A program made the position numbers and the translations under genes. Positions 1-37,187 of a stretch of DNA of 37,187 bases are shown one piece after another. This DNA comes from Dehalococcoidia bacterium. GTDB lineage: Bacteria; Chloroflexota; Dehalococcoidia; GIF9; UBA5629. The stretch covers positions 1-37,187 of the forward strand of contig QYPU01000111.1 of the NCBI GenBank assembly GCA_007280145.1, read 5' to 3'. The notes below the pieces were generated by a model. The model ran no database searches, was not told the origin of the DNA, and saw only the letters and a program-made list of their open reading frames with translations. Position 1 is the stretch's first letter; each line of letters opens with the position of its first letter.

Positions 1-412
<412 letters not shown>

Positions 413-447
413 ACATCAGGCTGAGCACAAAACTTCATGCTAAATGA

Positions 448-522
<75 letters not shown>

Positions 523-534
523 AGAAGTTTATAA

Positions 535-566
535 GGCAGGTCAGAAGCGGCCTGCCTTTTCTTTTT
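535..566 (+). terminator. Rho-independent terminator closing the rRNA-tRNA transcription unit
   Basis: GGCAGG (535-540), a 10-nt loop, then CCTGCC (551-556), followed by TTTTCTTTTT. Confidence 0.7.
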
Positions 567-781
567 AATTGCTCTATTTTCCATGCTCGTCACTCACCTA
601 CGGGTGACGGCATCTAATCATTGGTGGTGCTCGCGCACTATGCTGGACAAATGAGGCACCTGCCCACAGGTGACCCCCATATAAACTGTCCACGATGGCT
701 CACCAGAAAGGTAATAATATTACCTTATGGCTCTACCCACTGTGCCCTTCTAAATGCAGCCTGGATACTTGATGCCTACTC

Positions 782-1399
782 ATGCAAATGAACTGGACAG
801 GTGCCTACATGATAGGATGGACAAACTTCATCGTACTGATTGTCTCGGCTTTGCTCTTCCTGTATTTCTATGTGAAGAGTGTAAGCCCTGCTGCATTAGA
901 AAAGAAGACCGGCGAACTTGCCTACACCAGGTGTACACGCTATAGACTGATAGCCTCTGCTTTTGAAGTAGTTGCCATTGTTAATTACATAGTCTATTTC
1001 TTCTACCCCCTACCTATTTCACTACCTCAGACTTTCCCATGGACTTGGTGGATTTCAATTGTCATAGCGATTGCAATAGCAATCCCTGGTGGTTACCTGA
1101 TGTGGATAGGTATGAAAGACGCAGGTAAAGAAACTATGGCTACGAAGAAGAACCATACGCTCTATGGGGGCATCTACCAGAAGATAAGGCATCCGCAGGC
1201 AACAGGCGAGGTTACTTTGTGGTGGGTGGGCGCATTCATCTTGAACTCCCCGCTCCTTGCAATATTCTCATTCATCTGGATACCAATCTTCTACATATTT
1301 TGCTGGGCAGAAGAGAAAGACCTCGTCCTCCGCTATGGCGAGCCCTTTTTAGATTACAAAAGGAACACTGGCTTTCTAATACCGAAGCGTAACTGGTGA
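782..1399 (+). CDS. Isoprenylcysteine carboxyl / phospholipid methyltransferase family membrane protein
   Basis: 205-aa polytopic ORF. The C-terminal signature is GGIYQKIRHPQATGEV ... AEEKDLVLRYGEPFLDYKRNTGFLIP (RHPxY-type ICMT/PEMT motif followed by EE..L...G..Y..Y). Confidence 0.7.
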   Translation: MQMNWTGAYMIGWTNFIVLIVSALLFLYFYVKSVSPAALEKKTGELAYTRCTRYRLIASAFEVVAIVNYIVYFFYPLPISLPQTFPWTWWISIVIAIAIAIPGGYLMWIGMKDAGKETMATKKNHTLYGGIYQKIRHPQATGEVTLWWVGAFILNSPLLAIFSFIWIPIFYIFCWAEEKDLVLRYGEPFLDYKRNTGFLIPKRNW

Positions 1400-1413
1400 C
1401 ATCACTCTGCTGG

Positions 1414-2631
1414 TTAGCTAAGAAGGTCTAGCTTTTCCACCCTGCCGTCCTTATCGATATGCTCAATAACAATAGGGAAACCCTTCTTGCCACCTACGCT
1501 TACCTTGGTCTGGGCGAGTTCAACCACATCCATGGGATTAACGCAGCCCTCAGGCGGACAGACTCCCTTTTCTTTAATCTTCCCCATAGCCATGAGTATT
1601 GCACCGAGTGCCGCTGGAACACCTGTGCCTTCACCCATTCCCTGTCCTCTCGAAGACATCGAGAAAATATAGGTGCTCTTCTCGCCGTTCTTAAATCCTT
1701 TTACCACTATTTTCAGGCAACCCATAGGTTGGTTAAGCCCGGCCGCTTTTGTCAATCTGTCCCTCTGAGAGAGTATAAAGGCTACCGCAAATTCCAGGGG
1801 GATGACCTTATGACCCTGGACTTCAATCGGTTCCTCGCCTGTGATACCCAACCTCACCACTCCTTTTATCAGCTCTGCATAAGCAGGCGGCAGTACAAGT
1901 CCCATGTTGGTTACTCTTTTCACGCCTTTTAAGTACTTTGGTAGAGTTATCGTTTCTGGATGCGGATAGGCATATACATTGTACGTCCCTACGTCCCGGA
2001 ACTCAGTCTCCTCTTCCAAAGCCTTCCCGCTATCCTCAAAGAGCCTCACCGTTGTAAACTTGCCGTCAAGGAACATCGGCACATCCGCTTCCATGGAGTG
2101 TATTCTATGCTTTACTACAGCCGGTCCTTCCTCTGCTTCACCACCATGAGCATGGTATATGTCGACTGCCTCAACCTGGTCGAGTAAAGAATCAGCGCAA
2201 AATCTCACCAGTACATTCGCAACTCCAGGAGAGCTTCCCATCCCAATCAATGCCGAAATACCTGCCCTTTTTGCATCTTCATCCATGCCGAGAAGCTTCT
2301 CAGTGGCATCGAAATCATCGCAAACATCAACATAGTTAATTTTGGATTCTATCACTGCCTTCATTATGATGGGGCCAAACTTGTAGAAGGGCCCGACACA
2401 GTTTAGAACAACCGACGAGCCGGCAATGACCTTTTTAATACTCTCAGGATTCTCTGCATCAAATTCAACAGCCGAGATGCTATTTCCCCCCAATGCCTTA
2501 ACTAGCTTTCCTGCCTTTTCAATATTAATGTCAGCAACTGTGATTTCGGAGAATACCCCACTTGAAGCAAGTGTTCCCGTAGCTACGCTTCCAACTGCTC
2601 CACACCCGCCCAAAACTGTAACTTTTGACAT
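1414..2631 (-). CDS. Saccharopine dehydrogenase family NAD(P)-dependent oxidoreductase
   Basis: 405 aa. The N-terminal Rossmann motif is VTVLGGCGAVGS. Length and layout are typical of Sacchrp_dh N- and C-domains. It starts 17 nt downstream of the RLP stop. Confidence 0.8.
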   Translation of the reverse strand: MSKVTVLGGCGAVGSVATGTLASSGVFSEITVADINIEKAGKLVKALGGNSISAVEFDAENPESIKKVIAGSSVVLNCVGPFYKFGPIIMKAVIESKINYVDVCDDFDATEKLLGMDEDAKRAGISALIGMGSSPGVANVLVRFCADSLLDQVEAVDIYHAHGGEAEEGPAVVKHRIHSMEADVPMFLDGKFTTVRLFEDSGKALEEETEFRDVGTYNVYAYPHPETITLPKYLKGVKRVTNMGLVLPPAYAELIKGVVRLGITGEEPIEVQGHKVIPLEFAVAFILSQRDRLTKAAGLNQPMGCLKIVVKGFKNGEKSTYIFSMSSRGQGMGEGTGVPAALGAILMAMGKIKEKGVCPPEGCVNPMDVVELAQTKVSVGGKKGFPIVIEHIDKDGRVEKLDLLS

Positions 2632-2648
2632 TTTCCCCTCCTTTCCAA

Positions 2649-3956
2649 CTAGAACCCAAAGCTGGCAAATGGGTCAACCCATTCCTTAAGCGCAGTTGCC
2701 AGCTCCGGATGTTCTTTGGCATATTCCTCAAGAGAAATGCCCTGCATCGTTGCATCGATTGCCTGACGGAATGCTTTCCCCCCAGCGACTGGACCCTGAG
2801 GATGAGCATGGATGCCTCCACCCGAACCTATTACGATATCAGTGCCTAGGTCTCCCATCGCTTTCGGCACCATAGATGGCGTAATTCCACCGGATGCCAT
2901 GGGGAAACTTGGTTTCAGATGGTATAGGGGGAACGTCAGATTCTTGGCGACATTCTGGAATTTATCAGCTATCACAGGAGCTTTTCCGTATGGGGCAGGG
3001 ATGACAACAACATCAGCCCCGGCAAGGCGAGGTAATTTGCCCAACACAAGATGAGAGCTCAAGCCATGAAGAGGCGACATATACATAGCCCCAGCCACAT
3101 CCATGTGGGCAAGGATAGGAACATTTATATTCGGGTCTTCTGTCAGCGCCTGCATTATAGGTAATCCAACGGCGATGTAGTTTATCATCAGCGCATTGCA
3201 CCCCAACTCAACTGCACGCTTCGCATTTTCAAAAACCTTTGGCACTTTGTCCGTTATATTAACCGTGTACAGGGTATGTTCACCTGTCTCTTCGTAAACT
3301 TCCTTCTCGAGTTCCATGTAGCGTTTGACACGTCCTTGGACAGAATTGAATGAGGCATCGGCGATTAATTCATCATCCTTAATAATGTCACAACCACCCA
3401 TTGCCGCTTTCCTGAACAATTCAGCCCCAACCTCCAGAGGATAACCCGTGCACGGCTTTATCATGTTATTGAGGAGAGGTCGCTTGGGAATTCCCAGAAG
3501 CTCTCTCACACCAGCGATGCCAAACTTCGGTCCCTTAAAACCGGCGACATATTTCTCAGGGAATCGCATGTCCAGCACCTTGATGTTCCCGCCCATAGAT
3601 ATGTTACCCACCAATGCTGTTAACAGCATTGGTATTTGCTCACCTATATTAACCTCCGGGAAAGCTATCTGGATAATCCAATTCCTGGTCTCTACCGAGC
3701 GGGGCACACCAAACTCAAAATCTGGTATCTCATACACGCCCATGACCTTAGCAACATGCTGACAGCGCACCTCAGAAGTCTCACCTGGAACTGCTACCCA
3801 TGTACCCGTACTCTGCTCAATGGCCAGTGCCAGAGATAGCTTGGGAATGGGGATTTCTGCCGGGAAAGAAGCTAAGTAAGTAGCAACAAGATATTCAGCG
3901 TAATCCACTCCGTCTGGCAAGACTAAAGGCAAACCCAAAATTTCCTCTGTATTCAT
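2649..3956 (-). CDS. RuBisCO large-subunit-like protein (form IV RLP, probably not a carboxylase)
   Basis: 435 aa. RuBisCO large-chain blocks were aligned by eye: RPLLNNMIKPCTG (vs RPLLGCTIKPKLG), GGCDIIKDDE (carbamylated-Lys block GGLDFTKDDE), ILAHMDVAGAM (vs LHIHRAMHA), RLAGADVVVIPAPYGK (vs RLSGGDHIHSGTVVGK), PMASGGI and GSGGGIHAHPQGPVAGGKAFRQA. K177, R295 and H327 equivalents appear substituted (C, M, V). Confidence 0.85.
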   Translation of the reverse strand: MNTEEILGLPLVLPDGVDYAEYLVATYLASFPAEIPIPKLSLALAIEQSTGTWVAVPGETSEVRCQHVAKVMGVYEIPDFEFGVPRSVETRNWIIQIAFPEVNIGEQIPMLLTALVGNISMGGNIKVLDMRFPEKYVAGFKGPKFGIAGVRELLGIPKRPLLNNMIKPCTGYPLEVGAELFRKAAMGGCDIIKDDELIADASFNSVQGRVKRYMELEKEVYEETGEHTLYTVNITDKVPKVFENAKRAVELGCNALMINYIAVGLPIMQALTEDPNINVPILAHMDVAGAMYMSPLHGLSSHLVLGKLPRLAGADVVVIPAPYGKAPVIADKFQNVAKNLTFPLYHLKPSFPMASGGITPSMVPKAMGDLGTDIVIGSGGGIHAHPQGPVAGGKAFRQAIDATMQGISLEEYAKEHPELATALKEWVDPFASFGF

Positions 3957-3969
3957 TTAGACACCTCCT

Positions 3970-5511
3970 TCATAAATTTGCCTCATCAAATCTCTTTTTA
4001 TTAAGCTTACTATAAAACCCCCGCAGGTTGCTATAGACTTCCTGGTACGAATGAAACAGAGAATCGTAGATCTCACAGTTCTTCTCCTGCGGTTCAAAAG
4101 TCTCCTCTATCTTCACCACCTTTTTTAGAGACTCGAAATCCGGGTATATGCCAAGACCAACTGCTGCTATCAACGCAGCGCCGACAGCACCTGCATCCTG
4201 AGGAGCACACACAGCCTCAACATTCCTATGAGTCACATCTGCCAAAATCTGCATCCAGGGTTTGCCCTTTGCCCCCCCACCTATAACTCTAAGACGTGGG
4301 AGGGGAAATTTAAATTCTTTTTCCACGATTTCCACAATCCATCTAATGTTATAAGCCACTCCTTCATAGACAGCACGCAGCAAATTCTCACGAGTATGGT
4401 TAGCGCTTAAGTTAATGAAACTGGAGCGAACATAACAATCATCTATGGGAGCCCTCTCTCCATACATCCATGGAGTAAAGATTAAGTAATCAGAGCCTGG
4501 TGGAATCTGGTCAACCATCTCATCCATAAGGGCATAAACATTAGGAATGTTTGGGTCACTTTTTTCGGACTTGTAGAACTCATCAGCAATCCATCGGAGG
4601 CAAGCTCCAGCAGTTTCCGTTTCAGCAAACAGAAATGCTTTATCGGGGTCTGCTGAATGGATAGTCGCTGCCCCGCATTTACCTTTTGGCATACGGCTTG
4701 TGACAACGCCTACCCAGCCAGATATTCCAAAATAGACATGACCTTCACCTTCACCAACTGCTCCAGCCCCGACGGCAGCAGAAGGAGCATCTCCAGCGCC
4801 TGCCATAACGGGTGTGCCTTCCAAAAGCCCGCATTCATTAGCCGCTTCTCTTGATAGTGTCCCAACTTTGTCAATGGACCGTACTAAAGGCGGGAACTTC
4901 TCAGGGTCAAGCCCGACATAACGAAAGATGCCTTTAAGCCACGTCTTCTTCTTAAGGTCAAGCCCGAAGACAGAAGCGCCTGTCCACTCCATAACCATAT
5001 TTCCAGTCCCACGATAAATAAGGTAACCGTCGACATCGAGAAAACAGCACATCTTGTTGTAAATGTCAGGCTCCTCCTCTTTAAGCCACAGTAATTTCGG
5101 AATACCATCCTTCCCACCCAAAGGGGCACCAGCAATGAGGGCAAAAACACGAGAGTTAATAAATTTTCTCATCAGGCGACTTGCCTGTTTGCCAGCCCTG
5201 TTGTCAAGCCAGATTATTGCAGGTCTAAGTGGACCTTTCCCCGAATCCATCGGTACAATGCCAAGCATCTGTGTGCTACAGGTAAGACATACCACATCGC
5301 TTGGTGGCACGCCTGTCTTTTCCAGAAGAAGTCTTGTAGTCTGCGTCACTGCCCTCCACCAATCCTCAGGGTCTTGCTCCGCCCAGCCAGGATTTGGATA
5401 ATGAGTCTCGTAAGCCTGAGAGCAGCTACCATGCACACGCCCCTCAATATCTATCAAAACTGCCTTGTCGCTGCTTGTACCCACGTCATGAGCAACTATA
5501 TACTTGTCCAT
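3970..5511 (-). CDS. FGGY-family carbohydrate kinase (xylulokinase/ribulokinase-like; substrate unknown)
   Basis: 513 aa. The N-terminal actin-fold phosphate-1 motif is IVAHDVGTSSDKAVLID. Length and the C-terminal GGGAKGKPWMQILADV block are typical of FGGY kinases. It ends 13 nt upstream of the RLP start. Confidence 0.85.
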   Translation of the reverse strand: MDKYIVAHDVGTSSDKAVLIDIEGRVHGSCSQAYETHYPNPGWAEQDPEDWWRAVTQTTRLLLEKTGVPPSDVVCLTCSTQMLGIVPMDSGKGPLRPAIIWLDNRAGKQASRLMRKFINSRVFALIAGAPLGGKDGIPKLLWLKEEEPDIYNKMCCFLDVDGYLIYRGTGNMVMEWTGASVFGLDLKKKTWLKGIFRYVGLDPEKFPPLVRSIDKVGTLSREAANECGLLEGTPVMAGAGDAPSAAVGAGAVGEGEGHVYFGISGWVGVVTSRMPKGKCGAATIHSADPDKAFLFAETETAGACLRWIADEFYKSEKSDPNIPNVYALMDEMVDQIPPGSDYLIFTPWMYGERAPIDDCYVRSSFINLSANHTRENLLRAVYEGVAYNIRWIVEIVEKEFKFPLPRLRVIGGGAKGKPWMQILADVTHRNVEAVCAPQDAGAVGAALIAAVGLGIYPDFESLKKVVKIEETFEPQEKNCEIYDSLFHSYQEVYSNLRGFYSKLNKKRFDEANL

Positions 5512-5602
5512 TTGACTACACCTTGAATAACACAGCGGAACTTATTATACCACTTCCTCCAAGTAGGATTGCTGATGCGAGAAAAAAGATTCGACTAATT
5601 CT

Positions 5603-7207
5603 TTACAAGAAATAAAGGTATGCCGTGAATGCTGCCGTAATAACCATGAGCACCAAACATATCGTCAAAAGTATATGGTATTGTTTATTAATCTTTTTTA
5701 ATTCATCTCCGGTTGCCCTAAGCGGTGCTCTCAATTCAGTCCATTCTTCCTCAGGTATGGTTTCATCATCATCCACCTTCATTACCTTCTCTTTGAATTC
5801 CTCAATAGAGGCAGGAATGTCCATCTTCTTTCTGGCCACGAAGTAAATGATTACCGCAATCACTATAAACAGTAGCCCCAAGACTGCTGAGATTATCTCA
5901 CCCATAGTCTGAGAAACTCCCATTTCTAGCGCAACCTGTGTGCCAATATAGTACGTCAGACCAACGGGGAGGGCAGCACTAAAGACTATTGCCAGGATTG
6001 GAACGGCGATGTGTATTTTAAAGGGGCGTTCGATGTTGGGCTTTCGAATTTTAAGCATGATAATAGACAGCATTAACACAATGTATATCACAGCTGACAT
6101 TGCGCACGCTCCGGCGCCAAGTATCATAACCAAATTCGGGGCGATAACAGCGCAGAATAATATGGCCACAAATATTAATGCATTACCCGGCGTCTTAAAT
6201 TTAGGACTTAAGTTGCCAAACCATTTTGGTAGTGCTCCTTCCTTTGCAGTAGCATAAAGTGTCCTTCCAGTCTCACTCAAATTTGCGTTAAGTGTAGGCG
6301 GATGCATACCAATGGCAGCAGAAAGAGCGATAATCATAATAGCTAAACCGCCAGCACCTGCATACCTAGTCGCAGCAGCAATAGGTGCTGCGGTAGGAGC
6401 ACCTAGCACTTCAGCGGGCGCCAAGCCTATAGCTATGCCAAGCACCCATGCATTCACAAGAAATATAAGCAAGGCTGAAATGATAAACGCTTTTGGCATT
6501 ATGGTTAAAGGATATTTAGTCTCGCCAGCCAATGTACCTCCTAATTCTGTCCCCACAAACGCCCAGTAAGCTAGTCCCAGTGCCGCTAGAAACAGTAAAG
6601 GCGTTAATCCCTCACTAAAGAATGGCTGCTTATATAATTCCATTTGAGTGTGAGGGATTGCTAATACCCCCCAAATAATTAATCCAACTAACATAAAGAT
6701 AAGTAAATAAAACTGCGTTCTGGCGAAAATCTTTACCCCAATGTAGTTTATGCCACATACAACAAGTATCAACAAGCAGGCTATTAAGGCATCTGGTAAA
6801 ACGGCCAATGACGGTATCAAATATTTGACATAGTACGCAAACGCAAGAGCTTCTGTTCCTCCGCTGCCTAGAATCAAGGCAACCATCGGTATCAACACAA
6901 TCACCAGAAAAAAGTTTGCCGTTTTAGGAGGAAAGCCATACCGTATGCTGTAAATGGGGCCACCTGAAAAGGGGAATATAGTAGCTATCTCCGCCATACT
7001 CATTACCAAAGCCAAAGATATACCAAGGGCAATAAATAAGATGAGCAAAATGCTGGGGCCGGCAATTGATGCAGCCATTGGACCAAAAACCACCAATCCA
7101 CAGCCTATGGTGAGTCCAGTATTAATTAAGACAAGCTCGATAAATCCTATTTTCCTTACAGGTTGAACCGATGGGGCATGTTCTCCAGCCGATTTAGAAT
7201 TAGCCAC
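5603..7207 (-). CDS. APC-superfamily (amino acid/polyamine/organocation) permease with a C-terminal extension
   Basis: 534 aa, about 12 hydrophobic helices. These are followed by an acidic linker (DDDETIPEEEW) and one extra terminal helix. GTG start at 7207 is preceded by GAGGAGG. Confidence 0.8.
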   Translation of the reverse strand: MANSKSAGEHAPSVQPVRKIGFIELVLINTGLTIGCGLVVFGPMAASIAGPSILLILFIALGISLALVMSMAEIATIFPFSGGPIYSIRYGFPPKTANFFLVIVLIPMVALILGSGGTEALAFAYYVKYLIPSLAVLPDALIACLLILVVCGINYIGVKIFARTQFYLLIFMLVGLIIWGVLAIPHTQMELYKQPFFSEGLTPLLFLAALGLAYWAFVGTELGGTLAGETKYPLTIMPKAFIISALLIFLVNAWVLGIAIGLAPAEVLGAPTAAPIAAATRYAGAGGLAIMIIALSAAIGMHPPTLNANLSETGRTLYATAKEGALPKWFGNLSPKFKTPGNALIFVAILFCAVIAPNLVMILGAGACAMSAVIYIVLMLSIIMLKIRKPNIERPFKIHIAVPILAIVFSAALPVGLTYYIGTQVALEMGVSQTMGEIISAVLGLLFIVIAVIIYFVARKKMDIPASIEEFKEKVMKVDDDETIPEEEWTELRAPLRATGDELKKINKQYHILLTICLVLMVITAAFTAYLYFL

Positions 7208-7306
7208 TGTCTATTCCTCCTCAAAGTTTTTGGAGCTTCTTACAGCTCCTATTTAAGAAAGCCTGAGTTTGAGAATGACTCATTTACTTAGATATTTACG
7301 AAATCT

Positions 7307-7315
7307 ATTATACCA
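7307..7315 (-). promoter_or_regulatory. Candidate extended -10 promoter (TGGTATAAT on the minus strand) for the transporter/kinase/RLP operon
   Basis: The reverse complement of 7307-7315 reads TGGTATAAT, ~95 nt upstream of the GTG start at 7207. No good -35 was found. Confidence 0.35.
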
Positions 7316-7681
7316 CCTCAATGCACAAAATCGTCCTCTGGAACAACGAAACTGAAAATATTTCACTCTTTTGCAACGGAGAGCAGCAGTGAAAGAGAAT
7401 CCACAGAGACTATTTACTGATACTAATGTACGTGTTAAGTGCCGCCAGATTGGAGGCCTCAGCTTGTTCGATTCTCGCGTTGGTGAACCTACCATATATG
7501 GCAACGTTGACGGCCAATAAAGCAGATGATAAAATTTCACAATCTTGAAAACCAGTTAGATATGTGTGCAGACTTTCTCAATTTAAATCCTGATGTACAT
7601 TCAGCCCGCCGAGCTTCGATGCAAACTTCGTGTGCCGCCGTCGGTTAGTGTAGATGATAGCACAGACCGTGTATTTCATAG

Positions 7682-9100
7682 ATGATGCTTCAAACTAAAT
7701 CTCCTGATCTAATGGGCCTATTTCAGCCTCGCTCCATAGCTATAATTGGGGCTTCACAAGATGAGCTGAAGTCGGGTGGGATGTTTGTTTCCGCCTTGCT
7801 GAAGGATGGCTATAAGGGAAACATTTATCCCATAAATCGTAGGGAATCTGAGATTATGTCTCTCAGGAGTTATCCTAGCGTTCTCGATGTCCCTAGCGAG
7901 TTAGACCTGGCGGTGATGGCCATCCCGTCTCAAGGTGTTCCTCAAGTCATGGCTGAGTGTGCTCAAAAGGGTGTCAAGTTCGCCGTTGTTCATAGTGTCG
8001 GCTTCAGCGAGTTAGGTTCTCAAGGTAAAGAGCTGGAAGAACAAATACTGAAGGCAGCCCGGAAGAATGGGGTTAGGATAGTCGGCCCTAACTGCATGGG
8101 AGTGTTCTCTTCTCAAGCTAGCATCAATACTATCGTCCCTTATGCCAGGTTACCCATGGAGCCAGGCGGTGTAGCTTTTGTCGGGCAGAGCGGCTGGGCA
8201 AGTGAGAACCTCTTACTCATTGGCTATGAACGAGGGCTTCGTTTTAGCGGCGTTATAAGTATTGGCAATCAAAGCGACCTAACCATCGAGGACTTTTTAG
8301 AATACTTTGGCAATGACCCTGAGACCAAGGTTATTGTGACCTACATCGAGGGCTTAAAGCAAGGCAAACGCTTCCTGAAACTCGCCGAAGGGATTTCACC
8401 AAGAAAACCTATTATCGTGTGGAAAGGAGGTAGCTCTGAGTTGGGAGCTAGGGCAACTGCCTCCCACACTGGCTCCCTAGCAGGTAATTATACTGTATTT
8501 GAGGCAGCAAGCCGGCAGAAAGGCATAATTCGTGCCCAGAGCCTGGAAGACCTCTTAGACCTTGCAATTGCCTTTAGCTCTCCTTATCTGCCCAGGGGGA
8601 ATGAAGTAGGACTGCTAATAGAGGCAGGGGGTGGAGCAGTAGCCAGCGCTGATGCTTGCGCCAGAGCAGGACTTAATATCTCGCCTCTTCCTGAGGAAGT
8701 ACAGCAGGAACTCCGTGGTTTTCTCAAAGATAAAATACCACCATCTGGCAGCCTAAAAAACCCTGTGGACCTAGTCTGGGCTCCCTTTAACGAATCAACC
8801 CACATTTATGCTACTTGCTTAGAAATAATGTCCCAGGCAGTGGACTCGTGCCTAGTGATTACCTACGCATCTCTTGAAGATGAATGGTTTATATCCCGTC
8901 TGGAGAGCATCCGCAACCAGGTAAAGAAACCGGTAGTAATCGTCCCTGGTCATTCTCTTGAACAGCAGCACGGTATGAACCTTATGGCTAAGCGGGGAAT
9001 ACCCTCCTTCGCTATGCCTGAGAGTGCCGTAAAGGCTATCTCCGCCCTGACTCAACGCTCAAGATACCTGGAAAGCCTTGATACCAAGAGCATCGAGTAA
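7682..9100 (+). CDS. Acyl-CoA synthetase (NDP-forming) alpha-type / CoA-binding domain protein
   Basis: 472 aa. The N-terminal CoA-binding Rossmann motif is PRSIAIIGAS..SGG. Succinyl-CoA-synthetase-like blocks are VGPNCMG, FVGQSGW and the phosphohistidine loop ASHTGSLAG. No ATP-grasp beta partner is adjacent. Confidence 0.8.
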   Translation: MMLQTKSPDLMGLFQPRSIAIIGASQDELKSGGMFVSALLKDGYKGNIYPINRRESEIMSLRSYPSVLDVPSELDLAVMAIPSQGVPQVMAECAQKGVKFAVVHSVGFSELGSQGKELEEQILKAARKNGVRIVGPNCMGVFSSQASINTIVPYARLPMEPGGVAFVGQSGWASENLLLIGYERGLRFSGVISIGNQSDLTIEDFLEYFGNDPETKVIVTYIEGLKQGKRFLKLAEGISPRKPIIVWKGGSSELGARATASHTGSLAGNYTVFEAASRQKGIIRAQSLEDLLDLAIAFSSPYLPRGNEVGLLIEAGGGAVASADACARAGLNISPLPEEVQQELRGFLKDKIPPSGSLKNPVDLVWAPFNESTHIYATCLEIMSQAVDSCLVITYASLEDEWFISRLESIRNQVKKPVVIVPGHSLEQQHGMNLMAKRGIPSFAMPESAVKAISALTQRSRYLESLDTKSIE

Positions 9101-9431
9101 CCAGAACCCTGCAGTCTCTTCGCCTTTTAGGTTTGCCACTCAAGACACTTATAATAACAATTGCTACGGCGCCGCTAAGGGAGCCGAGTTCTCCTTGATG
9201 GTAAGACCAGAGCGGTAGATGTCACCCACAGCTTCCATCGTCCAACAGGGCCAGGCACAATCAACCATGCGAAGGTCTAAGGGGCTTTGCTATCCAGCGA
9301 AGTTAAAAGCAGTGGTGGGCTCAGCGCCAGTGACCCAAATAAGCCATAATGGTAAGCCATGCAGTACACACAGCCCAACCAAGCAATTTGCAAACGGCCT
9401 TGGCTAATGCAATAAAAATGCCAAAGGTAAA

Positions 9432-9743
9432 TTAGCTACCACGCACACGCCCAAACTGCAAAGCCAGCCCTACCGCAGCGACAAGAATACCCAGACCAGC
9501 CATGAGAACATCAAGGGTAAAACCACAAGCGAAATCTCCTATTGTAAAGATAAGCACATAGCCAATGAGAAAGTTGACCATCCCCCAAATAACATTCACT
9601 AGCGGAGATGATTCTCCAACAGCCGGGGGCGAGGCAAAAGGACTTTGAAATCTCTCTCCAGATATGCCATGTACAAAGTGGGGTATACCATTGGCCAGAA
9701 ATAGGCCGGCGATGAAGTAGGCTAGATAACAATACCACGCCAT
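9432..9743 (-). CDS. Small hypothetical membrane protein (about 3 TM helices)
   Basis: 103-aa hydrophobic ORF with plausible helix spacing. No family was recognised. Confidence 0.45.
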   Translation of the reverse strand: MAWYCYLAYFIAGLFLANGIPHFVHGISGERFQSPFASPPAVGESSPLVNVIWGMVNFLIGYVLIFTIGDFACGFTLDVLMAGLGILVAAVGLALQFGRVRGS

Positions 9744-9999
9744 GTGTTGTTCCTCCTTTCTTCCAGCTTACTTGGTTCTGAGCTGATAGAATTGCGCTCA
9801 TGTAAGGTCATCTCTATTTTCTGAATTTACTATCCTGAACCTGCCTCGCCAACAGGGATGAGGCTCTATTCTCAATTTTTTAGAAACATGACAAAGTGAA
9901 CACCTATAGCGAAGGGAATAAAGGCAGCGCTTATCCATCTCAAAGACACTCGCGGCAACATCTGCTCTAACTTTAGCGGTTACTCATCAGAAATGGCAA

Positions 10000-10710
10000 T
10001 TATCCGTCAAGGTCTGCTTGGGTCAATTTGTAGGTATCGATGCTGCCAATATCAAACCATAGCTCACTGAAAGTATAAGCATAGACCTCACCTCTATCTA
10101 TCAAATAAGCAATAAAGCCACCTAGATTGTCCCTTTTGCCTTCGGTGCAATATTGAGAGAGGAGAGGAAATATCCGCTGTGGGAAAATATAGCAGGCAGT
10201 AGCAATAAGGCTGGACTCAGGCTTGGCAGGCTTTTCCTCAAATTTGCCTATTCGGTTCCCATCTAATTTAACAACCCCGAACTGGCTGGCTTTGCTTCTA
10301 TCGCCGATATCATAAACGGCTACCAAGGGGTCTTTACCATTATAAGCAGAGACGAACTGGGGCAAGGCAAACTCGAAGTAGTTGTCACCGGCAATAACCA
10401 GTAAGTCTTCTTTTATGTTTTCGGTCTTTATCCAGTAATCCAAGGAGCCAATAGCACCAAAAATTTGTTCTTCAGTGAAAACCGGCTCGATACATAGAGT
10501 CACCTTTCTGTTTATGGTATTTTGCCAGTGGTGAAAGTCAGCTTCGAATTTCTTATTAATGTTGACAAGGATATCCATATCCTGCGGAATCTTGTCTACA
10601 ATATGGCTTATTAATGCTTTGCCTTTGTACTCAAGGAGGCCTTTTGCCCTGTCAACATTCAATGGATAGAGCCTCGTTCCAAAACCGCTAGCCAGTATCA
10701 GGCTTTTCAT
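10000..10710 (-). CDS. Sugar-phosphate nucleotidyltransferase (NTP_transferase family)
   Basis: 236 aa. The N-terminal signature is LILASGFGTRLYPL (G-x-G-T-R-L). The EKP motif (FEEKPAKPES) is also present. Confidence 0.85.
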   Translation of the reverse strand: MKSLILASGFGTRLYPLNVDRAKGLLEYKGKALISHIVDKIPQDMDILVNINKKFEADFHHWQNTINRKVTLCIEPVFTEEQIFGAIGSLDYWIKTENIKEDLLVIAGDNYFEFALPQFVSAYNGKDPLVAVYDIGDRSKASQFGVVKLDGNRIGKFEEKPAKPESSLIATACYIFPQRIFPLLSQYCTEGKRDNLGGFIAYLIDRGEVYAYTFSELWFDIGSIDTYKLTQADLDG

Positions 10711-10833
10711 CTTATATTAACCAACTTTTCGAAAGGATGATTTTTAATAAAGGCTGCTCCACCAGATTCAAACAGATAAGTAGTAATATCAATGTTCAAG
10801 CTTCATCTGCGAACGCTACCACCTAACTTGGTT

Positions 10834-11982
10834 TCACTCTACGCCTGACGCTTCATTATATAACCGATTCTTCCATCGTATCCCCTTGCCAATTGCCTGT
10901 CGCAAAGCGGCATAAAGAGCAGTTAGAAAGAGGAATGAGAACCCGATCGGATGCAAGAAAACCGAAACACTAGGCTCCTTGAAGTGATTGTCTACTAGCC
11001 AGCGCATAAATATTATCATAGTCACCTGAAAAACAACAACGGGTTGCCAGCTGGCAGGAGCTGCCACTATAAACAGCCCATTCCAGAGCCAGTAGAACGG
11101 GGCCAGAAAGAAAACGTAGCCGGCTATCATCAGCCCAACTAGCGCTGCAGGGGATAATGCAGCCACTGAATACATCCATTTGACAAATCCCTCCCACATC
11201 GCTCCTAAATTTCGATACATATTACATGAAACCACTGGCGATAAGTCAACCGCCACATGCCGACCGCCATATCGATTTACCTCGACCCCCAGCCAGACAT
11301 CTTCCAGTATCCTAGATTCTACTGCCTTGTGTCCGCCAATCCGCCAATATTCACTTCGAGGAAAAAGGAGGAACTGACCGATAGCCAGCGATGGCCTCGG
11401 TTTTTTGGAGTGCTGGAGCCACCACAACGGCAACCAGCTCATGATAACAAAATATAACACCGGCATTGCTACCTTTTGAGCAAAAGAGGTAGCAAGCTGA
11501 CGTGGGAACCCGGAGAGCAAGGAGGCTTTAAACTCAATAGCCAGAGCAAGCACACTGCGCAGCATATGAGAGGCATGTATGGTATCAGCATCGACAAACA
11601 GCAGCCAGGAGCCTCTGGCATTTTGAGCAAGTTGATAGCAGGCAAAGGGCTTACCCGCCCATCCCTCGGGGAGAAGTTCACCCCTTATCAATCGGACACG
11701 GTTATCCACAGCCGCTATCTGGCTTACAATATCAGTCGTGCTATCTGAAGAGTTATCATCTAGCACTAAAATCTCGAAATTTGAGTAATCCTGTTTCTGT
11801 AGGGACTTTAAGCAGGTTTCTATGTTCTCCTCCTCATCCCTCGCCGGAATGAGCACAGAGATAAAAGGAGCTGGCTCAGGTATTTTACTGCCACCATTCG
11901 GTGTCTTGAGCATCCTCAAATTGAAGATGAGATTAAGCGCAAAAACAACCAGACCAACGGCTATTATTATCTGATATAACAT
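10834..11982 (-). CDS. Family 2 glycosyltransferase with membrane-spanning C-terminal half
   Basis: 382 aa. GT2 blocks are VLIPARDEEENI, VLDDNSSDST and FVDADT. There is an N-terminal TM helix and several C-terminal TM helices. Confidence 0.85.
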   Translation of the reverse strand: MLYQIIIAVGLVVFALNLIFNLRMLKTPNGGSKIPEPAPFISVLIPARDEEENIETCLKSLQKQDYSNFEILVLDDNSSDSTTDIVSQIAAVDNRVRLIRGELLPEGWAGKPFACYQLAQNARGSWLLFVDADTIHASHMLRSVLALAIEFKASLLSGFPRQLATSFAQKVAMPVLYFVIMSWLPLWWLQHSKKPRPSLAIGQFLLFPRSEYWRIGGHKAVESRILEDVWLGVEVNRYGGRHVAVDLSPVVSCNMYRNLGAMWEGFVKWMYSVAALSPAALVGLMIAGYVFFLAPFYWLWNGLFIVAAPASWQPVVVFQVTMIIFMRWLVDNHFKEPSVSVFLHPIGFSFLFLTALYAALRQAIGKGIRWKNRLYNEASGVE

Positions 11983-12006
11983 GCTCTTAATTCCGCTATT
12001 GCCAAA

Positions 12007-12639
12007 TTAGATTGGCCGTTTCCTTGTTCGAAGCCAGCTGATTAGTTTTACCTTAAACCTGGGAGCAGTCTGCAGGTCTTTAAGATGTTTTACTATCAAT
12101 ATTGCAAGCACACACAATGTAAAGAGAGATTCCAACGAGCTACCCGTAGTGCTTACCAGGTAAATCAATGAACCTGCTGAGCCAAACATCACCCTCCAGG
12201 CGTCGATTTCCACAAATAGAAAAGCCAAGAACATAAATACCATAAACGCAATTAGCACTTCGTGCTGGGGCAGCGCAAAGAGGACACCAAGAGTAACTGC
12301 TAACGATTTACCGCCTTTCAATCGAAGTATGGGGGAGAAGGCATGTCCCAATATGGCACTTAATCCAACAGCAATAATTGCTGCATCAGGGAGGCCAAAG
12401 AATGAATATGCCAGGACTACAAAAGGTACACCTTTGGCCGTGTCCAGAATCAAAGCGAGGCAGCCCAACTTGCGACTTCCAGCTCGAAAGACATTGATTG
12501 CCCCAGGGTTACCGTCTCCATAATCTCTTATATCTTTGCCCAGTAACCAGTAGCCAATCCATACCGAAAAGGGACAAGCACCTAGACAAAAAGCAGATAC
12601 GCATAGCAATGCAGAGTAAAGCACTTCCACTGCTTCCAT
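12007..12639 (-). CDS. plsY: PlsY-family glycerol-3-phosphate acyltransferase
   Basis: 210 aa, polytopic. PlsY motifs are GDGNPGAINVFR (cf. GSGNxGATNxxR) and HAFSPILRLKGGKSLAVTLG (cf. H.fP.f..fkGGKGVAT). Confidence 0.8.
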   Translation of the reverse strand: MEAVEVLYSALLCVSAFCLGACPFSVWIGYWLLGKDIRDYGDGNPGAINVFRAGSRKLGCLALILDTAKGVPFVVLAYSFFGLPDAAIIAVGLSAILGHAFSPILRLKGGKSLAVTLGVLFALPQHEVLIAFMVFMFLAFLFVEIDAWRVMFGSAGSLIYLVSTTGSSLESLFTLCVLAILIVKHLKDLQTAPRFKVKLISWLRTRKRPI

Positions 12640-12708
12640 ACCCCTAACTCCAATCGTGTATTATGCCTAGTAACACTAGGTATAGAATAAGTTATAGTTT
12701 TTTTGTTG

Positions 12709-12954
12709 TCAAGCCTGCAATCCATCGTTGTTCCTTACGAGAAAGCCCAAACAATATCCAATAGCAATTGAGCCTAAAACTGTGAGCCCAGCCAATATCA
12801 GCACATATTCCCAGCAGAAGTAGGCAATCATGATAGGCAAGAGTGGTAGCTTGATAGCCCTATTGTAAAGGAATACAGAAAGCGGAGAATTTCCAGCTCC
12901 CCTTTCCTTCAGTTCCCTAAGCAGCGGATACCATGCATAGATAGTATGTGCCAC
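12709..12954 (-). CDS. Small membrane protein, possibly a truncated C-terminal piece of a DUF318/ArsP-type permease
   Basis: 81-aa ORF with a GTG start. The segment LKERGAGNSPLSVFLYNRAIKLPLLPIM resembles the end of predicted-permease proteins, but the expected ~250 upstream residues are absent. Confidence 0.3.
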   Translation of the reverse strand: MAHTIYAWYPLLRELKERGAGNSPLSVFLYNRAIKLPLLPIMIAYFCWEYVLILAGLTVLGSIAIGYCLGFLVRNNDGLQA

Positions 12955-13006
12955 TGTGCTATAATTGTGACATCTGCCTATTGTTTAGATTATAGGAGGT
13001 GCTGGA

Positions 13007-13452
13007 ATGTCAGTTCAACTTGATGACGCAAAACTTGCTGCTCCCTGTGGTCTATACTGTGGTGTCTGTCCCGTGTCTATGGCCAGCAGCAACAATGCCC
13101 TCGCCGAAAAACTAGCCCAGACGATGGGGCTCCCCCCGGAGCGAATCAAATGCCTCGGCTGCAAAACAGAAAGGGGCACATAAAAATCATGGGAGAGCCT
13201 GTGTGTCCCACATACCATTGCTGCATAGAGCAAAGGAGCCTACAATTTTGCTACCAGTGCGAGGATTTCCCTTGCCTCAAACTAGCACCCTGCGCTGATA
13301 AAGCCCAGCTACTGCCTCACAACACCAAGGTCTATAACCTCGTACTATTGCAAAAGTTAGGTTTAGAAAAATGGCTGCAAATGGCTCAGCAGTTACGGAG
13401 CCAGTACTTCAGGGGTAAAAAAGAGCGCGGTGGGGACGAGCTCAAAGTCTAG
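13007..13452 (+). pseudogene. DUF3795-type cysteine-rich protein, split by a -1 frame change near 13160-13190
   Basis: An ATG at 13007, after AGGAGG, gives MSVQLDDAKLAAPCGLYCGVCPV...KCLGCKTERGT and stops at 13181 (TAA). The family's remaining motifs (CPTYHCCIEQRSLQFCYQCEDFPCLKL, LLPHNTKVYNL..LGLEKWL) continue in the -1 frame (listed ORF 13150..13452). Confidence 0.6.
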
Positions 13453-13503
13453 CCTTTTACAGGAAGCACCATCAATATATCCAAATAAGCCCAGAGGCTA
13501 TTC

Positions 13504-15024
13504 CTACAGTTTCAGGGCATTAATAATATCCCGGTTCAGGCCTTTAAACTGAGAAAGCCATTCTAATCTCTCTTGCTTCAAGTCTTGCGACATCTCCACT
13601 ACCTTCTCTTCGGGGTAATAGCTGCTCAAATCAAACCGGGCTAGGTCTACTCCGGGGATTTCAACTGGCACCTCGTAGCCCCAGAAGTCATCCTTCTTCC
13701 ACACAATCTTATCACGAGCTATCATTTCAATTATCTTTACTGAGTCACGCACAGTTACCTTCTGTCCTCTGGTTACTCCACCTACACTTCCTGTATTCAG
13801 TAGAAAACACTGGACATCGGGATTATTCCTTAGGATGCTAAGAAAACTGTTGCCCTCCTCCTCTTCAGACCCCATTATGAAGGGATTAGTACCAACAACC
13901 CTCCGCGGTTTACCGGCTTCAGCCGGGTCACCAGCCGATGTCTCTACCGATTCCCCCAGCATGAAAGCTGCTGCCCCCCACTCCGGAGTAAGACGCACTA
14001 TTGGAGGCAGAATATCATGATGCCGTGTAATAAATATCACAAAGTCGACCTTTTCCAAGTCAATCTCGTTATCAGTGAAGGCAATATCACGTCTTTTGAC
14101 CATAGCTCGGCCATTGGATGTCAGCGTAGTATCAAAGAAATCCACCTTGCCCGTTTCTGGTTCCACCCGAACATTTTCCAGTATAGCCCGAGGGCTTATC
14201 GCCGCCGCATATAAAAGTGGCTGTGCGCTGGGTTCCAACCCTTCAGTCTTCATATAAAATGATTCCTCAGTGCCTATAGCACTACCATCAAATCTCAGTA
14301 TTACCACATCATCTTGACGAATTATTACCCTCTCTGGAGCATGTAACCAGTGGGAATGACAAGACAGTGTTGTCTTTCCAGTACCACTGAGACCAAAAAG
14401 GATAAAGCTTTTGTCAGTCAACTTGCCATCCTTGAATACACGCAGAATCTTACTGGCTGCATGAAGCCCAAGATTGCCCTCTTTCTTGGCCCAGTACATC
14501 ACCTGGCGGAGCATTGCCTTCTTATTCTCCCCCTTGTAATCACTACCCGCGATTAGCGTTATACCCGACTCAGGAAAGACCAAGACTTTCTTCTCTGGCC
14601 ATTCTGGAACCATAATCGCTGTGAAGTCAGGTTCACCTCCTTCTTGAGGGAACAAAGTATTGCCCCACATCAGAGGTAAACGTGGATAATCAGCGGTAAC
14701 ATACGTCCGACAATTTCTCTTACAGTCTGGTGCCTGACACATTACCCTATCGAGCATGACCATTTCTTTATCCCTTAGATATTGCAAAACCTCGCTTACA
14801 AATCTCGCATCTTCAGGGTCAGGCTCCCCAACCACCACCTCAGTAAACTTAGCAATTCTATTTCGCACTTTTGTAGTTACTGCAAGGTTGCCAAACTCGG
14901 TTATCATTCCTCCCTGCTCCAATGCCCACTCTCTAAGCTTGTCTTCCGATGGATTGTCAATTATCCTCTTGGGTCGAAAATCTCGTGCAAGAATATCTCG
15001 CATGCTATCCTCCTGATAAATCAA
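13504..15024 (-). CDS. pckA: Phosphoenolpyruvate carboxykinase (ATP)
   Basis: 506 aa. The kinase-1a P-loop FGLSGTGKTTLS is typical of ATP-PEPCK, and overall length fits. Confidence 0.9.
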   Translation of the reverse strand: MIYQEDSMRDILARDFRPKRIIDNPSEDKLREWALEQGGMITEFGNLAVTTKVRNRIAKFTEVVVGEPDPEDARFVSEVLQYLRDKEMVMLDRVMCQAPDCKRNCRTYVTADYPRLPLMWGNTLFPQEGGEPDFTAIMVPEWPEKKVLVFPESGITLIAGSDYKGENKKAMLRQVMYWAKKEGNLGLHAASKILRVFKDGKLTDKSFILFGLSGTGKTTLSCHSHWLHAPERVIIRQDDVVILRFDGSAIGTEESFYMKTEGLEPSAQPLLYAAAISPRAILENVRVEPETGKVDFFDTTLTSNGRAMVKRRDIAFTDNEIDLEKVDFVIFITRHHDILPPIVRLTPEWGAAAFMLGESVETSAGDPAEAGKPRRVVGTNPFIMGSEEEEGNSFLSILRNNPDVQCFLLNTGSVGGVTRGQKVTVRDSVKIIEMIARDKIVWKKDDFWGYEVPVEIPGVDLARFDLSSYYPEEKVVEMSQDLKQERLEWLSQFKGLNRDIINALKL

Positions 15025-15285
15025 CTTAGATAAAACATTATATCAAATTCGCTTTCCCCTCACCCATCTGCTCTAGCTATCCACCGTCTTAATTTTAGTG
15101 CTTTCTGGCTCCTATTATTAATTTGATTGAGAAATAAAGCATTGTTTTTGCTGCGATACAATTCCTTACAGGCCAAGGGGTCTCACTGGACCATTATCCT
15201 GAACTGCCAGCGAACCAGCTTACTAAAAATCGGAGCTTAGCATGCCACCACGAACTATTAACAGCACATGAATAGCCTAGGACTA

Positions 15286-15348
15286 TGGTATAATTCTATG
15301 CTGCAGACAACAGACTGGTTTGACAAAAAACAAGATTTATCTTAAAGT
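15286..15348 (+). promoter_or_regulatory. Two candidate sigma-70-type promoters upstream of etfB
   Basis: TGGTATAAT (extended -10) lies at 15286-15294. TTGACA (15320-15325), a 17-nt spacer and TAAAGT (15343-15348) follow. Both face etfB in the 380-nt pckA/etfB divergent spacer. Confidence 0.4.
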
Positions 15349-15404
15349 ATTTGCTTAGCCAGGCTCAACGGCCAAAATTCTTTGAAAAGGAGGGAAATGT
15401 GCCC

Positions 15405-16205
15405 ATGAATATGATTGTTTGCTGTAAGCAGGTACTCGATCCTGAAGCACCACCAGCTAGTTTCAAGATTGACCCGGCTAGCAACACGGTTCTCCAACCC
15501 CCAGGTGTACCGCCTGTTGTTAGCCCTTTTGACGAACAAGCTGTGGAGGCAGCACTCCGAATTAAAGACAGTCAAGGTGGCAAAATTACAGTTTTGACCC
15601 TAGGTAATAACCTGCTTCGTGATGTGGTCAAAAAACCGCTATCCATGGGGGCTGATGAACTTGTTTTACTAGAAGACGAAGTTTTTGAAGGTGGCGATAG
15701 CTGGTCTACCGCTTATGCTTTGGCTATGGCAATTAAAAAGATAGGGGAATTTGACCTTATTTTCTGCGGTCGCCAGGCAGCTGACTGGGATGCCGGGCAG
15801 GTAGGCTCGGGCATCGCTGAAATACTCGGGATTCCTAGCATCACTGTGGCTAAAAAGGTAGAGGCCATTGATGGTAAGGTGAGGGTAGAACGAGTTATTG
15901 CTGACGGGTACCAAGTTGTCGAGGTAACACTACCTGCTTTAATTACAGTCACCAACGAACTTGGTGAAGCTCGCTATGCCACCCTTAAAGGGATTATGGC
16001 AGCAGCCAAAAAACAACCAACGATATGGAAACCAGTTGATATCGGGGTTGAACCATCACAGATCGGTGCCGCTGGTCGACGGTCCAAACTTCTGAAGCTT
16101 TTCCAGCCAGTTCGAGAGGGTAAATGCGAAATTATTGAGGCAGATACCCCAGCAGAGGCTGGTGCTAATCTGGCTGTGAAGCTTAGAGACGCAAAATTAA
16201 TCTAA
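15405..16205 (+). CDS. etfB: Electron transfer flavoprotein beta subunit
   Basis: The N-terminus MNMIVCCKQVLDPE matches the EtfB pattern (M.I.VC.KQV.D). The start was chosen at ATG 15405, downstream of AAGGAGGG (15388-15395), instead of the listed 15351. Confidence 0.9.
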   Translation: MNMIVCCKQVLDPEAPPASFKIDPASNTVLQPPGVPPVVSPFDEQAVEAALRIKDSQGGKITVLTLGNNLLRDVVKKPLSMGADELVLLEDEVFEGGDSWSTAYALAMAIKKIGEFDLIFCGRQAADWDAGQVGSGIAEILGIPSITVAKKVEAIDGKVRVERVIADGYQVVEVTLPALITVTNELGEARYATLKGIMAAAKKQPTIWKPVDIGVEPSQIGAAGRRSKLLKLFQPVREGKCEIIEADTPAEAGANLAVKLRDAKLI

Positions 16206-16234
16206 AATTATAAATCAAACCGCAGGAGGTTATC

Positions 16235-17233
16235 ATGGCTGAATTTAAAGGTGTCATGGTCTATGGAGAAACAACAGAGGGGAAACTAACTGCACTTACG
16301 ACGGAGCTTTTGGGATGTGGTCGACGGCTCGCTGACGAATTAAAAGAAGATTTGCTATGCATACTAGTTGGAGAGCAGTTAGGCGAAGCTCCCCAAAGTG
16401 CTATAGTTTACGGAGCCGATAAAGTATACACCGTTGAAGATCCACTACTTAAAGAATATCAAACAGATTCCTATGTTACTGTAATGGAAAAGGCGATCAA
16501 AGATATCTCACCGCAGATTTTACTCCTCGGGCAGACGGCTATAGGGCGCGATTTGGCGCCCAGATTAGCTTTTAGATTGGGCGTTAGCCCATCTATGGAC
16601 TGCCTTGAGCTGAACATTGACCCTGATACAAAGTTGCTTCAGGGAACTCGGCCAGTTTACGGAGGGAACGCTCGAGCCATCTTTGTTTCAGAGTCTCTTC
16701 CCCAAATGGCAACAGTCAGACAGAAAGCAATGTCACCATTAGAGCCTGACGAGTCAAGAAAGGGAGAGATTGCACCTATCAAGGTTGAGCTAGATCCAGC
16801 AAAGATAAAAACAAAGGTAATAGAAACAGTAAAAGAGGAAGTGGAAGGAATAAAGCTTGAAGATGCCGAGGCAGTAGTAGCTGGAGGAAGAGGTATTGGT
16901 GGCCCTGAAGGTTTCAAGGAATTGGAGGAATTAGCCAAAATATTAAAGGGAGCAGTAGGAGCTTCCAGGCCGCCCTGCGACAATAGCTGGGTACCAGACA
17001 CTTTACAGATTGGACTTACCGGTAAAATTGTGACGCCAGAACTTTATATCGCTGTGGCTATTTCTGGGTCAAGCCAGCATTTATCTGGCTGCTCTGGCTC
17101 GAAAAATATAATAGCTATCAACAAGGATGCCGAGGCAAACATATTCAAGGAAGCCCGCTTTGGAGTGGTAGGCGACTGGAAACAAGCCTTGCCGGCTTTT
17201 ACCGCGAAGGTTAAAGAGCTTTTAGCTGGCTAA
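16235..17233 (+). CDS. etfA: Electron transfer flavoprotein alpha subunit
   Basis: 332 aa. The FAD-binding C-terminal block is ELYIAVAISGSSQHLSGCSGSKNIIAINKDAEANIF. A GGAGG RBS precedes it, and it directly follows etfB. Confidence 0.9.
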   Translation: MAEFKGVMVYGETTEGKLTALTTELLGCGRRLADELKEDLLCILVGEQLGEAPQSAIVYGADKVYTVEDPLLKEYQTDSYVTVMEKAIKDISPQILLLGQTAIGRDLAPRLAFRLGVSPSMDCLELNIDPDTKLLQGTRPVYGGNARAIFVSESLPQMATVRQKAMSPLEPDESRKGEIAPIKVELDPAKIKTKVIETVKEEVEGIKLEDAEAVVAGGRGIGGPEGFKELEELAKILKGAVGASRPPCDNSWVPDTLQIGLTGKIVTPELYIAVAISGSSQHLSGCSGSKNIIAINKDAEANIFKEARFGVVGDWKQALPAFTAKVKELLAG

Positions 17234-17255
17234 AAAACCAGACTATCTTTAGCAA

Positions 17256-19310
17256 CTAACCCTGTTGGGCTATAACTTTTTGAGCGCTAGATTCTGGCAC
17301 TTCTTCGTAGTGGCTAAATTCGGTAGTGAAGGTGCCGCGTCCCTGAGTTATTGACCTCAAGTCAATGGCATAACGCAGCACCTCTGCTGCTGGCGCTTGA
17401 GCCTCAATAATATTAACTCCACCTGCTGGCGTCATCCCTAGTACACGCGCCCGTTTAGCGTTAAGGTCACCAATTATATCACCAGTAAAAGCGTCGGGTA
17501 CGGTAATTGTCAGGTTTACAATTGGCTCAAGCAAGACAGGCTTCCCTCCCGATAGCCCCTTCTTCAAAGCCTGTGCCCCGGCAATCTTAAAAGCTATATC
17601 TGAGGAATCTACAGGGTGAAAACTCCCATCATAAAGCGTCACCCTTATGTCAACTGCAGGATATCCGGCTAAAACTCCCTCCAGTTTAGCTTCGTTGACC
17701 CCTTTTCCCACAGCTGGAATATAATTCTTGGGTATGGCTCCACCAACTATTTTATTGGTAAATTCAAACCCGGTACCCCTTGGTAAAGGCTCTAACTTCA
17801 AAAGGACATGACCATACTGGCCATGGCCGCCTGTTTGCTTCTTGTGCTTATATTCCGACTTGACCGGCACAGTAATAGTCTCTTTATAAGGAACCTTAGG
17901 TAGCTCCAGATTAACTTCCACACCGAACTTGTGTGATAATCTCTCAGCAGCAACATCAAGATGTGTCTCCCCCATTCCGCAAAGGAGCATCTCCCCAATA
18001 TCAGCCTCACGTTGCACTTTCAGAGTCAAGTCCTCTTCGCAGACTTTAGATAATGCCGTGCCCATTTTGTCCAGATCAGCTCTCGCCTTGGGATAAACTG
18101 CCTTACTTAATACAGGTTCAGGAAATTCAATGGTGGCAAGCTTCAGCGGATGCTCATGCAAACTAAGAGTGTCTCCCGTAGCAGTTGAGGCTAGTTTAGC
18201 TACAGCGCCAATATCACCAGCATTGAGTTGAGGCGTTGGCTCCTGTGTTTTTCCACGCGGGATGAACAGTTGACCTGCTCGCTCAATAACATCTTTGCTA
18301 GCATTCCACACGTGTGAGTTGCTAGAAATGGCCCCTGAATAAACTCGAAAATAGCTAACCTTGCCCACACGAGGATCATTATTCGTCTTGAAGACCAAGA
18401 CAGACGAAGGTGATTCTGAAGCTGGTTCCACCGCCTCCTCGGCCCCAGTCGAAGTATTAGTAGCTGTCAACACGCCTCTCTCCCTGGGTGAGGGCAGATA
18501 ATCATGAATAGCATCCAGGAGAGGGGTGATAGCAATATTGCTTAAGGCGGAACCAAGTAAAACTGGCACAACTTTCCCCAGTATAGTAGCCTGTCTTAGA
18601 CAGCGGTAAAGCTCCTCCTCACTTATTTCTTTCCCATCTAAATACCTAGCGATAAGTTCGTCATCAACCTCCACTATTGCCTCAACTAATTTCTCACGGT
18701 AGGAATTGACCTCGTTTAGAAGGGACGAAGGTACTTCGGTTTCCTGCAACGGAGTACCACTGTACCCTTTCTTTGTTACTAAATCTACTACTCCGTGGAA
18801 ATCTTTCTGAGAACCTATCGGCAATTGAATAGGTAAGCACCGTACCCCCAGTTTGGTTTGAATATCTTCTAAGGCATTGAAGAAGTTAGCGTTCTCACGA
18901 TCCATCTTATTGACGAAAATAAGGCAAGGCAATTTTTGCTCACTAGCATATCCCCATACCTGCTCAGTACCTACTTCTACACCGGAAGCAGCACAAACTA
19001 TAATAACAGCACCTTCGCTAACACCTAGCCCTGCTTTCACCTCAGCGACGAAATCAGGGTAACCCGGCGTATCAATGAGGTTCAGCTTGTAATCTTTCCA
19101 TTGACATGGCAGCAAAGATAAACTAATACTGATCTTACGTTTAATCTCATCAGGGTCGTAATCTGAAGTAGTCGTCCCATCATCAACCTTGCCTAAGCGG
19201 CTAATTACCCCCGAATTAAAAAGCATCGCCTCAGCTAGTGATGTTTTACCGGCGCCTGGATGAGACAGCGAAACGATGTTACGAATTTTTTCTGATTCAT
19301 AGTTGTGCAC
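17256..19310 (-). CDS. Elongation factor G family translational GTPase (EF-G paralogue type)
   Basis: 684 aa. G1 is HPGAGKTS, G3 is DTPGYPDF, G4 is NKMD. EF-G domains II-V are recognisable (e.g. QTGGHGQYGHV, ...). Confidence 0.9.
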   Translation of the reverse strand: MHNYESEKIRNIVSLSHPGAGKTSLAEAMLFNSGVISRLGKVDDGTTTSDYDPDEIKRKISISLSLLPCQWKDYKLNLIDTPGYPDFVAEVKAGLGVSEGAVIIVCAASGVEVGTEQVWGYASEQKLPCLIFVNKMDRENANFFNALEDIQTKLGVRCLPIQLPIGSQKDFHGVVDLVTKKGYSGTPLQETEVPSSLLNEVNSYREKLVEAIVEVDDELIARYLDGKEISEEELYRCLRQATILGKVVPVLLGSALSNIAITPLLDAIHDYLPSPRERGVLTATNTSTGAEEAVEPASESPSSVLVFKTNNDPRVGKVSYFRVYSGAISSNSHVWNASKDVIERAGQLFIPRGKTQEPTPQLNAGDIGAVAKLASTATGDTLSLHEHPLKLATIEFPEPVLSKAVYPKARADLDKMGTALSKVCEEDLTLKVQREADIGEMLLCGMGETHLDVAAERLSHKFGVEVNLELPKVPYKETITVPVKSEYKHKKQTGGHGQYGHVLLKLEPLPRGTGFEFTNKIVGGAIPKNYIPAVGKGVNEAKLEGVLAGYPAVDIRVTLYDGSFHPVDSSDIAFKIAGAQALKKGLSGGKPVLLEPIVNLTITVPDAFTGDIIGDLNAKRARVLGMTPAGGVNIIEAQAPAAEVLRYAIDLRSITQGRGTFTTEFSHYEEVPESSAQKVIAQQG

Positions 19311-19406
19311 TTATTTCACCTCAATCTTAGCTTTAATCTTTTCACTTATGCGCAGTGGCATTGTAGCAGCGCCTGGTTCTAACCGTCAAGCTGCCGAATT
19401 GACTCA

Positions 19407-19431
19407 TAATAATTGTTACCAAAAGTGGTAT
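19407..19431. repeat. Left copy of island-flanking direct repeat (candidate attL core)
   Basis: TAATAATTGTTACCAAAAGTGGTAT. It contains the small palindrome TACCA-AAAG-TGGTA and matches 37074-37098 with one mismatch. Confidence 0.7.
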
Positions 19432-19496
19432 CTTGAAGTCTATGTGGGGCAGCACTGGATGTATGTTACCATCTGCCAAGCTCAGGGCGTCGGGCA

Positions 19497-19860
19497 CGGA
19501 AATACCTGTCGCTCATAGCAGCAGCGGGCATGTCAACCACCGAAGTTCGTCGGCTTTTGACGTAAAGCGCCAAGCAGAGGAGACCTCCACACCCACCAAG
19601 CCACCGTCGCAGCCAGATTCAACTGCCGCTTATCATCGTAAGGCCAGCGTGACTCCTACGCTGTATCTCATGCCCCATGGCGCCGACCCACCAGCCCGAC
19701 AGGTCAACGGCAACCCTACCTCGCAAGCCGATGCACCTCTTGATATCTGCCAAACACAGGAGGTTGGCGAAAGCCACCTAGCGAGCCGAGGTACTGCCAG
19801 ACATCGCCCAAAGTCTGGCAATGACTTAAGTACCGCCGACCATAGTAAAGTAGCGCCGGC
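19497..19860 (+). pseudogene. Decayed tyrosine-recombinase catalytic-domain remnant (several frame changes and stops)
   Basis: Integrase-like pieces are scattered over three plus-strand frames. KYLSLIAAAGMSTTEVRRLL resembles box I (tGLR.sEl..L). RRSQIQLPL resembles KQRSVPISP. KHRRLAKAT resembles HQLRHYFAT. GNDLSTADHSKV resembles GHAHASTTADIYWHV of the intact neighbour. The match is weak and by eye. Confidence 0.35.
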
Positions 19861-19901
19861 AGCATCACTCCCGTGTGACCTCCACGCTAGGCAGGTGAAG
19901 C

Positions 19902-20315
19902 ATGAACCCTGAAGTATTTGAAGTCTTCAATGGGCTATCCCCATCCCACCAGCGCCTCATACGAGAGTTCATCTCTGCCCTTGCCGAGTCCGAGGGCGTT
20001 ACCATCCCAGACGATCACGAGCCCGTCCCCTCCACATACCAAACTTATATCAACCCCTGGTGCCACCACCTGATCGACACTGGATGCTGCCCCGACACCA
20101 TAAGGCGCTATTCCCTTATCGTCTCCAGTTTCCTCGACGTCTATCCTAACCCCACCTCCTCAGACATTCACGCAGCACTGGCACACCTCTCAGCCCTGGG
20201 CCAAAACCCAGACACTATCGCCACAACACTTAACGCACTCACGAACTTCTTTGCATATCTGGCAAGCCAGCACATCATCCCCTCCAACATCGCCGAACCC
20301 GAGGATGACATATGA
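19902..20315 (+). CDS. Integrase N-terminal (SAM-like/core-binding) domain-only protein, a truncated paralogue of the downstream integrase
   Basis: 137 aa. LSPSHQRLIREFISAL..., INPWCHHL and TIRRYSLIVSSFLDVYPNPTSSDI parallel LTPANHRLVRELVFKL..., VNPWLERL and TIRAYTRQILQLLKRYPSPTQADI of ORF 20395..21366. No catalytic domain follows. Confidence 0.6.
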   Translation: MNPEVFEVFNGLSPSHQRLIREFISALAESEGVTIPDDHEPVPSTYQTYINPWCHHLIDTGCCPDTIRRYSLIVSSFLDVYPNPTSSDIHAALAHLSALGQNPDTIATTLNALTNFFAYLASQHIIPSNIAEPEDDI

Positions 20316-20394
20316 CGAATCGTCTCCCAAAACTACTGGGCATGCGCATTGCTTCCGAGCACTGCTCACTCAGTCCCCCTAACGGGACAAAACC

Positions 20395-21366
20395 ATGACA
20401 TCAGATCTTGCAGGGCATATCGACAAGCTAACGCCTGCAAACCACAGGCTAGTCCGGGAACTCGTCTTCAAGCTATTGCAACTTCAGAAGGCCGCCAACC
20501 CTGAAGCCTACGACGAGGGACTCGAAGTGTCCCAATTTGTTAACCCTTGGCTAGAGCGCCTTCTCCAGGAAGGCAAAAGCCCATGGACCATCAGGGCCTA
20601 CACACGCCAGATCCTCCAGTTGCTCAAGCGGTATCCCAGTCCCACCCAGGCCGACATCACAAACTACGTGACAAGCCTTATTTATGAAGGAAAGCAACCC
20701 GCCAACACCAACGCTTTTATCTGGGCGGCCAAGAGCTTCTTCACCTTTTGCTCTGAGCACGGACACCTAGCAGCCAATCCCGCAGCTCGTATCAAGCCCA
20801 GGCCTCTCCCAAAAAGGGAAACCAAATCCCCACCTCCTGAGGACGTCCATAGACTGCTCTCACTGCCATCACTGACGCCACGCGATACAGCCATGCTCCA
20901 CCTGTTTATAGACTGCGGCTTGAGGCTCGATGAGCTTCTCAGCCTTGAAGTCAACGACCTCGACCTTGCCCACATGAAGGTAACTGTCATCGGCAAGGGG
21001 AACAAGCAACGCTCCGTCCCTATCTCGCCTGCCACCAGGGACGTGTGCCAGGCTTACCTGCGCCACGTTGCAGCCACCAGACTCCTGTTTCCCGGTAAGA
21101 AGCCTGGCCGCAAGATGACACAGACGGCAATTCACCTGTTGTTAAAGCACCTCTGCCGACAGGCAGGCATACAAACCATCACAGCGCACCAGCTCAGACA
21201 CTACTTCGCCACACAGGCATTGTCCAAGGGTGCTAGCCTCAAAGCCGTGTCCAGAATGCTAGGGCACGCTCACGCCTCTACAACGGCAGATATCTACTGG
21301 CACGTCATCGATGAGCAGGAAATCATCGACCAGCATACCAGGTATAGCCCGATCGCAAGTCTATAG
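20395..21366 (+). CDS. Tyrosine-type site-specific recombinase/integrase (XerC/D-like)
   Basis: 323 aa. The catalytic signature is complete: box I CGLRLDELLSL, GKGNKQRSVPI, HQLRHYFAT (H-x-x-R), and LGHAHASTTADIYWHV (H...Y). Confidence 0.9.
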   Translation: MTSDLAGHIDKLTPANHRLVRELVFKLLQLQKAANPEAYDEGLEVSQFVNPWLERLLQEGKSPWTIRAYTRQILQLLKRYPSPTQADITNYVTSLIYEGKQPANTNAFIWAAKSFFTFCSEHGHLAANPAARIKPRPLPKRETKSPPPEDVHRLLSLPSLTPRDTAMLHLFIDCGLRLDELLSLEVNDLDLAHMKVTVIGKGNKQRSVPISPATRDVCQAYLRHVAATRLLFPGKKPGRKMTQTAIHLLLKHLCRQAGIQTITAHQLRHYFATQALSKGASLKAVSRMLGHAHASTTADIYWHVIDEQEIIDQHTRYSPIASL

Positions 21367-21456
21367 GGCACCTACAGCACCTTCTATTTATGCAGCCCAT
21401 CAAATAAAGCAGAATTATATACTTGACTCGAGGTTAAGGTGTAGTAGAATAGGGGT

Positions 21457-21960
21457 ATGTGCTTCTGGCAATGGTTTACCCTTATCACTGGAATTATTGG
21501 GGTGGTGGCTTTTCTAATAGCTATACTATCACTATTTCATATTTGGGGGAAACCTAAAATACAGGTTAGCTGGGATTGCGCTCATGGTTACAGGTTAACT
21601 TGTTGGATAAGAAATATACCTATAAATAGTGTTTTATCGCATTTCAATGTGGTACGAACACAAATAGAAATCGCTCCCTTCATATCCATTGTCGATAAAA
21701 ATGGCAGGACTCTACATTTTTTACATTATGCTCCAAATATTAGTGATGATATTCGCTTGGTTATAGCTGAAGTTATATGCCCACAAAACGGTACAGTGTA
21801 CTTTAAAGATGTAGCTGGTATGTCCACAGCGGAATCACTAGCAGTTGGTTCATATAAGTTAATTTTGGAATTATGGGGAGATGGTAGGAAGCTAAACAGG
21901 ACAGAGGGACAAATTCAGATAAATCCATCTAAGCCTTTTATAGAGTATAATTACCATTGA
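21457..21960 (+). CDS. Hypothetical protein with N-terminal TM anchor
   Basis: 167 aa. One N-terminal hydrophobic helix (FTLITGIIGVVAFLIAILSLF) is followed by a ~130-aa beta-rich-looking domain. The codon usage is AT-rich and unlike flanking DNA. Confidence 0.5.
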   Translation: MCFWQWFTLITGIIGVVAFLIAILSLFHIWGKPKIQVSWDCAHGYRLTCWIRNIPINSVLSHFNVVRTQIEIAPFISIVDKNGRTLHFLHYAPNISDDIRLVIAEVICPQNGTVYFKDVAGMSTAESLAVGSYKLILELWGDGRKLNRTEGQIQINPSKPFIEYNYH

Positions 21961-22062
21961 TTTTAGTAAGTTCCTTATATTCCAAGTTCTCTGCCCTAAT
22001 AAGTTTCCTTTTTCTGCCCTCTGTTCTAGACAGATAATACGTTGAACCTTTAGACTATAGAC

Positions 22063-22824
22063 ATGGCACAAGAAACTTGGCATCAATCGGCTATGGTAGA
22101 GAAATGTGAAACCAGTATTAATGGGCAAACCATCATATATACAGTCAAGCGAAGCCTTAGGGCAAAGCATGTCCGTCTCGAGGTGAGACGACAAACGGGG
22201 CTTACGGTAGTTGTTCCTCATTCTTACAAGATTGGGCAACTCCCTAGACTTTTACAATCGAAAGAACGATGGATCTCAAGTCACCTGGCAAGATGTAGCC
22301 ATTTCCAATCGCTTTCTGCCGAGAAGGAACTCAGCAGTGGCGATACTGTCCCATATCTTGGCCAAGACTTGGAGCTGGTCAAGCAGGAAAACCACAGAGG
22401 GGTTGGCAGTGTAACGCTAGACGGGAATACTCTGGCAGTGAGCCCCGGATTATTCAAGAACGGTATTTTGGAGTTGGCTTTGGAACAGTGGTATCGGACA
22501 GCGGCTGCCAAACTGATAAACGAGAGAGCAGATGAATTGAGCTCTCAGATGGGCATTAACTATAAACGAATTGTCATACGAGGTCAAAAGACCCGTTGGG
22601 GCAGCTGCTCCCATAAGAAAAATCTTAGCTTTAACTGGAAACTAATAATGGCGCCGGAGCCCGTGATCGACTATGTCATCATCCACGAGCTTACCCATCT
22701 GAAAGAGATGAATCATTCAAAGAGGTTCTGGGAACTGGTAGCTCAATACTGTCCCAGATGGCGAGAGTATAAGAAGTGGCTCAAGCAACATGAGGCAGAC
22801 CTTACTGCCAAACTCTGCGCCTAG
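22063..22824 (+). CDS. DUF45 / YgjP-like M48-family zinc metallohydrolase
   Basis: 253 aa. The N-terminal pattern is YTVKRSLRAKHVRLEV...GLTVVVP. The C-terminal zinc motif is IIHELTHLKEMNHSKRFW (HExxH ... H), preceded by RWGSCS. Confidence 0.85.
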   Translation: MAQETWHQSAMVEKCETSINGQTIIYTVKRSLRAKHVRLEVRRQTGLTVVVPHSYKIGQLPRLLQSKERWISSHLARCSHFQSLSAEKELSSGDTVPYLGQDLELVKQENHRGVGSVTLDGNTLAVSPGLFKNGILELALEQWYRTAAAKLINERADELSSQMGINYKRIVIRGQKTRWGSCSHKKNLSFNWKLIMAPEPVIDYVIIHELTHLKEMNHSKRFWELVAQYCPRWREYKKWLKQHEADLTAKLCA

Positions 22825-22987
22825 AAATAGCCTTGATTGCACAATCTGGACAAGTGTGACATCGAACATACCATTAAAAATGAATGCTTCTCATCTAACT
22901 ACCCCCAGGACACTCCTAACCCTTTTGTCTAATCACACTGGGGTGCAGTCCATAGTGAGGCCATTACAAAGAATATAATAGATTATC

Positions 22988-23686
22988 TTACTTCGGCTCG
23001 TGTATTATTTGGTTTCTGTACCATTCCCATAGCTTAACGCCATCAAGTCCCGTAATAGTAAGGTTGACATCCGCCAACCGTGCAATGTTATAATTTCTGT
23101 TAGCCGAGACGTTTATATTGTTATACTCATCAAGTTTGACATATTCTAAACGCTGCCCTACAAATTTGTAATAGTCATAGCAAACTTTACTCGTAAAATC
23201 TGTATATGTGACTGTAAGGATTGGTATTAACGAGAGCCGAATCGTCGGCATATAATTCGATGCAACCTTCATGAACTCATTTTCTATTTGCTGGAAATTG
23301 GAAGAGTTATTTTCACTAGAACCAATTAAAATCAAACCATAGCTATTCCCTGTAGCTTGACTCGAAAAGTCGCCATAGTAACCAGCAAGTGGGAGGTAAG
23401 TAGGTTCATAACCAATACCACGATTTATTTCAATGTATGCATTTAAATGAGCTTCATAAGGAGGCCCAAGTGCATGCCCAACATTACTAATTGTAATCGT
23501 TTCAGTCGCTTTGTCTACATTCCATTCAACTTTTCTGACGGCTGAGATACATGGTAGATTGCTTTTGTAAACCAGTTCGTTCGCTTGTTCAGCAATCTTG
23601 TTTGCCTGAAAGGCAAAGAATGCAGCTGATAGACTAAATAACACAGTGAATACAATTGGAACTATCATAGCAGACTTGTTGTTCAC
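22988..23686 (-). CDS. Hypothetical protein with N-terminal TM anchor
   Basis: 232 aa. A single N-terminal helix (MIVPIVFTVLFSLSAAFFAF) is followed by a ~200-aa N/Y/S-rich domain. It is AT-rich, and no family was recognised. Confidence 0.5.
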   Translation of the reverse strand: MNNKSAMIVPIVFTVLFSLSAAFFAFQANKIAEQANELVYKSNLPCISAVRKVEWNVDKATETITISNVGHALGPPYEAHLNAYIEINRGIGYEPTYLPLAGYYGDFSSQATGNSYGLILIGSSENNSSNFQQIENEFMKVASNYMPTIRLSLIPILTVTYTDFTSKVCYDYYKFVGQRLEYVKLDEYNNINVSANRNYNIARLADVNLTITGLDGVKLWEWYRNQIIHEPK

Positions 23687-23906
23687 TCCCGCCTCCTTAT
23701 CCAGAGTTTTTGGTAGAAAAGCCCTTCAACTCTATAATCGCTCATTTATCTGTCAATAACCACCATCTTTTACCCACCCGGTAATGGCAATAAGGTTGTA
23801 TCATTTCTAGTTCATGGTGTCAACACTCCCTCTCTTCGGTATGGAGAGAGTCTCTCACGGTAGCTGGTGCCCTCAATGACGATCTGGTAGCAGCCGATTT
23901 CAGTCG

Positions 23907-23988
23907 TTGCCTTTGAGAGTACCATTAACTATAATGGGAGCTACAATATTCGTGTGGATTTGACAAGGGGCAGTGCATTTGAAGTAAT
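23907..23988 (+). promoter_or_regulatory. Candidate promoters for the SNF2-led operon
   Basis: Candidate one is TTGCCT (23907-23912), a 17-nt spacer and TATAAT (23930-23935). Candidate two is TTGACA (23960-23965), a 17-nt spacer and AGTAAT (23983-23988). Both lie within 140 nt of the ATG at 24043. Confidence 0.3.
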
Positions 23989-24042
23989 GCTTCTGCTGTC
24001 TCGGAACAAGGCACCGGTAATTCAGAAAACGGGATCTGAAGA

Positions 24043-26916
24043 ATGAGTACCGCTTACCATGCTCGGTATTTCGCGCATGAACTCACTCGGCGAGGTGGAA
24101 TCGGCGTTGAGCGTTTGTCCAGATCCCTTTTTGATGCCTGTGTTGATTTGAATCCCCACCAAATTGACGCAGCCCTTTTCGCCGTACGGTCTCCACTTTC
24201 CAAAGGCGTTCTCCTAGCTGACGAAGTCGGGTTGGGCAAGACAATCGAGGCAGGTCTCGTCCTCTGCCAATTCTGGGCAGAGCAACGGCGCCGACTCCTA
24301 GTGGTCTGTCCAGCATTGATCCGCAAACAATGGTCACTGGAGTTGGAGGAGAAATTCAGCCTCCCCACCAAGATTATTGACGCAAAATCGTACAGGGAGG
24401 CACAGACAAACGGTATTCCTAATCCCTTTGAGTTCGAGGCCATTATTCTTACCTCAATGCACTTTGCCAGCCGCTATGCCGAGGATGTAATCGCTATCCA
24501 ATGGGATTTGGTTGTTATTGACGAAGCTCACAAACTGCGCAATGCTTATCGACAAAGCAACCGCATGGGGCAGAACATCCGCTGGGCACTGGAAGATAAG
24601 CGAAAGATATTGCTCACTGCTACACCTCTTCAGAATTCCTTGCAAGAGCTCTATGGCCTTTCCACCATCATCGATGATCGCATTTTTGGTGACCTGCCAT
24701 CGTTCCGTACTCAATACATTAGTGCCGGGGCAGATCTAGTTGAACTTCGTGAACGGTTGCAGTCATTTTGCGTGAGGACTCTACGTCGCCAAGTTGTTGA
24801 GTATATCCAGTATACCGAGCGAAGGTTGATTACACGTCCTTTTCAGGCCAGTGAGCGGGAGCACAAGCTCTATGAAGCGATATCCGGTTTCCTCCAGCGT
24901 GACGATACGTATTCAGTGCCGCAGCAGCAAAGACATTTGACTACCCTGATAGTCCGTAAATTGCTGGCATCCTCTTCCCAGGCGGTCGCTGGGACACTTG
25001 AGACCATGAGAGGTCGCTTGGTTGCTATACGCGACGGGCTCTCTGTGGACAGTGATTTCGTTGAGAATATTATCGCCGATGAGGAGATTGAAGACGAAAT
25101 CCTTGATGAAATACTAGATGGCGAAGCCGAACATGATGAAGAGGAATCGAGGGACCAACATTCAATCACTGTAGATCGGCAGAAATTGAACGCCGAGATC
25201 AAGGAACTAGAGACCTACATCCATTGGGCACGGAGCATTGGGATTGATACCAAGACTCGTGCTCTGCTCAAGGCTTTGGAAATAGGTTTTAGCAGTATGA
25301 CTGAGATGGGAGCAGCACAAAAGGCAGTGGTTTTTACTGAATCACGACGTACCCAGCAGTATTTGAAGGACTTCTTGGAAGCTAATGGCTATGCCGGGCG
25401 CGTTATCACATTCAACGGCACAAATACAGATGAAGGCTCTACTCGTATATATGAGCAATGGGTATTGAGAAACAAGGAAGCAGGACGCGTTACTGGTTCA
25501 AGGGCAGTTGATATCCGTACTGCCATTATTGAGGACTTCCGAGATAATGGTAGCATCATGATTGCTACTGAGGCTGCTGCTGAAGGGATTAATCTCCAGT
25601 TTTGCTCGTTAGTCATGAACTTCGATCTGCCTTGGAACCCCCAACGTATCGAACAGCGCATCGGACGTTGCCATAGATACGGCCAGCAACACGATGTAGT
25701 GGTTATCAATTTTCTGAATGAAAGAAATGAAGCTGATCGTCGCGTCTATGAGCTACTGAACGAGAAATTCAACCTTTTCAGCGGTGTTTTTGGGGCATCG
25801 GACGAAGTGCTGGGAAACATCGACTCGGGGGTGGATTTTGAGTGGCGTATTCTCGACATTTACCAACAATGCCGTACAACCGAGGAAATTGAGGAAGCTT
25901 TTCACCAGCTCCGAGCAGAGCTTGATAAAAGGATTCAAGCAAAGCTTGAAGATACACGTCGTATTCTACTGGAGCACTTCGATGAGGATGTACACCAAAG
26001 ATTGCGCGTCAATCTGGAAGGAACACGGGAACAGCTTGACCGCATCGGCAGGATGTTTTGGACTCTGACAAGGTTCATTCTTGGAGGCCGAGCTGACTTC
26101 GACGATGATTCACTGGTCTTCGACCTTCTCAAGTCACCTGTGAAAAGCGTGCGGGAAGGAAGATATCACCTGGTTTCTAAGAAGCAGCCATCCATGACTG
26201 GCGAATTCCTGTATCGTATCTCCCATCCCCTCGGCGAGCATGTGGTGCAATCTGGTAAGGAATATCCATCACCAGTCGCCATGGTTGCTTTCGATATTAC
26301 CAACCACTCCAGTAAGATTGCTCTGATTGAGAGATTGAAGGGCCTCTCTGGCTGGCTTGTCCTACAACGACTGGTCATTGAATCATTCGAAACTGAGGAG
26401 TACTTACTCTTCTCCGGTTTTGATGATGGCGGACGGCCGCTAGACCAGGAAACTTGTGAGAAGCTATTTCACTGTCAGGGCACGGCGAGCCCTGAAGGAG
26501 AGCCACCACCCCAAGTTACACAACGACTTGACCACGAAGCTGAGCGCCATGCCAAAGCTACTATCAGCAGGTCTTTGGAGCGGAATAATCATCATTTCAA
26601 CGAAGCGCGAGAGCGGCTGGAGAAGTGGGCGGATGACATGGTGCTTGCTGCAGAGAAGCAATTGAAGGATACCAAGCAGCAGATTAAGACACTTACCCGT
26701 GAGGCAAGGCTTGCCACTCTAGTGGAAGAACAGCACCAGCTTCAGGAGAAGATTCGGGATATGGAGAAAAAGAAACGCCGCCAACGGCAACGCATTTTTG
26801 ACCTGGAGGATGAGATAATGGAAAAACGTGATAAACTGATTGAGGCCTTGGAGAGAAGAATGGCACAGAAGACTTCGAGGGAAGCCCTTTTTGCTATCCG
26901 CTGGCAAGTTATTTAG
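24043..26916 (+). CDS. SNF2-family (Swi2/Snf2) ATPase/helicase with long C-terminal coiled-coil region
   Basis: 957 aa. Motif I is LLADEVGLGKTIEAG, motif II VVIDEAHKLRN, motif III LLLTATPLQNSLQELY. Motifs V/VI are TEAAAEGINLQFCSLVMNFDLPWNPQRIEQRIGRCHRYGQ. An acidic linker (EEIEDEILDEILDGEAEHDEEE) sits between the lobes. The C-terminus is K/R/E-rich heptad-like (EKIRDMEKKKRRQRQRIFDLEDEI). Confidence 0.92.
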   Translation: MSTAYHARYFAHELTRRGGIGVERLSRSLFDACVDLNPHQIDAALFAVRSPLSKGVLLADEVGLGKTIEAGLVLCQFWAEQRRRLLVVCPALIRKQWSLELEEKFSLPTKIIDAKSYREAQTNGIPNPFEFEAIILTSMHFASRYAEDVIAIQWDLVVIDEAHKLRNAYRQSNRMGQNIRWALEDKRKILLTATPLQNSLQELYGLSTIIDDRIFGDLPSFRTQYISAGADLVELRERLQSFCVRTLRRQVVEYIQYTERRLITRPFQASEREHKLYEAISGFLQRDDTYSVPQQQRHLTTLIVRKLLASSSQAVAGTLETMRGRLVAIRDGLSVDSDFVENIIADEEIEDEILDEILDGEAEHDEEESRDQHSITVDRQKLNAEIKELETYIHWARSIGIDTKTRALLKALEIGFSSMTEMGAAQKAVVFTESRRTQQYLKDFLEANGYAGRVITFNGTNTDEGSTRIYEQWVLRNKEAGRVTGSRAVDIRTAIIEDFRDNGSIMIATEAAAEGINLQFCSLVMNFDLPWNPQRIEQRIGRCHRYGQQHDVVVINFLNERNEADRRVYELLNEKFNLFSGVFGASDEVLGNIDSGVDFEWRILDIYQQCRTTEEIEEAFHQLRAELDKRIQAKLEDTRRILLEHFDEDVHQRLRVNLEGTREQLDRIGRMFWTLTRFILGGRADFDDDSLVFDLLKSPVKSVREGRYHLVSKKQPSMTGEFLYRISHPLGEHVVQSGKEYPSPVAMVAFDITNHSSKIALIERLKGLSGWLVLQRLVIESFETEEYLLFSGFDDGGRPLDQETCEKLFHCQGTASPEGEPPPQVTQRLDHEAERHAKATISRSLERNNHHFNEARERLEKWADDMVLAAEKQLKDTKQQIKTLTREARLATLVEEQHQLQEKIRDMEKKKRRQRQRIFDLEDEIMEKRDKLIEALERRMAQKTSREALFAIRWQVI

Positions 26917-26929
26917 GAGGAGATTTATC

Positions 26930-28779
26930 ATGGATGAGAAGACCACCTTTACGAGTGACAAGGAACCATTATTCGAGGTATTGAAGGAAATCGCCGATGG
27001 AAGGATTCAATTGCCTGAATTCCAAAGAAGCTTTATCTGGGATGATGAACATATTCGTAGCCTGTTAGCTAGTATTTCCCTGTCCTATCCCATGGGCGCG
27101 ATAATGATGCTTGAGAATGGAAATTCAGATGTTCGTTTCAAGCCAAGACCAATAGAAGGCGTAGAACTCGCTAAAGAAATGGATCCAGAGAGGTATATAC
27201 TGGATGGGCAGCAGAGATTGACCGCGCTTTTTCAGTCTTTGTTTCTAGACAAGCCGGCAGTAACACAAGATAGCCGCAAGAAGGTTATCAAGAGATGGTA
27301 CTATATTGATATGGCTGCTGCCTTGAATCCACAGGCGGACCGGGAGTCAGCTATTATCGGACTTCCAGAAGACCGAAAGATCACAGATTTCCGAACAAAG
27401 GAAACGAAGGATTATTCCACCTCTGAGAAAGAGTTCCAACATCTACTGTTCCCATTTAATCAAGTCTTCGATCCATCTGATTGGAGAATGAAATATAACG
27501 AATATTGGCAGCACGAGAGAGACAAAATCAAATTTTACGATACATTTGAGAAGACAGTTATTGAGAGTTTCAAACAATATCCAGTCCCAGTGATCAAGTT
27601 ACTTAAAAAAACCCCAAAGGCAGCCGTTTGTCAGGTATTTGAGAAAGTTAATACGGGTGGTGTTATTCTAAACGTGTTTCAGCTTCTTACAGCTACCTTC
27701 GCTGCAGATGGATTCAATCTGCGTGAGGACTGGGATGGCAAGTGCGATTCTCTCGGGAGAAAAACTGAAGAGGGACGCATCGATACTTTGAAGAAGCATA
27801 GGGTTCTTAGATCCGTAGCCGACACAAGTTTCCTACAGGTTATAACACTTCTGACTACTTATGCACGAAAACAGGAGAAACCAGATGCACCTATTAGCTG
27901 CAAAAAGGATGATATATTGAATCTGAAACTTGAAGATTACCGAAAATGGGTTGAGCCGGCAATGGATGGCTTTGACAAGGCAGCCAAGTTTCTTGTTCAA
28001 CAAACAATTTTCTCTGACAGGGACATCCCTTACAGTACGCAGCTGGTACCTCTCGCTACTTTGTTTGCCATTCTGCGAGAAAAAGCCAACAATGATGCGG
28101 TGAGGGAAAAGCTTATCCAATGGTACTGGTGCGGGGTCTTCGGTGAGCTGTATGGCGGCGCGATAGAATCCCGTTTCGCCAATGACCTGCAGCAAGTTCT
28201 GAGCTGGATTGATGGTGGCGAAGAACCGAATACGGTGGTCGAATGCAATTTTGCCCCCACTCGCCTCCATACTCTTAAGACTCGTCTCAGTGCTGCATAC
28301 AAAGGTCTTTACGCTATTCTTATGCGTGACGGCGGACTTGACTTTCTCTCGGGTGTCCCCATCAACGTTCAGACGTATTTTGGTGCGAGGATTGATATTC
28401 ATCATATCTTCCCAAAGGATTACTGTAAGAAGCTGGGTAGTGGAGCTCACGACTATGACTCAATTATCAACAAGGCGCCTATTTCAGGGGATACAAATAG
28501 AATCATTGGTGGCAATGCTCCAAAAATCTACCTTAGAAAGCTTATTGATAAGGGAACTAAGGAGGATCGCCTGGATACTATTCTGGCTTCACATGTAATC
28601 GATGCTACTGCACTCAAAGAGAATGATTATGAGACGTTCTTCAAACTAAGACGAGAAGCTCTTCTTCAGCGTATCGAGAACGCTACCGGAAAGAAGATTG
28701 CCCGAGAGACGGCTGAGACTATAGCTCAGGAGCTGAAGGAGGAAGTCTATCTTGAAGCTGAAGAGGAGGAAAATGTGGA

Positions 28780-28783
<4 letters not shown>
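26930..28783 (+). CDS. DUF262 (ParB/Srx-like NTPase) plus DUF1524 (His-Me finger) protein, GmrSD/SspE-like nuclease
   Basis: The N-terminal domain has QLPEFQRSFIWDDEHIRSLLASI and DGQQRLTAL. The C-terminal domain has IDIHHIFPKDYC and INKAPISGDTN. The start was set at ATG 26930, 10 nt after AGGAGG (26915-26920), and not at the listed 26840, which overlaps the SNF2 gene. Confidence 0.9.
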
Positions 28784-31735
<2,952 letters not shown>

Positions 31736-31755
<20 letters not shown>

Positions 31756-34700
31756 GGAGGCAGTCATAGCAAGAGCAACAATCCCTGGCCGCCAACCGAG
31801 GCGAGCCGAAAGACCTCTCAAGTTTGAGCAAAAGCTGGTGCTTAATCAGTGGATGCTGAGCCTGTTTGAGGTCTCCAGCTTTGACCAGCTTGCCGAAGGC
31901 ATGAAGACACCCGATCTGGAGGGCTTTGACGAGGATAACATCAGTCGGTTCTACCATTTCCTGAGGGCACGATTGTTCGACCGGGCAGAGCTGCCGTTCG
32001 AGGTGCTTTTGAATTACGACCAGAACATCGTCCGACACTGGAAGGCGATAACGGAAAGGCGTAACAAGAATGATGGACGCACCCACCACCCGAAATACTT
32101 TCAATACCTTTCGCTACTGTTTACAGAGATATATTTAGACCGGTACCTTCGCGATCATCAGAAGTTACTTGCGGACTTAAACGCACAAGTCGATATCTTC
32201 AACGCTGACAAGCCCGAGCGAGACCGGGTAAATCGGTACGAGCTGGAAGACCTGAACAAACTTGCCTTCTGGAGCGCCACGGGGTCAGGCAAAACCCTGC
32301 TCATGCACATAAATATCCTCCAATACAGACACTATCTTGACCTGCACAGGCAAGGCCAGCGCATGAACCGGATCATCCTCCTCACTCCCAATGAAGGACT
32401 ATCCCATCAGCACCTTGGAGAGTTTTCTCTTTCCACTATGGATGCGGAGCTATTCTCTCCTGATGGTCGAGGTCTCTTTGCCGGGCTGGCCGTCGAGATT
32501 ATTGATATCCACAAGCTCCGTGAGCAGTCTGGAGAAAAGACAGTTGCCATTGATGCCTTTGAGGGCAATAACCTGGTGCTTGTTGACGAGGGCCATCGTG
32601 GTACCAGTGGTGCCGAAATAGGCCACTGGATGAAGATGCGCACTCAACTATGCGAGAAAGGCTTCTCCTTCGAGTACTCGGCTACATTTGGCCAGGCAAT
32701 TAAGGCTAGTGGCAACAAGGCGCTTGAGCAGGAGTACGCCAAATGCATTTTGCTTGACTACTCCTACAAATTCTTCTATGGCGATGGCTATGGAAAAGAA
32801 TACCGTATTCTGAACCTCGAAGATGATACTGACGAAGCAATTCGGCACCGCTATCTAACTGCCTGCCTGTTAGCCTTCTATCAGCAACAAAAGCTCTATT
32901 CTGACAGAAGGGCAGACTTCCAGCAGTACCTACTGGAGATGCCTCTCTGGATTTTCGTCGGTAGCAGCGTCAATGCTGTCCGCACCGAAAACCGCCGGAA
33001 AGTATCGGATGTGGTGGATATCCTCCTTTTCCTGGCGGACTTCTTGAATAACCGTCCGGAGAGTGTTGCTCACCTTAACCGGTTCCTCACTGGGCAGTCT
33101 GGTCTGCTTGATGCGAAGGGCAATGACCTCTTTACTGGGGCGTTTTCCTACCTGGTTAAACAGCGCCTTAGTGGGGAACAGACTTATGAGGACATCCTGC
33201 GTGTGCTTTTCAATGCCTCATCACCAGCAGCTCTTCATGTTGAAAACCTGAAAGGTACTGAAGGGGAAATCGCCCTGCGCCTTGGTGGTAACGATGCTTT
33301 CGGTTTGATCAACGTTGGAGATGCTTCAGCACTATGCAAGCTCTGTGAGGAGCAGAATGAACTCGTAGTTAGTGACAGGGAATTCTCCGGGTCGCTGTTC
33401 CGAACGCTCAGTGATGCTGAATCACCGATAAATATCCTGATCGGCTCAAAGAAGTTTACCGAGGGCTGGAATAGCTGGCGCGTGAGCACCATGGGCCTGA
33501 TGAATGTCGGTAGAACAGAAGGCTCTATGATTATTCAACTCTTCGGCCGCGGCGTTCGCTTGAAGGGTCTGGATTTCTGTCTGAAGCGCAGTCGGCGGAT
33601 ACTCGGGAGCACGGCTCCACCTGACATCGAACGGCTTGAGACTCTCAACGTTTTCGGCATTCGCGCCGACTACATGCGTCAGTTTAAGGAGTACCTTGAA
33701 GATGAAGGCTTACCCTCCAACGAAGACCGTATCGAGTTTGTTCTACCAGTGGTTAAGGATATCGGGACAAAGAAACTAAAGACAGTCCGGCTGAAGGAAG
33801 GAATTGACTTTAAGCAGCAGGGTCCCAAGCCCACCCTCGAAATGTCCGATGAGTTCCTAAAGAAGAATAAGGTTGTCCTCGATTGGTACCCCAGGATTCA
33901 GGCGATGGCCAGTGCCCGCGGACAAGCGCCACTGGAGATCGCAGAGAGAAGCGAGGGGCAACTTACGAGCAAACATCTTGCCTTCATGAACATGGAAGAG
34001 GTCTACTTCGAACTGCAACGGTTTAAGAATGAACGGGCTTGGTATAATCTCAGTCTATCCAGGGCACAAATCGAGCAGTTATTGAGCCAGTCCATATGGT
34101 ATCAGCTATTCATTCCCAGGGATGAGTTGGAGTTTAATTCCTTCGAGCAGGTGCGCCATTGGCAGGAGATTGCGGTCATACTGCTAAAGAAGTATTGCGA
34201 CCGCTACTATAAGTTCCGTAAAGCTGAATTCGAAAACGAGCACCTGGAGTACCGCGAGCTGAGGGAAGATGATCCAAACTTCATCGATGAATATCTGTTT
34301 CTGGTGGAGCAATCACGAGAGGAGATCGTTACCAAACTAGAGGAAATCAAACAGCTTATCCAGGAGGGCAAGCTGAAATCTGTCGAGTTCCAGGGCTTGA
34401 AAGCTATCATGTTTGACCGTCACCTTTATCAACCGCTCATCTATGTAAAGAGCGACCTGGTTGAAGTAAAGCCGGTGGTTTTGGAGAACGAGGGCGAGAG
34501 GGACTTCGTCCTGCACCTGCAAGATTTCTGCTCACAGAACGCAGGCTTCTTTGAGAACAAAGAACTATACCTTTTGCGGAATATGAGCCGTGGTCGAGGG
34601 ATTGGGTTCTTTGAGGCTGGCAATTTCCACCCCGACTTCATCCTTTGGCTTCTTGTAAGTGGGCGACAGTACGTCAACTTCGTCGATCCAAAGGGGCTAA

Positions 34701-34945
34701 GGAACATTGACGGCATAAACGACCCGAAAATTCGCTTCTACACAACGATAAAGGAACTGGAGCAGAGATTGGGTGATCCCAGTGTGACGTTGAACTCATT
34801 CATTATCTCAACTACTCGGCTGCAAGAGGTATCCTGGTGGAGCGATGGCATGACAAAGGAACAATTCGAACAGCACCACGTCCTCTTCCAACGAGAAGAT
34901 AAGGACACATACATACAGAAGTTGCTATCAGAGGCACAGAGGTGA
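31736..34945 (+). CDS. Res-like superfamily-2 helicase with C-terminal PD-(D/E)xK nuclease motif (type III restriction subunit-like)
   Basis: 1069 aa as listed. Walker A is SATGSGKTLLM, motif II LVDEGHRG, motif III YSATFG, motif VI QLFGRGVRL. The C-terminal motif is HPDFILWL...(13 aa)...FVDPKG (PD...DxK). The start is uncertain: TTG 31736 overlaps Mod by 20 nt, and other in-frame options are ATA 31766, GTG 31838 and ATG 31853. Confidence 0.88.
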
Positions 34946-34950
34946 GCACT

Positions 34951-35490
34951 ATGGAAATAGTCAGAGATAGATTGGAAATCACCGATTTAGTGGCGCGATT
35001 CAGGAACAATCTTCTTTCCAAACTTGAACAAGAAATTCATGAGTCTGTTGGATTCCATGGCGGTGGAATCGACGCGGTGATAAGACAATCAGCTAACATC
35101 GGAATGTGGCTGGCTTACAGTGATGCCGAGGATAAGCAACACGATAGATACTGGACTGCTTTTGGGCTATATAAGGCTAACAACTTGGACATGTCAATCG
35201 TCACTGAAATCAATTTCGCTGCGGAGGGGGTCAACCGCCGTCTTGGAGGTGCCTTCTTCAGAAGTACAGACGGCGCCACTTTGGTGGTGCATAGAGGCAA
35301 CATTGGCGGAGGTCGCCTCGGTATTGGCAAGAGTCTATTCTGGAATAACTTCAAAGGGAAAAGCCTAGTGGCATTTGATGGAACCAGGCAGGGTAATTTT
35401 GCAGTTGTTGGAGAACTTGATTCGGCGGATCTGGTTTACCAAGTAAAGAACTTCGTTGCTGAGGTCGCACGAATCAAGAGCCTTGTGTAG
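34951..35490 (+). CDS. Hypothetical ~180-aa protein, last gene of the operon (no family recognised)
   Basis: The ORF abuts the Res-like stop (TGA 34943-34945). ATG 34951 lies 8 nt after AGAGG, and an alternative GTG at 34942 overlaps the stop (GTGA). The protein looks soluble, with a Gly-rich block HRGNIGGGRLGIGKSLF. Confidence 0.6.
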   Translation: MEIVRDRLEITDLVARFRNNLLSKLEQEIHESVGFHGGGIDAVIRQSANIGMWLAYSDAEDKQHDRYWTAFGLYKANNLDMSIVTEINFAAEGVNRRLGGAFFRSTDGATLVVHRGNIGGGRLGIGKSLFWNNFKGKSLVAFDGTRQGNFAVVGELDSADLVYQVKNFVAEVARIKSLV

Positions 35491-35628
35491 TAAGCGATAG
35501 CCAAGAGGACAACAGGCAGCAGCAGAAGTGCGGCAAGACCCTGCTTTTCAGTTGCAATTGGTACCCTTTGTGGCTCCCATCCCAAGAATGGGCCAGCAAT
35601 ATGTGCAGGTCATTTCCGACGAGGAAAG

Positions 35629-36465
35629 CTAGTCGGTTTGCCAAGGGAAATACCGTTCGCGAACATAAGCTATGTAGTCTCTGTCTGCGGTGGGAAGTCT
35701 ACCAACGACCTCAAGAAGCTCTTGATACGTCATGTCTCTGAAATTCACCTCGTCTCCAACATGTTCTCTGAAGTCCATAATCTCGCTTCGATTTCTCTCC
35801 GCCTCTGCCGAAGGAACCTCGTACCACAGGTAGAGCAGCTCAAATCCCCTGGACCCGAATTCAGTGGCCAGTCCCAAAATGTGTTTCAGCAGCTGGGGAG
35901 CATCCAGGTAAACAAAACTCGTCTTCCCATGCTCTTCTTCATGGATACGTCTCGCCAGTTCTTCACATCTGGGGAGCTGCGCCCATAGGTCTGGTACGCC
36001 AAGATACTTGTCTTTGATTGTTCGTTTGGTGTGGCCATGATACGGCTCGGTGAATTTCGACTCTATTGCTACTGGTTTTACGTCATTCCCCCGGAACTCC
36101 ACATCAAGATGGGGCGGAATTCCGCCAAGCGGAGTGGGATGAGTCTGCTCGAAGTGCATGTCTGTCACTCCTTGAGGCGCCCCACAAGCCGAAGCAATGT
36201 GACCAATGTTGGCGGTCCGCCAATACTGAAAGACGTTGAGCGCGAGGGCCGAGGATGAATGCAGGGCCTGCATTTTCCCTCTCTTGTCGCCACTCCCCAG
36301 TTCATCCCCCTTCCCAGACTGAAACTGCTTTTCGACTTCCGGCAGAAGTGGAAGGAACAGGTTGTCATTGAGGGAAAGCGTGTAACCGTCCTGGTCAAAC
36401 CTGATTCCCCGTTGGCGTGCCCAGGCCTGTTGCTGATCGCAGATTAATCTGTACGTCATAGTCAT
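35629..36465 (-). CDS. Hypothetical protein with PD-(D/E)xK nuclease-like motif, convergent to the operon
   Basis: 278 aa. A strong GGAGGGAGGGA RBS lies upstream of ATG 36465. The candidate catalytic core is HLDVEFRGNDVKPVAIESKFTE (D ... E-x-K). This assignment is by motif only. Confidence 0.55.
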   Translation of the reverse strand: MTMTYRLICDQQQAWARQRGIRFDQDGYTLSLNDNLFLPLLPEVEKQFQSGKGDELGSGDKRGKMQALHSSSALALNVFQYWRTANIGHIASACGAPQGVTDMHFEQTHPTPLGGIPPHLDVEFRGNDVKPVAIESKFTEPYHGHTKRTIKDKYLGVPDLWAQLPRCEELARRIHEEEHGKTSFVYLDAPQLLKHILGLATEFGSRGFELLYLWYEVPSAEAERNRSEIMDFREHVGDEVNFRDMTYQELLEVVGRLPTADRDYIAYVRERYFPWQTD

Positions 36466-36729
36466 TTGGATTATCCCTCCCTCAAAGTAGCTTTGCCTAA
36501 CAAGAAGCTAACGGACATATCCCTCTACGTGAACCATAGCCTCGGAATAGCTTGCAAGTACGAGAGTACACGCGCAGCCTCGTCTTGTCAATGGAATCGT
36601 ATTATATCTAAACCCTAAACGAATTCAAATGACCCAAATCCCAAATTCAAAACAGCACCATTTGAGAAGGGCTAGATCAGGTTGCGCCCAGGGCGTTGTG
36701 AGATTAGCCCGTTTGACCGGCGCTAGCGC

Positions 36730-36757
36730 TTGACAAATCCCTGATTATGTGTATAAT
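36730..36757 (+). promoter_or_regulatory. Near-consensus sigma-70 promoter for the RHH gene
   Basis: TTGACA (36730-36735), a 16-nt spacer, then TATAAT (36752-36757). The GGAG RBS is at 36777-36780 and the ATG at 36789. Confidence 0.55.
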
Positions 36758-36788
36758 ATCAGTAATCAAGATAAGCGGAGTAATCTAG

Positions 36789-36935
36789 ATGGGCAAGGTT
36801 CTTATCAGTATACCAGACGAGCTTCATAGAGACCTCAAACGGCGGGCGATTGACGAGACTGTTTCCCTGAAGGAACTGATTCAAAGGGCTCTCCAGCAGT
36901 ACATCGAACGGCACACACCAACCCGCCAAGCATAG
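36789..36935 (+). CDS. Ribbon-helix-helix (CopG/Arc/MetJ-like) small DNA-binding protein
   Basis: 48 aa, hand-translated and below the ORF-track cutoff: MGKVLISIPDELHRDLKRRAIDETVSLKELIQRALQQYIERHTPTRQA. It follows the beta-strand/helix/helix pattern typical of RHH antitoxins and regulators. Confidence 0.6.
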   Translation: MGKVLISIPDELHRDLKRRAIDETVSLKELIQRALQQYIERHTPTRQA

Positions 36936-37073
36936 TCTGACCAACTGGCTGACAAGCCACGAAATAACCAAAGGGGGAAGCTGTGGTGAACAAGACTGAG
37001 TTCGCATTGGGCTCCAGGGGAGCCGATACATCGGATATCCCACCTCGCAGTTTGCGCCTCACACTACTTGGGG

Positions 37074-37098
37074 TAATAATTGTTACCGAAAGTGGTAT
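37074..37098. repeat. Right copy of island-flanking direct repeat (candidate attR core)
   Basis: TAATAATTGTTACCGAAAGTGGTAT. It matches 19407-19431 at 24 of 25 positions, and weaker similarity continues for ~9 nt. Confidence 0.7.
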
Positions 37099-37122
37099 TG
37101 TTGACTCAAAAATATTGTTACC
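37079..37122 (+). promoter_or_regulatory. Three direct 9-mer repeats ATTGTT(A/G)(C/A)C at 17-18-nt spacing, a candidate operator or recombinase/transposase binding array
   Basis: ATTGTTACC is at 37079, ATTGTTGAC at 37097 and ATTGTTACC at 37114. They lie immediately upstream of AAGGAG (37130-37135) and ATG 37141. Confidence 0.4.
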
Positions 37123-37140
37123 CAACAGAAAGGAGAAAGC

Positions 37141-37187
37141 ATGACGCGAGGTAGCATACAAGAATATACCGAGGCAGTGCGAGAGCG
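37141..37187 (+). CDS. 5' end of an ORF running off the window (MTRGSIQEYTEAVRE...), function not determinable
   Basis: A good RBS (AAGGAG) lies 5 nt upstream of the ATG. Only 15 codons are visible. The N-terminus is reminiscent of some DDE transposase/integrase-core proteins, but that is memory-based and unverified. Confidence 0.3.
   Translation, partial: MTRGSIQEYTEAVRE

Follow-up and report, generated by a model that had tools for sequence, protein, structure and literature searches.

Whenever a function has been assigned to a RuBisCO-like protein (RLP), the RuBisCO scaffold has turned out to support new chemistry, namely that of an enolase, a 1,3-isomerase, a decarboxylase or an oxygenase. 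The closest solved relatives of the RLP described here are the MtnW/YkrW proteins of Geobacillus kaustophilus (2oek) and Bacillus subtilis (2zvi), the former with Lys98 as its catalytic base. MtnW is partnered by MtnK, MtnA, MtnB and MtnX in methionine salvage, the last step of which is O2-dependent in the classical pathway. RuBisCO forms II and III likewise enolise their substrate, and their residues K177, R295, H298 and H327 have roles in the binding of ribulose bisphosphate. FucK/FucA-type and polyol routes employ a ketose kinase followed by a class II aldolase. The DeepYkr RLP of Rhodospirillum rubrum and Rhodopseudomonas palustris is a 5-methylthioribulose-1-phosphate 1,3-isomerase, which first enolises and then reprotonates a ketose-1-phosphate carrying a non-polar tail (PMC5893883).

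The window, i.e. the whole stretch of 37,187 nucleotides analysed here, stems from a Dehalococcoidia bacterium (contig QYPU01000111.1). Four intact genes lie on its minus strand in the order permease, kinase, RLP and dehydrogenase. They encode an APC-family amino acid/polyamine-type permease (5603–7207; 534 aa, GTG start; Pfam AA_permease_2 and AA_permease), an FGGY-family carbohydrate kinase (3970–5511; 513 aa; FGGY_N and FGGY_C), a form IV RLP (2649–3956; 435 aa; RuBisCO_large_N and RuBisCO_large) and a saccharopine-dehydrogenase-family C–N oxidoreductase (1414–2631; 405 aa; Sacchrp_dh_NADP and Sacchrp_dh_C). The list of open reading frames gives gaps of 91, 13 and 17 nt, in agreement with the tight packing noted in the original prediction. 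Genes for a PEMT-like methyltransferase, PlsY, a GT2 protein and a nucleotidyltransferase are found near the cluster.

In RuBisCO numbering, the active-site signature of the RLP reads E60, T65, W66, N123, M173, K175, C177, K201, D203, E204, H294, M295, A298, V327 and K334. The KDDE metal/carbamate motif (residues 193–196) and the phosphate-binding glycine loops (378–381 and 392–393) that had been noted are in place, as are the substitutions claimed by eye at the K177, R295 and H327 equivalents (C169, M285 and V318); H298 and T173 are replaced in addition (A288 and M165). The residues that RuBisCO forms II and III use for enolisation are retained, comprising K175, the metal/carbamate site with carbamylated K201, D203 and E204, H294, loop-6 K334, E60, N123 and the first phosphate site (P1 glycine loops). 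K177 and, at the P2 site, R295, H298 and H327 are all changed to non-polar residues, so that ribulose bisphosphate should not bind. This pattern is invariant across 73 distinct orthologues, which are strongly conserved (70–91% identity). At the second-phosphate site five polar residues have given way to non-polar ones, which speaks against a sugar acid, one of the imported substrates originally proposed, and against a polyhydroxylated sugar, and in favour of a substrate whose tail is non-polar; among the original options the amine-linked one is favoured because the dehydrogenase belongs to a pair of alternative amine enzymes (see below).

No curated NCBIfam cut-off was reached by the RLP. Its best match there is MtnW (385 against a cut-off of 409 for NF007095; 343.5 against 513.6 for TIGR03332), and the models for rubisco_III (TIGR03326; 264 against 497), the RuBisCO large subunit (NF003252; 240 against 438) and OiaX (NF042437; 191.8 against 700) were missed as well. 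The Pfam scores are 157 bits for PF00016 and 31.5 bits for PF02788. The best match in the PDB is 2oek (E 5e-88, with about 400 residues alignable), and the R. palustris chain 3qfw, which may be RLP1, matches only at 2e-27. A database search with the RLP returned 2860 matches at E ≤ 1e-20, a count that covers the RuBisCO/RLP family and not the clade alone. In the tree the protein branches outside the MtnW clade and on the far side from the RuBisCOs with a full signature. The RuBisCO large-subunit fold with a preserved KDDE metal/carbamate motif, combined with the loss of some carboxylase residues, generally characterises form IV, and all of these are found here. Judged by residues and by curated cut-offs, the RLP is a form IV protein of an uncharacterised clade and not a carboxylase, as had been anticipated, nor does it qualify as an equivalog of MtnW, OiaX or form III RuBisCO.

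With MtnW, the RLP has in common the Mg2+/carbamate site, a single phosphate site and a non-polar distal pocket, the last of which points to a monophosphate that can be enolised and has a non-polar tail. The DeepYkr RLP is a plausible mechanistic analogue for the same kind of substrate. The partners differ, however: DeepYkr adjoins a cupin methylsulfurylase and MtnW has its Mtn partners, whereas the RLP in the window pairs with an FGGY kinase and an amine enzyme. Among those neighbours of the RLP loci that were annotated, none encodes a cupin. The claim that characterised RLPs keep other company was upheld by full-text literature searches, which gave no paper on the combination of kinase, RLP and amine-enzyme genes.

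The kinase (FGGY_N 183.5 bits, FGGY_C 94.4 bits) reaches no equivalog cut-off; XylB is its best NCBIfam match with 333 bits, under the cut-off of 380, and its PDB relatives (xylulokinase, gluconokinase, LsrK) all score near E 1e-50. In 63 of 78 related loci the gene directly upstream of that for the RLP, and on its strand, encodes an FGGY kinase, a recurrence from which we conclude that the arrangement is not due to chance. The adjacency spans Dehalococcoidia, Anaerolineae, Thermoflexia, Caldiserica, Acidobacteria and Armatimonadota, and the two proteins have an identical phyletic pattern, orthologues of both being present in the same 7 out of 401 Chloroflexota genomes. Kinase and RLP form the conserved core of the module, the kinase being a near-obligate neighbour of the RLP.

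The third position alternates. Among the 78 loci it is occupied by the NAD(P)-dependent dehydrogenase in 35 and by a HemL-like class-III aminotransferase in 21, never by both, and this exchange requires at least two switches on the RLP tree. The two are also complementary genome-wide in five near-complete genomes, while neither lies within five genes of the RLP in 9 of 57 scorable loci. A precedent for two such enzymes performing the same amine-to-carbonyl step exists in L-lysine 6-dehydrogenase, of the saccharopine dehydrogenase family, and the class III L-lysine ε-aminotransferase. Both domains and the fold place the dehydrogenase in the family. Its structure model (pLDDT 85.8) was matched best by Foldseek to the carboxyspermidine dehydrogenases 8deb and 8h4z (TM 0.75–0.80, 22% identity), and L-lysine dehydrogenase 3abi gave TM 0.67–0.77. 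Identity to these relatives is only 20–22%, and the NCBIfam equivalog level for carboxynorspermidine synthase was missed by a wide margin (63.5 against 800). A GxGxxG motif is present, and β2 is followed by an invariant Asp34, which by Rossmann-fold rules suggests NAD rather than NADPH.

The permease, which had been proposed as a member of the pathway, did not hold up in that role. Its gene is co-directional and lies 91 nt upstream of the kinase gene, but it represents a singleton family among about 85 related loci and reaches no NCBIfam cut-off; its orthologues at P0275, P0290 and P0298 (71–77%) adjoin Hydantoinase_A/B and Acetone_carb_G genes. It is a lineage-specific neighbour outside the conserved module, although it may import the substrate in this window.

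Other loci supply further context. In sister RLP clades alcohol dehydrogenases take the place of the amine enzyme. Two sister-clade loci repeat the logic of the module: P0127 carries an Fe-ADH, RLP, a Zn-ADH, FGGY kinase and a sugar ABC system, and P0124 a Liv-type ABC importer, RLP, FGGY kinase, Aldolase_II and Aminotran_3; an alcohol dehydrogenase also occurs at L080. In G141 an aminotransferase, a Liv-type ABC importer and Aldolase_II are encoded on one strand, and in the Armatimonadota locus AFOR and Aldolase_II are inserted. The aldolases of the Armatimonadota, G141 and P0124 loci and the alcohol dehydrogenases of P0127 and L080 recall the FucK/FucA-type and polyol routes, in which an FGGY kinase likewise makes a ketose phosphate. 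Unlike in those routes, an RLP stands between kinase and aldolase, and most loci have no aldolase gene in the vicinity (Aldolase_II within 10 kb in only 4 of about 85 loci). Many loci are flanked by transporters and regulators (MFS, Liv ABC, TetR, GntR, Rrf2).

On balance, and with moderate confidence, we favour a model in which FGGY kinase, RLP and amine enzyme constitute a conserved three-step module acting on a small phosphorylatable compound with an amino group and a non-polar tail. The amine enzyme would convert C–NH2 into a carbonyl, as the alcohol dehydrogenases of the sister clusters would do with C–OH. The kinase would phosphorylate the adjacent primary hydroxyl, yielding a 1-phospho-2-keto-3-hydroxy motif that resembles the upper half of ribulose bisphosphate. 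These two steps may come in either order, which the gene order does not fix. Carbamylated K193 and Mg2+ of the RLP would then take the C3 proton, and reprotonation of the enediolate would give an isomerised or epimerised compound, which a class II aldolase may cleave in some lineages. The direction is probably catabolic or salvage, and candidate substrates are 2-amino-1,3-diols, amino-polyols and deoxy-ketoses. Several points weigh against this model. A step from 2-amino to 2-keto fits poorly with the solved relatives of the dehydrogenase, most of them biosynthetic, whose substrates are aldehydes or primary-carbon amines. FGGY kinases are not known to use amino alcohols, some loci have neither amine enzyme close by, and Aldolase_II is rarely near.

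A more specific version must be regarded as tentative and, taken as a whole, rather doubtful. It proposes an undescribed O2-independent route in which the RLP carries out a new reaction (3-epimerisation, carbonyl shift or phosphate elimination) on a 1-phospho-2-keto-3-hydroxy compound derived from a deaminated substrate of the 2-amino-1,3-diol type, e.g. a short amino-polyol.

The nearest solved relatives of the dehydrogenase, being reductive aminases of polyamine synthesis, would suit a module running the other way, in which a ketose, once phosphorylated, is rearranged by the RLP and the resulting carbonyl is then aminated. The product would be an amino-polyol phosphate that serves, for instance, as part of a cofactor or as the head group of a lipid. 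The lipid-type genes near the cluster in the window, the PlsY genes that also occur near type-B loci, an ICMT-like gene after the RLP in L044 and the strong conservation of the RLP are all consistent with biosynthesis. Nevertheless, lipid genes are not conserved neighbours of the RLP loci, importer-type transporters and TetR, GntR or Rrf2 regulators stand beside many of them, the suggested preference for NAD speaks against a reductive role, and the distribution in the phylum sample (7/401) is patchy. We consider this improbable.

Slightly less probable still is a salvage of 5-deoxy- or 5-methylthio-pentuloses arising from S-adenosylmethionine by-products, in which the kinase would form the 1-phosphate and the RLP, as a 1,3-isomerase, would produce DXP or a precursor in place of the missing Dxs. 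The Rhodospirillum RLP is a precedent for such an isomerase (PMC5893883), and the distal pocket is suitably non-polar. Radical SAM genes adjoin some RLP loci, and in G078 a second RLP copy has a nucleoside hydrolase and a PfkB kinase as neighbours. Within this family, four near-complete genomes possess Dxr and lack both Dxs and HMG-CoA reductase; in the family sample Dxs is absent from 36/36 RLP-positive genomes and the RLP from 9/9 Dxs-positive ones. This anticorrelation follows genus lines, however, and hence reflects few independent events. The test of Dxs replacement was negative: in the sister family 6 of 10 RLP-positive genomes also have Dxs, and this co-occurrence counts against the scheme. 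Furthermore, G406, G482 and G186 (94–99% complete) contain Dxr but neither Dxs nor RLP. The scheme leaves the amine enzymes without a role, and with MtnA present the kinase would be unnecessary.

A variant methionine-salvage enzyme, that is, a DK-MTP-1-P enolase, is very unlikely, even though MtnW is the best NCBIfam and PDB match, JGI labels several homologues in this way, and this genome, like four relatives, encodes an MtnA homologue above cut-off, unlinked to the RLP. Lys98 of the G. kaustophilus enzyme aligns with N118 of the RLP, at the RuBisCO N123 position; Lys is found throughout the MtnW clade and Asn in the RLP clade, which keeps the E60 and K334 lost in MtnW. The MtnW-clade controls P0150 and P0152 carry this Lys and pass the MtnW cut-offs, both of which the RLP misses, and its tree position is outside their clade. 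MtnK was not found in the five genomes searched, no MtnK, MtnA, MtnB or MtnX gene adjoins the RLP, and its hosts belong to anaerobe lineages, whereas the classical pathway needs O2. Finally, a true CO2-fixing RuBisCO of the form III type can practically be dismissed, since the RuBisCO_large domains and the retained E60, N123, K175, K201, D203, E204, H294 and K334 are outweighed by C, M, A and V in place of K177, R295, H298 and H327 in 73/73 orthologues, by the low rubisco_III score and by the tree.

The three-step module built around kinase, RLP and amine enzyme, which we prefer, concerns a large and very strongly conserved RLP clade with orthologues in at least six phyla, recurring across uncultured anaerobes. 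Its members are routinely mislabelled as methionine-salvage enolase or RuBisCO, and carbon-fixation and sulfur-salvage calls in Chloroflexota metagenome studies are distorted as a result. Because the kinase partner is fixed, the amine enzymes alternate and solute-binding proteins lie adjacent, the function can be tested directly. If the more specific route were true, the RLP superclade marked by E60, N123, K175, C177 and K334 would be a general family of kinase-coupled enolisers with which anaerobic bacteria and archaea process both amino and polyol substrates. Once assigned, the function of this RLP would show which amine-bearing compounds subsurface anaerobes scavenge.

Four intact reading frames with Pfam matches lie on the minus strand of the window: an APC-type amino acid permease (5603–7207, 534 aa), an FGGY carbohydrate kinase (3970–5511, 513 aa), a RuBisCO large-subunit homologue (2649–3956, 435 aa; RLP, for form IV RuBisCO-like protein) and a saccharopine-dehydrogenase-family oxidoreductase (1414–2631, 405 aa). 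The gaps between them are, in this order, 91, 13 and 17 nt, and the tightly packed four-gene set of the original prediction was thus borne out by ORF calls, Pfam and spacing. Rfam gave no match to a riboswitch or leader RNA near the operon, neither in the window nor in seven orthologous loci, and promoter and terminator scans yielded site counts not above those of shuffled sequence. We therefore infer the operon from strand and spacing alone. The source MAG amounts to 1.23 Mb at an estimated completeness of 68%, and the source names of close homologues are Dehalococcoidia. The dehydrogenase gene is faced, in convergent orientation, by one for a PEMT/isoprenylcysteine-methyltransferase-like membrane methyltransferase (782–1399, plus strand). 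Locus L044 likewise has an ICMT-like gene (9470–10366), downstream of a 60%-identical archaeal-type RLP; such methyltransferases were not recurrent across 80 orthologous loci.

None of the curated models searched was satisfied by the RLP, which scored 385 against a cut-off of 409 (MtnW, NF007095), 343.5 against 513.6 (MtnW, TIGR03332), 264 against 497 (rubisco_III) and 192 against 700 (OiaX). The nearest solved structures are the DK-MTP-1-P enolases (MtnW) of Geobacillus and Bacillus (2oek, E 5e-88). Classical RuBisCO residues were located through motifs and an alignment of 104 sequences. Retained are E60 (E47 in the RLP), T65/W66, N123 (N118), K175 (K167), K201/D203/E204 (K193, D195, E196), H294 (H284), the loop-6 lysine K334 (K325) and the P1 glycine loops. 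The replacements, in RuBisCO numbering, are T173M, K177C, R295M, H298A and H327V; the substitutions originally claimed at K177, R295 and H327 were confirmed. Across 73 distinct orthologues (70–91% identity), variation is confined to three of the 20 mapped positions, the equivalents of H298 (A/S/T), S379 (S/A/V) and G404 (G/A), and is conservative. The 17 invariant positions take in every catalytic, metal-site and replaced residue apart from H298. In RuBisCO, the second phosphate is held by R295, H298 and H327, and enolisation is carried out by the carbamate, the metal, K175 and H294. Given these roles, we read the pattern of kept and lost residues as that of a putative enolising enzyme for a monophosphate with a non-polar distal end.

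Lys98 of Geobacillus MtnW, which we take to be the catalytic base, aligns with Asn118 of the RLP. Members of the MtnW clade, i.e. those scoring above the MtnW cut-offs, have Lys at this position throughout and have lost E60 and K334, whereas the RLP carries Asn and keeps both. Judged by these residues, the RLP is not an MtnW. A 98-row tree, built without named references for the DeepYkr (Rhodospirillum-type) and Photo clades, placed it inside a 19-row group, next to the MtnW clade at a fork that the tree leaves unresolved; RuBisCOs with the full signature branch on the opposite side. One relative (G078) has a second RLP copy (L035, G078:C6, 7649–9001) with no FGGY kinase alongside; a PfkB kinase and an MFS_2 transporter are its neighbours, as are a TetR regulator and a nucleoside hydrolase carrying a fused HMG-CoA_red_N-like domain.

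Relatives were scanned with one genome per species, and the best 80 loci of 169 relatives, all at least 70% identical, were kept. They span Dehalococcoidia, Anaerolineae, Thermoflexia, Caldiserica/Cryosericum, Acidobacteria and Binatia; an 83% identical copy is carried by an Armatimonadota chromosome. None of the conclusions draws on the unpublished genomes G227 and G272. ORFs were called in these loci and clustered, with a few contigs counted twice in the raw numbers. On this raw count, an FGGY kinase lies immediately upstream on the same strand in 63 of 78 RLP instances and within five genes in 69. The kinase-RLP pair is the conserved core of the neighbourhood. Of 401 genomes sampled from the phylum, seven have RLP orthologues; kinase orthologues are found in exactly these seven, and dehydrogenase orthologues in five of them. 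More distant FGGY paralogues (35–42%) sit in ordinary transporter-kinase loci, which were uninformative. An apparent 1020-aa kinase-RLP fusion (L126) was discarded, as it contains RuBisCO domains only and the long frame is an ORF-calling artefact.

Thermoflexales and Anaerolineae loci have a protein of 300–400 aa without Pfam match between kinase and RLP (L124, 9081–10004, overlapping each neighbour by 4 nt; also L122, L125, L118, L119, L113 and L117), which may be a further member of the module. On a 21.6 kb contig (G316:C21, DAOTVU010000021; L037/L085/L086) the kinase-RLP-dehydrogenase module occurs twice, inverted and with identical match scores; the duplication is either genuine or a product of misassembly.

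The third position of the module is held by one of two enzymes. A saccharopine-dehydrogenase-like gene was found in 35 and a class-III aminotransferase in 21 of the 78 raw instances, the two together in none. After deduplication to 67 rows, 29 had the dehydrogenase, 19 the aminotransferase and nine neither, with ten too short to score; at least two switches between the two states are required on the RLP tree. This exclusion extends to whole genomes. G141, a 98% complete genome with the kinase-RLP pair, encodes an 84% identical aminotransferase elsewhere and no dehydrogenase homologue genome-wide. Among the dehydrogenase-type genomes, G364 and G087 lack any match to the aminotransferase at E ≤ 1e-30, and in G105 there is only a 39% paralogue. 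In G141, the end of contig C28 (L133) continues a short contig that carries the C-terminal part of an RLP and the N-terminal part of an aminotransferase (with C42 and C16); probably a second RLP, followed by aminotransferase, Liv ABC importer and Aldolase_II, was split by assembly.

The aminotransferase is HemL-like (NF000818, 294 bits against 398; PDB 4e77 at 2e-66). For the modelled dehydrogenase (pLDDT 85.8) the best folds were carboxyspermidine dehydrogenases (TM 0.75–0.80, 22% identity), followed by L-lysine dehydrogenase. To our knowledge, all members of the saccharopine dehydrogenase family interconvert a carbonyl and a C–N bond, and for lysine one such step has two known analogous enzymes, the 6-dehydrogenase and the epsilon-aminotransferase. 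With this chemistry and precedent, we read the two enzymes as alternative means for one amine/carbonyl step.

The APC permease, originally counted as a pathway member, is the sole representative of its family among ~85 loci, and its orthologues (71–77% identical) precede a cluster of Hydantoinase_A, Hydantoinase_B and Acetone_carb_G genes. It does not belong to the conserved module. At the orthologous loci L128, L130, L131 and L132 a PNP_UDP_1 phosphorylase gene sits upstream and one of the IF-2B (MtnA-like) type downstream; this arrangement may serve uptake and an ATP-dependent ring opening or carboxylation. Other lineages have other transporters at the module: in at least five loci the dehydrogenase is followed by an anion:cation symporter-type MFS, in six the aminotransferase is preceded by another MFS, and G141 has a Liv-type ABC importer beside it. 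Genes for Peripla_BP_6 binding proteins adjoin the module at L133 (8893–10146) and L140 (2777–4105). Import of a substrate is therefore plausible, a role that, judged only by adjacency, the window's permease may fill.

Sister-clade representatives (46–49% identity) have a nearly identical residue signature. Their loci comprise a Liv-type ABC importer, RLP, FGGY, Aldolase_II, an Rrf2 regulator and Aminotran_3 (P0124); GntR, Fe-ADH, RLP, Zn-ADH, FGGY and a sugar-type ABC system (P0127); an RLP within a GlpA/B/C-like set (P0122); and an RLP with D-serine-dehydratase-like genes, RpiB, Dak1/2 and TIM (P0123). Within the orthologue group, a Zn-ADH lies between kinase and RLP in one locus, a GNAT gene is inserted in another, and AFOR and Aldolase_II are inserted in the Armatimonadota locus. 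The shared pattern is a carbonyl-forming enzyme (alcohol dehydrogenase or amine enzyme), a kinase and an RLP, sometimes with a class II aldolase. Aldolase_II was rejected as a regular neighbour, being present in only four of ~85 loci.

Replacement of a missing Dxs by the RLP was considered because four near-complete relatives have Dxr and lack both HMG-CoA reductase and Dxs. Co-occurrence across 121 genomes sampled from the order does not support this as a general rule. In family f1 (57 genomes) no genome has both, 36 have the RLP only, nine Dxs only and 12 neither, but this split runs along genus lines. In the sister family f2 (57 genomes; six, four, 26 and 21, respectively), six of the ten RLP-positive genomes also carry Dxs. 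Three genomes (94–99% complete) have Dxr and neither Dxs nor RLP. The near-complete genomes G105, G364, G141 and G078 have Dxr, no mevalonate-pathway reductase, no Dxs over cut-off and split transketolase-like genes only; Dxs is missing in 76 of the 121 genomes. Methionine salvage was rejected on the sub-threshold scores, the missing lysine, the absence of MtnK from five genomes searched and the unlike neighbourhood, and an alternative riboflavin-precursor route was dropped as RibB is present in five of five relatives.

In the pathway that we favour, a C–NH2 next to a primary alcohol would be converted to a carbonyl and the primary alcohol phosphorylated, in either order. The RLP would enolise the resulting 1-phospho-2-keto-3-hydroxy compound and reprotonate it, leading to epimerisation or a carbonyl shift. 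Both occur by enolisation and reprotonation as side reactions of RuBisCO itself. The Rhodospirillum RLP provides a precedent for such a carbonyl shift or epimerisation (PMC5893883). In the dehydrogenase, Asp34, following the second strand of the Rossmann fold, is invariant and hints at NAD as cofactor, which would suggest an oxidative, catabolic direction. A full-text literature search, with subscription journals largely outside its coverage, returned no paper describing the combination of kinase, RLP and amine enzyme. The original prediction is thus supported in part: an RLP pathway without assignment stands and the permease is incidental, while the kinase is the fixed partner of the RLP and the dehydrogenase one of two amine enzymes that alternate between lineages.

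Follow-up and report, generated by a model that had tools for sequence, protein, structure and literature searches.

Type III restriction-modification (R-M) systems (EcoP15I, EcoP1I, Mbo45V and H. pylori Mod/Res), DISARM class 1 (DrmD, DrmMI, DrmA, DrmB, DrmC), ARMADA, BREX type 3 and the DUF499-centred 'BR' systems are the described systems with which the present locus can be compared. Operons of type I R-M systems host nested accessory genes, such as PrrC between the hsd genes, and other defence loci harbour type IV enzymes of the DUF262/DUF1524 kind, namely BrxU, GmrSD and SspE, with BrxU for example lying within the pEFER BREX locus. GmrSD and BrxU are also DUF262 family members that work as stand-alone enzymes. 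ARMADA is composed of the SNF2 protein ArmA, the methyltransferase (MTase) ArmB, the YprA-helicase-nuclease ArmC and the UvrD protein ArmD, and ARMADA II was shown to require ArmA (PMC13463889). The helicases of 'BR' systems are RapA-like, as is BrxHII, which has C-terminal alpha+beta and coiled-coil domains (PMC12839542). Then, does the operon described here belong to any of these?

The window, that is, the whole stretch of 37,187 nt of a Dehalococcoidia contig (QYPU01000111.1) that was analysed, carries five co-oriented, closely packed ORFs at 24043-35490 of the plus strand (Table 1), which also match the gene calls of the source contig (L082). The near-zero spacing described in the initial annotation is confirmed by the ORFs, these gene calls and the junction sequences, from which gene order and coupling are read directly. 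The SNF2 and DUF262 genes are separated by a 13-nt spacer with GAGGAG inside, the stop of the DUF262 gene and the start of Mod overlap in ATGA at 28780-28783, and Res is followed after 5 nt by a 179-aa gene (p179), whose Shine-Dalgarno sequence AGAGG lies within the end of Res. The Mod|Res junction can be read as a 20-nt overlap (TTG 31736) or an 82-nt gap (GTG 31838); the start of Res stays ambiguous, and TTG is favoured because the coding sequence for a conserved stretch, PLKFEQKL, lies ahead of the GTG. Upstream of SNF2 there are two sigma-70-like consensus matches (23710-23738 and 23907-23935), whose number is no greater than in shuffles. Our preferred reading, with a probability of roughly 0.7, is that the locus is a type III-like R-M system with a dedicated RapA/DrmD-like SNF2 ATPase for Mod-Res, which hosts two accessory cargo genes on an integrative island.

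Table 1. Operon genes and island features, with positions in the window.
Feature	Position	Strand	Remark
Left direct repeat copy, TAATAATTGTTACCAAAAGTGGTAT	19407-19431	+	Putative attL; between EF-G gene and integrase-side genes
137-aa ORF	19902-20315		SAM-like N-terminal domain only; before integrase
Tyrosine recombinase (island integrase)	20395-21366	+	PF00589 at 3.5e-32, PF02899
YgjP-like metallopeptidase	22063-22824	+	Island passenger; PF01863 at 1.4e-62
Intergenic region upstream of SNF2	23687-24042	+	Likely operon promoter region (consensus matches only)
SNF2	24043-26916	+	Core gene 1, 957 aa
DUF262/His-Me	26930-28783	+	Cargo gene, 617 aa
Mod	28780-31755	+	Core gene 2, 991 aa
Res	31736 (TTG) or 31838 (GTG) to 34945	+	Core gene 3, 1035-1069 aa
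179-aa gene (p179)	34951-35490	+	Cargo gene
REase-ARP-type PD-(D/E)xK nuclease gene	35629-36465	-	Island passenger; PF22558 at 1e-16; convergent with operon
Right direct repeat copy, one mismatch	37074-37098	+	Putative attR

The domain calls agree with those assigned initially, namely SNF2-rel_dom (PF00176) with Helicase_C (PF00271), GmrSD_N (PF03235), N6_N4_Mtase (PF01555) and ResIII, with none for the last gene. The first core gene is predicted to encode a RapA/DrmD-like SWI2/SNF2 ATPase with a conserved C-terminal coiled-coil region, which keeps the motifs GLGKT, DEAH and QRIGRCHRYGQ (motif VI) and has RapA as its closest solved relative in the PDB. Against named families it scores 675 bits with DrmD of PADLOC, 684 bits with DrmD_b of NCBIfam (below the 950 cut-off) and 228 bits with BrxHII, and it falls below both NCBIfam DrmD cut-offs (950 and 610). 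Mod is predicted to be a long type III, beta-class DPPY N6-adenine MTase: it matches the PADLOC MTase_III model PDLC03646 at 823 bits and resembles the Mods of EcoP15I, H. pylori (HpyAXVII-type) and Mbo45V in both sequence and fold, with DPPY (479-482) and FxGxG invariant. Its length, already pointed out in the initial annotation, is due to an N-terminal extension of about 440 aa, which is family-wide and no oddity of this locus; conservation within this very large family of Mods is highest here, and the predicted model is of only moderate confidence in this region. The target-recognition region (TRD, about 531-715) is hypervariable, with a majority fraction of 0.48 versus 0.7-0.8 in its flanks. 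Res, which matches ResIII and SWI2_SNF2 (PF18766) in Pfam, the HsdR and SWI2_SNF2 matches of its ATPase being weak, and REase_III (PDLC03654) in PADLOC at 800 bits, is predicted to be an active SF2 ATPase fused to a C-terminal PD-(D/E)xK nuclease. Its invariant motifs are GSGKT (183-187), DEGH (284-287), QLFGRGVR (601-608, motif VI) and PD967...D984-P-K986. No sequence relationship with EcoP15I Res was detectable beyond the generic helicase domain, even at E<=10, and no PDB relative of Res was found by sequence. The catalytic motifs are intact in all three proteins of the SNF2-Mod-Res trio.

How constant is this trio? A relative of Res is encoded in at least 560 reference genomes, and with Res as the entry point the 80 best-matching loci were sampled, of which the 54 with enough sequence upstream were informative. 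In 45 of the 54 (83%) the gene immediately before Mod encodes a full-length SNF2 protein (47-75% identical). This arrangement extends over more than 10 phyla, in constant order and with short spacers; the apparent gaps of compact trio loci have medians of 43.5 nt at SNF2|Mod and 21.5 nt at Mod|Res. The pairwise identity matrices, computed directly, correlate for SNF2-Res (r=0.79), Res-Mod (r=0.81) and SNF2-Mod (r=0.54; Mantel p=0.001 each). These comparisons argue for SNF2 as a genuine conserved partner of the Mod/Res pair; the conservation of partners, which the initial annotation had made the touchstone for the whole operon, holds for SNF2 but not for the DUF262 and 179-aa genes. Alternatively, chance or mere permissiveness could have placed a normal type III R-M system next to an SNF2 helicase and a type IV enzyme that both work independently of it, with nothing shared but transcription. 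Islands generally cluster defence genes, the DUF262 family acts stand-alone in other contexts, and Mod-Res is without SNF2 within 10 kb in 5/54 loci and accompanied by SNF2 remnants only in 4/54, so that a Mod-Res pair can persist without SNF2. However, such a juxtaposition is unlikely given the adjacency and the significant co-divergence with both Res and Mod, as well as the 60-77% conservation of SNF2 across its full length, the non-catalytic C-terminus included.

The four-gene block SNF2-DUF262-Mod-Res of the window recurs in another genomic context (L081), and the trio is also found on conjugative plasmids, including those of Klebsiella and E. coli (E. coli pEC316_2), which makes it directly testable. 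These differing contexts, the plasmids and the att-flanked island here show that the trio system is horizontally mobile. The operon lies inside an integrase-borne island of about 17.7 kb, and the integrase-bounded setting claimed for it at first is borne out by the integrase and by a 25-nt direct repeat at both flanks, whose copies (24/25 identical) are the sole two matches in the window, with 0 matches in 100 shuffles. Two further genes travel on the island: the YgjP-like metallopeptidase has no homologue in the 80 related loci and is thus not conserved with the system, and the REase-ARP-type nuclease, likewise not found in related loci, shows no relationship to the nuclease portion of the fusion proteins with the p179 domain described below. 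In the literature no paper describing the trio was found, the GenBank and PGAP names of its genes are generic only, and no tool assigns the whole cluster, in line with the earlier view that it is no named system. SNF2-Mod-Res is a widespread, unnamed unit, probably a restriction-type defence system, in keeping with the defence operon proposed initially.

Gene 2 is predicted to encode a type IV restriction enzyme of the GmrSD/BrxU kind, which combines a DUF262 NTPase domain (DGQQR) with a His-Me finger at its C-terminus. It matches GmrSD_N at 3.3e-30, and its best PADLOC matches are the candidate families PDC-M55C and HEC-05, with SspE weak (E ~1e-3). The DUF262/DUF1524 His-Me nuclease proposed before survives in its His-Me part, since DGQQR and the signature DIHHIFP...N...N are invariant among homologues, but Pfam DUF1524 is below threshold. 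The 179-aa protein has no Pfam or PADLOC domain match and belongs to a family of 1,252 representative clusters, whose domain elsewhere forms N-terminal fusions to McrB-type AAA_5 GTPases (beside MrcB_N, EVE and PUA-like domains) or to a PD-(D/E)xK domain. Its fold is predicted with a pLDDT of 93.6 and has no structural neighbour in PDB or BFVD; p179 is probably a stand-alone DNA or modified-base reader or sensor module of an uncharacterised family.

The variability of the cargo was also computed directly. Among 43 de-duplicated reference-genome trio loci, 22 have inserts of 0.4-2.6 kb at one or both junctions, encoding AAA_21+DUF4276, Fic, GmrSD, AIPR, RhuM, DUF3800, Schlafen/AlbA_2, YhcG, HTH-M78 or 23S-IVP, and one cargo family may occupy either slot, SNF2|Mod or Mod|Res. 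DUF262 is present in the SNF2|Mod slot in 1/43 (L011), besides the close relatives L081, L085 and L086, and in L009 and L054 a related gene separates Mod from Res, while in L111 one follows Res. The large majority of loci holding DUF262 relatives of 43-84% identity (77/80) are without SNF2-Mod-Res and are flanked by other R-M types, and such relatives also sit within other type III, type I and type IIG loci. Downstream of Res, p179 is absent from all other loci, even with the family HMM, including L085, whose Res is 87% identical. We propose that the DUF262 and 179-aa genes are swappable add-ons, functionally independent of the trio. In the sub-lineage of the window, there may be a functional dependence between DUF262 and the core, given the translational coupling and the divergence in L011, which is about equal for the DUF262 protein (65%) and the core proteins (52-70%). 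That divergence, the close coupling of every junction and the recurrence of the four-gene block in L081, L085, L086 and L011 are consistent with one obligate composite system of five genes with fixed stoichiometry, as first claimed, with the DUF262 nuclease and the product of the 179-aa gene as integral subunits. But the sparse and shifting positions of DUF262, its many relatives apart from the trio, the absence of p179 from every other locus and the many unrelated genes filling the same slots speak against this claim, which we consider very unlikely.

For the chemistry of methylation and cleavage, complex formation and the roles of SNF2 and the cargo genes, we infer the following under the reading of a type III-like system with a dedicated SNF2 ATPase. 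Mod would mark host DNA at a short sequence motif, and Res would bind Mod and, following ATP-driven communication along the DNA by sliding or translocation, cleave incoming DNA that lacks the mark. By analogy with ArmA (ARMADA II), DrmD and BrxHII in MTase-containing systems, SNF2 would act as a third, dedicated partner of Mod-Res, either as a subunit or as a co-factor. As a translocase or remodeller of dsDNA it would be needed for efficient restriction and not for methylation, and it may dock on the conserved N-terminal extension of Mod. Both intergenic junctions of the trio accept foreign defence genes and take them up again and again; here the DUF262/His-Me enzyme would attack phages whose modified bases escape Mod/Res, and the post-Res position holds p179, a stand-alone domain that is probably reader-like. 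A non-defence module linked to epigenetics or transcription, composed of a RapA-like SNF2, an orphan-like methylase and Res as a repair or regulatory helicase, would fit with RapA as the closest solved relative of SNF2 and with the N-terminal extension of Mod, to which no function is assigned; yet the PD-(D/E)xK motif of Res is invariant, the TRD is hypervariable, the distribution is patchy with horizontal transfer on islands and plasmids, and bona fide defence or toxin modules fill the junctions, which renders it highly improbable.

Scarcely credible is a degenerate or variant member of DISARM class 1, ARMADA or BREX type 3, for although DrmD and BrxHII are the best named relatives of SNF2 and the overall combination of an SNF2 protein with an adenine MTase and a helicase-nuclease recalls DISARM-1 and ARMADA (PMC9142583, PMC13463889), the NCBIfam scores are under both DrmD cut-offs, the window has no gene for DUF1998/YprA, PLD, PglZ, BrxC or DUF499, its MTase is a type III Mod of the beta class versus the PglX-like ArmB (10.1101/2025.09.15.676423), and PADLOC calls DISARM I only with all five Drm genes (PMC9252829). 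The identity of the locus as DISARM, ARMADA or BREX was rejected, the defining components being absent from the window and the MTase class being different.

The locus resembles DISARM class 1 in its DrmD-like SNF2 gene in first place, for which DrmD is the best-scoring named family, in the adenine MTase gene that comes later and in the defence-island setting. However, the DrmA/DrmB (DUF1998) core and the PLD protein DrmC are absent, as the initial annotation had rightly held, the SNF2 protein is under the equivalog cut-offs of NCBIfam, a type III Mod stands in place of DrmMI, and the effector is a Res-type helicase-nuclease. With ARMADA, BREX type 3 and 'BR' systems it shares a RapA-like SNF2, an adenine MTase and a large helicase/nuclease effector in one operon, but the window is without UvrD in addition to the genes listed above, and its beta-class Mod is not PglX/BrxXI-like. 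Gene 2 is similar to BrxU, GmrSD and SspE in its DGQQR motif and His-Me finger, although it is distant from SspE and its DUF1524 match is under threshold; like them, it is nested in a methylation-based system, where it would add cover against modified phage DNA. As in type I R-M operons with nested cargo, foreign defence or toxin genes lie between the R-M genes and share their transcription, with a similar repertoire (Fic, RhuM, AIPR, 23S-IVP, AAA_21, DUF262), whereas the host here is a type III-like trio with two defined junctions and about half of the sampled loci occupied. Type III R-M systems have in common with the trio the gene order Mod then Res, a beta-class DPPY N6-adenine Mod with a central TRD, homologous to EcoP15I Mod by sequence and fold, a Res with an N-terminal SF2 ATPase and a C-terminal PD-(D/E)xK nuclease, and PADLOC RM-type-III scores of at least 800 bits for the Mod and Res of the window. 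Unlike them, the trio has a Res without detectable similarity to EcoP15I Res outside the helicase domain, a dedicated SNF2 gene before Mod in about 83% of loci, a Mod with a highly conserved N-terminal extension, and intergenic junctions that serve as cargo slots.

Five co-oriented open reading frames fill positions 24043-35490 of the window, a 37,187-bp contig from a Dehalococcoidia metagenome-assembled genome (GenBank proteins TRZ93026 to TRZ93036), and they agree with the source contig's own gene calls (L082 in our collection of loci). They encode an SNF2 ATPase, a DUF262 protein, a long type III-like methylase (Mod), a helicase-nuclease (Res) and a 179-aa protein, here termed p179. The domain calls of the initial annotation were confirmed with Pfam and PADLOC, and its description of the gene junctions agrees with the sequence: the SNF2/DUF262 spacer is 13 nt long and contains GAGGAG, DUF262 and Mod share an ATGA overlap, and p179 follows Res after 5 nt, with the Shine-Dalgarno sequence within the Res 3' end. 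The start of Res stays ambiguous between the gene caller's GTG at 31838 and a TTG at 31736 that overlaps Mod. Since the peptide PLKFEQKL, conserved in homologues, is encoded 5' of the GTG, an earlier start such as the TTG is favoured. Promoter and terminator scans performed no better than on shuffled sequences.

Coordinates of the operon, of its neighbours in the window and of features in related loci
Feature	Sequence	Position	Strand	Size and remarks
SNF2 gene	window	24043-26916		957 aa
DUF262 gene	window	26930-28783		617 aa
Mod gene	window	28780-31755		991 aa
Res gene	window	31838 (or 31736) to 34945		1035-1069 aa
p179 gene	window	34951-35490		179 aa
Tyrosine recombinase gene	window	20395-21366		
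25-nt direct repeat	window	19407-19431 and 37074-37098		24/25 identical; brackets the whole cluster
Two short ORFs	window	19433-20315		159 aa and 137 aa; between putative attL and integrase
REase-ARP-type PD-(D/E)xK nuclease gene	window	35629-36465	-	in the island, convergent to the operon
RuBisCO large-subunit-like gene adjoining FGGY-family sugar kinase gene	window	2649-5511	-	435 aa (RuBisCO-like)
Separate Mod N-terminal ORF	L003	5183-6406		
Separate Mod N-terminal ORF	L016	6882-8162		
Separate Mod N-terminal ORF	L018	6932-8224		
Separate Mod N-terminal ORF	L019	7011-8291		
SNF2-MTase-helicase trio	E. coli pEC316_2 (L167, NZ_CP018955.1)	3548-13300 (29496-39248 in NZ_CP018955.1)		9.75-kb block
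Cargo at the SNF2/Mod junction	Hymenobacter swuensis pHsw1 (L168)	798-6111		5.5 kb

The family was sampled through Res, because it is the most distinctive gene and matches one PADLOC model only. An alignment-driven scan with one genome per species gave at least 560 Res loci, and the best 80 were examined by tblastn with every window protein, followed by parsing of the coordinates. The Res homologues are 66-88% identical and come from many phyla. Loci were counted as informative when Mod was complete and the sequence upstream exceeded 3.2 kb; of 54 such loci, 45 have an SNF2 gene of full length (47-75% identical) immediately upstream of Mod. In compact loci, the median apparent spacers are 43.5 nt between SNF2 and Mod and 21.5 nt between Mod and Res. 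Moreover, when 27 loci are compared, the three proteins show correlated matrices of pairwise identity (SNF2-Res r = 0.79, Res-Mod r = 0.81, SNF2-Mod r = 0.54; Mantel p = 0.001 each), which indicates that the three genes travel and diverge together. Each of the three families has at least 8,000 candidates in a protein search.

Departures from the trio are also found. Five loci have Mod-Res with no SNF2 gene within 10 kb and with unrelated genes upstream of Mod, and in four (L003, L016, L018 and L019) SNF2 is reduced to remnants and the first 400-430 aa or so of Mod form a separate ORF. The latter configuration may be either a functional split or early decay after SNF2 loss.

The initial annotation had proposed a candidate composite system of five genes with fixed stoichiometry, a reading that the other two genes of the operon do not support. 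The DUF262 gene occupies the SNF2/Mod junction in only one of 43 de-duplicated trio loci (L011, 65% identity), while L009 and L054 have more distant DUF262 genes at the Mod/Res junction. The converse test, based on 80 metagenome loci with relatives of the window DUF262 protein (43-84% identity), found DUF262 between SNF2 and Mod only in L085 and L086 and after Res in L111; the remaining loci flank different restriction systems. For example, DUF262 is found within another type III pair, in the order Res-DUF262-Mod (L141), beside a type I HsdR (L159), beside an Eco57I-like type IIG enzyme (L098) and beside PLD-helicase-DUF3427 proteins (L162 and L164). No counterpart of p179 was found in any other locus when its family HMM was run over all ORFs in the 2.2 Mb of collected loci, and it is absent even from L085, whose Res is 87% identical. 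A three-gene core with cargo is well supported.

What the junctions contain is variable. Inserts of 0.4-2.6 kb are present at the SNF2/Mod junction in 13 of the 43 trio loci and at the Mod/Res junction in 19; in all, 22 loci carry an insert, 10 of them at both junctions. Many kinds of ORF are inserted, and a given family may be found in one slot or the other. According to Pfam, these ORFs include AAA_21 plus DUF4276 pairs, Fic/DOC, GmrSD_N, AIPR, RhuM, DUF3800, Schlafen/AlbA_2 with HATPase_c_4, the YhcG/DUF1016 nuclease, HTH plus peptidase M78, 23S-rRNA-IVP proteins and a large SMC-like ATPase. On plasmid pHsw1, the SNF2/Mod cargo comprises a 1,210-aa AAA-family ATPase, a 433-aa hypothetical protein and a small ORF. 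These varied contents make the window DUF262 gene one case of a general phenomenon rather than a defining subunit; nevertheless, it is seamlessly coupled into the operon. The four-gene SNF2-DUF262-Mod-Res block is, in addition, mobile as a unit: L081 (SNF2 97%, Mod 94% identical) has it in another genomic setting.

It should be noted that the commonest cargo is the two-gene module of an AAA_21 ATPase and a DUF4276 protein, seen in four distinct genomes from Planctomycetota and others (L021, L026, L027 and L028), always in the Mod/Res slot at about 7.9-10.0 kb in locus coordinates. Downstream of Res, pHsw1 also encodes a 1,673-aa AAA-domain protein, a primase-polymerase and another helicase.

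In the SNF2 protein, the GLGKT, DEAH and motif VI sequences are conserved, as is a C-terminal coiled-coil region. Its best solved relative is RapA and its best named family is DrmD. However, it scores 684 bits against NCBIfam NF038318 (cut-off 950), with only the core matched (22-648 of 868), and 284 bits against NF038317 (cut-off 610). These scores mark it as a DrmD relative, not an equivalog. For the other four proteins of the operon, NCBIfam gave no name.

Mod is a beta-class N6-adenine methyltransferase, in which motif IV (DPPY, 479-482) precedes the FxGxG motif I (D736-F-x-G-S-G-T), with a central target-recognition domain; both motifs are invariant. Both its sequence and its fold match those of the EcoP15I, H. 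pylori and Mbo45V Mods (6k0w Mod, 3.4e-49; EcoP15I Mod, 2e-37; Foldseek match to 4zcf, 5.6e-23). Residues 531-715 are hypervariable, which fits a target-recognition domain under diversifying pressure. The best-conserved part of Mod is an N-terminal extension of about 440 aa, which has no Pfam or PDB assignment. The model of Mod is only moderately confident, and the full-length fold search returned matches to the methyltransferase domain alone. Some Mods of the family, 1101-1173 aa long (P0132, P0136, which is the Mod of L008, and P0173), carry extra DUF559/Vsr-like or GIY-YIG endonuclease domains, suggesting nuclease domains inserted in or fused to the methylase.

Res has a ResIII domain in Pfam, matches PADLOC REase_III at 800 bits and gives weak HsdR-type matches for the ATPase. 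Motifs I, II, III and VI as well as the C-terminal PD967...D984xK986 are invariant in 18 sequences. A profile of these 18 sequences matched nothing in PDB even at E<=10, the EcoP15I Res chain included.

The DUF262 protein has the N-terminal ParB-like NTPase domain of GmrSD/BrxU/SspE-type (DUF262-DUF1524) type IV restriction enzymes: it matches PF03235 at 106 bits (cut-off 33), with D92-G-Q-Q-R96 invariant. Its proposed C-terminal His-Me finger nuclease stands at the level of the motif, since H491-H492-x-x-P495...N514...N523 (DIHHIFP...N...N) is invariant in five homologues, two of them at 22-23% identity; the Pfam domain PF07510 (DUF1524), however, was not reported at E<=0.01.

The p179 family comprises 1,252 representative clusters at E<=0.001 and is unannotated in Pfam, NCBIfam, PADLOC and PHROGs. 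Its signature is RYWNAFG...EINFP..GINRRIAG...HRGKIGGGRxGIGK (homologues P0361-P0510), and it takes three forms: a stand-alone protein, the N-terminal half of proteins of about 330 aa, and the N-terminus of McrB-type AAA_5 GTPases. In the second form, an invariant D...EVK...Q PD-(D/E)xK motif marks the C-terminal half. In the third, the p179 domain lies beside MrcB_N, EVE, PUA-like or DUF7662 domains. The AlphaFold model of p179 is very confident (pLDDT 93.6, pTM 0.90), and Foldseek found no structural neighbour of it in PDB or BFVD. Based on its domain context, p179 would most likely serve as a module that reads or senses DNA or modified bases. The contigs that carry p179 homologues are too short to reveal their gene neighbourhoods. 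The fusions with McrB-like GTPases occur in homologues elsewhere only, and the window has no AAA_5/McrB or McrC gene, whereas McrBC-type type IV systems combine a McrB AAA+ GTPase with a McrC nuclease. The neighbouring REase-ARP gene was considered as a source of the nuclease half fused to p179 elsewhere and was discarded, as the two have no similarity.

The suggestion that the operon lies in an integrase-bounded island is borne out by the tyrosine recombinase and by the 25-nt direct repeat bracketing the cluster, which had zero matches in 100 shuffles. The window left of 19.3 kb is housekeeping metabolism throughout. Two 23-nt repeats, D2 and D3, were treated as chance, being only 83% identical and inside coding sequence. 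An empty integration site was sought and none was found; L170 is the same sequence, breaking off inside the island. Within the island, the REase-ARP-type gene has no PADLOC match and no counterpart in related loci, and the other unannotated ORFs gave nothing with PADLOC or PHROGs. The sole domain of the 137-aa ORF is a phage-integrase SAM-like N-terminal domain, and this ORF may derive from a second, disrupted recombinase or encode an accessory directionality factor. In the housekeeping part, the RuBisCO large-subunit-like gene probably encodes a RuBisCO-like protein of a sugar or salvage pathway, not of carbon fixation.

We also found the complete trio on pEC316_2, an IncF conjugative plasmid of E. 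coli, where it is flanked by IS26, IS30 and ISKpn8 and preceded by an 81-aa HTH regulator, possibly a controller protein. The block there encodes the regulator, SNF2 (WP_078174833.1), the MTase (WP_004197497.1) and the helicase-nuclease (WP_004197500.1). It recurs elsewhere: among 5,426 complete E. coli genomes, 2 have it, and complete copies with the small HTH regulator lie on pEC316_2, a second E. coli plasmid and many Klebsiella plasmids. At the nucleotide level, the 11.4 kb window operon has no match in E. coli genomes and only a 162-nt match, to the MTase gene, in plasmids. PGAP and GenBank give the three products only the names 'SNF2-related protein', 'DNA methyltransferase' and 'DEAD/DEAH box helicase family protein'. 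In the literature searched, an SNF2 gene together with a type III Mod/Res pair was nowhere described, although REBASE curators or subscription-only papers might have noted one.

As shown by computation, the operon holds three co-inherited, catalytically intact enzymes, among them a Mod with a variable specificity domain, and it is horizontally mobile. We rate the core as a type III-like restriction-modification (R-M) system that includes a dedicated SNF2 partner and slots for cargo, abundant and experimentally accessible. In such a system, Mod would methylate adenine in a short motif, and Res, bound to Mod, would cut unmethylated invading DNA after ATP-dependent communication; given the divergence of Res, both type III-like sliding and type I/ISP-like translocation are possible modes of this communication. 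The SNF2 ATPase could be a dsDNA translocase or remodeller needed for efficient restriction, for which ArmA, BrxHII, the 'BR' helicases and DrmD are precedents, and it may dock, through its C-terminal region (650-957), on the N-terminal module of Mod (1-440). Since Mod-Res pairs without SNF2 exist, SNF2 is not needed to avoid self-toxicity and may be non-essential for basic R-M function. The nested DUF262 enzyme would add complementary, modification-dependent restriction.

A broader and tentative reading, to which we give a probability of roughly 0.3, is that the trio constitutes a distinct, very widespread and unnamed three-component restriction class, in which a RapA-like SNF2 motor is required mechanistically for restriction and probably docks on the conserved Mod N-terminal module, and which bridges, in evolution and in mechanism, classical type III R-M and the SNF2-containing DISARM, ARMADA and BREX-3. 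The two junctions would then be dedicated slots recruiting second-line defence modules, among them the p179 family, which would supply type IV (McrB-linked) enzymes with a new reader or sensor domain whose fold lacks a PDB or BFVD match. If SNF2 is indeed a working part of the Mod/Res machine, a very common trio, present also on conjugative plasmids of Klebsiella and E. coli, is now scored as 'type III R-M' plus an orphan helicase, and it would provide a minimal model for the role of RapA-like SNF2 proteins in DISARM, BREX-3 and ARMADA, a long-standing open question. The slots show the stacking of defence systems within one operon and could be searched for new defence genes on the guilt-by-association principle; the p179 family is itself abundant, confidently predicted in a fold unmatched in both structure databases, and tied to McrB-type enzymes. 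Where clinical plasmids carry it, the trio may influence the host range of plasmids and phages alike. The interest would be greater if SNF2 proves mechanistically required, or if the p179 domain proves to be a new reader fold.

Then, could the trio belong to a system already described? Membership of the prokaryotic MORC systems was considered and rejected. The SNF2 protein has a secondary PADLOC match to BrxHII (228 bits), and BrxHII and the helicases of DUF499-centred 'BR' systems are RapA-like (PMC12839542). However, BrxHII is accompanied by a PglZ phosphatase, a BrxC or DUF499 ATPase and a BrxXI/PglX methyltransferase in BREX type 3 and BR systems (PMC12839542), and the window has no PglZ, BrxC, DUF499 or BrxXI/PglX component, so both were rejected. 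ARMADA, in which ArmA is essential for type II (PMC13463889), is defined by a YprA-family DExH helicase with DUF1998 (ArmC) and a PglX-like methyltransferase (ArmB) (10.1101/2025.09.15.676423; PMC13463889). It was rejected as well, since Res matches only ResIII and REase_III, Mod belongs to the PF01555 beta class, and neither a YprA/DUF1998 helicase nor a PglX-like methyltransferase is present.

DISARM class 1 includes DrmD as a component, and PADLOC needs all five Drm genes for DISARM (PMC9252829). The operon is without DrmA, DrmB and DrmC, and DrmD scores below thresholds. The initial annotation had already excluded DISARM, rightly so: no match to DUF1998 or DrmA (by Pfam, PADLOC or both) and no PLD domain (DrmC) was found in the window ORFs scanned, which are nearly all non-nested ORFs of at least 100 aa save a 210-aa ORF at 12007-12639.

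Type III R-M is the closest kind to the trio. Mod is homologous to known type III Mods and has the same beta-class architecture, and in Res a PD-(D/E)xK nuclease likewise lies C-terminal to an SF2 helicase-like ATPase, although Res has no detected homology to the archetypal EcoP15I/EcoP1I Res. In type III R-M, a mod-res gene pair suffices, cleavage depends on two unmethylated sites in inverse orientation, and only one strand is methylated. The trio exceeds this two-gene definition, with SNF2 as a third conserved gene.
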